In this document: in pieces, positions 1 through 64,000 of the stretch
How the letters are laid out: every line of letters begins with the position of its first letter
Numbering within the stretch: the first letter of the stretch is position 1
Assembly: GCA_032718475.1 (NCBI GenBank)
Contig: JAUCBJ010007289.1
Span: forward strand, 310,001 to 374,000
Length of the DNA: 64,000 bases
Reading direction: 5' to 3'
DNA from: Nemertoderma westbladi
Taxonomy: Eukaryota; Animalia; Xenacoelomorpha
Translations under genes and position numbers: made by a program
Notes under the pieces: model-generated
Told to the model about the DNA's origin: nothing
The model's input: only the letters and a program-made list of their open reading frames with translations
Database searches by the model: none

Positions 1-515
1 CAGTGCGCCCGCTGCGCCTACCGGTACCTTTAGCCCTCTATGCTAAAACAAATAGCTACCGTATCGGCGCATGCATTCGCAAACAGTCTGACAGTTGAAG
101 GGAAAATCCTTGTTAGGATTTGCTACATCGCAAAGATTAATGAAATCGAAGTCAATCTAAGCAGTAATCATTATTCAAAAGAACAGAAATCAGTATTTTT
201 TTTGCAGTTTATGACATACAGAATTAACGAGAAATGACAAGCAAGAAGATCAAAAAACATTAAATCAACTAACATAGAAAAACTGTACTGCTGTACTGGT
301 GTACTGGCATACACTGACAAACACTGAACAAAATATAGGTATGATGCAATAATTATCTCATTGGTCCAACAATCCCTCCCACCATTAGACTAACCTAAAA
401 CAGCTGGGCCAATGGGGAAGCTGGATTGTGATCCCTTTCGCCCCATTTCACAAATTATTACCATATATGGTAATGAAATATGTCCCGGTGGGCTTATAGG
501 TTTGTGGCCGTAACA
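1..515 (-). mobile_element. Partial LTR, diverged homolog of the LTR at 61062-62027, cut by the window start
   Basis: The reverse complement begins TGTTACGG, like 61062. It shares ATTACCATATATGGTAATAATTTG, the CCAAT region and the GCATGCGCCG..TACGGTAGCTATT..AGGGCTAA block with about 61370-61930. Confidence 0.65.
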
Positions 516-807
516 TTAATTTCGCGATTATTAAAGCACATTTTAGGCGTTATTTTAGCACAAACATCGATTTATAGGGAAATGTAAATAAAATTAGATA
601 TTGGATTCATATTTTGTTTTTAAAGAATTTTGCCACCGCAAATGAATATATCAGGGTTACATTAAAAAAATTACGTAAATAGGGCTACATACTGTATAAA
701 ATCGACTGAATATAAAATGAACTTGTGTATTTTTTATTTACCCTATCTAATTATTACGGTTGCACATCAATACGCACTTATCTAACTTATTTTATACTGT
801 ATAATAA

Positions 808-2291
808 TGGTTCTTTTCGGGGAATCTCATTGATCTCGATTGCTGCAAAGCTATACAATAGGTTTCTATTAAATCGCATCAGGGATCCCATTGAGAGACT
901 GCTCCGTGGAAATCAGAATGGGTTCCGTAAAGGTCGTGGGACCATGGAGCCCATTTTGGCACTTAGAAGGATAATTGAAGAATTATCAAAAAAGAAAGAC
1001 AGGCATCTGGCTGTTGTCTTTGTTGACTTCTTCAAGGCCTTTGATTCAGTCTCTCGCTCACGTATGTTCAGCATACTTTCATTATATGGGATTCCTGATG
1101 AAATTATTGCAGCAATGAGATCAGTATACGATGGTTCGACAACATTTGTGTCTACTGTTGACGGTGACACAGAACCATTTGAAGTGTTATGGGGCGTCGT
1201 CCAAGGAGACACACTTGCACCATTCTCGTTCATTATTGTGGTTGACTATGTTCTACGCATGTCCTTAGATCATCATAATGATGATGGGGTGATGATAACT
1301 CCACCTACTGGCTCCAGAGGTCGAGGAAATCCTGCCAAATACCTAACTGATCTAGACTTTGCTGATGACTTAGGAGTACTCTCAGAATCATTAGAGGGAG
1401 CCCAACGGCTCCTCAGCTCATTAGAACATGCTGCTTCTAGTGTTGGTCTTTTTATTAACTCCAGAAAGACCAAAATGTTGACAGTTAACTTTGAAAGTCC
1501 TCAGCAAGTCTCTGATCGGATGAGCATAAGCTCAAAGGATGGTATGCTTGAGCATGTGGACGACTTCTGTTACCTGAGATCATGGATCCGGAAGTCAGGT
1601 GAGGACCTTCGAATACGTAAGGGAAAGGCATGGGCAGTCTTGAATAGGCTTTCCAGGATTTGGAAGTCACCGAGAATTAATCGGAAACTTAAGGTCCGAT
1701 TATTTAGAGCAGCAGTAGTTCCGGTACTCCTTTACTGGAGTCCATGCTGGGCTCTAACTGCTGAGGAGAACAAATCTCTGGATGGCACATTCACAAGAAT
1801 GCTACGTCTGGTTCATTGTGTCACGTACAATGCACACATCTCCAACCAGACACTATATAACATTGGAGGTGTCTCATTGGTTCCCCCAAGCTTGACACTA
1901 GAACAAAATCGCCTCCGCTTTGCAGGACATTGCTTTCGCCGTGAGGACCAGCCGGTGCATAGTCTTGTACTTTGGCAGCCTCATGGAGTGAATAAGCATG
2001 GTAGACAGCCCATGACTTTCTTGAGACGCATCTTAAAGGACACTGGCCTTGAAGATGCGGATGATCTAGCAAATGTCATGCGTGATAGGGAGTTGTGGCG
2101 GTGCAATTTTGTTGACAAGCCGGCACAGCATTCTTAAAAATGCAGCTGCAATGCGGCATGCCGATCCTAGTATGCGGATGATCTAGCACATGTCATAGGT
2201 GATAGGGAATTGTGGCGGCGCAATTTTGTCGACAAGCCGGTACAGCATTCTTAAAAATGCAGCTGCAATGCAGCATGCCGATCCTAGTAGT
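808..2291 (+). mobile_element. 5'-truncated non-LTR retrotransposon (RTE/RTEX-like): RT and C-terminal region, with a duplicated 3' end and (TAG)n tail
   Basis: ORF 725-2137 contains RGISL, QNGFR, FVDFFKAFDSV, GVVQGDTLAP, LDFADD and RLRFAGHC. The 3' end repeats at about 2173-2291 and ends in TAG repeats. Confidence 0.9.
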
Positions 2292-2410
2292 AAACAGATG
2301 TTAAAATACATATAGTAGTATACAATAGTACAAGCCAACAGCTATCATTAAATAATAATAATAATATATATAATATTAATGCATATTCAAGGTAAATGGT
2401 CGAAGTATTG

Positions 2411-2662
2411 CTTTCGCCGTGAGGACCAGCCAGTGCATAATCTTGTACTTTGGCAGCCTCATGGAGTGAATAAGCATGGTGGACAGCCCATGACTTTCTT
2501 GAGACGCATCTTAAAGGACACTGGCCTTAAAGATGCGGATGATCTAGCAAATGTCATGGGTGATAGGGAGTTGTGGCGGTGCAATTTTGTTGACAAGCCG
2601 GCACAGCATTCTTAAAAATGCAGCTGCAATGCAGCATGCCGATCCTAGTAGTAGTAGTAGTA
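2411..2662 (+). mobile_element. Second, severely 5'-truncated copy of the same LINE 3' end
   Basis: Near-identical to 1933-2170. It has a (TAG)n tail and is flanked by the 12-bp direct repeat GTCGAAGTATTG (2399-2410 and 2663-2674). Confidence 0.85.
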
Positions 2663-2894
2663 GTCGAAGTATTGTTTTATCTTTACAAAAACCAAGATTT
2701 TATCAGCTAACTTACCTACCATCCAATTATACCAATAACTATCCAATTTATTTTCAAGATAATTGCCCTTTTTATTGTTTGCATTTTATATAAATATAGA
2801 ATGGTGGTCGTTCTAACAATAGCAGCCAACCTTCTTTACTTCACCCATCAACCCTCACTTAAACGTAAACTTTATTGTATAAATTGGGACCAAC

Positions 2895-3463
2895 CTTGAA
2901 TCAGTATTTTCATTTCAACCATTTCAACTGGGTTATTCCCAGATAGGCTATACCATCTAGGTCCTTTATTATCTAACGCTCCGTATAATCCATTGAGGTT
3001 GGAGTGCTGACACCCATTGTGCCACCACGCACCTTTATGCAGCTGTGCGCAGTTACCATCTAACTTGTTATCTAAATCGTTGTCATATGTTGTAAATGCC
3101 ATTCCATTGTGGGTGTGTGTGTTGGTCAGCGAATCGCCGGCAGTAGAATCCTGGTTGTATCCAGATACCTTTAGCTCATAGTTGGTGTCAGCAGATAGAA
3201 CTTCAAAGGATGAATATTCTGCATAACTTACGATATCATTGTAGCAAAGTTCTACTCTAAGTTGAACTCCTCCCTGGGTGAGCTGGTGAATGTTTTCGAG
3301 GCCAAGCCAAAACTCGTTGTTTATGTCTCCGAACCCAGCTATGTATTCATCCCAATTTCTATAGAAATCAACAATCCCATTCATTCTTCGTTGAATGACG
3401 ATCCATTGATCTCCTTGTTGATCGTCGTAACGAAGATAACCGTTGAGACTGTTTACAGTGGCA
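2895..3463 (-). pseudogene. Fibrinogen-related domain (FReD) exon, copy A; 5' end and splice acceptor lost
   Basis: Encodes WIVIQRR..DFYRNWDEY..GFG..EFWLGLENIH..GDSL..HNGMAFTTYDND..NCA..GAWW..C..SNLNG. Homology to copy B stops at 3463, where the BEL fragment begins. Donor is CAAG|GTTGGT at 2895/2894. Confidence 0.85.
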
Positions 3464-3472
3464 TTGAGAAGG

Positions 3473-4304
3473 CAAATGTGGCTCGAAAACCACACGTGGG
3501 ATGATCCACTTAAGGGAGAACTGCTAAAGAAGTGGATGAAATGGGAAGATTCTCTACCATCCATCGAGAACTTTAAGATTTCCCGTTCATATTTTGGTCA
3601 CATTCTCCCCACGTATTCCTATCAACTCCATGTGTTTGGAGACGCCAGCGATATGGGAATAGGTATAGTAGCCTACCTGAGGGTTGAAACTCTGGATGGA
3701 ATTAAGGTTGCCTTGGTCGCCTCTAAGGCCCAAATAAACAACAAACTACGAGTTACTAGAGAGGAGTTAAAAGTGGCTATATATGCTACAGCCATCGGCC
3801 GGAATGTAACAGAACAGATCGACTATCCACTGGAGAAAACTGTCTATTGGACTGATGCTTTACTCGTTCTGGAGTATATAACAAATGAAGTCTGTCAGTT
3901 CAGCGTCTTCGTTACCAACAGAGTAGCCATTATACTTAGTCGCTCAAATATAGATCAATGGAGACATTGCCCTGGGACGATTAATCCAGCTGACATCGCC
4001 TCTAGAGGAGCAACTCCTCAAGAACTGATAGATACTCCAGACTGGTTAGGTGGACCCGACTTCCTGAGTAAAGAAGAGGAGGAATGGCCCCCTCATCTCA
4101 CCATGGCGGAGATTAGACAAGCCAAGGGAGCGGAGAAAGTCAAACCTAAAACCCGGACGAGTAAATCAAAGTTATTTAAACCCGTGATAGATCTGTCTGT
4201 ACTACACACCTCCGGGGACGACGCTGTGGATCTAAACTCACCCAATACGACTAGATCCGTTATAGAAATCAGGGAAAGAGACTGGAAATCTGAAACACCA
4301 GATA
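3473..4304 (+). mobile_element. Isolated BEL/Pao pol fragment (RNase H region), same family as element 1
   Basis: LHVFGDASDMGIG, YWTD and WRHCPGTINPADIASRG; collinear with element 1 at about 23600-24420 but in the opposite orientation. Confidence 0.9.
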
Positions 4305-4323
4305 GTTAGGGCTACGGTATATG

Positions 4324-5502
4324 TGTGGCTGGCCACGAGAAAAGGGACCTTATGTCACCGGAGGTCGATTTTGAGTTATTAGGCCTATGAGATGCAGAAT
4401 TTTCCAGAGATTTTAACAAAAAAAACTGTGTCTCAATATCTATTTCCAAAAAAAAGTTATAGCGATTTATGTGAAGGTGAATCGGGTAGCTCTTTTCAAA
4501 ATAATTTTTTTATTAAAAAAAAATGGAAAATATTAATAATATCATAGCAATTCTTACTATATAGCTAGGCAGCTCAATGTTATTCGGCTTTTTATACAAC
4601 TTTTAACACTTTGAAACTATTAATTGTTAATGAACTCTTTAAAAAAAAAATTTCAAAATTTTCAAAAAAACATTTATCCAAAAAATTTTTTTTTTTAATT
4701 TAAAATTTTTTCCAAAAAAGATAATTTTTTTTCAAAAAAATTGTTTTTTTACAAAATTTAAAATTATTCGTATTTTTAATTCTTTATTGGGAATGTTGTA
4801 GATGTTTGTCCACCTTGTCCCACCCATATCGTAGAAGGTGTCTAGAAAATTTCAAAACAAACGGACAGGAATTAACAAAATGACAAGCAATTTACATTTT
4901 AGAACATTATCGTGCCCTATCGGCAGACAATTGATAATTACAGTCTAGGATTAATTCTCCAGTATAATTTTATATTGTAGAAGGTTTCTACAAAATTTCA
5001 AAACAAACGGACAGGAATTAAGAAAATGACAAGCAATTTACATTCTCGAACATTATCGCCCCCTAGCGGAAGACTATTGGAAATTACAGTCTGGGATTCA
5101 TTCTTCAGTGTCAATTAATATCGCAGTAGGTGCTTACAAATTTTCAGAACCAACGAACAGAAATTAACAAAATGACAGCCATATTGCATTTAAAAAATAA
5201 CTGTAGGCCTACAGTACCTACATATTACAGTTAGTACAATTTTATTACAGACCTAAATTCAGACATGAAAACCCTAAAACAGTGGGATATACAATACTGC
5301 AACATGTTATATTGCTTCCTGTAATCCGTTATTTCCTAGGTATATTGAATATCAGAACCAATTTGAATTTCCCTCATCGTTTTATACATTTCTAAATCGA
5401 TAATCCAATTAAATTTGTTCAAAAATAGAGGGAAACTTTAAACGCGATTATCTCAGAATCAGGTTTTGCGACATAAGGTCCCTTTTCTCGTGGCCAGCCA
5501 CA
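4324..5502. mobile_element. Non-autonomous TIR element (MITE-like), about 1.2 kb
   Basis: Perfect 33-bp inverted repeats TGTGGCTGGCCACGAGAAAAGGGACCTTATGTC (4324-4356 and 5470-5502) around a non-coding AT-rich interior. Confidence 0.8.
4830..5190. repeat. About 146-bp tandem repeat (about 2.5 copies) inside the MITE
   Basis: GTAGAAGG..AAATTTCAAAACAAACGGACAGGAATTAA..AAATGACAAGCAATTTACATT recurs near 4831, 4977 and 5123. Confidence 0.75.
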
Positions 5503-6294
5503 TGTGTAGTCTTTACCACCCTTGTACTCTAGCGACCTTCCAGAGAATTTGTTAGTTAGGTGTATAGTTGATTTGCATGCGTCTGGAACAGTTAGCACTT
5601 TGGACGAAAAAGAGCACGTTAGCGTTTCAAGTGCTTTGCCGGTATACACAATACATGTGTGTGTCGAAAGCCATAAATGTCGGAAGCCATAATCTAAATT
5701 AATATCTTCAGCTAAATTGTATGCTTGAGTCATTTTGAACGGTCTCTCCATGGAAATTAATTATTTAGCACCCTACGATTAAAGTTATTTTGCACAGAAA
5801 TTAGATATCTGGAATCCATGTACCCCATTCCATTATAGTTTTTTATGTTTTCAAGTGATTTGCGTTAATAAAGGTATTTTTCATTGATTTAAATATAATT
5901 AACATTGTAAATTCATAGGCTGATTCCATTCTCCACCATAGAGCCTAAGGCATGGCAAGGGCAGCCGTGCCCAATAATATTTCTTGAAGCAAGCTAAAGT
6001 CATTGACTAAGCCAGTGCCTAGGCTAGCACACAAGGACATAACTGTAGTAGTCTTGTAGAAGAAATAGTGCTCCTTCAATACATCTCAACAGACATCAAT
6101 TCATTTGCCTGTGCCTACCATAACATAACATGTATCCTTGATTTCCAATCACCTCTCACCACAATTATTATTAGTAATTAAAAGTTTCAATTCGGTTTGT
6201 CTTTCCGTTATCTGGTTATTCAGTTATTGCATTATTAATAAATAAATGTTTTAAAATATATCTTACGAAATATGGTTAATAATTAAAACTTGTC

Positions 6295-7540
6295 GCTAAC
6301 ATTCTCGCTATGGGGGTGCTGATTACATTTCTGATGTCAGTTTTCACGTTTACATAAATCTAGTCTGTCTGTCTGTCGGTCATTCTGTTAGTCAGTGTGT
6401 CAAAACATAAAAAATAATTCAAATTAACTAACATTCTCGCTATGGGGGTTTTAAGGGGTGCTGATTTCATTTCTGATGTCAGTTTTCAGGTTTACATAAA
6501 TATAGTCTGTCTGTTTGTCGATCTTTCTGTCAGTCAGTCAGTCTGTCAAAACTTAAAAAAGAATACAAACTAACTAACATTCTTGTTGTTGAGGTTTTAA
6601 TGGGTGCTGATTTCATTTCAGATGTCAGTTTTCACGTTTAATAAATATAGTTTGTCTGGCTGTCGGTCTTTCTGTCAGTCAGTCTGTCAAAACTTAAAAA
6701 AGAATACAAACTAACTAACATTCTCGTTATGGGGGTTTAATGGGTGCTGATTTCATTTCAGATGTCAGTTTTCACGTTTAATAAATCTAGTCTGTCTGGC
6801 TGTCGGTCTTTCTGTCAGTCAGTCTGTCAAAACTTAAAAAAGAATACTAACTAACTAACATTCTCGTTGTGGGGGTTTTAATGGGTGCTGATTTCATTTC
6901 AGATGTCAGTTTTCACGTTTAATAAATCTAGTCTGTCTGGCTGTCGGTCTTTCTGTCAGTCAGTCTCTAAAAACTTAAAAAAGAATACAAACTAACTAAC
7001 ATTCTCGCGGTGGGGGTTTTAATGGGTGCTGATTTCATTTCAGATGTCAGTTTTCACGTTTAATAAATCTGGTCTGTCTGGCTGTCGGTCTTTCTGTCAG
7101 TCAATCTGTCAAAACTCAAAAAATAATACAAACTAACTAACAATCTCGTTATGGGGGTTTTAATGGGTGCTGATTTCATTTCAGATGTCAGTTTTCGCGT
7201 TTAATAAATATAGTCTGTCTGGGTGTCGGTCTTTCTGTCAGTCAGTCTGTCAAAACTTAAAAAAGTATACTAACTAACCAACATTCCCGGTTTGGGTTTT
7301 TAAGGGGTGCTGATTTCATTTCTGATGTCAGTTTTCAGGTTTACATAAATATAATCTGTCTGTTTGTCGGTCTATCGGTCTTTCTGTCAGTCAGTCAGTC
7401 TGTCAAAACTTAAAAAAGAATACAAACTAACTAACATTCTCGTTATGGGGGTTTTAATGGGTGCTGATTTCATTTCAGATGTCAGTTTTCACGTTTAATA
7501 AATATAGTCTGTCTGTCTGTCGGTCTTACTGTCAGTCTGT
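6295..7540. repeat. About 140-bp tandem array (about 9 copies)
   Basis: The unit CTAACATTCTCG..GGGTGCTGATTTCATTTCAGATGTCAGTTTTCACG..TCTGTCAGTCAGTCTGTCAAAAC repeats head to tail. Confidence 0.9.
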
Positions 7541-7672
7541 ACTACTGTACTGTGGTTGGCATTACGCCATATACCTAACATTGATAATACAGTCTACAAT
7601 ACAGCCTATCTACAGTACAGAATGGATTTTTTCCCATGAAGAGCACTAAATGTCTTTAATACTGTCCACCAG

Positions 7673-8947
7673 TCCACGAAGCTAAGGAAAATCAACTACT
7701 TTCGCTAAGAAAGATTTTCCTTAGCTGAGATGGTGTATTCATAGTGGGCTATTTTACTTGTATGGGGCAGATTTGGGGTTTTTTGGTCGGGGAAAAAACT
7801 AGCCTTTAAAAGTACCCTGAAATTTTGCATGTATATACAACTCATCAAGGCGCGTCGTGTGGGATGGGTCTCATCTCCAGGAAAAATCTGGTTTCATGGC
7901 AACGGACTTAGAAAAAAGTCTATGTATTTCAAGTCAATATTTGTAACTCTATTTGTAGGAAAACTATAATACATATAAACTAGGGGTTTCTCAACACAAC
8001 TATAAGGTCCATAGCAGAGCCGATTGAGGTTAAATAGAAAATCCAGTTACCTTGGCAACCGGGCTAAACAGATGTTAAAATTTTTAAAATGTTAATTTGA
8101 AGCCTAAGGTTAAGGTTTGATGACTTGGGACCAATCCCTACCCCCACTATATAACTTATTCTGCGTCCGAATTTGATTGTTCTATTTTGCAGTTACCTTG
8201 ACAACCGCTGAAAACAGATGTTTTTATACGAAAATTATTCATTTGTACATAGACTTCACGATAAAATTTTACGAAACTAGGTATGTGTTATCTGGACCAC
8301 TAGTTGGAACTTTTAGTGAAACTCAAAACATTCCAGAAATATCTAGTTACCATGGTAACTGTAGTTTTTTTAAAGTTATATATCATTCAAGTCTATAATC
8401 ATAACTCTATTTTTGGAGAAAAACTGTAATATATATAAACTTGGGGTTTTGCAACTCATCTATAAGGTCCATATCCATATACAAGCCGTTCGAAGTTAAT
8501 TAGAAAATCTATTTACCATAGCAACAAGAGTAAACAGATGTTAAAATTAATAAAATGATAATTTGAAGCACAATTTAATAGTATTATGACTTGGGACCAA
8601 CACCTACCCCCACTATATGACTTATTCTGCATCCGAATTACATTGTTCTATTTTTCAGTTTCCATGACAACCACTGCAAACAGATGCATTTTGATAGAAA
8701 ATCTGTAATTTGGACATAAACTACAATATTTTCTGAAACTCGATGTGTTATCTGAAAAACAATCTGGACTGAATCTTTTTTCAAAGGTAAAACCAACAGT
8801 TCCAGAGAACTCTAGTTTCCATGGGAATAGAAGTTATTTATTGGCAAATGCTACTAAACTAGGCTAAGCAACGAACCAAATTGTGGCCGTTTGTTTAATT
8901 TTCCTTAGCTTCGTGGTTGCATTTCCTTTAGGAAATGCCTTTCTAGT
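7673..8947 (+). mobile_element. Helentron-associated non-autonomous element (HINE/DINE-1-like), copy 1
   Basis: Subterminal inverted repeat CCACGAAGCTAAGGAAAAT/ATTTTCCTTAGCTTCGTGG, a 5' partial inverted repeat, and a 3' hairpin GCATTTCC..GGAAATGC followed by TTTCTAGT. Confidence 0.75.
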
Positions 8948-9173
8948 ATACCTAGACCAAGAGCATTCCAATAAAACATGTATTCCAGCATGACGTCCAC
9001 TGCACGTCTTAGTGTTGTCCATGGTGACATGCACTGGACGTCATCGGCTCTAAGGGGTTAAGAAACACGGTCCCTACTTCGCCCTGTCGAGTCGACACCC
9101 CAGCCATTTTTCACCTATCCTTTTTTAGAGTTTTTAAATTTTTTTGGTATTGGTGAAAGTTCTAGAACATTAG

Positions 9174-10445
9174 TCCACGAAGCTAAGGAAAATCAACTAC
9201 TTTCGCTAAGAAAGATTTTCCTTAGCTGAGATGGTCTATTCATAGTGGGCTATTTTACTTGTGTGAGGCAGATTTGGTTTTTTTTGATCGGTGAAAAAAC
9301 TAGCCTTTAAAAGTACCCTGAAATTTTGCATGTATATACTACTCGTCGAGGCGCATCTTTTGGGCTGGGTCTCATATCCAGGAAAAATCTGGTTTCCATG
9401 GCAACGGACTTAGAAAAAAGTCTATGTATTTCAAGTCAATATCTATAACTCTATTTGTAGGAAAACTATAATAGATATAAACTTGGGGTTTCTCAACACA
9501 ACTATAAGGTCCATAGCAGAGCCGATTGAGGTTAAATAGAAAATCCAGTTACCCTGGCAACCGGGCTAAACAGATGTTAAAATTTATAAAATGTTAATTT
9601 GAAGCCTAAGGTTAAGGTGTTATGACTTGGGACCAACCCCTACCCCCACTATATAACTTATTCTGCATCCGAATTACATTGTTCTATTTTTCAGTTACCA
9701 TGACAACCGCTGGAAACAGATGTTTTTATTCAAAACTTATTCATTTGGACATAGACTTCACGATAAAATTTTACAAAACTGGGTATGTGTTATCTGGACC
9801 ACTGGTTGGAACTTTTAGTGAAACTTAAATTATTCCAGAAATTTAGTTACCATGGTAACTGTAGTTTATTAAACTCTATATCATTCAAATCTATATTGAT
9901 AACTCTATTTGTAGCAAAACTGTAATATATATAAACTTGGGGTTTTGCAACTCATCTATAAGATCCATATCCAAGCCGTTTGAGGTTAATTAGAAAATAC
10001 AGTTACCATAGCAACAAGTCTAAACAGATGTTAAAATTTATAAAATGATAATTTGAAGCACAAGATAATAGTATTATGACTTGGGACTAACCCCTACCCC
10101 CACTATATGACTTATTCTGCATCCAAATTACATTGTTCTATTTTTAAGTTTCCATGACAACCACTGCAAACAGATGCATTTTGATAGAAAATCGGTAATT
10201 TGGACATAAACTACAATATTTTCTGAAACTCAGTACATGTGTTATCTGAACCACAATCTGTACTGAATTTTTTTTCAAAGGTTAAAGCAACAGTTCCATC
10301 GAACTCTAGTTTCCATGGGAATAGAAGTTAATTATTGACAATTGCTACTAAACGAGGCTAAGCAAGCAACGAACCAAAGTGTGGCCGTTTGTTTAATTTT
10401 CCTTAGCTTCGTGGTTGCATTTCCTTTAGGAAATGCCTTTCTCGT
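9174..10445 (+). mobile_element. HINE/DINE-1-like element, copy 2
   Basis: Same termini as copy 1 and a collinear body of about 1.27 kb. Confidence 0.75.
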
Positions 10446-10529
10446 AGATATGATTTTTATGATAGCTACCGGTAGTGTTTTTTTGCTAGCTGGTATTTTT
10501 AGAAATTATAAAGGTATTTTTAGAAATTA

Positions 10530-11794
10530 TCCACGAAGCTAAGGAAAATCAACTACTTTCGCTAAGAAAGATTTTCCTTAGCTGAGATGGTCTATTCATA
10601 GTGGGCTATTTTACTTGTGTGGGGCAGATTTGGTTTTTTTTGACCCCCGGCAAATCTAGCCTTTAAAAGTACCCTGAAATTTTGCATGTATATACTACTC
10701 GACGAGGCGCATCTTTTGGGCCGGGTCTCATTTCCAGGAAAAATCTGGTTTCCATGGCAACGGACTTCAAAAAAAAGTCTATGTATTTCAAGTCAATATT
10801 TATAACTCTATTTGTAGGAAAACTATAATAGATATAAACTTGGGGTTTCGCAACACAACTATAAGGTCCATAGCAGAGCCGATTGAGGTTAAATAGAAAA
10901 TCCAGTTACCTTGGCAACCGGGCTAAACAGATGTTAAAATTTTTAAAATGTTAATTTGAAGCCTAAGGTTAAGGTTTGATGACTTGGGACCAATCCCTAC
11001 CCCCACTATATAACTTATTCTGCGTCCGAATTTGATTGTTCTATTTTGCAGTTACCTTGACAACCGCTGAAAACAGATGTTTTTATACGAAAATTATTCA
11101 TTTGTACATAGACTTCACGATAAAATTTTACGAAACTAGGTATGTGTTATCTGGACCACTAGTTGGAACTTTTAGTGAAACTCAAAACATTCCAGAAATA
11201 TCTAGTTACCATGGTAACTGTAGTTTTTTTAAAGTTATATATCATTCAAGTCTATAATCATAACTCTATTTGGAGAAAAACTGTAATATATATAAACTTG
11301 GGGTTTTGCAACTCATCTATAAGGTCCATATACAAGCCGTTCGAAGTTAATTAGAAAATCTATTTACCATAGCAACAAGAGTAAACAGATGTTAAAATTA
11401 ATAAAATGATAATTTGAAGCACAATTTAATAGTATTATGACTTGGGACCAAGACCTACCCCCACTATATGACTTATTCTGCATCCGAATTACATTGTTCT
11501 ATTTTTCAGTTTCCATGACAACCACTGCAAACAGATGCATTTTGATAGAAAATCGGTAATTTGGACATAAACTCAATATTTTCAAAACTTGGTATGTGTT
11601 GAACCACAATCTGGACTGAATCTTTTTTCAAAGGTAAAACCAACAGTTCCAGAGAATTCTAGTTTCCATGGGAATATAAGTTATTTATTGGCAAATGCTA
11701 CTAAACTAGGCTAAGCAACAAACCAAATTGTGGCCCTTTGTTTAATTTTCCTTAGCTTCGTGGTTGCATTTCCTTTAGGAAATGCTTTTCTCGT
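10530..11794 (+). mobile_element. HINE/DINE-1-like element, copy 3
   Basis: Same termini and body; the small ORFs at 8177 and 11036 are identical by-products of the repeat. Confidence 0.75.
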
Positions 11795-12644
11795 ATTTAA
11801 GGTTAAACTGTTGAAGAATATATTAATGACCAAAATAATTTCCAAAAATTACTAGCTAGTAAAAAAACTAGCATTATACCATAACAAATCTACTAAGGTT
11901 CTAGAACATTCACTAATATAAAAAAGCACTCAAAATCACAAAAAAATAAAGGGACCCTATTGCTTAAGGAGTCAAAATTGTAGAATAAATTCGCGATGTT
12001 TGCGACGTTTGCGAAATTCACAACGTTTGCGAAATTCGCGAAGAATCCGTCAGTTTCTGTGCCCTAATGGGTTCGTGCCGAAACAATCAAATCTTACACA
12101 CTTAACACACACGAACTAATTTAATGTGGGTATTAGTATGCCTGAATAATTAAATACAAATTAAATTTGAACGCTATTTCAACATGAAATCTACGGAATC
12201 AATACACAACACACGCACGCTACTGAATTTAAAAATTTATATAGATTGCAACTTATATTTGGCTACCTTTTAATGGGTGACTAATTTAATTATTCACCCC
12301 TATATAATTGTAGCCTTTTTAATTTGTGCCTTTAATTGAATCAAACATTAAACTAAAATATATGTAACAATATTGATCTGTCTGTAGCTGGTCAATGAAT
12401 CTCTCATAAATGTGTTAATTAGTCGCTGTTCAGTCATTGAACATTTGAACACGTGCTGCTCGAAGACCCCACAACGTGTTGGTCTTACTTACTTACCTAC
12501 CAGTTAGTGAATAATAAATTTATATATTATTATAAAAGAATAATCTCCTCCAGAAACTTTTATACCAACTTTGTCATATCAATAAATAGACTCCAATCTT
12601 ATACAGTACACGTGTAATAATGCTAATGCAAATTTATTTATTAC

Positions 12645-12785
12645 CTTGGCAAATCTGTGGATTGGCGGTTGGTATGAATCCAACTTTACATTCACATTGA
12701 TAGCTTCCCTCATTGTTTGTACAACTTCCAGTTGTAGTGTCACTTCCAATGCATCCGTGAGTATCATTAGCGCACTCATCTACAT
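12645..12785 (-). CDS. Calcium-binding EGF-like domain exon (141 nt, phase 1-1) of the host gene; missed by the ORF track
   Basis: CAG|AT GTA GAT GAG TGC translates DVDECANDTHGCIGSDTTTGSCTNNEGSYQCECKVGFIPTANPQICQ; donor is CAAG|GTAATA. Confidence 0.9.
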
Positions 12786-12966
12786 CTGTTGATTAATTGA
12801 TAATATTATCTATATTATTGTGATATTTAAAATAATCCAGAAAGGACTATCGAAAGCAATAAAACCAAGATCTAAGTAAATTTATGCTGATCAAATAAGA
12901 ACCGATGACTTAGTTCAACATGTGTACTTAATTGCTAAATTATAATTACACCTAATTTGCTAATAT

Positions 12967-13001
12967 TACTACTATTGGCGTGCTGCATTGCAGTTGCATT
13001 C
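12967..13001 (-). mobile_element. Tiny 3'-end remnant related to the LINE at 808-2291
   Basis: The reverse complement GAATGCAACTGCAATGCAGCACGCCAATAGTAGTA matches the LINE 3' UTR and tail. Confidence 0.5.
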
Positions 13002-13225
13002 TATATGTGTATTCTGGTGTAAAATTTAATGGGATTCCGAATCCGAAATCCGTCATCTTATCGAAAAACTGATTTCAAATTCGCATCACCATAACGTTTT
13101 ATAGAGGAAAGCACTTAAAACTGTCGAAAAAAGACTGCAACTGCAAGTTCTAGCAACCAACCTTATTTATTTCACCCATCAACCCTCACTTATACGTAAA
13201 CTTTATTGTATAAATTGGGACCAAC

Positions 13226-13834
13226 CTTGAATCAGTATTTTCATTTCAACCATTTCAACTGGGTTATTCCCAGATAGGCTATACCATCTAGGCCCTTTAT
13301 TATCTAACGCTCCGTATAATCCATTGAGGTTGGATTGATGGCACTCATTGTACCACCACGCCCCGTTATACTCCTGAGCGCAGTTACCATCTAACTTGTT
13401 ATCTAAATCGTTGTCATATGTTGTAAATGCCATTCCATTGTGGTAGTTGGTCAGCGAATCGCCGGCAGTAGAATCCTGGTCATTGTATTCTGATATCTTT
13501 AGCGTGTAGTTGGTGGCAGCAGATAGAACTTCAAAGGATGAATATTCTGCATAACTTACAATATTATTGTAGCAAAGTTCTACTATAAGTTGAACTCCTC
13601 CCTGCTGGGTGAGCTGGTGAATGTTTTCGAGGCCAAGCCAAAACTCGTTGTTTATGTCTCCGAACCCATCTACGTATTCATCCCAATTTCTATAGAAATC
13701 AACAATCCCATTCATTCTTCGTTGAATGACGATCCATTGATCTCCTTGTTGATCGTCGTAACGAAGATAACCGTTGAGACTGTTTACAGTGGCAGGAAGA
13801 ACTTCTCCGTTCGATTGTAACTCCGCGCATGTTT
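13226..13834 (-). CDS. Fibrinogen-related domain (FReD, ficolin/tenascin-C-terminal-like) exon, copy B (609 nt, phase 1-1)
   Basis: Acceptor TTTTCATATAG|AAACATGC; reads TCAELQSNG..WIVIQRR..EFWLGLENIH..NCAQEYNGAWWYNECHQSNLNGLY..VEMKILIQ. Donor is CAAG|GTTGGT and the length is divisible by 3. Confidence 0.85.
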
Positions 13835-14682
13835 CTATATGAAAAGAGGTAACGATGAAATATAAAATAATGAAACATTATGAAATAATTATTAAGTAAT
13901 TTAAACAATTTATACAATCTATGGATGTTAAAACATATAAAAATTATAAAATAATATTTTATATTAGACGACACTACAGACATGTAACTAATGATTAATT
14001 GTAATAAGAAAATTTTAACTGATGCTTTCTTTTTAACTGTATTAAAATTTGGAACACGTTGCCTAATAAAATAAAAAACCTCGATAATCAACCTTTTTTT
14101 TTTTTAGAATAATTTATTGAACATTAAATAATAATATAAATAATATATTACTATCACAATATATTATATAAAGTTTTAATAAACGATTCCATATTGATAC
14201 TAAATCTCTATTTTAAATACTCTATTTCCTTGGAAACGGGCCATCAACCAATAGGATCTCAGGCGGATTGTGGGGGGGGGGGGGGATTCTACCACCATTA
14301 CATTGGCAAGAAAGGCTGTCGTCTACACCATTAGCAGTCACTGTTGCTCCAAACCTAAATACTGTCAGGTATTCGATTCAAATACTGTCAGCTCTTGAAA
14401 GTGTCTTAATGTGTAAGTAATGTTACAATTTTGGAATAAAACTACCTACATGCTTGTTGCAAAGTACTTTACAGTGTTCTGATCCTCGTGGCTTTATTTT
14501 CACTCACTCACTAACGTTCGTTCATGTAACAAAGCAATCGGATCATCACACTGTAAAGTGCTGGTTCGATCTCTAGATATGGTAGAAGTATTTGGGAACA
14601 GTGCTTTCTTTAAATGCTGCATGCTAGACCAACAATGGCTTTAATCCTTCACTTGTCGGTAAATGGGAACCAAGGCAACTTG

Positions 14683-14752
14683 GGAAACGAGTGGAAGGGT
14701 TTACTGTGGAAGATCACCCATGGTGATGAACAGGCATTCCTTTAGGAAACAG
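14683..14752. repeat. Left remnant of the 63-bp satellite split by BEL element 1
   Basis: One unit GGAAGGGTTTACTGTGGAAGATCACCCATGGTGATGAACAGGCATTCCTTTAGGAAACAG ending in the TSD AACAG. Confidence 0.85.
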
Positions 14753-15955
14753 TGTACGCGCTTTTGAAGACCTTTAGCAGTTTAACCTGCCAAAATTTAT
14801 ATGTCTTTTGGTTTATAAATAGACTTTAGAAATTGACAAATATTTAATACCAATAAACACAACATTAGCAGAAGCCAGCCTAGTGCGCGTCCATTCACCC
14901 GCTGGATATACCCGGGAGACTGGATTCTGAGGGCTTAGATTGTTATTGCAGTGTAAGCTTACTGTATTATTCGATTGATCGCTAATAAATAATTTCTGAC
15001 CAATATTATTCACTTTCGGGAAATATTAACAGTTCCTTTAGGACGTGGCGCTCTATCTAGGTAAACAGAGATATGACTTATACTAAACACAACGGTAAGT
15101 CGGTAAGGCTTATGATTCACGTATGAGGCGCATTCTTTAGGAAATGCTTAGTTATCAGCCACAATCATGCACACTACCGGTAACACACAATACTGCTCAC
15201 TAATTTGCCGACCATCAATGAATTTTATCATATATAAAGAGAACAGCAACTGACTCATGTAGTGCTTATCAAATAGCATTAAATTCACTACAAACCACAA
15301 TAATATAAGTCGCAATCACTATATGTAACCCATCTCTCTAACCTGTAGTGTATAAAGAAAATTGGGAAATTTGGGTTCTTTATAGATGTTCTCCAAATAA
15401 TATTCAACCAAATGATACAAAATATGACAACAGTAAATATCAGTCTAATAATGTATGTTGAACCGATAATGTAAGACTGAACTGGACTGTTAAGACTGAT
15501 TGAGTTGATTGAGCCGATAACAGTTATACGCTCTATAATCTAAGCCTACTAATGTTTCTTCTAAAGTCTGAAACGAATTGACTCTAGAGCCGGTGTTCTT
15601 GGCCTAGATAGAAACAACACAACAGTATCACAAAAAAACAGTAAGACTGAACACTCCTAGCATGATCTGCCAAATATCTCCACATCGACAGAAAAAATCG
15701 CTCTGATTGGCTGTTAAGCTAAACAAAGAACCATGTGTCCAATGGCCGTTTCCATGTCAGCAACCAGCTGTTAGATGTCGTAATCTGAATCATCAAGGCT
15801 AAGCTGTGCCAGGGTATTTGACGCATTGCGGGTTTTTTGCCTTACCATGTCCGCCAAAGCACACATACAGAAGAATGACCTTTATGTCCGTTAAAACACC
15901 TATAACGGTACCTTGCGGGCGAGGGGGACTGATTATATCCGCAAAAGCTTTTACA
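14753..15955 (-). repeat. 3' LTR of element 1 (1203 bp)
   Basis: Matches 32428-33622 except for about 7 substitutions and an 8-bp indel. On the minus strand it is preceded by the purine tract GGGAGTGG (PPT-like, 15956-15963). Confidence 0.95.
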
Positions 15956-16033
15956 CCACTCCCAGAAAATGGGATTCAAGTTTATAAATATACAAAAATC
16001 ACAGTTTCTAATATATGTAAATACTCTAAACAG

Positions 16034-19000
16034 TTAGTCTTTCTTGCGCGGACGGCGTTTACGCAGTTTTTTAAAGCTAGCCAGAGTCTTTTTCTCTTTG
16101 GGGCGAGCCACTTTACAAGGAGGGCTATAACTCCTGGGTGAAGGGTGCAATATAATTGCATCAGAGGGTGTAGGATTATGGTCGGTGTATCCGCCAGTCG
16201 AAGTGCTGGGTTGATTGACATCAACGTCGGGGGAGAGGGGTCTAACGGCTTTAAGAGCTCGTTTTAAGACAGCCGCTCTTACGGGTCCTTTACGAGTGGT
16301 CTGAACGAGAGCCGTGGGTGGACCATAGGCAGTTAGAAACCTCCGGGGTTTAATGGTTCTTTCCAACTCGCGTTCGCGGGCTCGGTATTCGTAAGGCCGT
16401 CGATATACTTCCTGTAACTCGGGGTGTGAGTTAACAAATAAGTCTCCATAGTCCGGATCCTGACGGATATAATTGATTAAGTTATAGGAATGAAGGTCGC
16501 TAGGATTAACACTCCTGAGAAATTTGCGTACGAATTTGGTTGAAATACATTCTCCGACGCGCTTCAGTAGTTCGTAACTCGATATGCGTGATTTCTGTTC
16601 GACAGAAGCGAATAGATAAGGATGGAACGCATAAACTCCTTCGTAAGCGCGTCCAGGATAATAACGATGGCGCGAATCACAATGTAAATCAGCGTTCGCT
16701 TCCCAAGCTCTGATGTAACGTAGTGTGATCATTTCATCTACGCTTTCCAAATCGCGATTAAAAGGGCAATCGAAACTGGCGTGTCCCTTTAGTTGACAAT
16801 GGTGACATTGAGTCATAAATTGAGGGCAAACCGCAAAAATGTGCAAGTTATTGAGTCTGCAATATGCGTAATAAATTTCCATAGTCGGTTGTTCTTGGAA
16901 ATAGGAACAGCGGACGTTTGTGTCCATGGGCGTATCATGGTCTCTCGATGCGCATAACCGACAACGTTGCCTAGAAACATAGTTGGCATGTCGATAATCG
17001 TACGCAGTGAGACACTGTGGACCTTGATACCATTCTATGATGTAATCGTTGTCGCTGTTCCGGGGCGCGATAGGCTGAATCTCCTCAGATTCTAGACATA
17101 TTGGTTCGTCTTCCAAGTGCATAGCTGAGGTGGGCGTGTCTGTCTCTTCAGGTGGACCTATTGTCTGAATTTCCATGACAGAATAACCTGTGGGGATTCG
17201 AGGTCTTTGTATAACAGAGGAGTGCAAGTTCGATATACAAATCTCTTTGAAAATGGCGAATCCAGCGCTATCCAACTTCTCTGCAGCTGAGTTTCTTAGG
17301 CTGAGCTTGGTCAAAGCGCGGTCTTTAAATTGGCTATCCACGTTGCGGAACGGGGTTAAAAATCGCCGGAAACATTCGAAGCGGATGAATTTATTATGTT
17401 CATCTAGCTTAGCGAGTTTGGTCCCAAGTATTAATGGATGGGCGTGTATAGTACGACTGCACACATCGGCTAGCCAACCGGCAAGTGCGGTGTTTTCAAA
17501 GATCGTGTATATAGCTAAGGAGGGACGGAGTGGAACACTCATGAAGCTATACACGGCGCCAGGTGCGGTCAATGGTCCATCAAAGTATAATCGAGAATAA
17601 TGGTCTCCGTATACTTGTTGATAGTTAATGGGATTTCCGACTTTGAAATTCCATCCGTATTCCTGAAAGGCAAGATGTCCGATGGAAGTTCGTTGCACCT
17701 TTGTAATGTTGCTAGACGTATTAGCATACATGGTGCGGAAGAAACCTCGACCTTCTGCCCAGGGAGCAATCAGCTGAGTATCAACGAAAGGGTATGGAAT
17801 GTTCTCCATATTCCGAAAGTCGTTTTGGAGATCTCCATAAACAGCTGAGCCGATTTTAAGGATTCTTTCGTTGAACAACATCTCGAGTACTGGCTGGGGT
17901 AACATCGATCCATCGATACCCATGGCCGGTTTGCGTTCGGTGTCAATGACGTAACGCTGCGCGAGTTCGAATTGTCCATGTCGGAGATTCTTTTGTGTTT
18001 CGGTGAGAGTTTCAAAGGAATAATCAATCACGTCGGAACACGCTCGAGTAAACACATGGGTAGAACCAGCTAATCCGCGTATGTGGATCATGCGCGTAGT
18101 TCCTAGTTCTCCGACCGGAACGCTACCTTCATTATCGTAGGTGACAACTCCATACATCTCAATAACATTAAGAGTTTCATTCCACTCCTTGGTGGCGTTC
18201 TCTAGGGTCATCCCTACTGGATGCCACAAGGTGGCGCATTGGTTAGCGTCAGGGAGATCACTATACTTCATGTGCTGAGTGGTATACGTCTCCACATTTC
18301 CATATCTTTGTATTTTCTCTTCTTCAAATAATACATCTAGATTCCAATGGACTAATCGAGTTTTAATAAATCCATCGAGATTATAAGGGGGTTCTATATC
18401 TTTCTCGATTCTAGAAATGTTATATGGTTTTCTAAATGAGTTTACCTTTACTAACTGATCCAGATGTTTCTGCAATTGTTCGAGTTCGACAATGTCTAGA
18501 GGATTTATTAGTGGTAGAAACTTTAAATTATGCGTCGGGTCTTCTGGTTTTACCATATAATATTGAGTCAGATTAACGTAATAAGGGTGGTCTTTAATCC
18601 CATAAAACGAGTTCTGTAAAGGTCTAGCGCGTATGTTGACATCGTGTACCATACGACGGACAAGATCCGCTCGATTGTCCGGAGGTTCAACGAGTATACC
18701 GTCAACACGAGCGGCCTCAATCGGCGGACGCTGTAACATAGGGGCTTCAGCGATAAGATTTTGCGATCCTGTACTGATATCAACCGGTTGAGGTTGTATC
18801 GTCGCGAAGAGTTTGTCTCCGAAATGTGGAATCATCGAGGGATGACGAACGGTTTTAGAGTAGAGATCTGTCATAAGGATTTGAGCTTCGGGTTGGGCTA
18901 AAGCGGCTTCTTCTCTCTCGTCCATTTTCGTGTGTTTCTCCTCGAGTAGATTTTCTTCCGCTTGTCTCTGTAAGCGTTCATCTAAAAATTCTTGTAGAGA

Positions 19001-19264
19001 ATACGTGCGTCCAAGCTCGATGTCTTCCTCGAGGTTTTGGATTTCTCTATCGAACTGTGGCAAGGCTAACTCCTTCACCGATTGGACTTGTTGTTGTAAT
19101 TTACGTTTCTCTAAACAATCTTGTGTTCCCTTTCCGATCTTCTGTCGAATAGCGTCTAAAGCGTTTCTTATAACGCTCTCCTCGACTTCCGTGGCGGGTT
19201 GCATCGGGTTTAATCCTGGACGATTGTAAGGATCAAAGGGCGATATTAACTGCCCGCGTCCCAA
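16034..19264 (-). CDS. Element 1 accessory ORF, C-terminal part: coiled coil, DEDDy-like 3'-5' exonuclease domain, CCHC knuckles and basic tail
   Basis: ExoI VTYDNEG, LPQPVLEMLFNERILKIGSAVYGD (ExoII), FVDTQ and ExoIII-like YTIFE. Knuckles CRLCASRDH and CHHCQLKGHASFDC. Homologous to 52743-55292. Confidence 0.75.
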   Translation of the reverse strand: MGRGQLISPFDPYNRPGLNPMQPATEVEESVIRNALDAIRQKIGKGTQDCLEKRKLQQQVQSVKELALPQFDREIQNLEEDIELGRTYSLQEFLDERLQRQAEENLLEEKHTKMDEREEAALAQPEAQILMTDLYSKTVRHPSMIPHFGDKLFATIQPQPVDISTGSQNLIAEAPMLQRPPIEAARVDGILVEPPDNRADLVRRMVHDVNIRARPLQNSFYGIKDHPYYVNLTQYYMVKPEDPTHNLKFLPLINPLDIVELEQLQKHLDQLVKVNSFRKPYNISRIEKDIEPPYNLDGFIKTRLVHWNLDVLFEEEKIQRYGNVETYTTQHMKYSDLPDANQCATLWHPVGMTLENATKEWNETLNVIEMYGVVTYDNEGSVPVGELGTTRMIHIRGLAGSTHVFTRACSDVIDYSFETLTETQKNLRHGQFELAQRYVIDTERKPAMGIDGSMLPQPVLEMLFNERILKIGSAVYGDLQNDFRNMENIPYPFVDTQLIAPWAEGRGFFRTMYANTSSNITKVQRTSIGHLAFQEYGWNFKVGNPINYQQVYGDHYSRLYFDGPLTAPGAVYSFMSVPLRPSLAIYTIFENTALAGWLADVCSRTIHAHPLILGTKLAKLDEHNKFIRFECFRRFLTPFRNVDSQFKDRALTKLSLRNSAAEKLDSAGFAIFKEICISNLHSSVIQRPRIPTGYSVMEIQTIGPPEETDTPTSAMHLEDEPICLESEEIQPIAPRNSDNDYIIEWYQGPQCLTAYDYRHANYVSRQRCRLCASRDHDTPMDTNVRCSYFQEQPTMEIYYAYCRLNNLHIFAVCPQFMTQCHHCQLKGHASFDCPFNRDLESVDEMITLRYIRAWEANADLHCDSRHRYYPGRAYEGVYAFHPYLFASVEQKSRISSYELLKRVGECISTKFVRKFLRSVNPSDLHSYNLINYIRQDPDYGDLFVNSHPELQEVYRRPYEYRARERELERTIKPRRFLTAYGPPTALVQTTRKGPVRAAVLKRALKAVRPLSPDVDVNQPSTSTGGYTDHNPTPSDAIILHPSPRSYSPPCKVARPKEKKTLASFKKLRKRRPRKKD

Positions 19265-19269
19265 TCCGG

Positions 19270-20286
19270 CTAAGTAGGATGGCGAATGTCTAACGAACCC
19301 ACTACCGGAGCACCACCGAATAATTGTTCGGGTAACACTAAGTCTTTGAACAGGGAATATAGTTCGGGAGGATCAGTGATACTGTTAGGATCAAGAGTTT
19401 GAGGTCTCACTAGAGAATGAGGAGGCCTGACCGAGTATTCCGGAACTCTGATCATGGGTTTATTCAGTGATCGTTTAAGACGAGCGATCGTAGGTGGTAC
19501 GTCGAACAGGTTTCGCTCGAAACTCCCGTAAGTGTAACGTGTAAAGCTGTGTTTAGCGCAACGTCTCCGCGGATGTTTATGTCTTTCAGTTTGTTGGTTG
19601 GGTCTAGGGCATTCGTCACAATAATACCAAAGACGTACGTCCTGCAGAGGAAATGCGGGTGATCGTTCTCCAGTTTTGCAGTATTCTTCCATTTGTTCAA
19701 AACTATCCGGGATAACAGGTAGTGGACGATCGGCGGTAAGATACATCATAGTGAAATAGAGCCGTTTGAGTTCTACCACAGGGTCATGATGTATACCTTG
19801 AGGATATCGAGTCTCTAGGTTCTGCTGACTGGCGATGTTGAGATAGGTTTCTCTCAAAAATTCTAGGTATTCGTTGAAGTCGATGCGTTTATCCGGTTCT
19901 TCAACGTTTTCTCTTTCCAGTCTATTACGAATAGAATTTTCGTGATCTATTCTCGGTTTATCGTTACGACTCCGCTGGGTATGATATTTAAATAGAACCA
20001 TTTCCCTCTCTGTATCTACATCGTCCGTATCATGTAAATCGATAGGATGGCCGGTAGTTAAGAAGTCCGTATACGTACCATTACGATTCGTATAGCGAGC
20101 GGTGAATTTTCGATAATCCAATTCATGCGCAAGTTGTTCTTGGGACATCGGCGGTTCGATATAACGACCATCGTCCTCTGTAATGGTTGGATCGGCTTCA
20201 CCGCGTATTAAGCTATCCACAAATGCTTGTAAAGGTAGAGTATATCGCTCCCTAATACCAAGATCATCTTCTATCAACTCCGTCAT
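19270..20286 (-). CDS. Element 1 accessory ORF, N-terminal part (338 aa); probably frameshifted from 16034-19264
   Basis: ATG start and a Cys/His cluster YCDEC..RCAKH. The homologous region of element 2 reads CGC CCA TCT TAC CTA GCC GGA, which suggests a 1-nt loss in element 1 near 19283. Confidence 0.65.
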   Translation of the reverse strand: MTELIEDDLGIRERYTLPLQAFVDSLIRGEADPTITEDDGRYIEPPMSQEQLAHELDYRKFTARYTNRNGTYTDFLTTGHPIDLHDTDDVDTEREMVLFKYHTQRSRNDKPRIDHENSIRNRLERENVEEPDKRIDFNEYLEFLRETYLNIASQQNLETRYPQGIHHDPVVELKRLYFTMMYLTADRPLPVIPDSFEQMEEYCKTGERSPAFPLQDVRLWYYCDECPRPNQQTERHKHPRRRCAKHSFTRYTYGSFERNLFDVPPTIARLKRSLNKPMIRVPEYSVRPPHSLVRPQTLDPNSITDPPELYSLFKDLVLPEQLFGGAPVVGSLDIRHPT

Positions 20287-20365
20287 ATCTGCTATCTGAG
20301 TTTATTAATATCAAATGAGTTTATGTTTAGGCGAGCGGGCGTCGCTGCCTACCTCTCTTTGCCCC

Positions 20366-20470
20366 CGGACAGTGGGATTCTCAGCGCCGATGTACCGTCG
20401 TCGCGGTGTTTACGCCAACATGTAGCAACAGCACGACAACGATAACCGGCACAAGACACTCCACTGTCCG
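20366..20470 (-). other. Conserved RNA stem-loop upstream of the accessory ORF
   Basis: Outer stem CGGACAGTGG/CCACTGTCCG; the inner arms pair fully on the minus strand through G-U pairs. Homolog at 38729-38836. Confidence 0.55.
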
Positions 20471-21942
20471 TCCCAAAGGCTTGGATCCACTTTAGGTTCT
20501 TTCTATAGGAGAGTTGGGCTACCTTTACAATTGCGACTAGCTACTGTAAACATACTTTAGCAGTAACATTCACCTATAAACGCACAAATTCCACACAACT
20601 GTCACCAATTGTACACATACAGGCCATTTGTCCGTTAGTCAGTGCCTTCCAGAATGTCACGTTATTACTGTATATCCTTGGATACTAACAGTGTGCTATG
20701 TATTCTCTATGCTATGCAATGGAACAAGCTTTCTATTGTTCTTTTAACTTGCTTCTAATTCTAGCGTCGGTGTTGCTATGGTGACATTATGGAATGCTAG
20801 CGGTAGAATTAGGGTAATTCTCATGCATACAGATCTGGGATGCCATTTAATAGTAATTCTTTAATTGTCAATATCCTCTTTATGCATGATTTTATTAATT
20901 TTATCGGCTATTGACTATATGTTGGAGATTCTCGCACTCTAATACACTCAATAGGATGAATCTCCGCTCCCATGATCTATTAATTAATGGAATTTTGGGA
21001 ATGTTATAAATTGCACAAAACGACAATTTATGAAATTCATTTAAAATATGAATTTAAATTTCTTCCCGTGAATTTTATTATTTGATGTTAAAATTGACAC
21101 AATTTTTTATTCCAGAGCATGTCTGGGGACTGAGGATCCCTAATTCTATAAAATTGTCTTTTAAGAGTATCGGTAAGTGCTGCGATATCTTAATTGACTA
21201 GAGATTTTAAAGGATCTGAATTTTACAGATTTTAATAAATATTAAATTAATATTCAAGATGGGCACCAATTTATTCCAGAACTTGTCTGGGGACGTTAAC
21301 CACTGATTCTAGAATTTGTCTTTCAAGTATATCGGTGGGTGCCGCGATATCTTAATCGAATAGAATTACAGATGGTCAAAAGGTTTAACAGATTTATTTG
21401 CGTTTTACGCTACTGTTAGAGGGACATCACGCTACTATATGTATTATTTAATATAAGGTAGAAGAGCAATATCGCACGAAGCAATGTCAGTGTGAAGAGG
21501 CAAGTCGTTTCCAAGGTCTACCCAGAGCTTGGTTTAGCCGAGACACGAGGATCTGAACTTTGCATTCCTAATACTCTGCCTACCAATAATACTTAAATAT
21601 AGTAGTGGCTTTATTGTACTTTAATAAGTACGGACATTTCATCTTACTGTAGTCACGTATTTATAATATGATACGGACAGTAAGGAAAGAGAAAAAATTA
21701 TTTCTCGCCGTCACACTAAATATATATTATATATATGTAATTACGTAATAAACACTAATATATTGCACTAATCTACTAAATAATCTAAAATAACATTCTA
21801 CTAAATAAAATTGAATAAAAACGATTACAATAAAGTACATAATAACGTTCACATATAAAAATATAATAAAATAGATAAAATAATATAGTCATACACCCAC
21901 TCCAGACGTATCACGTTGGGGAGTCCCTAGATGTTTGAGGAA

Positions 21943-24900
21943 TTAGGGAGGTGGTCGTGGGAAGAGTGTCTTGCCTTCCATAGTTTCCGGAGAGTTCTCT
22001 GTCTCTTTCCAGTAAACATAAACGACCAACTGGGCGGTTGAGTTGTGCGTCTCAAATATTATGCCTGGCTTCTTGAAGTTACGCCGCATGACGACGAGTT
22101 CTACCGAGCGCACTAAACCATCATCCGAGATGTGAGTCTCGATGATACGACCTGTCTGCCACCGTTTACGTGGGAGGTCTGGATCTACAATAAGTACCAT
22201 ATCTCCGGCGCTGACGTTTTCTTGCTGCGCAAACCACTTAGTTCGAAGTTGTAGCGTGGGCAGATAATGTTTCTCGAAATGGTCAGTGAAATGACGGGAT
22301 AGCAACTGCATAAGTTGCCAAGTTCGACGGCAGTATTCGTCTCCGTCGGCAATCTCCGATCGTGGGAGCATGGCTACAGGTTTCTTCAGTAGGAAGTGCG
22401 CGGGTGTTAGCGCTTCCAGGGAATCGGGACTCGATGAGACTGGCATAAGCGGTCTCTCGTTGAGATAGGCAGCTATTTCCTCCATTAATGTCCATAAAAG
22501 TTCGTCGGTGAGATACGCGCGGCATGGCACTATAAAGTGAAATGCGGTCTTGACACTTCTAATTAATCTCTCCCAACTTCCTCCCCACCAAGGGGCGTCG
22601 GCGGCGTTGAAGGTCCAGCTAGACGCTGTTATCCTTAGCTGATCGTCCACCTGTCTTTGGTTCCAGTCCTTCACGTAAGCCTGTATTTCGTTGTTGGCAC
22701 CAATGAAGTTCGTTCCCTTATCCGATCTCATGGTATTACTCGTCCCGAAGCGAGCGATCTGTCGGCGTAAACTTAAGACGAAGCTGTTGGTAGATAGATC
22801 GTTCACCATATCGAGATGGATGGCTCTACAAGTCATGCATACGAAGATGACACACCATCTCTTGACTATAGTCCTAGCACGATATACTTCAATAGGGCCA
22901 AATAAATCTACACCAGTATTAGTAAAAGGTGGTTCATAGAAGCTTACTCGTTCCCTAGGTAATTCTGCCTCTCGCTGTGTTAAAGGCCTACTGAATGCTT
23001 TCCTACAGGGTATGCAGTTCCTAAGAACTTGGTTCAGAGCTCTACGGGGTTTATAAAAATAATAGCGAGTTCGGATTTCGCTAAGAACTCGTTCTCTACC
23101 AGCATGATAAAGTTTGCTGTGAACATCTACAATCATCTTGATTTGTACTTCAAGATTTCTAATGAGTATGGGGAATTTAGTGTCAAAGGATAATGGCGCA
23201 TTGGTGAGCCTTCCTCCAACACGTATTAACCCATCTATCATTGTGCTAGAGAAGCGATCCCTTAAGCGCATCTGCGGATTTCTCAACAACAGGAAATACT
23301 TATCGGAATCCTCATAGCATTGCAGGAGTCTCAGTATCTGCTTATTGGTTTCTTCATGCTCCTGGTAACCAATTTTCTCTTTTAGAAACCGGTTGGATGT
23401 CTTATATTTGGGTAAATTTTTAATAACATGAACTTGCGCAGATGTCAATGGAGCGGTATCACTAATGGTCTTCGTCCTGAAGTAGTGATGATGAAAACAT
23501 CGCCTTAAATATGTGACGGCTTTACAGAGCCGATTCCAGGAACTGTAATGATGCATTGCTCTCTGCAGCATGGGTGAGATTCCTTGCGAGACGTCTGGTA
23601 TTCCAGATTTCCAATCTCTATCTCTAATTTCCACAACAGACTTATTTGTGGCGAGGGATTGTGGATCCGAAGCATAATTTCCGGAAGTATGTAATACAGA
23701 TAGATCGATCGTCGGTTTAAATAACTTCGATTTACTCGCCCGGGTTTTAGGTTTGACTGTCTCCGCTCCCTTGGCTTGTCTAATCTCCGCCGTAGTAAGG
23801 TGAGGAGGCCATTCATCCTCTTCCTTGCTCAGGAAGTCGGGTCCACCCAACCAGTCTGGAGTATCTATCAGTTCCTGTGGAGTTGCTCCCCGGGAGGCAA
23901 TATCGGCTGGATTAATCGTACCAGGGCAATGTCTCCATTGATCTATCTTTGTGCGACTAAGAATAATAGCTACCCTGTTAGTAACAAAAACGCTGAACTG
24001 ACAGACTTCATTGGTTAGATACTCCAACACGAGTAAAGAGTCGGTCCAATAAACCGTTTTCTCCAGTGGATAGTCGATTTGTTCTGTTACGTTCCGGCCG
24101 ATGGCTGTAGCGTATAAAGCCGCCTTTAACTCCGCTCGAGGAACCTTTAACTTGTTGTTAATCAATGCCTTAGAGGTAACCAAGGCGACTTTGATTCCAT
24201 CCGGAGTTTCGACTCGAAGATATGCTACTATACCTATTCCCATGTCGCTGGCGTCTCCAAACACATGGAGTTGATAGGAATACGTAGGAAGAACATGACC
24301 AAAATATGCACGGGAAATTATAAAGTTCTCGATGGCCGGTAGAGAATCTTCCAATTTCATCCATTTCTTCAACAGTTCTCCCTTAAGCGGATCGTCCCAT
24401 GAGTGGTTTTCAAGCCACATTTGTTGTACTAAACTCCGAGCAATCAATATAACTGGGCTAATAAATCCCAATGGGTCGAAATAAGTGCTCAGGATACTTA
24501 AACAAATCCGTTTGGTCCGAACTGGATTATCTCGCTGTTTTAGCTGAAAAAACAGGATATCTTTTTCAGCGTCCCACTTCAAGCCAAGCATCTTGGTTTC
24601 TGGAAGATCATCCTTTATTAAGTCTAGGTCTTTCGCTCCTCGGTCTTCTACCGGTATCGCTTCCAGAAACTCACGGGAGTTGCTGGTGAATTTCGTCAGT
24701 CGAAATCCACCTCTTTTCAAACACTCTACCGTTCCTTTCGCGACATCTATGGCTTCTTCTACTGATGGAAGGGACCTTAAATTGTCGTCCATGTATATAT
24801 TACGTTTGATGTTGTCTATCACCTCTTTGGAGAAGGCGTCTCGGTTGTCATTCGCAGTGGTTCGCACCACGGAGCAGGTGTTGGAAGGGCTTGATATGAT

Positions 24901-25137
24901 CCCAAAAGCCTGGATGGTCATCCAGTACTCTACCGGTTTCTGGTTGAGGTCTCCTTCAGGCCACCACAGAAATCTCAGACTGTCTCTATCTCTATCCAGC
25001 GCCTTGACTTGTAAGAACATTCCTTCTATATCGGAGGCGAACGCGATGGAATATTGTCTTAATCTTAAAAGTATTCCCAACAAAGATTGGAGTAAGTTGG
25101 GTCCTGGTAACAACTCGGAATTGAGGGATTGGCCCAT
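21943..25137 (-). CDS. pol: Element 1 pol: RT, RNase H and integrase (continues the gag-PR frame past a premature stop)
   Basis: DIEGMFLQV, YMDD, HVFGDAS, YWTDS, NPADIASRG, H..H..C..C, GVDLFGP, SDKGTNF and GGSWER. There is an apparent frameshift near 22045, before RPVGRLCLL. Confidence 0.92.
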   Translation of the reverse strand: MGQSLNSELLPGPNLLQSLLGILLRLRQYSIAFASDIEGMFLQVKALDRDRDSLRFLWWPEGDLNQKPVEYWMTIQAFGIISSPSNTCSVVRTTANDNRDAFSKEVIDNIKRNIYMDDNLRSLPSVEEAIDVAKGTVECLKRGGFRLTKFTSNSREFLEAIPVEDRGAKDLDLIKDDLPETKMLGLKWDAEKDILFFQLKQRDNPVRTKRICLSILSTYFDPLGFISPVILIARSLVQQMWLENHSWDDPLKGELLKKWMKLEDSLPAIENFIISRAYFGHVLPTYSYQLHVFGDASDMGIGIVAYLRVETPDGIKVALVTSKALINNKLKVPRAELKAALYATAIGRNVTEQIDYPLEKTVYWTDSLLVLEYLTNEVCQFSVFVTNRVAIILSRTKIDQWRHCPGTINPADIASRGATPQELIDTPDWLGGPDFLSKEEDEWPPHLTTAEIRQAKGAETVKPKTRASKSKLFKPTIDLSVLHTSGNYASDPQSLATNKSVVEIRDRDWKSGIPDVSQGISPMLQRAMHHYSSWNRLCKAVTYLRRCFHHHYFRTKTISDTAPLTSAQVHVIKNLPKYKTSNRFLKEKIGYQEHEETNKQILRLLQCYEDSDKYFLLLRNPQMRLRDRFSSTMIDGLIRVGGRLTNAPLSFDTKFPILIRNLEVQIKMIVDVHSKLYHAGRERVLSEIRTRYYFYKPRRALNQVLRNCIPCRKAFSRPLTQREAELPRERVSFYEPPFTNTGVDLFGPIEVYRARTIVKRWCVIFVCMTCRAIHLDMVNDLSTNSFVLSLRRQIARFGTSNTMRSDKGTNFIGANNEIQAYVKDWNQRQVDDQLRITASSWTFNAADAPWWGGSWERLIRSVKTAFHFIVPCRAYLTDELLWTLMEEIAAYLNERPLMPVSSSPDSLEALTPAHFLLKKPVAMLPRSEIADGDEYCRRTWQLMQLLSRHFTDHFEKHYLPTLQLRTKWFAQQENVSAGDMVLIVDPDLPRKRWQTGRIIETHISDDGLVRSVELVVMRRNFKKPGIIFETHNSTAQLVVYVYWKETENSPETMEGKTLFPRPPP

Positions 25138-25164
25138 ATATAGAGTAGAGCCATCGAATACGAC

Positions 25165-28100
25165 TCATACTTCGTGGGGTTTACCGGGTTTGGGAACGTA
25201 ATGATGTGTTAAGTAATACGTTCTCTCAGTCACTGGTGTTCCTTCCGGTACTCGCTCCGCGTATCCCTTTGTTATAAATTTCTTCAACTGAGTTTGGTAC
25301 ATTTCTTTAGCTGAAGCATTGGCCGTAAGGCATTGATGTAATTGAGCGATTCTTTTCTCTGCCAAGGGTCTGTTATTTATAAATCTAGGTTCTCGTTTTC
25401 GAAATGGTAGGCCGATTTCATATCTACCTTGGTCCTTTAAAAAACGTGTAGTTGTTTCCTGGATTTGCTTGGCTCTTTCTTCTTCTATCGATAGGGCCTT
25501 ATCGTATGAATTGGGCTCTACCAATTCTTGAGTAAAGAATCGTACGGCGAGTTCGTCCCGAGTTCTGGCGTTGTAGCGCTCTATCTCATCATTTAGTTCG
25601 TCATTGTATTCAATGGGTCCCGATGGGCGAATCAGTTGACATAGGTTCACCTGGTTTTTCCACGTTTTGTTTTCTGTAAGTAGGTCGATTGTGTTCTCTT
25701 CATCGAAGAGTTGGTAGATGTCGTCATTATCTGAGGAGTATGGTGTTCCCTCAGTTAGTTCGTCCACCTCACTGCTCTCCTCTTCCCAATCGTTTACTTG
25801 GTATATTCGTTCTTGTGGCATTCTCTCTTCGAGAGTCCTGCGGGAAGGGCCAGTAAAGTACCAACCTACTCTAGTTCTTACCGCATAGGTTTGCAGTGGC
25901 TGCGGTTGAGCAGGCCGTTTCTCCAATGTTTCGAGCACCTCATGCGCGTTTTGGCCGATGAGTATTTGCACTCCAGGATAATCTGTCTGGAATCGAGGTA
26001 TCTTAAGATGTTGGATGCTCTCATCCTCGTCCCAATTATAAAGGTCTGCTTGGGTAGTAGCGAAGTTCTTTATAGCCACCATTTTTACCGACCTTATACC
26101 TTGTGCTCCTAATTTATCCTGGGGGGTGGACAACACACCTACATAGTAATCTGCCGTTAGGGTAGATTTCCAAACCTGCATAATTCCTGACATATTCAAT
26201 TTAGTCCGGAATTTGGGTTGTCCAGCAAAGATATCTTCGGCTAGTTCTTGATCGATGAATGTTCCTGTGCTGCCGGAGTCAAGGAGGGCGTTCACTATGT
26301 AACTTTTGTTAGGACCGTGAACTCTTACCTGCACTACAGGAAATTCTCTGATTCCTACGTTGGAAGTTGGAGCTTTCCAAGATGGTTGTCTGGCAAAAGT
26401 AGTTGGGGGAAACTCATTGTTGGTGTCCTTTTCATAAGTAAGTGCTCGATACACCGCGGTATTGATTAGATAACAGGATTCGTTGGCGTCGGAGAATTCG
26501 TCAGTATAGAATCCTTCCATCTCAGATTCTTGATCAGTGTCATTTACATCACTGAATTGGACATGTAGTTCGGGCTCACTTACCTGACTCGGGTTGTCTC
26601 GTTCGAACTCACTGTGTAACAAGATGTTATGTTTCGCGCCACACTTTGCACACTTTACGTCGGAGTAACAGGTTCGCCGTTGGTGTCCTGGTCTGAGGCA
26701 ATTATAGCATAACCGCTTATCCCACACGACTGCACGTCTGTCTACAAGGGATTTCTTTAGAAATTCAGCACACGCACTCAAACGGTGGGTCCCGTCGCAC
26801 AGCGCACAGTTAGGTTTTATGTTACTCACTTTACCTTGGGTAACCTGATGCACTCTCGTTCTTTCTTCGGGCTTTCTTCCGCGCATTCTGTTAGGAGACT
26901 GAGGAGGGGTCTTGGCAACCTGTTCTCTCCTATCGTTGGTTCGAGCCTTGTATTTACTTACGTCCTTTGAGGTTTTGCCAACGTAGTAAGATCGATCAGT
27001 GTCTTTCCCGCTGTCCTCTTCTTGAGAAGCTTGGCTTTCGCCGTCGTCAGTGTAACACACCGGTGTTACTCTTCTCCTAGAAGCGGGTTTCTCACTTACC
27101 TTATTTTCCGATGTTTTCTCTCTGGACTGCTTGATGAGTTGTAGTTTTACTTCACCATCTAAGAAGGACATGAGATCAGCCATGGTAGGGCTTCGTCGTT
27201 GTTGTTCATTCATGTACAACACTTTCTTGTCCCAGCGTGTACATACTCCACCCTTTGGTAAAGTAGAGACTACGGCTCCAATAACCATGGAACTCTGATA
27301 TTCATGAGATTTACCTAACCAGTCCAATTGTCTACAGATCTCCTGAATCTCATCGGAAAACTCTATAATCCCGCTACTAAGAAAGTTTCGGGGGGCTACT
27401 AATTTTGCATACAAATACTTAGCTATGTTATCCTTGTTACCATACCTGACGTTTAATGTATCCCAAACTTGTCTTAATCCTTCTGGATGTCCAATAAACT
27501 TTAACGCCATTAACTTGGGAGGTCCTTCCAAGCACTTGATGAGGAATCTAAGTTTCTCTCCGTTAGATAGTACAGAGTTCTGTATGCTATCTTTGTAATA
27601 TTCATTGAAAGGTAACCATTTCATCTCATCTCCATTGAATTTAATGATCTCTCCCACTTTGACCGCTTGGCGGGCTTCTGTTCTAGCCATCTGACGCGTA
27701 AAGCTTTCTTGGGCCATCGTGTTATTTAATATCGAATTATCGGTATATAAATTTCTCGGATCATTATCAGGTCTATAGGGAATATCATTAACAACAGGTT
27801 TATAATCACCCTTAATAGGGTTTGCTATAGGAGTTTCTACTTCACTAGCAGTATAGATGCGTGTAGGCTCCACACCTTGCGCATGTAATACTTCAGACCT
27901 AACAGGTTGACACAATGTTACTGGGGGTATTGGTATACCCTTTTGTATATTGACTAATTTGTCGCGTTCTAGCGCGATACTTCGCTGCACTTCTTGCAAT
28001 TCTGCCCTACCTTCCCTTACGGTTCCCTTAAGTTGGTGGACAGTCTCCTGCATCTGTCCGAGCAGGAGATTCATCCCCCGACGTCCCTCCTCTACCCACT

Positions 28101-30075
28101 CGACCGCCGAAGCGGGAGTCGCCAACATTGTAGCGGGCCGACGCGGGACGACGGGAGACAAATCCTTGATTTCTCTCTCAGTGCCCAGGACAGGGATATT
28201 CTCATGGACTGTTCTACCGGGTACAGGCAGTGTAGTACTGTGTAAAGGGAATTTAGAGTTAAGCTCTGGAAGTACAGGGGTCTCTAGCACAGGAGTGGCT
28301 TTGGGAATGACAGGCCTAATTATTTCAGGCTCATCAACTATAGTAGGGAGTCTTTTGACCTTAATAATTTGGTCTGTAGGTTCTATACTACTTAAGTCTG
28401 TGCTAGCTAGTTGTCTTCTAACAGCTGGGGGCAAATCAGGCAATTTGTGACGGTGAGATGTTTTTCTACGCCTGCTTAGACGAGATCTATTTCCTCCGCC
28501 TTCAGGATCGGTGGTTTCGCTTTCCTCCGATGATGTGTATCCCTGGCGTTTGGGAGTAGATCTTCTCATCATCTGCATGTGACTAGCAGTTAACTGTTTA
28601 TTTATGTTGTCTTGCGTCTCTTGCAGATTTTCCAACTCCAGTTGGGTAGTCTCCTCAGACGCTCTCCGTTCTGCTTCTGCCACTGCCTTTGCTGCTTTTC
28701 TTTCTACTTCTGCTTCTGCCATTGCCGCTGCTACTGCTGCTGCCTTTCTTTCCACTTCTGCTTCTGCCATTGCCGCTGCTACTGCTGCTGCCTTTCTTTC
28801 CACTTCTGCTTCTGCCATTACCGCTGCTACTGCTGCTGCCTTTCTTTCCACTTCTGCTTCTGCCATTACCGCTGCTACTGCTGCTGCCTTTCGGTCCTCT
28901 ATCCGTCTTTTCTTTACTTGTTCTTCTTGGACTCTAGCGAGGCGGAGTTTTTCATCAAATTTAGCTTGGTTCGCAGCTAACATTTCCGCATCGATTGAGT
29001 CCAACACAAGCTTGGTTCCTTCACTATTGGGGCGAAGTCCAGCCAGTCGTCTCCTCAACCCACGAACTTCATCACCCAAGAAGCGTTGATAGTCTGACAG
29101 ATAGATGTCTATGGCGTCTCTCCAGGGCGGCTTCTCTGCTGCTGTCTCTTCGCTTTCCACTTGAGAAAGGGTGGCATTGGTTGGTTCTTCATAGGTTGGT
29201 CTCTCAGCCAGCTGGGATTTCCACTGGGCCGTTTCTTGAACTTTGAGACCTACCCGCTGGAACCAAGTCTTGACAGCAACCTGCAGCAACGTGTCCTGTC
29301 TTCTTTTGGAAGTTTCCTCAAAGGCTGATAGGATTAGTCTAATGCGTAGGGTTCTTTCGCGTACTTGATAAAGCAGCTCTTCCTGCTCTTGAGGTCCTTG
29401 GGGTTGTCGAAACAGTTGTTCTTCCAATCTCTCTAAGGAGCCGAAGAATCCCTGCACATATCCTGCTGCCGACCTCTTCCAAACAGCTGGATCCATCGTA
29501 TCTTTAGCCACTCCCATCCTGTGTATATCTTCCCAAGTAGCTTCGGACAAATCTAACGGGAGTCCGGGTCCGGGAAAGTTCCATTGTGACTCGACAATAG
29601 ACATCAATTCTTCCCTGGCGTATCCCGCATAACTATCTTGGGTCGCTCGCTTACTTCTCGCCCAATCGGCTTGATGTTCCTCCACCGCAATCAATATTGT
29701 AGTTAGCACTGCGGCAGGAAGGGTGAGAAGGGGATCCGAGTAGGCTGTAGCCGCCATCTGCACTCCGCGTTCGGGGGTCAGCTCTACAGTATCCGAACTA
29801 CTGGAGCTATCGGGTCGCTGGGAACGAGTTTCTTGACTAGGATGTTGCTGCTGTTGGACAGCTGCTTCCTGGTTCCGTTTGACTTGGGCCCGAGTGCCGA
29901 TGATAGACCTACGGTGTTGGATTAGCTTAGGGTCTGATACTACTACTGGAGGGATGACCTTTCTTTCAGTAGGAGGTGAGCTGAACTCCTTTCTTAATCG
30001 CTCCACTCTCCTATCTGTGTCACAGATGGTTGTATCGATTAGACTGTCTGACAGGTTTTGCTGGGTGTCAGACAT
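25165..30075 (-). CDS. gag: Element 1 gag and aspartic protease
   Basis: KFNGDEMKWLPF, the BEL triple Cys-His knuckle (CALCDGTH..C, CYNCLRPGH..C, CAKCGAKHNILLH) and protease ALLDSGS. It ends at an in-frame TGA in HEV*VVFDG (expected RVVFD). Confidence 0.92.
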   Translation of the reverse strand: MSDTQQNLSDSLIDTTICDTDRRVERLRKEFSSPPTERKVIPPVVVSDPKLIQHRRSIIGTRAQVKRNQEAAVQQQQHPSQETRSQRPDSSSSSDTVELTPERGVQMAATAYSDPLLTLPAAVLTTILIAVEEHQADWARSKRATQDSYAGYAREELMSIVESQWNFPGPGLPLDLSEATWEDIHRMGVAKDTMDPAVWKRSAAGYVQGFFGSLERLEEQLFRQPQGPQEQEELLYQVRERTLRIRLILSAFEETSKRRQDTLLQVAVKTWFQRVGLKVQETAQWKSQLAERPTYEEPTNATLSQVESEETAAEKPPWRDAIDIYLSDYQRFLGDEVRGLRRRLAGLRPNSEGTKLVLDSIDAEMLAANQAKFDEKLRLARVQEEQVKKRRIEDRKAAAVAAVMAEAEVERKAAAVAAVMAEAEVERKAAAVAAAMAEAEVERKAAAVAAAMAEAEVERKAAKAVAEAERRASEETTQLELENLQETQDNINKQLTASHMQMMRRSTPKRQGYTSSEESETTDPEGGGNRSRLSRRRKTSHRHKLPDLPPAVRRQLASTDLSSIEPTDQIIKVKRLPTIVDEPEIIRPVIPKATPVLETPVLPELNSKFPLHSTTLPVPGRTVHENIPVLGTEREIKDLSPVVPRRPATMLATPASAVEWVEEGRRGMNLLLGQMQETVHQLKGTVREGRAELQEVQRSIALERDKLVNIQKGIPIPPVTLCQPVRSEVLHAQGVEPTRIYTASEVETPIANPIKGDYKPVVNDIPYRPDNDPRNLYTDNSILNNTMAQESFTRQMARTEARQAVKVGEIIKFNGDEMKWLPFNEYYKDSIQNSVLSNGEKLRFLIKCLEGPPKLMALKFIGHPEGLRQVWDTLNVRYGNKDNIAKYLYAKLVAPRNFLSSGIIEFSDEIQEICRQLDWLGKSHEYQSSMVIGAVVSTLPKGGVCTRWDKKVLYMNEQQRRSPTMADLMSFLDGEVKLQLIKQSREKTSENKVSEKPASRRRVTPVCYTDDGESQASQEEDSGKDTDRSYYVGKTSKDVSKYKARTNDRREQVAKTPPQSPNRMRGRKPEERTRVHQVTQGKVSNIKPNCALCDGTHRLSACAEFLKKSLVDRRAVVWDKRLCYNCLRPGHQRRTCYSDVKCAKCGAKHNILLHSEFERDNPSQVSEPELHVQFSDVNDTDQESEMEGFYTDEFSDANESCYLINTAVYRALTYEKDTNNEFPPTTFARQPSWKAPTSNVGIREFPVVQVRVHGPNKSYIVNALLDSGSTGTFIDQELAEDIFAGQPKFRTKLNMSGIMQVWKSTLTADYYVGVLSTPQDKLGAQGIRSVKMVAIKNFATTQADLYNWDEDESIQHLKIPRFQTDYPGVQILIGQNAHEVLETLEKRPAQPQPLQTYAVRTRVGWYFTGPSRRTLEERMPQERIYQVNDWEEESSEVDELTEGTPYSSDNDDIYQLFDEENTIDLLTENKTWKNQVNLCQLIRPSGPIEYNDELNDEIERYNARTRDELAVRFFTQELVEPNSYDKALSIEEERAKQIQETTTRFLKDQGRYEIGLPFRKREPRFINNRPLAEKRIAQLHQCLTANASAKEMYQTQLKKFITKGYAERVPEGTPVTERTYYLTHHYVPKPGKPHEV
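28690..28890 (-). repeat. 48-bp coding tandem repeat in gag, (KAAAVAAxMAEAEVER) x4
   Basis: Visible at both the DNA and protein level. Confidence 0.9.
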
Positions 30076-31399
30076 GTTTAGCTATACAGTTGAATGCCTA
30101 CTGCTATAGTTACAGTTAAAGCAAGTCTAGTAATTCAGTATGACCGTTGGCCTAGTACCGTTAATTTATTACAGTATATTAGAATACCGGTATACACTTA
30201 TAATATATATAAGTATTGTAAACTAGTTTTGTCACAGAGTACCAGTATATAATTTTAGCACAAATATATATAAATATATAATACGCCTATCATGAATACC
30301 GGTATACAGCTTACACTTATAGTATATATAAGTATAATTATGAACTAGAATTAATTACAGAATACCGGTATGATTTCAGCCCAAATTTATAGAAATAAAT
30401 ATAATAAGCCTATGGTAAATACCGGTATGTCAATTATTTTAGAATAATTGAATTTCTGAATATTTTAGGGTTACTTGGTTACTTTAACTTACTTTATTAC
30501 CGTTATTTAAGCAGTAGTCCAACTGATATTGAGACCTAGTTGTTGTATGGCAGGCCTACTATTTATAAATCGTTTGAGTTGATTTATAATATTTATATAC
30601 CCATTTAAAATGGGTTTTGTCAATATTTGAAATAAATGTTATTATTTCTGGGGGAAGTCACTACACAGAAGCTGTGCGCTCTCAGTGAAGTGCTACTTAT
30701 GGGACACTAAAACAGATAATTCTAATTTACCTAAGTTACTTAATACTACAAATTACTTACAATACGGGTGAGATTAAATCTCTAATTAAACACAACAAAA
30801 TATTACGTACGAAATTTTTAGGGTAATTTTACAGGAAGTCTACAAACCAGCCTAACAAAGGGTTAGAATTCTGGTTATTACAACGGACAGGGTACTACGG
30901 TATTTGAAAATAATAAGTAGTAGTAAATACACTGCGTTGTCCAGATAGGAAAATACCACCGCCTGACGACCTATAGCCGTATCGCTGTAGGTACTACGTT
31001 ATGTATCACGGAGTGTTCCTACCTGGAAGTTAATTACCGCGGACTACCAGATCCAACGTGCCTATTAACCACTTTACAACACAAATATACTGCCTACACA
31101 CTAATTACCTTCGGAAAGCACTGTACACTAAACCCTAAATTAGGTACAAATACTGGTACAACAAATAATCAGTAGTTAAATATACTTGAACAGTTAAAAG
31201 AACCACGGCATCTGCTGGAGTGACCGGAGCACAAAGTCACCAGTCTTTACCTACGCCAAGCAGCCCGTGTAGTACCGGGGTTAATTTAACTATAACGGTA
31301 TGTGTAACAAGCACAATTACTGTAGGAATAAACTTGGGGACATGAATGTTGCGAATAATCGCATAAACTCTGAATAATAAATATTACGCTACCCGTACA

Positions 31400-31945
31400 G
31401 AATACTCAAACAAAATACAAACCAAACGCTGGCAGACTACCACCAAGCCTAAATAAACTACAGTATGTGCAGATTCCGAAATGGTTAGTTAGTATGCGTT
31501 CTAACACGGTAGCACGACTTATTCTTTAAGAGGGGATTGACCTTACATCTATGGCTGCCCCAACTTACTAACTGGCACTTTATCAGACAAACTCTACACA
31601 CGCAGCAATCTCTTCAGACCTAATAATAGCTAGACAACAATCCAGCCTACAAAATATCTGAGTAATAACTATTACGGTACCTGAACAGACCACACAAACA
31701 AACACAGGCCAAAACGCTGGCAGAATACTGTCAAGCCTAAATAAACTACAGTATGTGCAGATTCCAAAATGGTTAGTTAGTATGCGTTCTAACACGGTAG
31801 TACGACTTATTCTTTAAGAGGGGATTGACCTTACAGCCCTGGCTGCCCCAACTTACTAACTGGCACTTTATCGGACAAACTCCACACACGCCGCAATCTC
31901 TCCAGACTCAACAACAGTCAGACAACAGTCCAGCCTACAATTATC
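31400..31945. repeat. Direct duplication of about 250 bp in the element 1 leader
   Basis: AAACGCTGGCAG..CAAGCCTAAATAAACTACAGTATGTGCAGATTCC..CTGGCACTTTATC occurs near 31425 and 31712; element 2 has an equivalent duplication at about 45950-46510. Confidence 0.8.
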
Positions 31946-32124
31946 TGAACAATCTGAGCAGACTTACACGTCTTCAGCTCAATATTAACTTACATGTAAA
32001 TAAAACCGACAGAAATAAGTAAAATCTCAATAAAAAACCAGGGCGGCCGTTCCCTGATTAAGTACTAAGACCTACCGGTATACAACAATCAAAATCGAAT
32101 AATACTAATGTACTTATACTGGAA

Positions 32125-32362
32125 GTACCGGTTAGGACAGTTGGGCCTACAGACCTACAGCAGTACCGATTCTGGCAGTTGGGCCTACGGACCTACAGCA
32201 GTACCGGTTCAAGCAGTTGGGCCTACGGACCTACAGCAGTACCGATTCTGGCAGTTGGGCCTACGGACCTACAGCAGTACCGGTTCAAGCAGTTGGGCCT
32301 ACGGACCTACAGCAGTACCGATTCTGGCAGTTGGGCCTACGAACCTACAGCAGTACCGGTTC
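32125..32362. repeat. 38-bp tandem repeat (about 6 copies, alternating A/B variants) in the element 1 leader
   Basis: GTACCGATTCTGGCAGTTGGGCCTACGGACCTACAGCA alternates with the GTACCGGTTCAAGC variant. About 3 copies are present in element 2 (46695-46815). Confidence 0.9.
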
Positions 32363-32416
32363 AGGTTTACCGGTCGACCGGTACTTTCAACTTTATTGCT
32401 TACTGCAATAAAGTCA

Positions 32417-32427
32417 ATAACTGTTAT
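32417..32427 (-). promoter_or_regulatory. Atypical primer-binding site of element 1 (ATAACAGTTAT), complementary to its own LTR
   Basis: Abuts the 5' LTR, does not start with TGG, and is the exact complement of the LTR motif at 33184-33194 and 15517-15527. Confidence 0.7.
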
Positions 32428-33622
32428 TGTACGCGCTTTTGAAGACCTTTAGCAGTTTAACCTGCCAAAATTTATATGTCTTTTGGTTTATAAATAGACT
32501 TTAGAAATTGACAAATATTTAATACCAATAAACACAACATTAGCAGAAGCCAGCCTAGTGCGCGTCCATTCACCCGCTGGATATACCCGGGAGACTGGAT
32601 TCTGAGGGCTTAGATTGTTATTGCAGTGTAAGCTTACTGTATTATTCGATTGATCGCTAATAAATAATTTCTGACCAATATTATTCACTTTCGGGAAATA
32701 TTAACAGTTCCTTTAGGACGTGGCGCTCTATCTAGGTAAACAGAGATATGACTTATACTAAACACAACGGTAAGTCGGTAAGGCTTATGATTCACGTATG
32801 AGGCGCATTCTTTAGGAAATGCTTAGTTATCAGCCACAATCATGCACACTACCGGTAACACACAATACTGCTCACTAATTTGCCGACCATCAATTAATTT
32901 TATCATATATAAAGAGAACAGCAACTGACTCATGTAGTGCTTATCAAATAGCATTAAATTCACTACAAACCACAATAATATAAGTCGCAATCGCTATATG
33001 TAACCCGTCTCTCTAACCTGTAGTGTATCAAGAAAATTGGGAAATTTGGGTTCTTTATAGATGTTCTCCAAATAATATTCAACCAAATGATACAAAATAT
33101 GACAACAGTAAATAGCAGTCTAATAATGTATGTTGAACCGATAATGTAAGACTGAACTGGACTGTTAAGACTTGATTGAGCCGATAACAGTTATAAGCTC
33201 TATAATCTAAGCCTACTAATGTTTCTTCTAAAGTCTGAAACGAATTGACTCTAGAGCCGGTGTTCTTGGCCTAGATAGAAACAACACAACAGTATCACAA
33301 AAAAACAGTAAGACTGAACACTCCTAGCATGATCTGCCAAATATCTCCACATCGACAGAAAAAATCGCTCTGATTGGCTGTTAAGCTAAACAAAGAACCA
33401 TGTGTCCAATGGCCGTTTCCATGTCAGCAACCAGCTGTTAGATGTCGTAATCTGAATCATCAAGGCTAAGCTGTGCCAGGGTATTTGACGCATTGCGGGT
33501 TTTTTGCCTTACCATGTCCGCCAAAGCACACATACAGAAGAATGACTTTTATGTCCGTTAAAACACCTATAACGGTACCTTGCGGGCGAGGGGGACTGAT
33601 TATATCCGCAAAAGCTTTTACA
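32428..33622 (-). repeat. 5' LTR of element 1 (1195 bp)
   Basis: The minus strand reads TGTAAAAGCTTTTGCG...CAAAAGCGCGTACA, with a CCAAT box near 33375. Confidence 0.95.
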
Positions 33623-34318
33623 AACAGTGTGGAAGGGTTTACTGTGGAAGATCACCAATGGTGGTGAACAGGCATTCCTTTAGGAAACAGAGTAAAGGGT
33701 TTACTGTGGAAGATCACCCATGGTGGTGAATAGGCATTCTTATAGGAAACAGAGAGGAAGGGTTTACTCTGGAAGATCACCCATGGTGATGAACAGGCAT
33801 TCCTTTAGGAAACAGAGTGGAAGGGTTTACTGGGGAAGAGCACCCATGGTGGTGAACAGGCATTCTTTTAGGAAACCGAGTGGAAGGGTTTACTGTGGAA
33901 GATCACCCATGGTGTGGTGAACAGGCATTCCTTTAGGAAACAGAGTGGAGGGGTTTACTGTGGAAGATCACCCATGGTGTGGTGAACAGGCATTCCTTTA
34001 TGAAACAGAGTGGAAGGGTTTACTGTGGAAGATCACCCATGTTGGTGAACAGGCATTCCTTTAGGAAACAGAGTGGAGGGGTTTACTGTGGAAGATCACC
34101 CATGGTGTGGTGAACAGGCATTCATTTATGAAACAGAGTGGAAGGGTTTACTGTGGAAGATCACCCATGTTGGTGAACAGGCATTCCCTTTGGAAACAGA
34201 GTGGAAGGGTTTACTGTGGAAGATCACCCATTGTGGTGGACAGGCATTCCTTTAGGAATCAGAGTGGAAGGGTTTACTGTGGGAGAGCACCCATGGTGTG
34301 GTGAACAGGCATTCCTTG
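33623..34318. repeat. 63-65 bp satellite, about 11 copies
   Basis: Tandem GGAAGGGTTTACTGTGGAAGATCACCCATGGTGGTGAACAGGCATTCCTTTAGGAAACAGAGT. Confidence 0.95.
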
Positions 34319-34783
34319 GGTTAACGAGCCTAAAATATTATCCCATTCATTACTATTTATTTCAATAACAATAAGTATATGATATACTTTATATGTAAAA
34401 ATATGTTTGAGAATAACAAAATAAAACCAATACAAATGTTACAGTAGTTTGTATTTGGTGAATTTCCAGCTTTGCTTTGCTTTGCAGTAGAGCTGAGGTA
34501 AATAGACTAAATGTATGAATTATAATTACAACAGGTGGATCTATCAGTAATATTTATAACTCTCATTATTATAAATTTATTCTACTTGAGGAATTATCGA
34601 GATATAGCAGATATTATCTTTACTATTATTATTTTGCTCCTATTTAAGTAGTATAATCTAATCATCATTATTGAGAAATATGAACAATTATGTCCGAGGC
34701 CCGTGCTGGGCGAAGGGTCCACGGATGTGTTCTACTCTAGTGGAGCAGTCTCAGGGCGGACTAATATTTCTATATTCACTAAC

Positions 34784-35452
34784 TTAAGTTTTGATCCAGT
34801 GTCATGATTTCTGAATATACAACATCCAATTGGTCCGGTGTTAGAGGGCAATCATACCAACGGGCGTGGCAGATGAATCCAGGGAAATGTTGGGTGTGTG
34901 AATGTTCAATTCCCAAAAGTAAAGGAGTTGTTTGATCATAAGCTGATCTAAACAAGAATGGTTCTCCATAATCTGTTGTCTCAACGACTTCCGTAACAAC
35001 ATTCTTGGAGTAAAGTGTTGTCATTTCATCACCGGCTGTTACACTAACAGCAACCATATGCCATTCATTGACAGTTACAGCATTTTGAAGTTCCTTACAA
35101 TAAGCGTCATCCGCAGTTCCAGGATTGTACCACAAGGTAGTACCAATTGGATGGTTGAATAAATGAGAACCTCTGGATGCCGCATTGCCAAACTCATATA
35201 TTGGTCCAGGTCCACCATTGTTTCTGATAAACGCCACGAACGTGAATGTGTCTGAGATTAATTCCAAGTAGGTATGGTCAATTGAAATGTAACTATTAGA
35301 GAAATCAATCGCGCCATTGGGATTCCCATTTATTCCATACGGGTAATCGAAAGGAATTGGAAATATCTCACCATTAAACTTTCGCAATAAGTCTTTCGCC
35401 ATATAATCCGAATTCAATGGCCAGTGTGCTGCATATTTGCATGATGGTAAAA
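34784..35452 (-). CDS. LamG/concanavalin A-like (pentraxin-fold) domain exon of the host gene (669 nt, phase 1-1)
   Basis: AHWPLN..GAIDFSNSYISI..TFTFVAFIR..WHMVAVS..LLLG..FPGFICHARWYDCPLTPDQL. Acceptor TTGTTTACAG|TT, donor TTAA|GTTAGT, length divisible by 3. Confidence 0.8.
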
Positions 35453-35805
35453 CTGTAAACAAGTAAATATTTATTGAGTAATAATATATAAATAATTCAT
35501 TTCGACTTTTGTGTAATCCAGAACTATTTATGATGACAATGCGCACCGCGGCACAATTTCATAATAAATTTATCGACCTCTATCTATACTGACTATGAGA
35601 AAGCCTTCATTTTGGCTAAAGCTGCGTAGCCACGGAATTAGTGGTAGGGTCTATAGTTGGTTGGCTAATTATTTAACTGGAAGGTTACAACGTTTTAATA
35701 CTTTTTTTTAAGAGAATCAACACACCATGTCGGGGTATAATATATTTATATATTATAAAGTTATAGCACAAAATAAAATAATAATAAATAATAAAATTGC
35801 TAGTT

Positions 35806-36004
35806 TACTACTACTAGGTCGAGAGAACTCGGACAGTGGAAATGAGATCCTTCCAGGCTTCCCGATTCTCCATAGTTGTCGCAAATTCGTTTCTCACAAG
35901 TTCAGTATCCCTTTCAAGTTGATCTATATATGTTATGGCCGGTTGTCCACGACTACGCTTTCCATGAGTTGGTTGCCAGAAAAGTAGACCTGGTATGACC
36001 TCGT
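35806..36004 (-). mobile_element. 3' end of RTE-like LINE 2 (split by element 2)
   Basis: The minus strand encodes LLFWQPTHGKRSRGQPAITYIDQLERDT..MENREAW and is followed by (TAG)n; it continues the RLRFSGHC sequence near 48150. Confidence 0.85.
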
Positions 36005-37242
36005 TGTTCGCGCTTTCAGACCTTTGGCAGTTTAACCCGCCAAATTAGGATGTCTTCTAGATAATAAATCGCTTTAGCCTCTAACAAGTATTTGATTCAC
36101 TACACTAGTTGAAACCAATCTGTGCGCGATCATTCACCCGTTGGATATACCCGGGAGATTGATTTCGACAGCTTAATCTTATTGCTATGTAAGCCTAATG
36201 TATTATTCGACTGACAGTATTATATAATCTCTGACAATATTATTCACCTTCGGGGAATATTAACAGTTCCTTTAGGACGTGGCGCTCTATCTATATAAAC
36301 AGAGTTATGACTTAAACTACTCACAACGATATGGCTCAGTTATAATTCACATATATGTCGCATTCTTTAGGAAATGCTTCTTTATCAGTTTCACTCATAC
36401 ACAATGCTGCACAATACTGCACACTAATCTGCCAATCTTCACTGATTTTAGTCACATATAAAAGGAACACAGACTGGCTCATGTAGGGTCTATCAAATAA
36501 CATTAGATTCACTTCAAACCACTTTAACATAAGTCACAATCGTTATATGTAACCCTTCTCTCTTACCTTCGGTATATCAAGAATATTGGGTTTTCGGGGT
36601 TATTTCTCGTTATTCCAATATAATAATTCATCAACAAATATAATGAATAACCGACAGCAAAATCAGTAAAGTTAAGGTATAAATGATTTGGTATGGTATG
36701 CCGCATTTATGGATGTTATGCAGGTCGATAAAGGATATATGTCCTTATAATTAAGCCTACTAGTGTAAGGCTAAAGCAGAAAAGCACAAAATACTCTAAA
36801 GCCGTTCTTCCTGGCTTAGAATCACTAACAACACTGATAAGAATAACTATAAGAATACCAGCTACCCTTATTCCACGAAGCTCCCGTCCAACACAGAGGA
36901 TGAGCATTGAGATAGGAAAATTCAGTTCAGTAGCTCTGTGATAGGTCAAAATCAAAGCCAACTCAAATCCTATTGGCAGATACAGAAAGCTGCAACGTGG
37001 CAATATCAGCCGTTAGCCGTCGTCATGGTAGCGACACTGTTTTCAAGAGTATCGAGCTTTTTACGTCATGAAATTGCAGATTATGTCCTCTAAAGTACAA
37101 ATACAGTTCAAATACAGAAGAAATGACTTTTATGTCCTCTAAAACACCAGTACAGCAAGGACACGGCCTTTTTATGCCTGGCAAACCAACTACAGAGTAC
37201 TTTAAGGGAAAATAACCGGTTAATGACGCAAAAGCTTTTACA
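36005..37242 (-). repeat. 3' LTR of element 2
   Basis: Plus strand TGTTCGCG..AAAGCTTTTACA; PPT-like GGGAGCGG on the minus strand at 37243-37250. Confidence 0.95.
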
Positions 37243-37320
37243 CCGCTCCCAGAAAATGGGATTTAAGTCTATAAAATATAACAAATCACAGTTTCTAAAA
37301 TATAAAGATACTCTAAACAG

Positions 37321-38646
37321 TTAGTCTTTCTTACGCAGACGGCGTTTACGCAGTTTTGAGGCTAGCAAGATTCCTTTTCTCTTTGGGGCGAGCCACTTTA
37401 CTAGGAGGGCTATAAATCCTGGGTGAAGGGTGCAATATGATTGCATCAGAAGGTGTAGGATTATGGTCGGGGTATCCGCCGTTTCGATATGCTTCCCCTC
37501 GAGCTGATTTTCCTCCGCTCGTAGCTGGATACGTTCATCCAAAAACTCTCGCAGAGAATGGGGGTTGCCTAAGTTCGATATCTTCTTAGAGATTCTGGAT
37601 TTTACAATCGAACTGAGATAAAGACAATTCGTTTATCGCTTGGACTTGCTGTTACAACTTACGTTTATCTGAACAAACGCAGGTTTCCTTTCTGATCTTT
37701 GTAGAATAGCGTTTAACTCGTTTGTACAACGCTCTCCTTCACCTTGATGAAGGGTTGTATCGCGTTAAACGGGAACGACCATACGGTTGGATAGTGATAT
37801 TAGGTGTCCGCGTCACAATCCGGCTAGGTAAGATGGGCGACTAGCTAGAAATCACTGTCGGAGTGTTACCGATTAATTGTTAGGGTAGCACTAGATCTTT
37901 GAACAGTGAATACAGTCCGCGAGGATCCGTCATACTAATAGGATCAAATCAAGAGTCTGAAGTCTCACTGGGGAATGAGGAGTTCTAATCGAGTATTCCG
38001 AAACTCTGATCATTGGTTTATTTAAGGATCGTCTGAGTCGAACGAGCGTAGGTGATACATCGAACAAGTTTCGCTCGAAACTCCCGTAAGTATAGCGAGT
38101 AAAACCGTGTTTAAAGCAACGTCTCCGCGGATGTTTATGTCTTTCCGTTTATTAGTTGGGACTAGGGCATTTATCGTAATAATACCAAAGACGCACGTCT
38201 GGTAGGGGAAACGCGGGTGATATTTATTTGTTGTTACAATGCTTCTATCAAGAATTCCAAATATACGTTGGAGTTACCGCGTTTATTTGTTTCTTTAGTG
38301 TCTTTTCTTTCGAGTCGATTTCGAATAGAATTTTCGCATTCGAATTTCAGTTTATGGTTCCGACTCCGCTGGGCAGGATATATAGTCGACATAGTCCGTA
38401 TTATGTAAATCGATAGGATGACCAGTAGTTAAGAAGCCCATATACGTACCATTACGCTGCGTACATTTTTCTATAGTCCAACTCACGCGTGAGCTGCTCT
38501 TGGGACATTGGCGGTTCGATATAACGACCATCGTCCTCCGCAGCAGTTGGACTAACGTCGCCGCGTATTAAGCTATCAACAAACGCTTGTAAAAGTAGAG
38601 TATATCGCTCCCCGATACCAAGACCATCTTCTATCAACTCCGTCAT
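37321..38646 (-). pseudogene. Decayed accessory ORF of element 2 (exonuclease and knuckle domains deleted)
   Basis: The MTELIEDGLGIGERYTL start and KLRKRRLRKKD end match element 1; it has stops, frameshifts and large deletions. Confidence 0.85.
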
Positions 38647-40352
38647 GTCTGCTATATATGAGTTTATCCATATTATAATGAGTTTATATTTAGGCGAGCG
38701 GGCGTCGCTGCCTACCCCAATCAGCCCCCGGACAGTGCGAGATCCTCAGCACCGATGTGTCGTCGCCGCTGTACTTTCGCCAACGACGTAGCCGCACAAC
38801 GACAATGACAACCGGCACAAGTCACTCGACTGTCCGTCCCAAAGGCTTAGATACACCTCAGGTTCTTACTGGAGAGTTAGGGTTACTTTCACAATTGCGA
38901 CTCGCTACTGTAAACACACCTTAGTAGTAACATTCGCCTATAAACTCACAAATACCACACACACAACTTGTCACAAATTACACACACTCGGGCCATTTGT
39001 CCGTTAGTCAATGCCTTCCAGAATGTCACTGTATTATTATGTATCCTTGGATACTAGCAGTGCGCTATTTATTCCCTATGCTATTCAATGGGACAAGCTT
39101 TCTATTTTTCTTTTAACTCAATTCTAATTCTAGCGTGGTTGTTGCTATGGTGACATTATGCAAAGCTAGCGGTAGAATTAGGGTAATTCCAATGCATACA
39201 GATCTGGGATGTTATTTAATAGTAATTCTTTAATGGTCAATGTCCTGTTTTATACATGACTTTATGAATTTTATCGGCTATTGACTATGTTTGGGAGACT
39301 TTCGCACACGCATACGCATAATAATATAAATCTCCGCTCCCTTGATCTATTAATTAATGGAATTTTGGGAATGTTATAAATTGCGTAAAATGGCAATTTA
39401 TTAAATTCATTAAAAGACATGAATTTAAATTTATTCCCTGAAATTTTATTATTTGATAATTAAATAGACATATTTTGATTCTAGAACATGTCTGGGGACA
39501 CAAGATCCTTAATTCTATGAAAATTGTCCTTTTAAGAATATCGGTAAATGCTACGATATCTTAATTGACTAGAATTGTTGAAGGATCTGAATTTTACAGA
39601 TTTTGACTTATTAGATTTGCAAATATTAAATAATTAATATTTGAGATGGGCACCGATTTATTCCAGAACTTGTCTGGGGACGTTAACCACTGATTCTATA
39701 ATTTGTCTTTCAAGTATATCGGTGGGTGCCACGATATCTTAATCAACTAGAATTACAGATGGTCAAAGGGTTTAACAGATTTATTTTGCGTTATACGCTA
39801 CTGTTAAAGGGACATCACGCTACTATATGTATTATTTAATATACGGTATGAGAGCAATATCGCACGAAGCAATGTCAGTGTGAAGAGGCAAGTCGTTTCC
39901 AAGGTCTACCCAGAGCTTGGTTTAGCCGAGACACGAGGATCTGAACTTTGCATTCCTAATACTCTGCCTACCAATAATACTTGAATATAGTAGTGGCTTT
40001 ATTGTACTTTAATAAGTACGGACATTTCATCTTAATGCTTCATCTACTTCTTCATCTACAACTTCATCTTAATTTCATCTTTGTAATGTAATACGGACAG
40101 TAAGGAAGAAGGAAAAGAATTATTTCTTGCCGTCGCATTAAATATAATATATACGTAATTAAGTAATAAACGCGAATATATATTGCACTAATCTACTAAA
40201 TAATCGCTAAAATAACATTCTACTGAATAAAATTAAAGAAAACGATTATAATAGAATTACATAGTAATACATACATAAATATAAAAATAATAAAATAATA
40301 TAAAATAATAGAGTCACACACCCACTCCATATGTTGTTACGTTATGGAGTCC

Positions 40353-43300
40353 CTAGATGTTTGAAGGATTAGGGAGGTGGTCGTGGGAAGAGAATCTTGC
40401 CTTCCACAGTTTCCGGAGTCCTCCATTCCCTTCCGATAAACACAAACGACCGACTGGGTGATTGAGTCGCTGCATCCTGAATACAATTCCAGGTTTCCTC
40501 TTCGTCCTGGAATAGTGACGATAGAAACATCGCTCAAAGTATATGACGGCGTCACAAAGCCGATTCCAGGAGCTATAGTGGTCCGTCGCTCTCTGCAGGA
40601 GAGGTGAGAGTCCCTGCGAGACGTCTGATGTTCCAGAGCTCCAATCGCTCTCTCTGATCTTCATGAAGGATCCACTCGCGGTGGGGAGGCCCAGATCCAC
40701 GGCGTCGTCCCTGGCAACATGTAATACCGACAGATCTATCCCGGGTTCAAATAACTCCGATCCACCCGTCCGGGTTTTAGGTTTGACTTTCTCCGCTCCC
40801 TTGGCTGGTCTAATCTCAGTCGGAGTAAGATGGGGAGGCCATTCATCCTCCTTACTCAGGAAGTCGGGTTCACCTAACCGGTCTGTAGGATCTGTCAGTT
40901 CTTGAGGAGTTGCTCCTCTGGAAGCGATGTCAGTTGGATTAAACTTATTGGGGCAATATCTCCATTGATCTACATTGGAGCTAAGATTGTCATTATCTGA
41001 GGAGTGTGGTGTTCCCTCAGTTGGGTCGTCTCCCTCACTAGTATCATCTTCCCATTCACTCACCTGGCAGACGCGATCTTGAAGCAGTCTTTCCCTGAGC
41101 GTTCTACGGGAAGGTCCAGTAAGGTACCAACCTACTCTAGTTCTTACCGCATAGGTCTGTAGTGGCTGCGGTTGAGCAGGTCGTTTCTCTAATGTCTCCA
41201 GCGCCTCATGCGCGTTTTGGCCGATGAGTATTTGCACTCCAGGATAATCAGTCTGGAATCGAGGTATGTTAAGATGTTGGATGCTCTCATCCTCGTCCCA
41301 ATTATAAAGGTCTGCTTGAGTAGTAGCGAAGTTCTTTATAGCCACCATTTTCACTGACCTTATGCTATGTTCTCCTAGTTCGTCCTGGGGGGTGGACAAC
41401 GCGCCTACATAATAATCAGCTGTTACGGTAGATTTCCAAACTTGCATGATTCCTGACATGTTTAGCTTGGTTCGGAACTTGGGTTGTCCAGCAAAGATGA
41501 CTTCGGCTAGTTCTTTATCGATGAATGTTCCTGTGCTACCGGAGTCCAGGAGGGCGTTCACTATATAGCTCTTCTGAGGTCCGTGGACCCGTAACTGGAC
41601 TACAGGAAATTCTCGGATTCCTATATTGAAAGTTGGCGCTTTCCAAGATGGTTGTTGATCTGAAGTAGTTAGGGTGAGGTCGCTGTCTGTGTCTTTCTCA
41701 TACATGAGTGCTCGATAAACTGCGGTGGTGTTTATTAAGTAACAGGATTCGTTTTCGTCGGAGAACTCGTCTGTATAGAATCCTTCCATCTCAGATTGAT
41801 CAGTGTCGTTCACATCACTGAATTGGACATGTAGTTCGGACTCACTTACCTGACTCGGGCTGTTTCGTTCGAATTCCGTGTGCAACAAGATATGATGTTT
41901 TGCGCCGCACTTTGCACACCTTGCGTCGGAGTAACAGGTTCGCCGTTGGTGTCCTCGTCTGAGGCAATTATAACACAACCGCTTATCCCACATGACTTCA
42001 CGTCTATCCTTTAGTGATTTCTTCAGGAATTTATCACACGCATTTAAACGGTGGGGCCCGTCGCACAGCACACATTTCGGCTTGATGTTACTTACTTTAA
42101 CCTGTGCTATGTGGTGCACACTTGTTCTTTCCTCGGGCTTTCTCACCTGAATTCTTTTAGGAGACGTAGGAAGGGTTTTTTGTACCGGTTCCCTTCTGTC
42201 ATTGGGTCGAGACTTGGATTTACTTACCTGATCTTTAGGCATTTTATTGACATAATAAGATCTGTCAGTGTCTTTCCCGCTGTCCTCTCCTTGAGAAGTT
42301 TGGCTTTCACCGTCGTCGGTATAACATACTGGTGTTACCCTTCTCCTAGAAACGGGTTTCTCACTTACCTTGTTTTCCAATGTCTTCTCTCTGGACTGCC
42401 TTAGGAGCTGTAATTTCACTTCTCTATCTAAGAATGACATGAGATCAGTCATGGTAGGGTCTCGTCGTTGTTGTTCCATCATATATAACACCTTCTTGTC
42501 CCAGCGTGTACCTACTCCACCCTTGGGCAAAGTAGATGCTAAGGCTCCTACAACCATAGAATTCTGGTATTCATGAGACTTACCTAACCAATCTAGTTGT
42601 CTACAGATCTCCTGAATCTCATCGGAAAACTCTATAATCCCGCTGCTAAGAAACTTTCGGGGCGCCATTAATTTCGCATATAAATACCTAGCTATGTTAG
42701 TCCTATTACCATACCTGATGTTTAGTGTATCCCAAACTTGTCTTAATCCATCTGGATGTCCAATAAATTTTAACGCCATTGACTTGGGAGATCCTTCCAA
42801 GCACTCGATGAGGAATCTAAGTTTCTCTCCATTAGATAGCACAGAGTTCTGTATGTTATCTTTGTAATATTCATTAAAAGGTAACCATTTCATCTCATCT
42901 CCATTGAACTTGACGATCTCTCCCACCTTTACCGCTTGCCGGGCTTCGGTTCTAGCCATTTGACGCGTAAAACTTTCTTGGGCCATCGTGTTATTTAATA
43001 TCGAGTTATCGGTATATAAATTTCTCGGATTATGATCCGGTCTATAGGGAATATCATTATCAACAGGTTTATAATTACCCTTAATAGGGTTCACTATAGG
43101 AGTTTCTACTTCGCTAGCAGTATAGATGCGTGTAGGCTCCACACCTTGCGCATGAGATACTTCAGACCTAACAGGATGACACATTGTTACAAGGGGTGGT
43201 GGTATACCCTTTTGTAAATTTACTAATTTATCATGTTCTAGCGCGATATTTTGCTGCACTTCTTGCAACTCTAGTCTACTTTCCCTTACTGTGCTATGCA

Positions 43301-44618
43301 GAGGGAATTTAGAGGTAACTTCAGGGAGCACAGGTGTGTCTATCACCGAAGGGGTGATTTCGAGAACAGGCCTAATTATTTCAGTCTCATCTACTATAGT
43401 AGGGAGTCTTTCTATTTTAATTATTTGGTCTGTGGGTTCTGTACTGCCTAAGTTGGTGCTATTTAGTTGCCTTCTAACAGCTGGAGGCAAATCAGGCAAT
43501 TTCTGATGGTGGAATGTTCTTTTACGTCTGCTTAGACGAGATCTATTTCCTTTGCCTTCAGTATCGGTGGTATCGCCTTCCTCAGATGATGTATATCCCT
43601 GTCTTTTGGGAGTAGATCGATTCATCATCTGCATATTACTAGCTGTTAACTGTTTATTTATGCAGTCTTGATTCTCCTGAATGTTTTCCAATTCTAATTG
43701 AGTGGTTTCTTCAGTCGCTCTCCGTTCGGCTTCTGCCACTGCCTCCGCCGCTTTTGCCTCTGCCGCTGCCTCTGCCGCTGCCGCTTTTCTTTCTGCTTCT
43801 GCAGCTGCCACTGCCGCTGCTACTGTCGCTTTTGCCTCTGCCCATGCCTCTGCCGCTGCCGCTTTTACCTCTGCCGCTGCCTCTGCCGCTGCCGCTTTTC
43901 TTTCTACTTCTGCAGCTGCCACTGCTGCTGCTACTGCCGCTGCCTTTCGGTCTTCTATACGTTTTTTCTTTACCTTTTCTTCTTGGTCTCTAGCGATGCG
44001 GAGTTGTTCATCGAATTTAGCTTGATTCGCCGCTAACATTTCCGCATCGATTGCGTCCAGCACAAGCTTGGTTCCTTCACTATTAGGGCTAAGACCATCT
44101 AACCTTCTCCTCAACTCGTCATCCCCTAAAAAACGTTGATAGTCTGACAGATAGATGTCAATGGCATCTCTCTTTTGCGGCCCCTCCGCTGTCCCTTCGC
44201 TTTCTTCTTGAGAAGAAGTGGTGTCGGCTGATTCTTCATAGGTTGGCCGCTCATCATAAACCTTATCCACCATCTTCGCTCCGCGTTCGGGCGTCCGCTC
44301 AACAGTATCCGAACTACTGGAGCTGTCGGACCGCTGAGAAATAAGTTCTTGACTCGCGGGTTGTTGCTGTTCCGCTGCTTCTTGGTCTCGCTTGACCTGA
44401 GCTCGAGTGCCTATGATAGACCTACGATGTTGGACCAGCCTCGGTTCTGTTATTACTACTGTAGGGATGACCATGCTTACAGTAGGAGGGGACTTGGACT
44501 TTGGTCTTAGACGCTCTATACTCTTAGCTGAGTCCCAGATCTTTTTAAGACCCTGTCTAACACTCATTCTAGCACTTTCTAAGAGACTATCTGACAGTGA
44601 TTGGGTTGTGTCAGACAT
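40353..44618 (-). CDS. gag: Element 2 single open ORF (1421 aa): gag-PR fused in frame to pol remnants
   Basis: Gag, knuckles and ALLDSGS are intact. The junction HSSDNDN|LSSNVDQWRYCP removes RT-RH, the junction HYSRTK|RKPGIVF removes IN, and the C-terminal HPVGRLCL is kept. Confidence 0.9.
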   Translation of the reverse strand: MSDTTQSLSDSLLESARMSVRQGLKKIWDSAKSIERLRPKSKSPPTVSMVIPTVVITEPRLVQHRRSIIGTRAQVKRDQEAAEQQQPASQELISQRSDSSSSSDTVERTPERGAKMVDKVYDERPTYEESADTTSSQEESEGTAEGPQKRDAIDIYLSDYQRFLGDDELRRRLDGLSPNSEGTKLVLDAIDAEMLAANQAKFDEQLRIARDQEEKVKKKRIEDRKAAAVAAAVAAAEVERKAAAAEAAAEVKAAAAEAWAEAKATVAAAVAAAEAERKAAAAEAAAEAKAAEAVAEAERRATEETTQLELENIQENQDCINKQLTASNMQMMNRSTPKRQGYTSSEEGDTTDTEGKGNRSRLSRRKRTFHHQKLPDLPPAVRRQLNSTNLGSTEPTDQIIKIERLPTIVDETEIIRPVLEITPSVIDTPVLPEVTSKFPLHSTVRESRLELQEVQQNIALEHDKLVNLQKGIPPPLVTMCHPVRSEVSHAQGVEPTRIYTASEVETPIVNPIKGNYKPVDNDIPYRPDHNPRNLYTDNSILNNTMAQESFTRQMARTEARQAVKVGEIVKFNGDEMKWLPFNEYYKDNIQNSVLSNGEKLRFLIECLEGSPKSMALKFIGHPDGLRQVWDTLNIRYGNRTNIARYLYAKLMAPRKFLSSGIIEFSDEIQEICRQLDWLGKSHEYQNSMVVGALASTLPKGGVGTRWDKKVLYMMEQQRRDPTMTDLMSFLDREVKLQLLRQSREKTLENKVSEKPVSRRRVTPVCYTDDGESQTSQGEDSGKDTDRSYYVNKMPKDQVSKSKSRPNDRREPVQKTLPTSPKRIQVRKPEERTSVHHIAQVKVSNIKPKCVLCDGPHRLNACDKFLKKSLKDRREVMWDKRLCYNCLRRGHQRRTCYSDARCAKCGAKHHILLHTEFERNSPSQVSESELHVQFSDVNDTDQSEMEGFYTDEFSDENESCYLINTTAVYRALMYEKDTDSDLTLTTSDQQPSWKAPTFNIGIREFPVVQLRVHGPQKSYIVNALLDSGSTGTFIDKELAEVIFAGQPKFRTKLNMSGIMQVWKSTVTADYYVGALSTPQDELGEHSIRSVKMVAIKNFATTQADLYNWDEDESIQHLNIPRFQTDYPGVQILIGQNAHEALETLEKRPAQPQPLQTYAVRTRVGWYLTGPSRRTLRERLLQDRVCQVSEWEDDTSEGDDPTEGTPHSSDNDNLSSNVDQWRYCPNKFNPTDIASRGATPQELTDPTDRLGEPDFLSKEDEWPPHLTPTEIRPAKGAEKVKPKTRTGGSELFEPGIDLSVLHVARDDAVDLGLPTASGSFMKIRESDWSSGTSDVSQGLSPLLQRATDHYSSWNRLCDAVIYFERCFYRHYSRTKRKPGIVFRMQRLNHPVGRLCLSEGNGGLRKLWKARFSSHDHLPNPSNI

Positions 44619-46873
44619 ATTTACTTGTACAGTTGAATGCCTACTGCTATGATTACAGCTAAAGCAAGTCTAGTAATTCAGTATCACTGTTAGCCTAGTA
44701 ATTAATTACCGATACTGCTACTCAGTGTAGCGTGATATATATATAATATATTAGAATACCGGTATGCTTATAGTATATATAACTATATAAGTATTATTAC
44801 AGACCAGGTTTATCACAGAATACCGGTATAATTTTAGCACAAATATATATAAATATATAATAGGCCTATCGGGAATACCGGTATACAGCTTACAGTTTGT
44901 AGTATATATAAGTATAATTCTGGACTAGAATTAATTACAAAGTACCGGTATAATTTCAGCCTAAATTTATAGAAATAAAGATAATAGGCCTATCGTAAAT
45001 ACCGGTATATCAATTATTTTAAATAATTGAATTTCTGAATTTTAGGGTTACTTGGTTACTTTACTTACTTTATTACCGTTATTTGAGCAGTAGTCCAACT
45101 GATATTGAGACCTAATTGTTGTATGGTAGGCCTACTATTTATAAATCGTTTGAGTTGATTTATAATATATATATACCCGTTTAATGGGTTTTGTCAATGT
45201 TGAAATAAATGTTATTATTTCTGGGGAGTAATCACTACACAAAGCGGTGCGCTTTCAGTGAAGTGTTACTTATAGGACACTAAAACAAATAATTCTAATT
45301 TACCTAAGTTACTTAATACTACAAATTACGTACGATTCGGGTTGAGATTACAATCTCTAAATAAACACAAAAATTTACAAAAAACACAAAATACGAATTT
45401 TCAGGGTAATTTTACAAGAAGTCTACAAACCAGCCTAACAAAGGGTTAGAAATCTGGTTATTACAACGGACAGGGTACTGCGGTATTTGAAAATAATAAG
45501 TAGTAGTAAATACACTGCGTTGTCCAGATAGGAAAATACCACCGCCTGACGACCTATAGCCGTATCGCTATAGGTTCTACGTTATGTATCACGGAGTGTT
45601 CCTACCTAGAAGCTAATAGAGCTAATCGAACGTGCCTATCAACCACTTTACAACACAAATATAATGCCTACACTAATTACTTCCGGAAAGCACTGTACAC
45701 TAAACCCTAAATTAGGTACGAGTACTTGTACAACAGATAATCAGTAGTTAAATATACTTGAACAGCTAAAAGAACCACGGCATCTGCTGGAGTGACCGGT
45801 GCACAAAATCACCAGTCTTTACCTACGCCAAGCAGCCCGTGTAGTACCGGGGTTAATTTAACTATAGCGGTATGTATAACAAACACAATTATTGTAGGAA
45901 CAAACTTGGGGAATGAATGTTGCGAATAATCGCATAAACTCTGAATAATAAATATTACGCTACGCGTACAAACTACTCAAACAAAATGCAGACCGAACAC
46001 TGACAGACTACTATCAAGCCTAAACAAACTACGGTATATGCAGACTCCGAAATAATTAGGTAGTATGCGTTCTAACCCAGTAGTACGACTTATTCTTTAG
46101 TTGGGGGTTTACCTTACAGCATTCGCTGCTCCTACTTCCTAACCGTTCTTTATCGGACAAGTGATCTACACACGCTGCAATCCGTTCAGACCCAATAACA
46201 GCCAGACAACTATCCAGCCTACAAATTATCTAAATAAAATTATACGCTACCCGTACAGACTTACACAAACAAAGTACAGACTAAACGATGGCAGACTACT
46301 CTCAAGCCTAAATAAACTACAGGACATGCAGACTCCGAAATAATTAGGTAGTATGCGTTCTAACCCAGTAGTATGACTTATTCTTTAATTGGGGGTTTAC
46401 CTTACAGCATTCGCTGCCCCTACTTCCTAACCGTTCTTTATCGGACAGGTGATCTACACACACTGCAATCCGTTCAGACTTAACAGCAATCAGACAACAG
46501 CTCAGCCTACAAATTGTCTGTACAATCTGATCAGGCTTACACGTCTTCTGTTCAATACTGGCCTACTAACAAATAAAACTGACAGAAATAGGCCTAAGTA
46601 AAATCCCAATAAAAACCAGGCGTCCCCGATTAATTATTAAGACCTACTGGTATAATAATCCAAATCGAATAATACTAATGTACTTATACGGGAAGTACCG
46701 GTTAGGACTGTTAGGCCTACGGACCTACAGAAGTACCGGTTCTGGCAGTTGGGCCTACGGGCCTACGGCAGTACCGGTTCTGGCAGTTGGGCCTACTGAC
46801 CTACAGATGTACCGTTCAGGTTTACCGGTTGACCGGTACTTTCAACTTTATTGCTTACTGCAATAAAGAAGCA

Positions 46874-46884
46874 ATATCCTTTAT
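46874..46884 (-). promoter_or_regulatory. Atypical primer-binding site of element 2 (ATAAAGGATAT), complementary to its own LTR
   Basis: Abuts the 5' LTR and is the exact complement of the LTR motif at 47608-47618 and 36728-36738. Confidence 0.7.
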
Positions 46885-48122
46885 TGTTCGCGCTTTCAGA
46901 CCTTTGGCAGTTTAACCCGCCAAATTAGGATGTCTTCTAGATAATAAATCGCTTTAGCCTCTAACAAGTATTTGATTCACTACACTAGTTGAAACCAATC
47001 TGTGCGCGATCATTCACCCGTTGGATATACCCGGGAGATTGATTTCGACAGCTTAATCTTATTGCTATGTAAGCCTAATGTATTATTCGACTGACAGTAT
47101 TATATAATCTCTGACAATATTATTCACCTTCGGGGAATATTAACAGTTCCTTTAGGACGTGGCGCTCTATCTATATAAACAGAGTTATGACTTAAACTAC
47201 TCACAACGATATGGCTCAGTTATAATTCACATATATGTCGCATTCTTTAGGAAATGCTTCTTTATCAGTTTCACTCATACACAATGCTGCACAATACTGC
47301 ACACTAATCTGCCGATCTTCACTGATTTTAGTCACAAATAAAAGGAACACAGACTGGCTCATGTAGGGTCTATCAAATAACATTAGATTCACTTCAAACC
47401 ACTTTAACATAAGTCACAATCGTTATATGTAACCCTTCTCTCTTACCTTCGGTATATCAAGAATATTGGGTTTTCGGGGTTATTTCTCGTTATTCCAATA
47501 TAATAATTCATCAACAAATATAATGAATAACCGACAGCAAAATCAGTAAAGTTAAGGTATAAATGATTTGGTATGGTATGCCGCATTTATGGATGTTATG
47601 CAGGTCGATAAAGGATATATGTCCTTATAATTAAGCCTACTAGTGTAAGGCTAAAGCAGAAAAGCACAAAATACTCTAAAGCCGTTCTTCCTGGCTTAGA
47701 ATCACTAACAACACTGATAAGAATAACTATAAGAATACCAGCTACCCTTATTCCACGAAGCTCCCGTCCAACACAGAGGATGAGCATTGAGATAGGAAAA
47801 TTCAGTTCAGTAGCTCTGTGATAGGTCAAAATCAAAGCCAACTCAAATCCTATTGGCAGATACAGAAAGCTGCAACGTGGCAATATCAGCCGTTAGCCGT
47901 CGTCATGGTAGCGACACTGTTTTCAAGAGTATCGAGCTTTTTACGTCATGAAATTGCAGATTATGTCCTCTAAAGTACAAATACAGTTCAAATACAGAAG
48001 AAATGACTTTTATGTCCTCTAAAACACCAGTACAGCAAGGACACGGCCTTTTTATGCCTGGCAAACCAACTACAGAGTACTTTAAGGGAAAATAACCGGT
48101 TAATGACGCAAAAGCTTTTACA
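46885..48122 (-). repeat. 5' LTR of element 2
   Basis: Nearly identical to 36005-37242. Confidence 0.95.
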
Positions 48123-48885
48123 CTCGTCTCTACTTCACCAGCAGTGCCCACTGAATCTTAATCTGCGTTCACGGAGGGTGGTTGATACAGGTGGTATGGT
48201 ATTGTACCATAAAGCTCGGCGTTTGTCATGTGTTGTCTCCAGCTGATGTTTAGGGCTGCCCTTAGTAGTCTTGTGTAGCAACCATCAATTCGTTGTTCAA
48301 GTGATTTAGTCAGTGTCCAGGTCTCACCCCCGTATAAAAACACACTTTCAACTGTGGCTCGAAAGAACTTAGTCTTCAGGTTCCTGGAGAGATCTGATTT
48401 CCAGAAGGTATCCATTTTTGATAGAGCTACCCAAGCCTTTGCTTTCCTAACTTCTATGTCCTTTTTGCTACTCTCTATCCATGATCCAAGGTACTGGAAG
48501 TCATCAACCTTCCTTAGTTGATTATTATCAATGGTTGTCAAGTTCCCATCAACATTAAAGGTCATGTATTCGGTCTTTGTAGCATTTATATGCAATCCAA
48601 CCTCCTTAGCAGCCCTCTCCACTTTATTTAGTAGAAGCTGTGCATCTGCTAGGGTATTAGAGAGCAGGGCGATTTCATCCGCAAAGTCGGTGTCTGTGAC
48701 TGTAGTTTCCGGATATCTACTACTTCTGCGTTCTTGAAGTGTGAATCCCAGATCTTCACCCTTTGTGGCCGTCCTCATTGCGTAATCCAGCACAATTACA
48801 AATAGTAATGGTGCTAATGTGTCACCTTGCAGTACGCCAGCCAGGATTGAGAAAAACTCAGTTTCACCATCTGGTGACACTGCGA
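48123..48885 (-). mobile_element. RTE-like LINE 2, 5'-truncated RT portion
   Basis: GVLQGDTLAPLLF, DTDFADEIALL, DFQYLGSWI and LYGGETWTL; frameshifted near 48200. Confidence 0.9.
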
Positions 48886-48937
48886 CATCTCTCTATCATT
48901 CGCATGAAAATCCTAATTTCCTATTCTATAACATTAA

Positions 48938-49958
48938 TAATAATAATTAAATGCTTGAGTTAATACAATTATTTTATTCTTTAATTGTCAAGCTGAAGTA
49001 AAAAACCTTACCGGTAGGTATGCCAGTACAGTACGATACAAATACTAAAATAAAAAAGCAACTGACCATTAGACGTTGCATGCAATCAGTAATCAGCTGA
49101 CGGCTGTCAGCTGATCAGTAGGTTTCGCCCCAATGGGGGCTTTCTCAAGTAGCTAGTGCTAGAAAGGAGACAATAGATAGAAGTTCCCAAGGGAGACGGG
49201 ACGGTAAAGTGAAACAAGGTAGAAGTGTATCCGTCTAACCACTGGGAAGCAGCACCTCAAACTTGCGCCAATCACGTTTCTGCTTGTTAATAGCTGGCTG
49301 GCGAGTGCGTATATAAAACATTTCTAGTTTTTGCAGGACAGGACGCAAAGGGTGCCGTGCAATAACCTTGAAGTGTTTGAACAACTCTCGCCAGTCAGTC
49401 AACCAACGTGTGTTGGGCTCCCCGCGGTGCGTCATGATATGGTTGTGAACTGTCTTGCCTTGTTCACTACCATCATTGGCCGACCCGTCTTGATGCTGTC
49501 TAACGCGTTCAAATAAGTGTTGGATGGTATGTCCAACATATTCCCCCTTACAAGAGGGACAAGCAAATGAATACACGACGTTAGAAGCCAGAATATCGGG
49601 AACCGGATGTTTCAATGATGGCAGTGATTGGCGCAGTTTGGCAGTTGTGTAAACAAACCGCACTGGCCGTGCGCAAGATCTCGGTACTAGACCACGTAGC
49701 CTACGAACGAAAAGTTCGGTAGCCCGACCGCGGTACGCAAACTTACAGATGATAGGCCTGGGATTATCTACGGGTGCTGTAACGGGTGCCCATTGGGGCG
49801 AAACCTACTGATCAGCTGACAGCCGTCAGCTGATTACTGATTGCATGCAACGTCTAATGGTCAGTTGCTTTTTTATTTTAGTATTTGTATCGTACTGTAC
49901 TGGCATACCTACCGGTAAGGTTTTTTACTTCAGCTTGACAATTAAAGAATAAAATAAT
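48938..49958 (-). mobile_element. 5'-truncated Penelope-like element with inverted pseudo-LTR
   Basis: GIY-YIG endonuclease C-terminus, perfect 170-bp inverted repeats (48968-49137 and 49789-49958), and TSD CTATAACATTAA (48926-48937 and 49959-49970). Confidence 0.85.
49235..49780 (-). CDS. PLE GIY-YIG endonuclease fragment
   Basis: NVVYSFACPSCKGEYVGHT..LFERVRQH..LEMFYIRTRQPAINKQ. Confidence 0.85.
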   Translation of the reverse strand, partial: TAPVDNPRPIICKFAYRGRATELFVRRLRGLVPRSCARPVRFVYTTAKLRQSLPSLKHPVPDILASNVVYSFACPSCKGEYVGHTIQHLFERVRQHQDGSANDGSEQGKTVHNHIMTHRGEPNTRWLTDWRELFKHFKVIARHPLRPVLQKLEMFYIRTRQPAINKQKRDWRKFEVLLPSG

Positions 49959-51125
49959 CTATAACATTAACCAGGAATTGCAGAATATGACGACTGCTTG
50001 GCAGATAATTGACTGTCCCTCAATCTCACGAAAAAATAATACATCCTTAACTAATCAATTCTTACAGAAATTTTACAAAATTAAAAATAATATAAATCAT
50101 AAAATAAAATTTCTGATGCTACTAAATTATTAGGGGTCTCCAAAGCTCTCCAAAACAATGGGAATATTTTACAAACTTAGAAACCTATTTTCCCCCAACA
50201 GTATATACTCCAGTCCCTGGCTTTAGACCCCGTAGGAATTTTGGGGTGGACGGGGTTTCTCACCGAATCCTAGTTGGACATACATATATGGGTGAAAAAA
50301 ACTTGGGTAGACTTTCTGGTTCCTGGGCGTAAGTTTTTTATAGCCATTTGTTTTGTGCGTCCGTGAGCTGTTCACAATTTCAAAAATTGTGGCGATTTGA
50401 GTATTTACTATGACAGTTTCCAACGTAACATAATAATACACTTTAAAAATTGTGGTGAAAGTGGTAAAACATACCAGCGAATTTTTGCGTTATACGCCAC
50501 ATAATATACAGTACCTGTTTTTTAATACATTGTGAAAAGATCCAATTATTTCATGTAATAATGTTACCTATACATATTTTCTATGCTGTGCAAGTAAATA
50601 CATTGTGTTCTAGAATACTAGCTACTAATTTATAGCTATTAATAAAATTTGTTACATCATTTTAAGTATTTATTTTTAACATCATTTTAAGTATTTATTT
50701 TAAACATAAATCATTAATTTAACATAAAAACAGAAAGCAAAAGTTCTTGGTCTCACCGATAATGTTCGTTAAATGGTATTTATGCTAATTATTTCTGTTA
50801 CTGCACATCTTTCGCTATATTTTTCAATAAGAAATATTACAGAATTGTTCTAGAACAATTTACAAACACATTATATTAAAGCAAATATATGTTATTAAAA
50901 AATCATTAAAAAATCATATGTGGCATATAATGCAAAAGTACCAGTAGCTAACAAAACTGTGTTAGCTACAGTTTCATATTGTTTGATACGGGTATATATA
51001 TTTTATACGTAAGAATGCCCTTCATATTTTATTTATAATGTAGAAAGAAGGTGTTAAAAGTACAGTACATATAATAAATAATATAATTATTTATCTTGTT
51101 GAACATCGAACAGTTTTTTTTTCAA

Positions 51126-51569
51126 ATGGGAGACAACAAGGAACTTGTTGGACTACAACTTTGCAGAACTACAACATTAATTCGAGATGGTTTTGGGACA
51201 TCAATTGTTTGTGATGCTTCACGGTGTGTTATCTGTCAACATGTTAGGTTAGGGGGTTCAGGGGACAATATCACAGTTACCGGAACAACCGAAGGTAGAA
51301 AGAAAATAATAGCAGCCGCACAAATCCGAAAAGATATCGTTTTGAAAAGGATAAATTATCTGGGATTAGACTCTGAGTTTGTATATCATTGCAACAATGA
51401 GTGTTACAAATTATACACATTAAAGAAAACACTTCTAAAAAAACAAAGAGAACCGGAAGTGATAGAGGAAACCAACGGAAAAGAAAATGAGTCTGTTCCA
51501 AGTCCAACTAAAAGGCTCAGGTCCGAAATCGCCTCACGTCACCAAGGGTCATTTCCTAAAGACGACCCC
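51126..51569 (+). mobile_element. N-terminal exon of a probable DNA-transposon protein (Academ-like?), interrupted by element 3
   Basis: The CVICQ..IIAAAQIRKD..YHCNNECYKLYT..KRLRS pattern recalls large invertebrate transposases; the frame runs into the LTR at 51570. The family assignment is tentative. Confidence 0.35.
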
Positions 51570-52103
51570 TGTGACGGGATCCAAGGGGGATCCCGGTTTA
51601 TCCGGTTTTAGTTCACGCGTCCCCGCCGTCTATAAAGAGTGAATAAGTTCGTGCTGTTTGTCGTATATAATATGATATGCAGGTATAGATATAGATATAG
51701 ATATATTGTCGTATACGGAAGGCGGGATACGGTAACTAAAGTCCCGGTCCTTCCCTATCTAAAACTATGTAACCTAATCTAGCACCGGTATTGCACTGAG
51801 ATAACTGAACTGATATGATTACAGGTTACTGGTTATATTGCACGGTGGCCTTATTGCTACTCAATCGATGCCTTTCCCCCCTCTGATTGGTTGATACCCT
51901 TGTTGGCGCCCTTTGGAGTGTTCCCGTTCACTCCACCTATTCTCTCTGGGTTAGGGGTTTGGCCCCTGACCCTCATTGTGTGCTTCTCCTTCCCATTCTC
52001 ATTGGGATGGCACAAGTTGGTTAATTACCCAATCTCGTGGCTCCCAATATTGCTTATCGGCTTATAACTTTATGGGGTGTTAGCGGGATTGAATAAGCTA
52101 ACA
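51570..52103 (-). repeat. Putative 3' LTR of element 3 (534 bp)
   Basis: TGT..ACA ends, and the G-rich PPT GGGGGGGAG immediately precedes it on the minus strand (52104-52112). The second LTR is not in the window. Confidence 0.7.
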
Positions 52104-52742
52104 CTCCCCCCCATGCTATCTTCCCGGTAAGAAGATAGCATCAACCAAAAAGTGCGCTACAATCCCTGAAGTGCTGCTACCCTGTGTGCCTGGCGTCTCA
52201 TGTCGGGCCGATCGCGCTCACCTCTCACGCAACTTTTGTTTCCCCAACACTTCCGCCCTATCTCTTCTTCACTCTCATCCTAACTCTCTCATACATTCGG
52301 ACCTCCTCGTCCCTTACTCAGTCTCTTATTCTCCCCCCCCCCCCACACTAGAATTGCGTCCGCACTCTCTCTGTACTTCGCACTATTACTCTGTCCCTCA
52401 ACCCTACTTCGACTGCCTCATCCCTTCAGACGAATCTCCCCCCCCCCCCCCCCTCTTGTGCCGTCGCACTCAAGAAGTGTGAAATTGTCTGGTGTCTCGT
52501 CCATAGTGCCATAGTCAGTTATCCCCCAGTCCCAGTAGCTAATTGAGAAAGGTTGTATGACTATAGTACTTACTCCCATCGTATATTCGTAGATTACTAA
52601 TTACTACGTACGTACATACAAATTGCACTTATATGATTATTTGCATTAATTAAATTTGTACTTAATAGTTCGTACGTCCCACGCGGCGCCTTCCAGGCGC
52701 ACCACGTCCCAGTCTCAGTCTCTATCCCTCGACTTTGGGAAC

Positions 52743-55292
52743 CTATCTGTTCCTCTGGGGATAGTTCCCCCTGGCGTCCTCTTCCCTGGGCCGTTTCTTG
52801 GTTATCACCGTTCCTCTGGCATCATCCGCTTTCTGCTTTCGGACCTTCGCCGCCACCTCCCTGCTGATCCCGGTCGTTGGCTCCTTGGGCGCTGGTGTTA
52901 TTAGTGCCCGATACCGCTTCGCCGGTGGCCCCTCAGAGTGGCCCGGTTGTCTCCCTCTGGTGGCGTCCCATAGGATCATTTTCATTGCCTTTGGTACGTG
53001 CTCCGCCAAGAAATCCCTAAACTCCCTTCGGTACTCTGGCGTCCACCTGTCCAAGTATCTTTGCGTGTTCATCACTCCAGCGTACGACGCCGCCGTTGCT
53101 ACCTCTTGGTAGGTAAACGGTAGCCTCCGCTTTATGATTTCCATGTGAGTCTCCTGATTGATAAGGAAGAAACCCCACTTGAACTCCTGGGCCTTCATGC
53201 GCTGGTGCGTCATGGCCCCGACGTCGGCCCACTCCTCGAATCTTGTGAACTTCTCCTCGTCGTTCATCCAGTCGCACTCGCGTCCGTAGTGTCCCCGAAA
53301 GTGGCACTTTGGACATCGGTTATGCAACCGTGGACACGCCCCCATCCTGTGGCTTGGTTCTCTGCAGTAGAGACAAAAGGTTCCCTTTTGGAACCGGTAT
53401 AGGCAGCTGCTTTCCCGATGGGTCTGTCTCCCACAGTAGTCGCAGCCGAGTACCAATGTCTCCCGTCCCACCTCGTCTTTCGTCCCAAGCGATCTCCGCG
53501 GTCTGTGGAGTCGCTGGTAGGCGAACTTCTCTACGTTGGTCTCTCTATCTACGTCGATCTCTCCGCCCCTCTCGGGCATCGTCTCCCCGAATACTATCCG
53601 TGGTGCCGTCCCCGGTTGCTCACCCAACCTGATGGTGCTCCCCGCGAAATCCATCGCCGGCTCCTCGTGCACCCAGGTCCGCTTGCCGGATCTGTTCCAG
53701 AAGGCCCTCGCCCCACTGGCCGTCACCACCCTTCCGCCAACCCAGTCCGTGTCCGAGTGGCCTATCCTCTCGATGGGCGGCATCTCTCCGAACTCGTCGT
53801 CGTCGTCCTCCTCTTCTGGTAGTGTCTCCAATCCCGGTATCCCGATGGATCCACTATGTCCCTTCCCGCCTTGGCTCTCGCCCGTAGCTCTCCATCCCTC
53901 TAGCTCCCTTAACTTCCTTGGCGGTTGGTCGCCCTCGGCGCCCGCTGGTATGGGCATCGTTTGCAACCCCGACGTCGACTGTTTCGGCGATCCCACTGTC
54001 CATCCCAATTCTCGCCCTAGAGACTCCCCCGAACTCCCTGATGAAGTCCAATGAAGTTCGTCTAGGCCTGCCTGTTCCTCGAAGCCGTAACTCTGTGTCC
54101 TGGCCTCCTCTTCCCTCTCCTCTGCTTCTATCCTCTCCCGTCTAGCGACTTCTTCCAGTCGCTTTGCTTCTCGTCTATCCGTCTCTAGCTGCTCCCATCT
54201 CTGATACGGTGTATCTGTCTCCCCGTCTACCAGATGTCGGCTGTTGTAGTACACCGACTCGCCCTTCAGCCCCGGGTGGTCTACCAGACAGTCAAAGGCC
54301 ACTTTAAAGGCTCTCCTGTAGCTTAGGGGTGATCCCGATAACAGAAATGCCCCTGGTTCCCTCTCGATAACCACGGTCATGAATAAGTTAAGCAAACTTA
54401 TCATCATCCAGTCCTCCTGCAGGATATATCGCTTCTGATATACCTTTATCGCTCCCCTGCGGAACTGATATACCTCCTGCTTTCCCGGTCTCGCTCCCCA
54501 CTTTAGCGAGTTCGCTAGTTCTGCTCCGTATTCTTCCCTAAACTTCCCCCAATCCATCGGTTTATGGCATACGAGCCCCAATAATTGGCCCATTGCCACC
54601 GCCCCGCATTGGCCTGTGTTTTCGACTACCCCCAACCCATCCGGTGCCGTCATAGCCATAATGACTTTCTGCATATCCAGGAGGTTGGTGGCGTCTGGAC
54701 CGATGATCCTCTCCGCGTCCTCGCGAATCGCCGATCCCACTTTCGTCGTCGACTTCTCTCTCACTAAGACCTGTACCGCTTTCGGTAACCGGTCTAGTTT
54801 CGGCCCGTCCTTCTTCCCATACGTCCCTAGGTCGAATAAGAAGATGTCCCCATTTGGCGCGGCCAAATGTAGGAGTATGGTCCTGGCCGACCCCGCAGTT
54901 CCTCGTCTCGAACCCGCCTCGTCTTCCACGGTTCCCTCATCATCTAGGATCATATATCCTCCTCTGTTGACGGACTCTATGAATCTCTTCCAGTCCTTCC
55001 TCGGTGATTCCCTCGGGTACTTCGGAATCCCGAACTTCGCCTCGTCCCCTTTCACCACGTAGTGGAAGTGTTGGAAGATCGCGTTGTCCAGCGACGGCGT
55101 CCCGTAGGTCCCGACCAGCCGCTGTTCGTGCATCTCCCTGAAGTGATCCTGCAGCGCTCGCGCTGCGTGACCCCTCACCAACCTCTCGTAGTATCCTCTC
55201 GTCTTCTCTTCCGGATGCCTCTCGGTGAAATCCACCAGTATCTCCTTTCCTCCTGACTCCGCTTTTCTCTTTCTGATCAGCTTACTCGCCAT
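52743..55292 (-). CDS. Element 3 accessory ORF (849 aa, open): DEDDy-like 3'-5' exonuclease plus three CCHC knuckles
   Basis: MILDDEG, LLHLAAPNGDIFLFDL, LPKAVQVLV..KVGSAIRED, LLDMQ and YQKRYILQED; knuckles CDYCGRQTHRESSC, CLYCREPSHRMGAC and CPKCHFRGHYGREC. Confidence 0.8.
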   Translation of the reverse strand: MASKLIRKRKAESGGKEILVDFTERHPEEKTRGYYERLVRGHAARALQDHFREMHEQRLVGTYGTPSLDNAIFQHFHYVVKGDEAKFGIPKYPRESPRKDWKRFIESVNRGGYMILDDEGTVEDEAGSRRGTAGSARTILLHLAAPNGDIFLFDLGTYGKKDGPKLDRLPKAVQVLVREKSTTKVGSAIREDAERIIGPDATNLLDMQKVIMAMTAPDGLGVVENTGQCGAVAMGQLLGLVCHKPMDWGKFREEYGAELANSLKWGARPGKQEVYQFRRGAIKVYQKRYILQEDWMMISLLNLFMTVVIEREPGAFLLSGSPLSYRRAFKVAFDCLVDHPGLKGESVYYNSRHLVDGETDTPYQRWEQLETDRREAKRLEEVARRERIEAEEREEEARTQSYGFEEQAGLDELHWTSSGSSGESLGRELGWTVGSPKQSTSGLQTMPIPAGAEGDQPPRKLRELEGWRATGESQGGKGHSGSIGIPGLETLPEEEDDDDEFGEMPPIERIGHSDTDWVGGRVVTASGARAFWNRSGKRTWVHEEPAMDFAGSTIRLGEQPGTAPRIVFGETMPERGGEIDVDRETNVEKFAYQRLHRPRRSLGTKDEVGRETLVLGCDYCGRQTHRESSCLYRFQKGTFCLYCREPSHRMGACPRLHNRCPKCHFRGHYGRECDWMNDEEKFTRFEEWADVGAMTHQRMKAQEFKWGFFLINQETHMEIIKRRLPFTYQEVATAASYAGVMNTQRYLDRWTPEYRREFRDFLAEHVPKAMKMILWDATRGRQPGHSEGPPAKRYRALITPAPKEPTTGISREVAAKVRKQKADDARGTVITKKRPREEDARGNYPQRNR

Positions 55293-55780
55293 TCCGAACG
55301 TTCACTCGCTCACCTGCAAGGTGGTGCCTTACCAAGGTGCAATACAGATGAGTGATGTATCTAAGATGTTCTGTACGGTTCGATAATGGCCTATTTCCTA
55401 CTTAACTGCGCCTTTTAACCTAAATTATTCCTAATTAATTTTGAAGCTAGTAAATGAGCGTAATTTACAATTTCTGTCCGTTACTTTTATTATGTTCTAG
55501 AATAACTTCCCTTGTGTTGCCACTATTTTACAACTTTCAGCCCTATTCTATTTATTTATCTATTTTAATTTGATTCTACTGTCCTGCTACTTACTACTGC
55601 CTATGGATTATTCTATTCTCTAATCCACATTCTGGCCTACTCTGTGGGTCTATGCAGTGCAGCAGTATGCGTCGTGTGGCCACACGACTTACCCAGCTGT
55701 ACTCATATGCCCCCCTCTCTCTACTAACTGCTAACTAATATCTATATCTATATCCCCCTTTACCTCTTACTCTCTCTCTT

Positions 55781-56320
55781 CTAACTAACGGTACTACGTA
55801 CCCTCTAACTCTCTAACTAACTAGCGGTACTTATGTACCCTCTAACTCTCTAACTAACTATCGGTACTACGTACCCTCTAACTCTCTAACTAACTATCGG
55901 TACTACGTACCCTCTAACTCTCTACCTAACTAGCGGTACTTACGTACCCTCTAACTCTCTAACTAACTATCGGTACTACGTACCCTCTAACTCTCTAACT
56001 AACTAGCGGTACTTACGTACCCTCTAACTCTCTAACTCTCTAACTAACTAGCGGTACTTACGTACCCTCTAACTCTCTAACTAACTATCGGTACTACGTA
56101 CCCTCTAACTCTCTAACTAACTAGCGGTACTTACGTACCCTCTAACTCTCTAACTAACTAGCGGTACTTACGTACCCTCTAACTAACTAACTAACTAGCG
56201 GTACTTACGTACCCTCTAACTCTCTAACTAACTAGCGGTACTTACGTACCCTCTAACTAACTAACTAACTAGGTACTACGTACCTTCTAACTAACTAACT
56301 GACCAGGTACTACGTACCTC
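55781..56320. repeat. 36-37 bp tandem array (about 15 copies) between pol and the accessory ORF of element 3
   Basis: CTAACTAACTAGCGGTACTTACGTACCCTCTAACTCT units, each with a GGTAC..GTACC inverted core. Confidence 0.9.
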
Positions 56321-56476
56321 TTAACAAACTTCTGCCTACTAACTGCGTACCTAGCATGTACTATTATTTATTTTATTTTTTTTTTTTTTCTATTTTGTTT
56401 GTGGGAAGGGCGTCTCGCCCTCAATCCCACCCCCCTCAGTCCAAAACTTGGACGACTAAACTTTTCTCTAACTCTG

Positions 56477-58116
56477 CTATGGTGCCCCTTCTAATAGACA
56501 GCATTTGCCTACAGCTCTCCTGTAGGTTTTTCTGTCCTTCGCACCTATCTTTCCACCTATCCGCACTTCTACCAATCGGACTCTTCCGTCCTCGTCGGAG
56601 TAGGTGCCTACAACTCTCGCCAACCGCCATTGGTTGTTGATGATAGTATCATCCGTAACGATTACGAGATCTCCTACTCTTAACTCCCTGTTCGGCTTCC
56701 TCCACTTGCTTCGCTTATGGAGCGTGGGTAGGTATTCCTCGACCCACCTCCTCCAATACTCTGCGCTTATTGCCTTTGCGACTTTCCAACTTTGGCGGGA
56801 GTGTATGTCATCTGGGTCTATACCCCGCATATCGATGGTCGCTGGCCTTTCCATCAGGAAATGGCTAGGCGTCAGCATGTCTAGTGACTCAGGGTCATCA
56901 TTCTCCGGATATAGCGGTCTGCTATTAATGATCCCCTCGCACTTCGCAAGTACCGTCCGTAAGATGTCCTCAGTGACCATGTGGGTGTTCATTAGCTTCG
57001 TCATTAGACGCTTTGAACTGCCCACCAGTCTCTCGACGCATCCTAGTGTATGTGGTGCATACGGCGTCCTTCTCTCCCACTTTACTTGTCATCGTCTCAT
57101 GGCTGCCCTGACTTCTTCTCCCTCCAAGATGTCCAAGGCATCTGCCATCTCACTCTCTGCGCCCACAAAGTTAGTGCCGTTGTCGCTGTATATCACTGTG
57201 ATCGTCCCACCTTTGCGGTCCCTAAACCTTTCTAAGGCGTTAATGAACACCGATGCGGTTGCATCTTGGGCGAGTTCTATCCCTACCGCCCGCGTATTGT
57301 TGCATACGAAGATAATGCCGTAGCGTTTCTCCGTGTGTCGCATCACTTTGATCTTTATCGGCCCGAACATGTCCACACCGCAATGCGTAAATGGCGGGTC
57401 GTGCTGTCTTACCCTACGGCTCGCTCCTTCTTCGCTCATCGGCAGGTCTGGCACTGCCCCACTACCGCTTTTACCTTCTTCCTCAGTTGTTTGACCCAAT
57501 AGGTCCTCCTTATCTCTGTGAGGGTTCGGTTGGTGCCCCCATGTAATATCGATTTGTGGGAGTCCCATATAATCTGGTGGACTATTGGCGATCCTGTAGG
57601 AATGATGATGGGTTTCGGTGGTATGACTATGCTGTTGTTATATCCCACCCTAGAATTCATTACTAGAATCCCGTCGTCATTGAGTTGTGGCGACAGCGTA
57701 ATCAGCTCGCTGTCCCGTCGGAGGTGCTGTTGGTTACCGACGCGTTCCACCTCGTCGCCGTAGTTCTTCCGTTGTTCATAGTGGATCACTGCCTTGGCCG
57801 CTCCTTCCAGATCTATGGTTGTCCTGATCTTCTTGTCCTTGCCAACTCCCGCAAGGAAATTTCCGAAGGCTCTCCAGTACGCCACTAGTTTCTTGGTCTT
57901 ATACCAACTAGAACTGTAGCTGAGGAGTTTATCCGTCGGGTTATCGCACAGTTCCCGTCCTGGTTGCACGTCCCTAATCTCCCTCACCACCTGGGAGTAT
58001 ATCTCTTCTCCCTCTGAATCTCCCTCTTCTCCTTCTGATACTACTTCCGAGCCCGGGTCTACCTTCCTCATCGGCGGCCAGGCCTCCATATCGCTAAGAA
58101 ATTGTGGCCCATGTTG
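56477..58116 (-). pseudogene. Element 3 integrase region, frameshifted into several ORFs
   Basis: HKSILHGG..CQTC, CGVDMFGP, YSDNGTNF, INSRPL and RRAVGKCCLL. Confidence 0.9.
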
Positions 58117-61061
58117 CTACAATACTTCTTTCTTCAGGAAAGTGTGGCGTTCCACGCCCCTCGACAGCAAGTCTGCTGGGTTCTCGTCTGTTGGGCAGTA
58201 GTGCCACCTTCCCAGTTCTGTGCTCGCCCTTATTTCGTCCACTCTATTCGCGACGAATATCGGGTATCTCGTCCTTTCGTTATGTAGCCAACCAAGCACT
58301 ACCATGGAGTCCGTCCAGTAGTGTGTCTCCACTATGTTGGGAATAGTATCCACTAGGTAGGCTGTGGCTCTTACTCCTAGTCTCGCAGCTGTCAATTCTA
58401 ACTTGGGAACTGATGCTGAATCTGGTGGCGTTGACTTTGCTTTACTAAAGGCTAGTCTTGGCTTATGAGCCCCCTCTCGTTGTACTAAGTAGAGTGCCGC
58501 TCCGTACGCTTCCAACGACGCGTCGGAGAACATGTGTATGTCCAGATTCGTCATGTTCCCAACCGGGAAATACACCCGTGGCATGTTGTATGTTCCCATC
58601 TTCTCCAAGTCTCCTGTCCACTTGCTCCACTGCTTCTTGATTTCCTCTGGTACCTCTACGTCCCACTCATCTTTCAATTTGTATACTCTCTTGAGTATCT
58701 GTTTCCCCGTGACTAATAATGGGGATGCTAGGCCTAGGGGATCGTATATCCTTGCTATATACGATACATAACCCCTCTTCGTGTGGATGTCTGCACCCTC
58801 CTGGCTCAGCTGATCCTGGCTCCTGGCTCCTGGCTTCAGTTCGTCTGTCTCTCTATCCCACATGATTCCCAATGCCTTCTGCTGGGATTCCGTTCTCTTA
58901 ATCGCCATGTCCTGCCCTTTGGCTGTTGTGGGATTATCCATGGTCGATTCTGGTTTCCTGTCCTCTATGGCTTTGATAAATTCTTCTGAACTGGATTGGA
59001 ATTTGGTCAGGTTAAAGCCGGATCCTTTTAGGATGTCGCGAACCTCGCGCCCTGTATCCAGTATCTCCTTAACCGTATTTCCAGACTCCATTCCGTCGTC
59101 TACGTAGAAGCCGCGTCGAATCATATCGACGGCCCTACTGCTGTATCTATCTTCCTTCCCCTTTACTGTGTCTCTCACTGCCATGGTCGTCGTAAATGAA
59201 GACGACTTGGCCCCCATGTTCTGTACTACCATCTTATATGCCGATATTATCGACGGTTCTTCCTCGCCGTTATACCATAAGAAGCGCTGACTGTCGCTAT
59301 CTTCCTCCGTTACACGGACTTGGTTGAACATGCCTTCTATGTCACACGTGAAGGCGTGTTTCCCATTCCTAAATCTAAGTAACACCTCTATGCCCGAATT
59401 GTATATGTTTGGGCCTTCTAACAGGTAGTCGTTTAAGCACTTTCCGTCGGTCTTTGCCGATGCGTCGACTACCATCCTTAGTTTACCTTTCTTTGGATCT
59501 AAAGCCACGTGCAGTGGCAGGTAATATGTCCTATCCGTGTTCGGCTCGTCGACCGGTAACTCCACGGCCCACCCTTTCTCGACGTACTTCTTAATGGTTC
59601 TGTGGATGTACTCATTCTTCTCGGGGCTCCGTTTTAGTGTTTGTTTCAGTTTGCGGAGTCTCGTGAGTACCATCCCCCTATTGTCGGGCAGCGGTATCTT
59701 CGGTAGTTTCCATACCATTCCTATAGTATACCGTCCCTCATCGCATGTCATTGATTCCTCCACGCTTTGTAGAGCCTGCTTGTCTTCTACTGAGGTCCCG
59801 ACTCTGGTTTCTTTCAGTCCCTCGAAATCCTGTCTGAGCAGTCTTTTAAGCTGCTCCTCTGCTCCCTCGTCACCCATTTCCAGCATTGTTCCCGCGAACA
59901 TGCATCCTGATGTCTCCGACATCCTAAATGGTATCTTGCTCTTAATTGGACCACTCAGCGTCCACCCGAATGGTGTTAATATGGCCACCGGGTCACTCTG
60001 CTTGTCTTCGCCGAAGACCGTTTGCATTCTTTCGTGGGCCGTTGGGCAGTCCATACCTACTATGATGGATACCTTCCTAACGTCCACGTCTGGGATTGAG
60101 AAGTCAATGTCGTCCAGGAATTTATATTGCTCGACCTCGATGTTGGTTGGTCGCCTGGCATTGATATTAATTGACTCTATCACTTGGATGGGGTCAATGG
60201 TTGCCCCATAGTCGCATCCTGGTGCCACTGCTGCAATTGCGCACCATCCTGTTCTCATCTCCAGGATCTCATCTTTGCTAGAGATGGTTGTTACCGCCAT
60301 CCTGCTTGGCCTCGTTCTCAATCCTATATCCTCGGCAACCCATTCTTCGACTAATGTGTAGGCAGCTCCACTATCAACCAGCATTAGCGTTGTTACTGAT
60401 CGATTGCCTTCCCCAATCACTCGCACGGGTACTACTCCAAGTAGCACCGTTCCTCCCTTCTTCGCTCCTACTGTGCTCGTCGCCATCGTTTGGCCTCTCC
60501 TTTGACCAAATTTTATCGGCTTCTCCTTGCACTCCCTTGCTCTATGTCCACTCATTACACATCGCGAGTAGATTTTATTGCTGAACGCATAATCTATCTG
60601 ATCCTGCCTAGGTAGCGCCTGCCAGTACCTGCAGTTCATGGTTTGATGAAGCGCATTTGCGTGTAGCTGGCATTTGCTCTTTGGGTCGTAGCCCTCTTTA
60701 TACAGTGTATTGCGTATCGCAGTTGCGTTTGTACCAAAGTCCCTACTATTCTTATTGTTTGGACTTAGCCTACTGGACGTACTGGGGTTATGTTTATTCG
60801 TGTTGTTATTATTTCCCTGTCCGTTCCATGATGTTGTCTTATCCTCGGCTAGCTGTGGACTTGCAGTCCCCTGCGTCGCTGCATATGGCAATGATTGCCT
60901 GAGTCTCGGTAATGCGTTTGATGTGTTGTGCTCTGGTTTCGGTCTATGGTAGTCTGTCTTCGGTCCCTTTCCCAGGCTGTCTTCGCTATAGACTGGGTCA
61001 GTTATTAGCTCAGCCTCGTAGTTTAAGAAGTTTGACATTTCTTCTAAACCCGGTTCCGCAC
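58117..61061 (-). CDS. pol: Element 3 gag C-terminus, PR, RT and RNase H
   Basis: LVDSGA, LRMVVDAS, DIEGMFNQV, FYVDD, HMFSDAS, YWTDS and ENPADLLSRG. The frame extends upstream (AEPGLEEMSNFL) to the insertion at 61062. Confidence 0.9.
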
Positions 61062-62027
61062 TGTTACGGTATATGGCGCTGTATCCACATTATTAGTCCG
61101 TTATACTGTACGTAATATTAGTCCGTTGTGCAGCATAATATTTTAGATAAGGTATAATAGCGAGGTGATATTTAGATAGGGAAATCAAAACGCCCATGTA
61201 TTTGAATCCATCCATTTTGTATAATATGTAGCCCTACCTACGTAATTTTGTATTAGGATATATGTAGATAGTTCCAGGGTAGCAAGTTCAGTTGGACCCT
61301 GGATTTTGTGCTTGCTGTTATTAGCTTCAATAGGGCTAGCATATAGGGACGCTGTCCTGGCCATTCAGCAGCCAGGGACATGATCCATTACCATATATGG
61401 TAATAATTTGAGTTTTGGGCAGCAATACGGCTACAATCCGGCCTCCTTATTGGACTAGCTACTTCCAGGTTGGTCTAATGCTAGCGCGGACTGGAGAGCC
61501 AATAGGAGAGCGATTGAGTCACCCTATTGCATCACCCCACTCGGATCACCTATAAATTGGCGGTGTGCCGGTAGAGCTCTATTCTATCCCCAACCTTATT
61601 CACCTACAATCCCTATTCACTTTTGACGGATATTTTGTTAGAAGTATAATTTAGCGTATTTTCTGCAATTTGCTATTTTCGATTAATTTCTCAAAATGAT
61701 TTGCTAGTGCGATTATTCTTAATTGCGTTTCTCAATCAACCCTATCGATTACTGCTAATTACAATCGGAACTATGATTTCTACCTCCTTTTGTTAATGGT
61801 TCTATGTGATTCCTTTCTACGCAATAATCCTAAGGGATTTCTGAGACTGTCAGACTTTGTGATTTTGCATGCGCCGCTACGGTAGCTATTAGCATAATGG
61901 AGGGCTAAGGTGCCAGTAGGCGGTGGGCACATCGGGGGGTTGAGCGACTAAGGGAGAGCGGAGGATTCAAAGGCGGGCAACGCTGGCGGGGGGTCACCGT
62001 TGCGGTCGGGCGTTTTGCACTGTAACA
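61062..62027 (+). mobile_element. Putative 5' LTR of a fourth LTR element nested in element 3 gag, followed by a long non-coding leader to the window end
   Basis: TGTTAC..GTAACA inverted ends, CCAAT (about 61499) and TATAAA (about 61551) on the plus strand, and homology to 1-515. The right boundary is inferred from the terminal motif only. Confidence 0.6.
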
Positions 62028-64000
62028 CGCAGACCATTCGCCGATACAGTAACTAGGGGGCTGATGATCCAGGTCTCGACTCTATTTAGTATTAGGGGGG
62101 CAGGAATCGGGTTAGTTAGGAAGCCTAGATGTATCTGGGAGAGGCCTGCGCGTATTACAGCGTTGAGTGTGGAGTACGAATAGTGAATCGCACAACTGTG
62201 GGCTATACAGTAGTTAACTGCATAATTGCGAACTGTGATTGCTGACGCTGATTGGTGTGTTACTGAAGTGTGCCTATGATTATGAATGTTTAGGTAGGCG
62301 CCCTTTTCTCTTTGATTGATTTCTATTTCTTAGTTACAACAAATAATTACTGATTAGGTCAAAGTAATACGGCAATTTAGGCTATTACTAGCGAAACCTG
62401 TTGCGTAATAAATTAGAATTACGCATTCTGGAACTCTTAGTAATTAGTACGCTGTTACATATTTGTGACTGTAATTGATTAGTAAAAATTAAGAATTAGT
62501 ACGCAGCATAGCGGAGAGTAGCTAAGGTAATAATTAGAGTACTGTAAACTATTCACGCTGAGCGGTTATTTGCATTAGCGGGCAATCAGCTAGATCGCAC
62601 TATTCAGTACGCACAATACGCTAGTAATTTGCTGGCCTAAAGCCAGCGGCAGGCAAGTTTAGACCCGGAGTGGTACTATTTACGTAGAAACAAATACTGT
62701 ACCATTTTGATTATTTAAATATTCTCGCATTCACACATTACGTTAGGGAACCCCCAGTATTCGCGATTAGAAAAGACGTAGGCAGTAGCGTGCTTTAATA
62801 GTGATAAATTAGGCGTAAGAATACTCTGAGTGCAAAGCCTCTCGCACTCATCTTAAGTAAGCTTAGTTAGCCGACTCGGGTTTATTGTTTTGGTTATTCC
62901 CGCGTGGCTCATAGATTCGAACAGTTAGCTCTCTATCGAGCAATCGGTAGAGAAAGGAACAAGCGATTTTGCAGGAGCCGTGTAAATTTAGTAAATTATA
63001 TTAGCGGACGGCAGATTAGCGCCATCCAACGGTAAGTAGCGGTTTTGTGTTTAGCAACCTTTACAATTTAGTAATATCACGCTCCTGATCCCCTTTACTT
63101 AACAGTAGAGCAGTTTTGTGTCTTATTGGTTAGGCGAGAGCTCATTAGGTTGGCAGAAAGGTATTAACGGGTATTTGTCTGTTCAACAGTTCTGCTGTTA
63201 GTATAGAGGTCGCAGTTGTTTATCAGTAATACGCGTCTTTATTGGCTGTTGCTTGCAGCAGTCAATAGAGTATTCTTAGGCTGTTAGTTTAGATTACTGA
63301 TACTTCGTATCAGTAATACGCGCATTATTGGCTGTTGCTTGCAGCAGTCAATATTGTATTCTTAGGCTGTTGGGTAGGATCACTGTTACTGCAGTAGTTA
63401 AGTAATAAATTGGAGCACGTGATCGTCTGCTGTAGGCTATAGGCTAGTGTACGGTAGAACATTGAGTATATTCTTTTAGGCTGTTAGTTTAGATTACTGT
63501 ATTCACTGGTCGCGTACAATAGTACAGTAGTACATTAGGCTGATTGCTGTTACTGCGTACGGTAGAAGGGACATTTGTTTTGCCGTACCACACACAGTAT
63601 CATTAGGCAGTTAGGTTGGTGTACTGTTTTACTTACTGTACTGCGTACAGTGGATGTACGGTGGTGCGTTTTTTACTAATTGCGAATACAGCAGTTCCTT
63701 AGGCCTTAGGGCAAATTGTAATTAGTAAGTTTTTTGAAAATTTTAGCTAGGTTTGCGAGAATTCAGTTTTGGTCAAAATTATTTGTAAAATTCTTGAGTT
63801 TTGTACCGGTATGTTAGGTAACCGCTTAGTTATTTTATACCATCTGGAGATACATGGCAAGACGGAACTTCTGAGTTTGGGGTTCGTGTGGGTCTGCGGG
63901 TTCGGTTTGCAATCAGCGAAGGGCCTGAATCTTTGGACGCGGACGTGGAATCTCACAGCAAACAAGGTTAGTTGTTCTGTTGGCACCAGTGTGTTTGTGG

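Follow-up and report, generated by a model that had tools for sequence, protein, structure and literature searches.

A predicted DEDDy-like exonuclease and CCHC knuckle gene in the env position of BEL/Pao retrotransposons of Nemertoderma westbladi

Introduction

What does the gene in the env position of a giant Nemertoderma westbladi retrotransposon encode, and what might its product do for the element? The window analysed here (64,000 nucleotides, contig JAUCBJ010007289.1, positions 310,001 to 374,000) had been proposed, in an earlier note made from the sequence alone, to harbour BEL/Pao elements with a DEDDy-like 3'-5' exonuclease and CCHC knuckles at this place. Env-bearing BEL/Pao elements (roo and the mosquito chuvirus-glycoprotein elements; PMC13524379, PMC8742986) also have a third gene after pol and ahead of the 3' LTR; theirs encodes a fusion glycoprotein, in contrast to the soluble nuclease-like protein predicted here.

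Results

Structure of the elements

Element 1 is a complete BEL/Pao LTR retrotransposon of 18,870 bp on the minus strand (Table 1). Its LTRs differ by seven mismatches and one 8-nt gap, and its 5-bp target duplication (AACAG on the plus strand) lies within a 63-bp minisatellite. Paired TG...CA LTRs, a target duplication and a polypurine tract are present in elements 1 and 2, and the domains follow the Pao-type order PR-RT-RH-IN (DUF1759, a weak aspartic protease, Peptidase_A17, Integrase_H2C2 and DUF5641, with three Gag knuckles), bearing out the BEL/Pao identity proposed earlier. Compared with the ICTV profile of Belpaoviridae (18-nt tRNA primer-binding site, length 4.2-10 kb), element 1 departs in both traits, with an 11-nt self-complementary site and a length of 18.9 kb; we class it as an atypical BEL/Pao element, a placement made by Gag/Pol homology.

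No TGG-type tRNA site was found in the first 40 nt at the primer-binding position of element 1, nor in element 2. The complementarity of the 11-nt site to the LTR was matched by 23 of 20,000 LTR shuffles for element 1 and 15 of 20,000 for element 2. Where the 11-nt sites of the two elements differ, at three positions, the paired LTR site carries the compensating change. Judged by this pairing, element 1 appears to self-prime. Tf1 and sushi likewise have an 11-nt primer site complementary to their own LTR; unlike element 1, they are members of the Ty3/gypsy group and are not known to have an exonuclease ORF3.

Table 1 Features of the three elements in the window.
Feature	Position	Strand	Description
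Element 1 5' LTR	32428..33622	-	TG...CA, 1,195 bp
Element 1 primer-binding position	32417..32427	-	11 nt complementary to own LTR at 33184-33194
Element 1 gag-protease and RT start	25165..30081	-	DUF1759, three knuckles; in-frame stop ends the frame in this copy
Element 1 RT, RNase H region, integrase	21943..25164	-	Peptidase_A17 (1e-36), Integrase_H2C2, DUF5641
Element 1 ORF3, first frame	19270..20286	-	339 codons from ATG; matches no known family; 10/16 listed copy variants synonymous
Element 1 ORF3, second frame	16034..19372	-	1,112 codons; internal ATG 19204; charged region, exonuclease-like domain, linker, knuckles, basic tail
DEDDy-like 3'-5' exonuclease domain	17430..18205	-	D413, E415, D514, Y622, E626 (P0001 numbering)
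Three CCHC knuckle-like units	16766..16963	-	One canonical, two deviant
Basic C-terminal cluster	16040..16072	-	9/11 K/R
Element 1 3' LTR	14753..15955	-	1,203 bp; purine-rich tract adjoins on its 5' side
Element 2	36005..48122	-	Sister of element 1, recent and carrying deletions; 2 differences between its LTRs; CTCGT target duplication (plus strand)
Element 3 gag (truncated) and pol (broken)	56477..61089	-	From another BEL/Pao family; identity to element 1 35% across 444 aa
Element 3 ORF3	52743..55292	-	Unbroken, 849 codons; D120, E122, D195, Y292, E296; linker, three knuckles, basic tail
Element 3 probable 3' LTR	51568..52102	-	TG...CA past G-rich tract; boundaries approximate

The third gene and its relatives

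The third gene (ORF3) of element 1 extends from an ATG at 20286 to a stop at 16034 (4,253 bp, minus strand), starting 1,656 bp past pol and stopping 78 bp short of the 3' LTR. The 4.25-kb sense coding region noticed earlier between pol and the polypurine tract is present in position and length, but is not one ORF in this copy, being divided between two frames (20301-19270, 343 aa; 19372-16034, 1,112 aa) with an overlap of about 100 bp. A programmed -1 frameshift was rejected, the overlap being without a slippery heptamer. In three of the four sequencing runs, contigs from other copies differ in length within the overlap (the variants making up about 13%, 40% and 85% of local depth), indicating that the frame is probably continuous in some copies and split in others; the decayed ORF3 remnant of element 2 is uninformative on frame continuity in the family. 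The ORF3 proteins have no transmembrane segment (peak 19-residue hydropathy 1.1-1.3) and do not combine a signal peptide with an anchor, so that ORF3 is not env-like. The C-terminal basic cluster, a possible nuclear localisation signal, is strong only in element 1 (5/11 and 6/11 K/R in the other two members).

The layout of an exonuclease-like domain, a linker, three CCHC knuckles and a basic tail is common to ORF3 of element 1, ORF3 of element 3 and a metagenome protein, P0004, which was the single match of a homologue search among 1.84 billion proteins. P0004 stems from one 9,449-bp ENA contig and is known from the protein alone, with no retrotransposon setting implied. Word-indexed homologue searches (limited length ranges), contig scans of metagenome and viral collections, and tblastn of P0004 in phages and plasmids returned no homologue. 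The three proteins are only 22-26% identical. The pol distance between elements 1 and 3 places the exonuclease-knuckle ORF in more than one family, in line with the earlier plural attribution to BEL/Pao elements; no partner copy of the element 3 LTR was found in the window. Most of pol is missing from element 2, as is the stretch of ORF3 with the exonuclease and knuckles, but the element has kept the self-priming signature in different letters. Its deletion joint is also seen in sequencing run X1.

Homology of the exonuclease-like domain

The motifs first reported for this region lie, on the minus strand, where they had been placed: DNEG at 18136-18125, LPxxV from 17902, KIGSAVYGD at 17857-17831, VDTQ at 17785-17774 and YTIFE at 17509-17495; in element 1, motifs I and II are separated by an inserted stretch of about 30 aa. 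The motifs recur in the same order in element 3 (52743-55301) and P0004, which, together with the strongly synonymous copy variation described below, argues that the pattern is beyond chance. The motif I DxE and the motif II Asp are invariant in the three members, all of which keep the four acidic residues and the motif III tyrosine; motif III reads YxxxE and not the canonical YxxxD in 3/3, and we file the domain as DEDDy-like and not as a canonical DEDDy member. An alternative motif I register, DYSFE, was picked by MAFFT and hhalign and was rejected, being without the Glu; it scores -8 against 23.5 for DNEG with family blocks and 0.7 against 5.2 with RNase D blocks, which upholds DNEG as motif I.

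A profile of the three members matched RNase D domains in hhalign at 96.1% (E 2.8e-9, 107 columns covering motifs I-II), a match favoured by the selection of the RNase D set with the same profile; the reversed control reached 0.4%, and none of the 60 block shuffles attained the score. Singly against the same set, element 3 gave 7.6%, and element 1 gave 86%, with motif I set in the wrong register. Matches at E<=0.05 occurred in 141 of 401 bacterial genomes, the best 30 all being PF01612, and the ESM Atlas, queried with the two window proteins one at a time, returned PF01612 clusters for both (0.92 and 0.94), as a lead only. At the top of the PDB matches of the profile stood EXD2 and RNase D, both with E 0.11. 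Pfam detected no exonuclease domain in either window protein, P0004 reaching only E 0.2, and single-sequence PDB searches gave empty or irrelevant matches. AlphaFold2 models were uninformative, with a pLDDT of 30 from one sequence and 35 from three; RNase D sequences were kept out of the input to avoid bias. As single sequences, the members stay below the Pfam cut-off. By profile and motifs, we consider the ORF3 domain homologous to DEDDy exonucleases, as the earlier note had it, with EXD2 and RNase D tied among the PDB matches. Relative to PF01612 enzymes (RNase D/EXD2/WRN type), motif I DxE, motif II K...D, DxQ and the motif III tyrosine align, YxxxE falling on the RNase D YxxxD in the joint alignment; the ORF3 domain differs in this Glu, in insertions of 30-40 aa and in having knuckles and a disordered linker for HRDC.

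The domain is probably an active two-metal nuclease despite the Glu in place of the last Asp. It could instead be a catalytically dead or weak DEDD derivative serving only to bind RNA or Piwi-pathway proteins, as Maelstrom or EXD1, and piRNA biogenesis does employ inactive DEDD derivatives (PMC5408684). The non-canonical motif III and the large insertions relative to RNase D (motif II-III spacing 97-108 versus 66) agree with that possibility; we think it unlikely, as a dead enzyme would not need catalytic positions kept in such divergent proteins.

The CCHC knuckles foreseen at about 16765-16965 are there, but only the last of the three is a canonical CX2CX4HX4C unit; in the first the last spacer is 9 residues long, and the second is without the first Cys. 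A short domain after the knuckles is common to the three members. The P0004 knuckles resemble retroviral nucleocapsid (E 1e-4), and the ORF3 knuckles, for which an origin from the elements' own Gag was considered, match it only weakly (E 0.009-0.9).

Selection among element 1 copies

Third genes of the element 1 family, the one family tested, are under strong purifying selection: 33 of the 40 variants listed in the exonuclease domain are synonymous (pN/pS about 0.06-0.09), none of the seven listed amino-acid changes falls on a catalytic residue, and no indels are listed in the domain although some contigs diverge by 10-19%. That a fragment of a host gene was captured recently and neutrally, one of the outcomes named beforehand as refuting the original proposal, could be read from the split frame of this copy and the loss of the domain from element 2. 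This reading is refuted as to selection, and the same layout recurs in two families, there are no introns, and the protein search yielded no close cellular relative; we regard such a capture as very improbable.

Discussion

For a separate third gene of this kind, we tentatively favour, at somewhat less than an even chance, a predicted RNase D-like exonuclease acting in trans against host RNA silencing or decay. The ORF3 product would be made from its own subgenomic RNA, as for env, which is suggested by the start of ORF3 1.2-1.7 kb past pol and by AG acceptor-like sites just upstream of the ATG. The knuckles would hold single-stranded RNA, which the nuclease would degrade from its 3' end, with small or antisense RNAs directed at the element as the likeliest targets; action might be nuclear, given the basic tail. 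Unrelated lineages of Ty3/gypsy-like elements have acquired comparable nuclease ORF3s (PMC5408684), pointing to a general benefit and not to one replication step, and a captured ExoN serves arenaviruses against host defence (PMC7968707). Against counter-silencing, small RNAs still cover the rotifer families with such ORFs, whose copy number is not clearly raised (PMC5408684), some element 1 copies appear frame-split, and element 2, with no such domain in cis, has transposed recently.

The self-priming signature raises another reading, RNA 3'-end maturation for replication, in which the enzyme would shorten a cleaved fragment of the element's transcript until the 11-nt self-primer is left. The compensated LTR pairing at a position without a TGG-type site would suit such a step, nucleocapsid-like knuckles, as in P0004, could carry the protein into particles, and RNase D-type enzymes trim structured RNA 3' ends (PMC5408684). 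Against this reading, element 3 is without its 5' end, so that exonuclease and self-priming pairing are seen together in one family. Tf1, moreover, makes its self-primer with its own RNase H. We consider this reading unlikely, and rather more doubtful its full form, a giant self-priming BEL/Pao lineage encoding its own RNA-maturation enzyme, whose D-E-D-E exonuclease and nucleocapsid-like knuckles would trim a transcript piece into primer; we found no retroelement described with an exonuclease-trimmed transcript primer.

cDNA proofreading or trimming during reverse transcription, permitting an unusually long genome, has a precedent in nidovirus ExoN (PMC7968707), and the length of element 1 and the EXD2-type domain among the top PDB matches are compatible with it. 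Yet the gene stands apart from pol, with no built-in link to RT, and the gene itself and non-coding spacers make up much of the extra length. Larger LTR elements without such a gene also exist, and we judge proofreading quite improbable. Both viral ExoNs are captured 3'-5' exonucleases of RNA-based replicators, for counter-defence or proofreading, and offer a functional analogy only; they belong to RNA viruses and to the DEDDh subfamily, unlike the ORF3 domain.

The closest precedents are the DEDDy-exonuclease ORF3s of bdelloid rotifer Juno1/2 and Vesta2/5 LTR retrotransposons and Athena/Terminon elements, which (PMC5408684; PMC6431247) are like that of element 1 stand-alone RNase D-like genes past pol, in the env position, with no transmembrane segment and an altered catalytic tetrad. 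Their hosts are Ty3/gypsy-like or Penelope-like, whereas those described here are BEL/Pao; we found an exonuclease third gene described only in such other groups and not in BEL/Pao, in line with the earlier note. The rotifer motif is given as DEED against D-E-D-E here, and the available part of PMC5408684 describes no triple knuckle with the exonuclease ORF and reports no selection test on the DEDDy ORFs.

Capture of a nuclease in the env slot, described for Ty3/gypsy-like and Penelope-like elements of rotifers, would thereby extend to a third group of retroelements, with strong purifying selection as evidence that the rotifer study did not give. The domain is small enough for stand-alone expression and assay, so that the role of such ORFs, a question raised in 2017, becomes testable. 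To our knowledge, little has been learned of enzymes with which animal retrotransposons counter silencing. That exonucleases with RNA-binding knuckles have been captured repeatedly points to a need common to LTR elements, which would most plausibly be the countering of RNA silencing.

The ORF3 gene of two BEL/Pao families

Two BEL/Pao families in the window carry in the env slot a DEDDy-like exonuclease and knuckle gene (ORF3), which is real and, in the element 1 family, under selection. All the motifs named in the earlier note were found in their places in ORF3 of element 1, whose window copy is split over two overlapping frames; element 3 has an intact frame of 849 codons in the equivalent position. 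Length variants occur inside the frame overlap in three of the four sequencing runs with aligned contigs (about 13%, 40% and 85% of local depth), and therefore continuous-frame and split copies probably coexist in the element 1 family. The N-terminal part of the element 1 product belongs to no known family, is under selection, is missing from element 3 and from the metagenome protein P0004, and has a group of Cys and His residues with possible zinc-binding capacity.

The two window proteins matched each other by BLAST solely in the knuckles (E 3e-5). Among 1.84 billion representatives, all scanned with phmmer, the single match was P0004 (648 aa, E 2.7e-6), a singleton from an ENA contig, which links both proteins through the exonuclease region (E 5e-14 and 5e-10) and also matches the knuckle region of element 3 (E 2e-14). 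All three members have the same layout: exonuclease-like domain, low-complexity linker, three knuckles, short conserved domain and basic tail; the retrotransposon setting was read for elements 1 and 3.

Coordinates of the elements and other features of the window
Feature	Position	Strand	Remarks
Element 1	33622-14753	minus	18,870 bp; TG...CA LTRs; 5-bp target duplication
Element 1, ORF3	20286-16034	minus	
Element 1, ORF3 N-terminal part	19270-20286	minus	339 aa
Element 1, internal ATG of ORF3	19204	minus	upstream of exonuclease part
Element 1, in-frame stop	near 25165	minus	window copy
Element 1, putative self-priming pair	32417-32427, 33184-33194		
Minisatellite	14677-14752, 33623-34317		63-bp tandem; insertion site of element 1
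Element 2	48122-36005	minus	younger deleted sister of element 1
Element 2, putative self-priming pair	46874-46884, 47608-47618		
Element 3	about 61089-51568	minus	5'-truncated; other BEL/Pao family
Element 3, 36-37-bp tandem array	55727-56318		separates pol from ORF3
Element 1-like pol piece	3473-4302	plus	830 bp; 85% identical; opposite strand
Non-LTR RT fragment	716-2137	plus	RVT_1, DUF6451
Non-LTR RT fragment	48158-48892	minus	RVT_1
Possible Penelope-like fragment	48968-49958		perfect 170-bp inverted repeat on either side of a GIY-YIG-like frame (49235-49804, by eye)

Structure and priming of the elements

The DNA of the window is eukaryotic and rich in repeats; because BEL/Pao elements belong to metazoans (PMC8742986), the host is presumed to be an animal. 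The LTR pair of element 1 differs at seven sites and by one 8-nt gap, and its Gag and Pol domains are DUF1759, Peptidase_A17, Integrase_H2C2 and DUF5641. Its length (18.9 kb) is about twice the family's given size range; the leader (2.3 kb) is repeat-rich, and the Gag-protease frame exceeds 1,600 codons with alanine/charge-rich repeats. Element 2 is a very young non-autonomous deletion derivative, and it may represent a multi-copy subfamily, since sequencing run X1 contains the same ORF3 deletion joint at a depth of about 408. The pol of element 3 is 35% identical to that of element 1.

No TGG occurs in the 40 nt past the 5' LTR. In element 1 as in element 2, the first 11 nt after this LTR are complementary to a homologous LTR site, and the pairing is kept across three compensatory differences between the two; this is a putative self-priming signature. 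A 9-bp hairpin follows the site. Maturation of the primer, or of another 3' end, by the ORF3 nuclease is an unlikely role.

Exonuclease homology

Pfam searches with single sequences left the domain undetected in both window proteins and gave E 0.2 for P0004. The three-sequence profile placed EXD2 and RNase D on top of 177,635 PDB sequences (E 0.11 each), the remaining two of the four matches being unrelated proteins. The same profile matched 141 of 401 bacterial genomes (E<=0.05). These matches nearly always covered identical positions of the profile, and the best 30 bacterial loci were all PF01612. Using hhalign, the profile matched an alignment of 25 RNase D-like domains (24 of these 30 loci plus E. 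coli) with 96.1% probability (E 2.8e-9), a target set picked with the same profile, which counts as bias; the reversed profile reached 0.4%, and none of 60 block shuffles attained the score (best 47.5%). ESM Atlas gave PF01612 clusters for each window protein separately, a lead whose family consistency a third of shuffled proteins can mimic. Two AlphaFold2 runs gave pLDDT values of 30 and 35.

The three members have DxE as motif I and retain the motif II Asp. Aligners disagree on the motif I register of element 1, and gapless block scans with family and RNase D blocks prefer DNEG, which implies an insertion of about 30 aa past the third strand. The DEDDy-like homology proposed earlier is supported by the profile matches; motif III is YxxxE in the family versus YxxxD in RNase D. 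The domain is probably an active nuclease; that it is dead and merely binds RNA is improbable.

Selection on ORF3

Selection was assessed in the element 1 family. For the exonuclease domain, the 40 best supported of 199 variants comprise 33 synonymous ones (expected 22-30%; pN/pS 0.06-0.09, P<=6e-12), and these 40 include no catalytic-residue change and no indel. For ORF3 as a whole, 40 variants were listed, with 1,123 more outside this set, and 31 of the 40 lie in ORF3; leaving aside one in the frame overlap, 30 were classified, 20 of them as synonymous. Three sites are common to both sets. Between elements 1 and 2, third codon positions differ more often than first and second ones in each of the two ORF3 frames (0.16/0.13/0.25; 0.24/0.16/0.40) and likewise in gag (0.08/0.08/0.24), but not in the spacer (0.12/0.12/0.11). 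Because ORF3 variation in the element 1 family shows selection, the recent neutral capture that the earlier note named as a refutation is very unlikely.

Related genes and proposed role

DEDDy ORF3s are described in PMC5408684 for the rotifer Juno and Vesta and the Athena elements, their activity not being tested in that study, and are restated in passages of PMC6431247, PMC5718144 and PMC6338049, which name no BEL/Pao case. The rotifer motif is DEED; here it is D-E-D-E. The only extra genes mentioned for BEL/Pao are env-like (PMC8742986 and passages of PMC3118150 and PMC13524379, the latter two lacking the word 'exonuclease' in their main texts); PMC7943196 contains none of the four terms sought. 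In line with the earlier note, which knew of no such gene in BEL/Pao, the mostly open-access literature searched contained no report of BEL/Pao with exonuclease, DEDD or RNase D, though databases such as Repbase or Dfam may already annotate an ORF of this kind.

ORF3 might be expressed separately from a subgenomic RNA, and its knuckles might hold the RNA substrate of the nuclease. Proofreading of cDNA is the least probable role. Counter-silencing or protection from RNA decay is tentatively favoured as the job of ORF3, because comparable nuclease ORF3s arose in LTR lineages unrelated to one another and because this gene is separate from pol.

Follow-up and report, generated by a model that had tools for sequence, protein, structure and literature searches.

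Two BEL/Pao LTR retrotransposons of Nemertoderma westbladi, here designated E1 and E2, have no tRNA site beside their 5' LTRs, and our analysis of the 64,000-nt stretch of DNA that contains them (the window) makes it likely (probability roughly 0.8) that their minus-strand DNA begins on 11 nt of the element's own LTR-derived RNA, folded back on the element's primer-binding site (PBS). As judged from sequence, the signature in E1 and E2 is real, non-chance, and compensated, with positive and negative controls across the superfamily. The proposal of a preliminary description that this BEL lineage self-primes gains support from the recurrence of the self-complement, with other letters, in distant relatives, from its absence from tRNA-type elements, and from the finding that it mostly spans a splice junction.

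The minus strand of the window holds the two related elements and part of a third (Table 1). The LTR pair of E1 is 98.75% identical, with TG..CA ends and a 5-bp target duplication (CTGTT); that of E2 is 99.84% identical (target duplication ACGAG). Pfam searches matched PF03564 in both elements and PF05380, PF17921, and PF18701 in E1; the order in E1 is a Pao-type gag (DUF1759), Peptidase_A17, an integrase after reverse transcriptase (RT) and RNase H, and DUF5641, and DUF1759 was found in E2. The closest proteins are BEL/Pao polyproteins with 38 to 45% identity, the named ones coming from cnidarians, echinoderms, fish, and other marine animals, and no chromodomain was matched in the Pfam search of the E1 and E2 proteins. 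On protein grounds, E1 and E2 are members of BEL/Pao, and it is the PBS trait that departs from the family description. They share with the Belpaoviridae (Semotivirus) the domain order and content, TG..CA LTRs of about 1.2 kb, a polypurine tract, and an extra ORF after pol, whereas the Belpaoviridae PBS is an 18-nt complement of tRNA-Arg or tRNA-Gly, used for priming by host tRNA, and E1 and E2 have neither; at 18.9 kb, E1 also exceeds the 4 to 10 kb stated for that family (PMC8742986). Given its deletions in pol and the extra ORFs, E2 looks non-autonomous. E1 sits within a 63-nt tandem repeat array (14677-14752 and 33623-34380), and its leader contains a 38-nt tandem repeat (32081-32358) of which E2 has fewer copies; the insertion target of E2 is an RT-like fragment. 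Between the elements lie two fibrinogen-C ORFs, 93.5% identical in DNA, and a laminin-G-like ORF (2820-3597, 13151-13877, and 34779-35558); these genes accord with an animal host.

Table 1. Features of E1, E2, and element 3, with positions counted from the first letter of the window
Feature	Position	Strand	Remarks
E1, whole element	33622-14753	-	18.9 kb
E1 5' LTR	32428..33622	-	1195 nt, TG..CA
E1 predicted self-primer motif, ATAACTGTTAT	33194-33184	-	LTR nt 429-439; exact PBS complement
E1 partner arm of predicted second helix, ACGCGC	32560..32565	-	
E1 U5-end arm of predicted second helix, GCGCGT	32431..32436	-	
E1 PBS, ATAACAGTTAT	32427-32417	-	non-TGG; directly after terminal CA of 5' LTR
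E1 leader hairpin	32391..32413	-	just after PBS; also in E2
E1 gag-pol, BEL/Pao type	21943..30081	-	in-frame stop at 25167-25165, at start of RT
E1 extra ORFs between pol and 3' LTR	16034..20301	-	no Pfam match at E 0.001
E1 3' LTR	14753..15955	-	motif copy at 15527-15517; polypurine tract directly upstream
E2, whole element	48122-36005	-	
E2 5' LTR	46885..48122	-	1238 nt
E2 predicted self-primer motif, ATATCCTTTAT	47618-47608	-	LTR nt 505-515; exact PBS complement
E2 partner arm, TCGCGC	47004..47009	-	one pair compensated against E1
E2 U5-end arm, GCGCGA	46888..46893	-	
E2 PBS, ATAAAGGATAT	46884-46874	-	non-TGG; abuts LTR end
E2 gag-protease ORF	40353..44669	-	large part of pol and extra ORFs deleted
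E2 3' LTR	36005..37242	-	motif copy at 36738-36728
Element 3, more distant BEL/Pao	51570-61089	-	pol with stops and frameshifts; 852-aa extra ORF; 534-nt 3' LTR; 5' LTR outside the window

The preliminary description had reported that neither PBS starts with TGG, that each has an exact 11-nt complement at a homologous site of its LTR, that all three differences between the elements are compensated, and that the geometry is correct for priming, and these observations held throughout. The coordinates are right, and the first bases contain no TGG; the motif is present in the 5' and 3' LTRs of both elements alike, it falls at a homologous LTR site by alignment, and all four 11-mers are unique to these places on the element strand. 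At the 3 of 11 positions where E1 and E2 differ, all three changes are compensated, such that the elements' own pairs have duplex energies of -10.1 and -10.4 kcal/mol and the cross pairs -0.5 and +0.9. The 3' end of the motif faces the terminal A of the LTR, where minus-strand synthesis must begin. A complement of at least 11 nt arose in dinucleotide-shuffled LTRs in 8 of 2000 (E1) and 6 of 2000 (E2) cases and from random internal positions in 6 of 3000 and 0 of 3000, the E1 rates being inflated because its PBS is nearly palindromic, which that of E2 is not. Two copies of the window family with linked motif and PBS, E1 and E2 themselves, were examined. Among the differences listed for contigs aligned to the E1 LTR (40 of 251), none falls at the motif or PBS, so this comparison is uninformative on covariation; in one run that may be RNA (X4), the motif was not covered. 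We found no canonical splice junction that yields the E1 or E2 complement. The 11 nt that follow the E2 PBS (46873-46863) have an exact LTR complement as well, at about 47265 and 381 nt before the LTR end; E1 has no counterpart of this second match.

Relatives were collected with the RT region of E1 and 40 aligned homologs, which gave a discovery set of 80 loci from metagenome contigs; Pol identity of the relatives is only 35 to 45%. In discovery loci with the LTR end visible in both repeats, most PBSs were non-TGG and mutually different, and the contiguous complements tended to be short. A loose scan that used every CA/TA anchor found complements of at least 11 nt in 14 of 51 loci and in 185 of 2550 swapped pairs; this null was too wide, and the scan was therefore dropped for a fixed-end test, in which repeat divergence sets the LTR end and only canonical splice sites are allowed. 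Applied to nine hand-picked loci of the discovery set, which had already been seen before the test was fixed, and from which a near-copy (L027, of L029) and partial, open-ended, or non-LTR repeats had been left out, it gave complements of 10 to 15 nt in eight, seven of them across a GT-AG junction with introns of 71 to 186 nt and one contiguous, against 0 to 3 of 3000 in controls. The ninth locus, L069, has a TGG PBS and a complement of 4 nt.

The rule was then applied unchanged to a held-out set of 47 further loci from what are apparently host contigs binned into prokaryote genomes; exclusion of 26 without an LTR pair, 2 with an open end, and 3 with non-LTR repeats (78 to 83% identity, no TG..CA) left 16. 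All four non-tRNA elements among these had an 11-nt junction complement (controls, 0 to 2 of 1000), one of them, L101, being counted as non-tRNA although a simple pattern flagged TGG in it. The 12 tRNA-type elements reached complements of 3 to 6 nt, with none above 6 nt; near-copies shrink the held-out set to about three self-type and five tRNA-type lineages. Over both sets, a self-complement was present in 0 of 13 tRNA-type elements. A wider, hand-anchored table of 24 loci, placed with the matches in view and hence descriptive only, has complements of at least 10 nt in 23 (19 junction, 4 contiguous), L036 being the one missed. In every case pairing starts 0 to 4 nt from the LTR end. At the DNA level, none of the 127 loci matched the window LTRs; viral contigs yielded no relative by protein or by a conserved LTR word, and prokaryote genome contigs yielded none by that word. 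Loci L081-L127, 47 BEL/Pao loci in contigs filed as bacterial or archaeal, including a Wolbachia assembly, look like mis-binned host DNA. Some LTR copies of L008, L011, and L077 end in TA rather than CA.

In most relatives, then, a GT-AG intron within the LTR interrupts the complement, and we infer that their primer is made by splicing this intron. Two loci are intron-less twins of others, L077 of L070 and the 3' LTR of L037 of L074, with joins that fall precisely on the predicted GT and AG; these twins are possibly collapsed or chimeric contigs, and both forms are nonetheless present as DNA. From such sequences, the PBS resembles a copy of RNA from the element itself, often in spliced form. 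The putative primer end is AC in 21 of 24 relatives and AT in E1, E2, and L005 of the 24-locus table, and such shared ends suggest a common cleavage or extension preference. Downstream (3') of the motif, E1 and E2 have homologous donor-like and acceptor-like sites (33017-32732 and 47446-47171, minus strand), which suggest an R-U5 intron of about 280 nt that would not be primer forming.

Contiguous and junction types are intermixed on the tree of the relatives, with 6 changes each, no fewer than after shuffling, a pattern expected from repeated loss or gain of the intron. On a quick tree (LG+G4) that also includes tRNA-type elements, the self-type label requires 2 changes, versus 9.4 on average after shuffling (none of 500 shuffles as low), which is compatible with a single origin of self-priming. 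E1 forms a long branch in a fork with the tRNA-type L069 and 22 self-type relatives, the order of the fork not being separated. We give rather better than even odds to a broader scenario, in which a widespread metazoan BEL/Pao clade swapped tRNA priming for self-priming, with a primer usually built by the spliceosome from an LTR intron; to both prime and transmit the intron, an RNA would have to be spliced in its 5' LTR and left unspliced in its 3' LTR, and E1 and E2 would represent a long-branched, uninterrupted lineage whose primer has the same last five bases as that of Tf1, a sign that the two superfamilies converged on one cleavage rule.

The 3' LTR of element 3 has an 11-mer (51810-51800) that may be an initiator; it follows a TATA-like word by about 26 nt, and its end is the complement of ATAAC. 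The prediction that the element 3 PBS is the complement of this 11-mer failed, as the majority loose end differed in four of four runs (agreement, 0.52 to 0.73) on contigs that come mostly from related subfamilies. In the wider family of element 3, the majority LTR-end sequence had no TGG in any of the four runs, and it points to a non-TGG primer site. A stretch with multiple CCHC zinc knuckles (26% over 73 aa; E 3e-5) is common to the extra ORFs after pol in E1 (16034-20301) and element 3 (52743-55301), both on the minus strand; Pfam and PDB sequences gave neither a name, and the element 3 ORF had no Pfam match. The N-terminal part of the latter presumably resembles a 3'-5' exonuclease, and similar extra ORFs have reportedly been seen in rotifer LTR elements.

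How the primer would arise can be modeled largely on Tf1. The LTR-derived RNA motif would fold back onto the PBS, and cleavage immediately 3' of the motif, with the element's RNase H as the probable enzyme, would free a 3' end that primes the copying of U5 and R, followed by strand transfer. The primer would later be recopied into the new PBS; in Tf1, according to the available part of one source, the PBS is copied into the cDNA's 3' end (PMC11042837). Recopying would preserve the match between motif and PBS with no need for paired mutations and would also allow a PBS to match a splice junction. E1 and E2 would represent the uninterrupted form of this system, with the intron lost or never present.

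Whether the motif is the very 5' end of the E1 and E2 RNA is close to an even bet. In neither element does a TATA box lie between -25 and -35 relative to the motif; a shared CATAAAAG lies at -359 in E1 and -396 in E2, and both have TATA-like words about 10 nt upstream of the motif, a spacing at which the start would fall 20 nt downstream of the motif's first base. On the side of a start at the motif, identity between E1 and E2 peaks at -30 to +9 (0.65, versus 0.31 to 0.53 in six bins upstream and 0.40 to 0.45 in two downstream). In both elements the predicted duplex is kept with 5' extensions of up to about 15 nt and lost at 20 nt or more. Folding was rejected as proof of the start site, since the duplex folded from the motif start is generic and persists when the interior is shuffled (37 of 40 and 34 of 40). 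Among the 24 relatives, six have a canonical TATA box upstream of the primer, five at -122 to -165 and one at -31, and as most of these boxes are far from the primer, an internal primer is probably common among the relatives. The same data bear on the alternative that survives best, itself unlikely: that the primer derives from the LTR and yet not from the 5' end of the same genome RNA, coming instead from a separate LTR transcript or small RNA in trans, or from the 3' motif copy if transcription starts downstream of the 5' one. The nearby TATA-like words would leave the motif in U3 in both elements, the motif is present in both LTRs, and cis and trans supply look alike in sequence; a cut inside the 3' U3, however, would presumably remove the 3' R needed for strand transfer, the canonical boxes lie upstream of the primer in all six relatives that have one, and the loss of the duplex with longer 5' extensions is a weak hint of a start close upstream.

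The regions around the PBS fold better than all 200 shuffles in each element (z of -3.6 and -3.5). Predicted structures include the central duplex, the leader hairpin, and a 6-bp helix that joins the U5 end to a site 125 to 135 nt upstream, with one compensated pair between E1 and E2; the leader folds as local hairpins with no clear third duplex, and in short two-strand folds the E1 duplex loses to local hairpins. The 6-bp U5 helix is reminiscent of the Tf1 'pretzel', described in the accessible part of its source as three duplexes around the PBS (PMC10085805). R-U5 is far better kept than U3 between E1 and E2, with up to 95% versus 31 to 48% identity in 40-nt bins (32731-32690 and its E2 homologue), and this conservation suggests RNA structure or coding. 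A region so rich in conserved hairpins could also host a pairing that is structural or regulatory (packaging, translation, or PBS masking), with another primer, for example, a protein or a host RNA. We consider this improbable: such a pairing would need paired mutations at every changed site, the simplest source of a PBS matching a splice junction is the copying of a spliced primer RNA, and the start of pairing within 4 nt of the LTR end is where a primer must sit.

Priming by a host tRNA half or fragment, with an incidental complement in the LTR, is less probable again. The E1 motif resembles an Asn anticodon loop, and ARAGORN found no tRNA in the window. Half-tRNA priming has been described in some Ty1/copia lineages, as reported in the available part of one article (PMC6317226), but one tRNA cannot match both PBS variants of the window, nor would a single tRNA primer fit the relatives, whose PBS letters vary among families; a tRNA fragment would also leave unexplained an LTR copy that changes with the PBS, and in true tRNA-type elements the LTR complement is absent in all 13 cases. 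Chance complementarity within AT-rich LTRs, despite the near-palindromic, AT-rich E1 PBS and the frequency of matches among swapped pairs in the loose scan, is refuted by the shuffles, the random positions (at most 0.4% per element), and the held-out set, as well as by a match at a homologous site of two elements with three compensated changes.

Priming by LTR-derived RNA would place E1 and E2 beside Tf1 and Tf2 of Schizosaccharomyces pombe (Tf1/sushi), which likewise lack a tRNA site and have an 11-nt PBS complement derived from the LTR, with the PBS beside the CA of the LTR; the E1 PBS begins with ATAAC, as does that of Tf1 in the accessible part of its source (PMC11042837). E1 and E2 differ from Tf1 in having a BEL/Pao polyprotein rather than that of a Ty3/gypsy chromovirus and are not Tf1/sushi members; about 770 nt separate primer and PBS, unlike in Tf1, and most relatives further differ in a primer that is apparently internal in the RNA and built by splicing. 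The available portions of four sources describe self-priming for Tf1/sushi and Tcn1 and predict it for copia TAR (PMC6317226, PMC4600332, PMC6934838, and PMC2864245). The TAR lineage (Houba and Osr-1) of plant Ty1/copia is, like ours, a case predicted from sequence outside Tf1/sushi, in another superfamily and another kingdom, and the part of its description available mentions no intron (PMC6317226). BEL/Pao replication is regarded by the ICTV as poorly understood (PMC8742986), and word searches of two BEL/Pao papers (PMC554778 and PMC3118150) turned up neither PBS nor tRNA nor priming. In the literature searched, in which subscription papers were mostly out of reach and which leaves absence from print unproven, we found no report of BEL/Pao self-priming or of a splice-built primer.

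Proof that reverse transcription is self-primed exists only for Tf1-type gypsy elements; for one plant copia lineage it has been predicted, and BEL/Pao would be the third superfamily. If our reading is true, it would explain BEL/Pao elements without a findable PBS and offer a new diagnostic for LTR annotation. Such elements would escape control through tRNA fragments, and a primer made by splicing would link the initiation of reverse transcription with host RNA processing.

Follow-up and report, generated by a model that had tools for sequence, protein, structure and literature searches.

Introduction

Genes for DEDDy exonucleases are known as third open reading frames (ORF3s) in the Juno and Vesta LTR retrotransposons of bdelloid rotifers and in Terminons (PMC5408684), which, according to the accessible parts of the literature, have been gained more than once and passed from one class of element to another (PMC5408684, PMC6431247, PMC5718144). 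A DEDDh nuclease is carried by KolobokD (PMC9587614). The exonuclease TbRND, the RNase D of Trypanosoma brucei, depends on tandem CCHC zinc knuckles to bind and cleave RNA, a domain combination called very unusual in that paper (PMC7797062). For BEL/Pao elements, the Belpaoviridae profile names gag, pol and env as the only genes and gives a length of 4.2-10 kb (PMC8742986).

Here we analyze a window of 64,000 nt (the whole stretch of DNA studied, positions 310,001 to 374,000 of contig JAUCBJ010007289.1) from Nemertoderma westbladi, in which a multi-copy BEL/Pao element carries an exonuclease-knuckle ORF, a real gene, after its pol and before its 3' end.

Results

An earlier note on this DNA, made from the sequence alone, had reported an open 849-aa ORF (P0001) beside a distant BEL pol in what we call element 3. 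The ATG-to-stop frame is confirmed on the minus strand (55292..52743), and the pol upstream of it contains, in BEL/Pao order, Asp_protease, RVT_1, Peptidase_A17 (E 3.6e-40), Integrase_H2C2, rve, and DUF5641 (E 6.9e-26) as identified with Pfam. On this PR-RT-RH-IN order with BEL-specific domains, element 3 is assigned to BEL/Pao (Belpaoviridae). Its features are as follows.

52743..55292, minus: accessory ORF of element 3, 849 aa (P0001), called from ATG to stop; homologue of an ORF in element 1
54363..55007, minus: predicted EXD2/WRN-like DEDDy 3'-5' exonuclease domain of P0001, about aa 96-310, from profile match, residues D117/E119/D192/Y289/E293 and Atlas
53463..54257, minus: linker of P0001, aa 346-610, acidic, Gly/Ser/Pro-rich and by composition likely disordered, with a short helical stretch
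53274..53444, minus: three tandem CX2CX4HX4C zinc knuckles of P0001, aa 617, 640 and 660, from pattern and profile
53073..53255, minus: family-specific post-knuckle segment of P0001, FE..AD.G...R....WGF, from alignment and profile
55293..56476, minus: non-coding spacer of 1184 nt between pol and ORF
55774-56318: 37-nt tandem array in the spacer
55321-55313: single splice-acceptor-like site in the spacer, putative in function
56477..61089, minus: gag C-terminus, protease, reverse transcriptase (RT), RNase H and integrase of element 3, without the DUF1759 gag part
58117-58119 and 57089-57091 (in-frame stops), near 57430 (frameshift): lesions in element 3 pol
52112-52104, minus: candidate polypurine tract, a purine run followed by TG
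51570..52112, minus: candidate polypurine tract and 3' LTR together, the LTR reading TG at 52103 and CA at 51570, with uncertainty about its inner edge

The repeat has a sharp boundary at 51569/51570, where the coding strand reads CA, and the purine run and TG at 52112-52103 likely mark the start of the 3' LTR. No second LTR copy was detected for element 3 within the 64-kb window, and repeat depth runs on to position 64000. The LTR had been described as unrelated to those of the neighboring elements; the 3' end of element 3 is indeed unlike the LTRs of elements 1 and 2 in BLASTN (best E 0.9), but this comparison rests on one end because there is no paired 5' LTR within the window. DUF1759 was not matched by Pfam in element 3, nor did the N-terminus of the element-1 gag give a tblastn match above position 50000. 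The long ORF begins just before the gag knuckles, the capsid-type gag part is absent in 58117-64000 (minus), and the 2.9 kb upstream are non-coding, with a longest stop-free stretch of 111 codons. This absence could reflect a deletion in a single copy, a location beyond the window, or a gag-less family leaning on another element.

The homologous ORF lies in element 1, a second and complete BEL element of the window.

14753..33622, minus: element 1, complete BEL element with paired LTRs and a 5-bp target duplication, enclosing the homologous ORF
16034..19372, minus: homologous ORF of element 1, 1112 aa from stop to stop (P0002), identified by homology to P0001
18190-17453 (exonuclease part, approximate) and 16963-16766 (knuckles), minus: parts of P0002
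19270..20301, minus: extra ORF of element 1, 343 aa, between pol and the exonuclease ORF, without a Pfam match

Element 1 spans 18.9 kb, and its LTRs (14753-15955 and 32428-33622) are 98.75% identical. In both BEL families the ORF occupies the same place, downstream of pol and toward the 3' end, and the RT-RNase H regions of the two elements are 37.6% identical, in agreement with the distant pol that had been noted. The further claim of a same architecture holds for the post-pol placement and the domain set, but not for the details, as element 1 carries the extra 343-aa ORF, P0002 is longer, with its first exonuclease motif at residue 411 vs 115 in P0001, and two of its three knuckle positions fit the CCHC pattern vs all three in P0001. 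The 343-aa ORF did not match the exonuclease-knuckle family; it contains a Cys/His cluster (C-x2-C ... H-x-H ... C-x2-H) and has a decayed copy in element 2. Element 1 is inserted in a 63-nt minisatellite (14677-14764 and 33615-34317) with a 5-bp duplication. Element 2 (36004-48123, minus) is related to element 1; its LTRs are 99.8% identical, it has a target duplication of 5 bp, and it retains an open 1438-aa gag-protease ORF. It has lost the RT, the integrase, and most of the exonuclease ORF, and likely represents a recently moved, non-autonomous gag-only family.

The window also includes neighboring fibrinogen-C and laminin-G genes (Pfam), which would fit an invertebrate animal as host. A fibrinogen C-terminal domain gene is present in two copies (2820-3463 and 13151-13877; 93.5% identical), and an inverted BEL pol fragment (3473-4302) breaks up one of them. 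Non-LTR reverse transcriptase fragments at 716-2137 and 48158-48892 are presumably RTE-like, and perfect 170-nt inverted repeats at 48968-49958 surround a 189-aa ORF without a significant Pfam match, which we take to resemble a GIY-YIG/Penelope-type endonuclease fragment.

All motif pairs previously quoted were located in P0001 and P0002, respectively: ILDDEG (115) and TYDNEG (411), KVGSAIRED (184) and KIGSAVYGD (506), CPRLH (653) and CPQFM (849), CPKCHFRGH (660) and CHHCQLKGH (856), FEEWADVG (685) and WEANADLH (890), and KWGFF (705) and YEGVY (910). In a direct BLASTP comparison, significance was confined to the knuckles (E 2e-5, vs 0.08 for the exonuclease), and with Cys/His masked the similarity of the knuckle region dropped to p about 0.04-0.05. 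Global alignment of hand-chosen exonuclease windows brought three motifs into line, with an identity of 22% and a z of 5.1. A profile of the two sequences searched against 1.84 billion proteins yielded 52 matches at E ≤ 0.001; 27 of the longer matches were retained as a family set and the other 25 were left out, and none of the 20 relatives looked up carries an informative name. Profiles of these 27 relatives, which exclude the window proteins, were then scored separately for each protein part: P0001 and P0002 reached 64.1 and 57.4 bits for the exonuclease, 45.5 and 44.5 bits for the knuckles, and 26.9 and 16.0 bits for the post-knuckle motif. For the same parts, 400 shuffled controls gave at most 4.1, 4.6, and 7.7 bits, and no ORF among 6026 taken from 80 other BEL loci exceeded 11.5, 10.4, and 10.3. 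The test is partly circular because the relatives were retrieved with the P0001-P0002 pair; most of them were ranked on the zinc region, however, and this ranking has little bearing on the exonuclease match. On these profile scores, we consider it established that P0001 and P0002 are true but distant homologues beyond generic knuckles. A likeness through generic knuckles alone, the outcome named beforehand as speaking against a shared gene, is ruled out, since the exonuclease and post-knuckle parts match too.

The relatives are long unspliced ORFs, and the longest listed contig measures 9-13 kb for 11 of 20 clusters and more for 2, which together give a weak hint that they are mobile too. All invariant columns of the family fall in the knuckles. 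One member (P0003) contains the zinc module twice, another (P0032) shows erosion of the exonuclease part and is greatly lengthened at its N-terminus, and four (P0031, P0040, P0037, and P0051) have lost most catalytic residues and kept the knuckles. Word-indexed protein searches returned no new relative; where there was a match at all, it was to the query's own member. Scans of metagenome contigs with the exonuclease part, of viral contigs with family proteins, and of genome contigs did not recover the DNA context of the relatives, and a scan of viral contigs with BEL RT gave no match.

The nature of the exonuclease domain emerged at the level of the family. P0001 alone matched no Pfam family, the window proteins individually gave no Pfam exonuclease match, and a single exonuclease part had no match in the PDB; PF01612 was matched by 6 of the 29 family members, below its cut-off. 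The best PDB match of the 29-sequence family profile was EXD2 (6K17, E 1.6e-11) over exonuclease motifs I-II, followed by weaker matches to Lin28 (knuckles, 3e-5), TbRND (knuckles, 3e-4; whole, 0.044), WRN (1.2e-3), and Egalitarian (1.8e-3), and the tandem CCHC arrays matched the RNA-binding proteins Lin28, AIR2, and TbRND. In the Atlas, P0001 and P0002 fell to DNA_pol_A_exo1 clusters (0.93 and 0.92), which together with the EXD2 match bears out the exonuclease call of the earlier note. The top Atlas match of both exonuclease parts is an unnamed 213-aa cluster labelled mostly Basidiomycota, and the element-1 part also matches 3'-5' exonucleases of Nucleocytoviricota, a possible lead to a donor.

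The ExoI D-x-E and the ExoII Asp are present in P0001 and are retained in the family in 20/27 (D), 22/27 (E), and 21/27 (D) relatives. At the ExoIII Y-x3-D position, Y289 is present and the acid is Glu (E293) instead of Asp, as in P0002 and 4 of the 27 relatives, Asp being found in 18. Four acidic positions are kept by both window proteins and 18/27 relatives; among the nine relatives without all four, two miss the first motif in the alignment and four have lost most. With Glu replacing Asp as the final catalytic residue of P0001 and P0002, activity may be low. AlphaFold models built from single sequences, with no alignment, were of low confidence (pLDDT 37.0 and 32.5), the only confident part being a helix near aa 371-400 in the P0001 linker. 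Maximum 19-residue hydropathy is 1.3 and 1.1 in the two window proteins, and thus no transmembrane helix is expected; an env function is excluded by this lack together with the nuclease and knuckle domains. Overall, the profile matches and active-site residues support an EXD2/WRN-like DEDDy exonuclease domain in P0001, with Glu as the fourth acid, as a predicted enzyme.

We next consider the state of the gene in this copy and in the element 3 family. Summed contig depth in run X1 is about 27,000-99,000 over the ORF and pol vs about 220-520 on the flank; although this is not a copy number, it shows that element 3 is a multi-copy family with the ORF as a regular part. Of 397 variable ORF sites, the 40 best supported include 27 at third codon positions and 24 with silent changes, and for the exonuclease part the corresponding counts are 14/15 and 13/15; the 40 variant rows are selected, linked on shared contigs, and not independent, such that the nominal p of 1e-5 overstates the signal. 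Since variation among the other copies is mostly silent, the family conserves the accessory gene under selection. For the window copy, in contrast, the listed sites at which it differs from all other contigs are at first or second codon positions in 3/3 cases for the ORF and 4/5 for pol, a pattern of neutral decay. The ORF had been reported as open next to a pol with frameshifts. It is open, but the lesions of pol are two in-frame stops and a single frameshift. Given 3 lesions in the 4.6 kb of pol, a 2.55-kb ORF would stay unbroken by chance with p about 0.19-0.27, so that selective retention in this copy, as previously implied, is not supported; the copy is decaying and its ORF has simply not yet been hit. 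It is accordingly very improbable that the ORF of this copy is held open by host selection (domestication, largely refuted by the chance estimate and the decay-like changes) or is part of another element nested here. A purine run just past the pol stop and the tandem array of the spacer might suggest nesting, but the element-1 homologue sits inside paired LTRs, and ORF and pol depth are alike.

Shared position and motifs had also been read as an old, vertically kept gene defining a BEL subclade, to be examined by comparing RT and ORF trees. RT-RNase H trees were built from 38 of 80 outside BEL loci (one HSP ≥ 330 aa) and from a 20-locus subset, with 200 bootstraps. Elements 1 and 3, both long branches, formed an RT clade in 30% and 20% of the 200 bootstrap trees (AU p 0.22), and P0001 and P0002 were united in 0/200 bootstraps of the ORF tree (AU p 0.33), in which P0001 grouped with P0004, P0005, and P0008 (98/96). 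Monophyly is not rejected by either comparison, and yet neither tree supports the clade. The accessory ORF was found in none of the 80 outside BEL loci, a weak count because only 33 reach the pol end, most of them stopping within about 2 kb, and 11 neighboring ORFs from these loci gave no exonuclease match in Pfam. For 10 of the 33, an upstream repeat recurs within about 2 kb of the pol end, as an LTR in the clearest cases, leaving no room for an accessory ORF; BEL elements without the gene, with an LTR soon after pol, do exist.

A single capture in an ancestral BEL element followed by vertical descent, marking a subclade, rather than a module exchanged among elements, is possible, but we lean against it. 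The same position in two BEL families this far apart in RT, the Glu at the last catalytic position that is otherwise found in 4 of 27 relatives, and the AU tests are all compatible with this scenario, but it is at odds with the low bootstrap values, and the exonuclease parts of the two ORFs are 16% identical to one another, whereas each is more identical to outside relatives, at up to 23-27%. The RT of element 1 is likewise nearer to outside BELs (44-46% identity) than to element 3, including one (L008) whose LTR follows 120 nt after pol. Rotifer DEDDy ORFs, moreover, were gained at least twice and are shared with Penelope-like elements, according to the accessible part of PMC5408684. The status of the gene as a vertically kept marker of a BEL subclade is at best weak.

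Discussion

We tentatively propose, at a little short of an even chance, that P0001 is an accessory gene product working as an RNA 3'-end enzyme for the element. The ORF would be expressed from its own, perhaps spliced, message, and its CCHC knuckles would grip single-stranded RNA and feed the 3' end into the nuclease, whose metal-dependent 3'-5' activity is predicted and whose substrate, by analogy with TbRND, would be RNA. The element may benefit if tailed or small RNAs that act in its silencing are trimmed or degraded, or if its own RNA ends are matured. This proposal is favored because of the TbRND-like layout, in which the CCHC array is needed for efficient trimming. It is weakened by the Glu in place of the last catalytic Asp in both window proteins, by the 9/27 relatives without all four acids, and by a linker of about 265 aa that far exceeds the 28 residues of TbRND. 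In addition, EXD2, the closest solved match, and WRN act on DNA as well.

The Glu substitution would also fit an adaptor that, like Egalitarian or EXD1, binds RNA with weak or no catalysis and would route, protect, or package element RNA or serve as a decoy for the host piRNA machinery. Egalitarian is among the PDB matches, the invariant columns of the family all lie in the knuckles, the knuckles and post-knuckle motif persist in the four of 27 relatives from which most acids are gone, and EXD1 and Maelstrom are named as inactive DEDD derivatives in the accessible part of PMC5408684. We nevertheless regard such an adaptor as unlikely, if far from fanciful, given that the four acids are kept in 18/27 relatives and both window proteins and that the exonuclease part is the richest in silent variation (13/15).

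Somewhat more doubtful is a DNA 3'-5' exonuclease that would proofread or polish the ends of the element's cDNA ahead of integration, while its knuckles would play a nucleocapsid-like part. Best matches to EXD2 and WRN, basic termini resembling nuclear localization signals in both proteins (KLIRKRK and KKRPR; KKLRKRRPRKK), and the DNA role proposed for the KolobokD DEDDh nuclease (PMC9587614, accessible part) are in line with this idea, which however has to contend with a separate downstream ORF lacking an evident route into the particle, with CCHC arrays that match RNA-binding proteins, and with the existence of BEL elements lacking the accessory gene. Returning to the RNA 3'-end enzyme, a broader version is a speculative extension that we consider improbable as a whole: a widespread, unnamed, transposon-borne exonuclease-triple-knuckle family, convergent on TbRND, would serve large BEL/Pao elements of an old lineage as a counter-silencing enzyme, acting on host piRNAs/siRNAs or decay-marking tails by trimming or destroying them.

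As far as searched, an exonuclease-knuckle accessory gene is new to BEL/Pao, extra nucleases being already known in other mobile elements. We found no report of such a gene in BEL elements, although Repbase, GyDB, and subscription literature, which lay beyond the reach of the search, may contain one; the word "exonuclease" is absent from the accessible main texts of a BEL/Pao survey, an LTR network paper, and a 2026 env survey. Third BEL/Pao genes are described in these sources only as env-like, and the present gene would be an enzyme-type accessory gene. It widens the rotifer exonuclease-ORF observation to another superfamily, with a gene under selection in a multi-copy family and at least 27 long unnamed relatives, and it defines a protein family missed by Pfam. 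The intact ORF offers a testable candidate for the means by which LTR elements of animals deal with RNA-based silencing or process RNA ends.

Compared with known systems, the family resembles the EXD2/WRN/Egalitarian clan (PF01612) in its profile match over exonuclease motifs I-II. EXD2, WRN, and Egalitarian are host genes without a knuckle array. TbRND, like P0001, carries a tandem CCHC array on the C-terminal side of its 3'-5' exonuclease, but is a host enzyme that trims gRNA U-tails and has four knuckles and a 28-aa linker (PMC7797062, accessible part); its likeness is probably convergent because the sequence matches are weak. The env-like third ORF of Belpaoviridae shares with P0001 a place between pol and the 3' LTR (PMC8742986), whereas P0001 is not a glycoprotein, has no predicted transmembrane helix, and carries nuclease and knuckle domains; element 1 also exceeds the profile's length range (PMC8742986). 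The rotifer DEDDy ORF3 is similar in being a DEDDy-type ORF downstream of pol without a transmembrane segment, with one Asp-to-Glu change in its motif and an activity that is predicted only. As described in the accessible part of PMC5408684, it is RNase D-like with the motif DEED and no triple-knuckle module, and in this comparison by description P0001 differs in its BEL/Pao host, its EXD2/WRN-like domain, the Glu at the fourth position, and its three CCHC knuckles with the post-knuckle motif.
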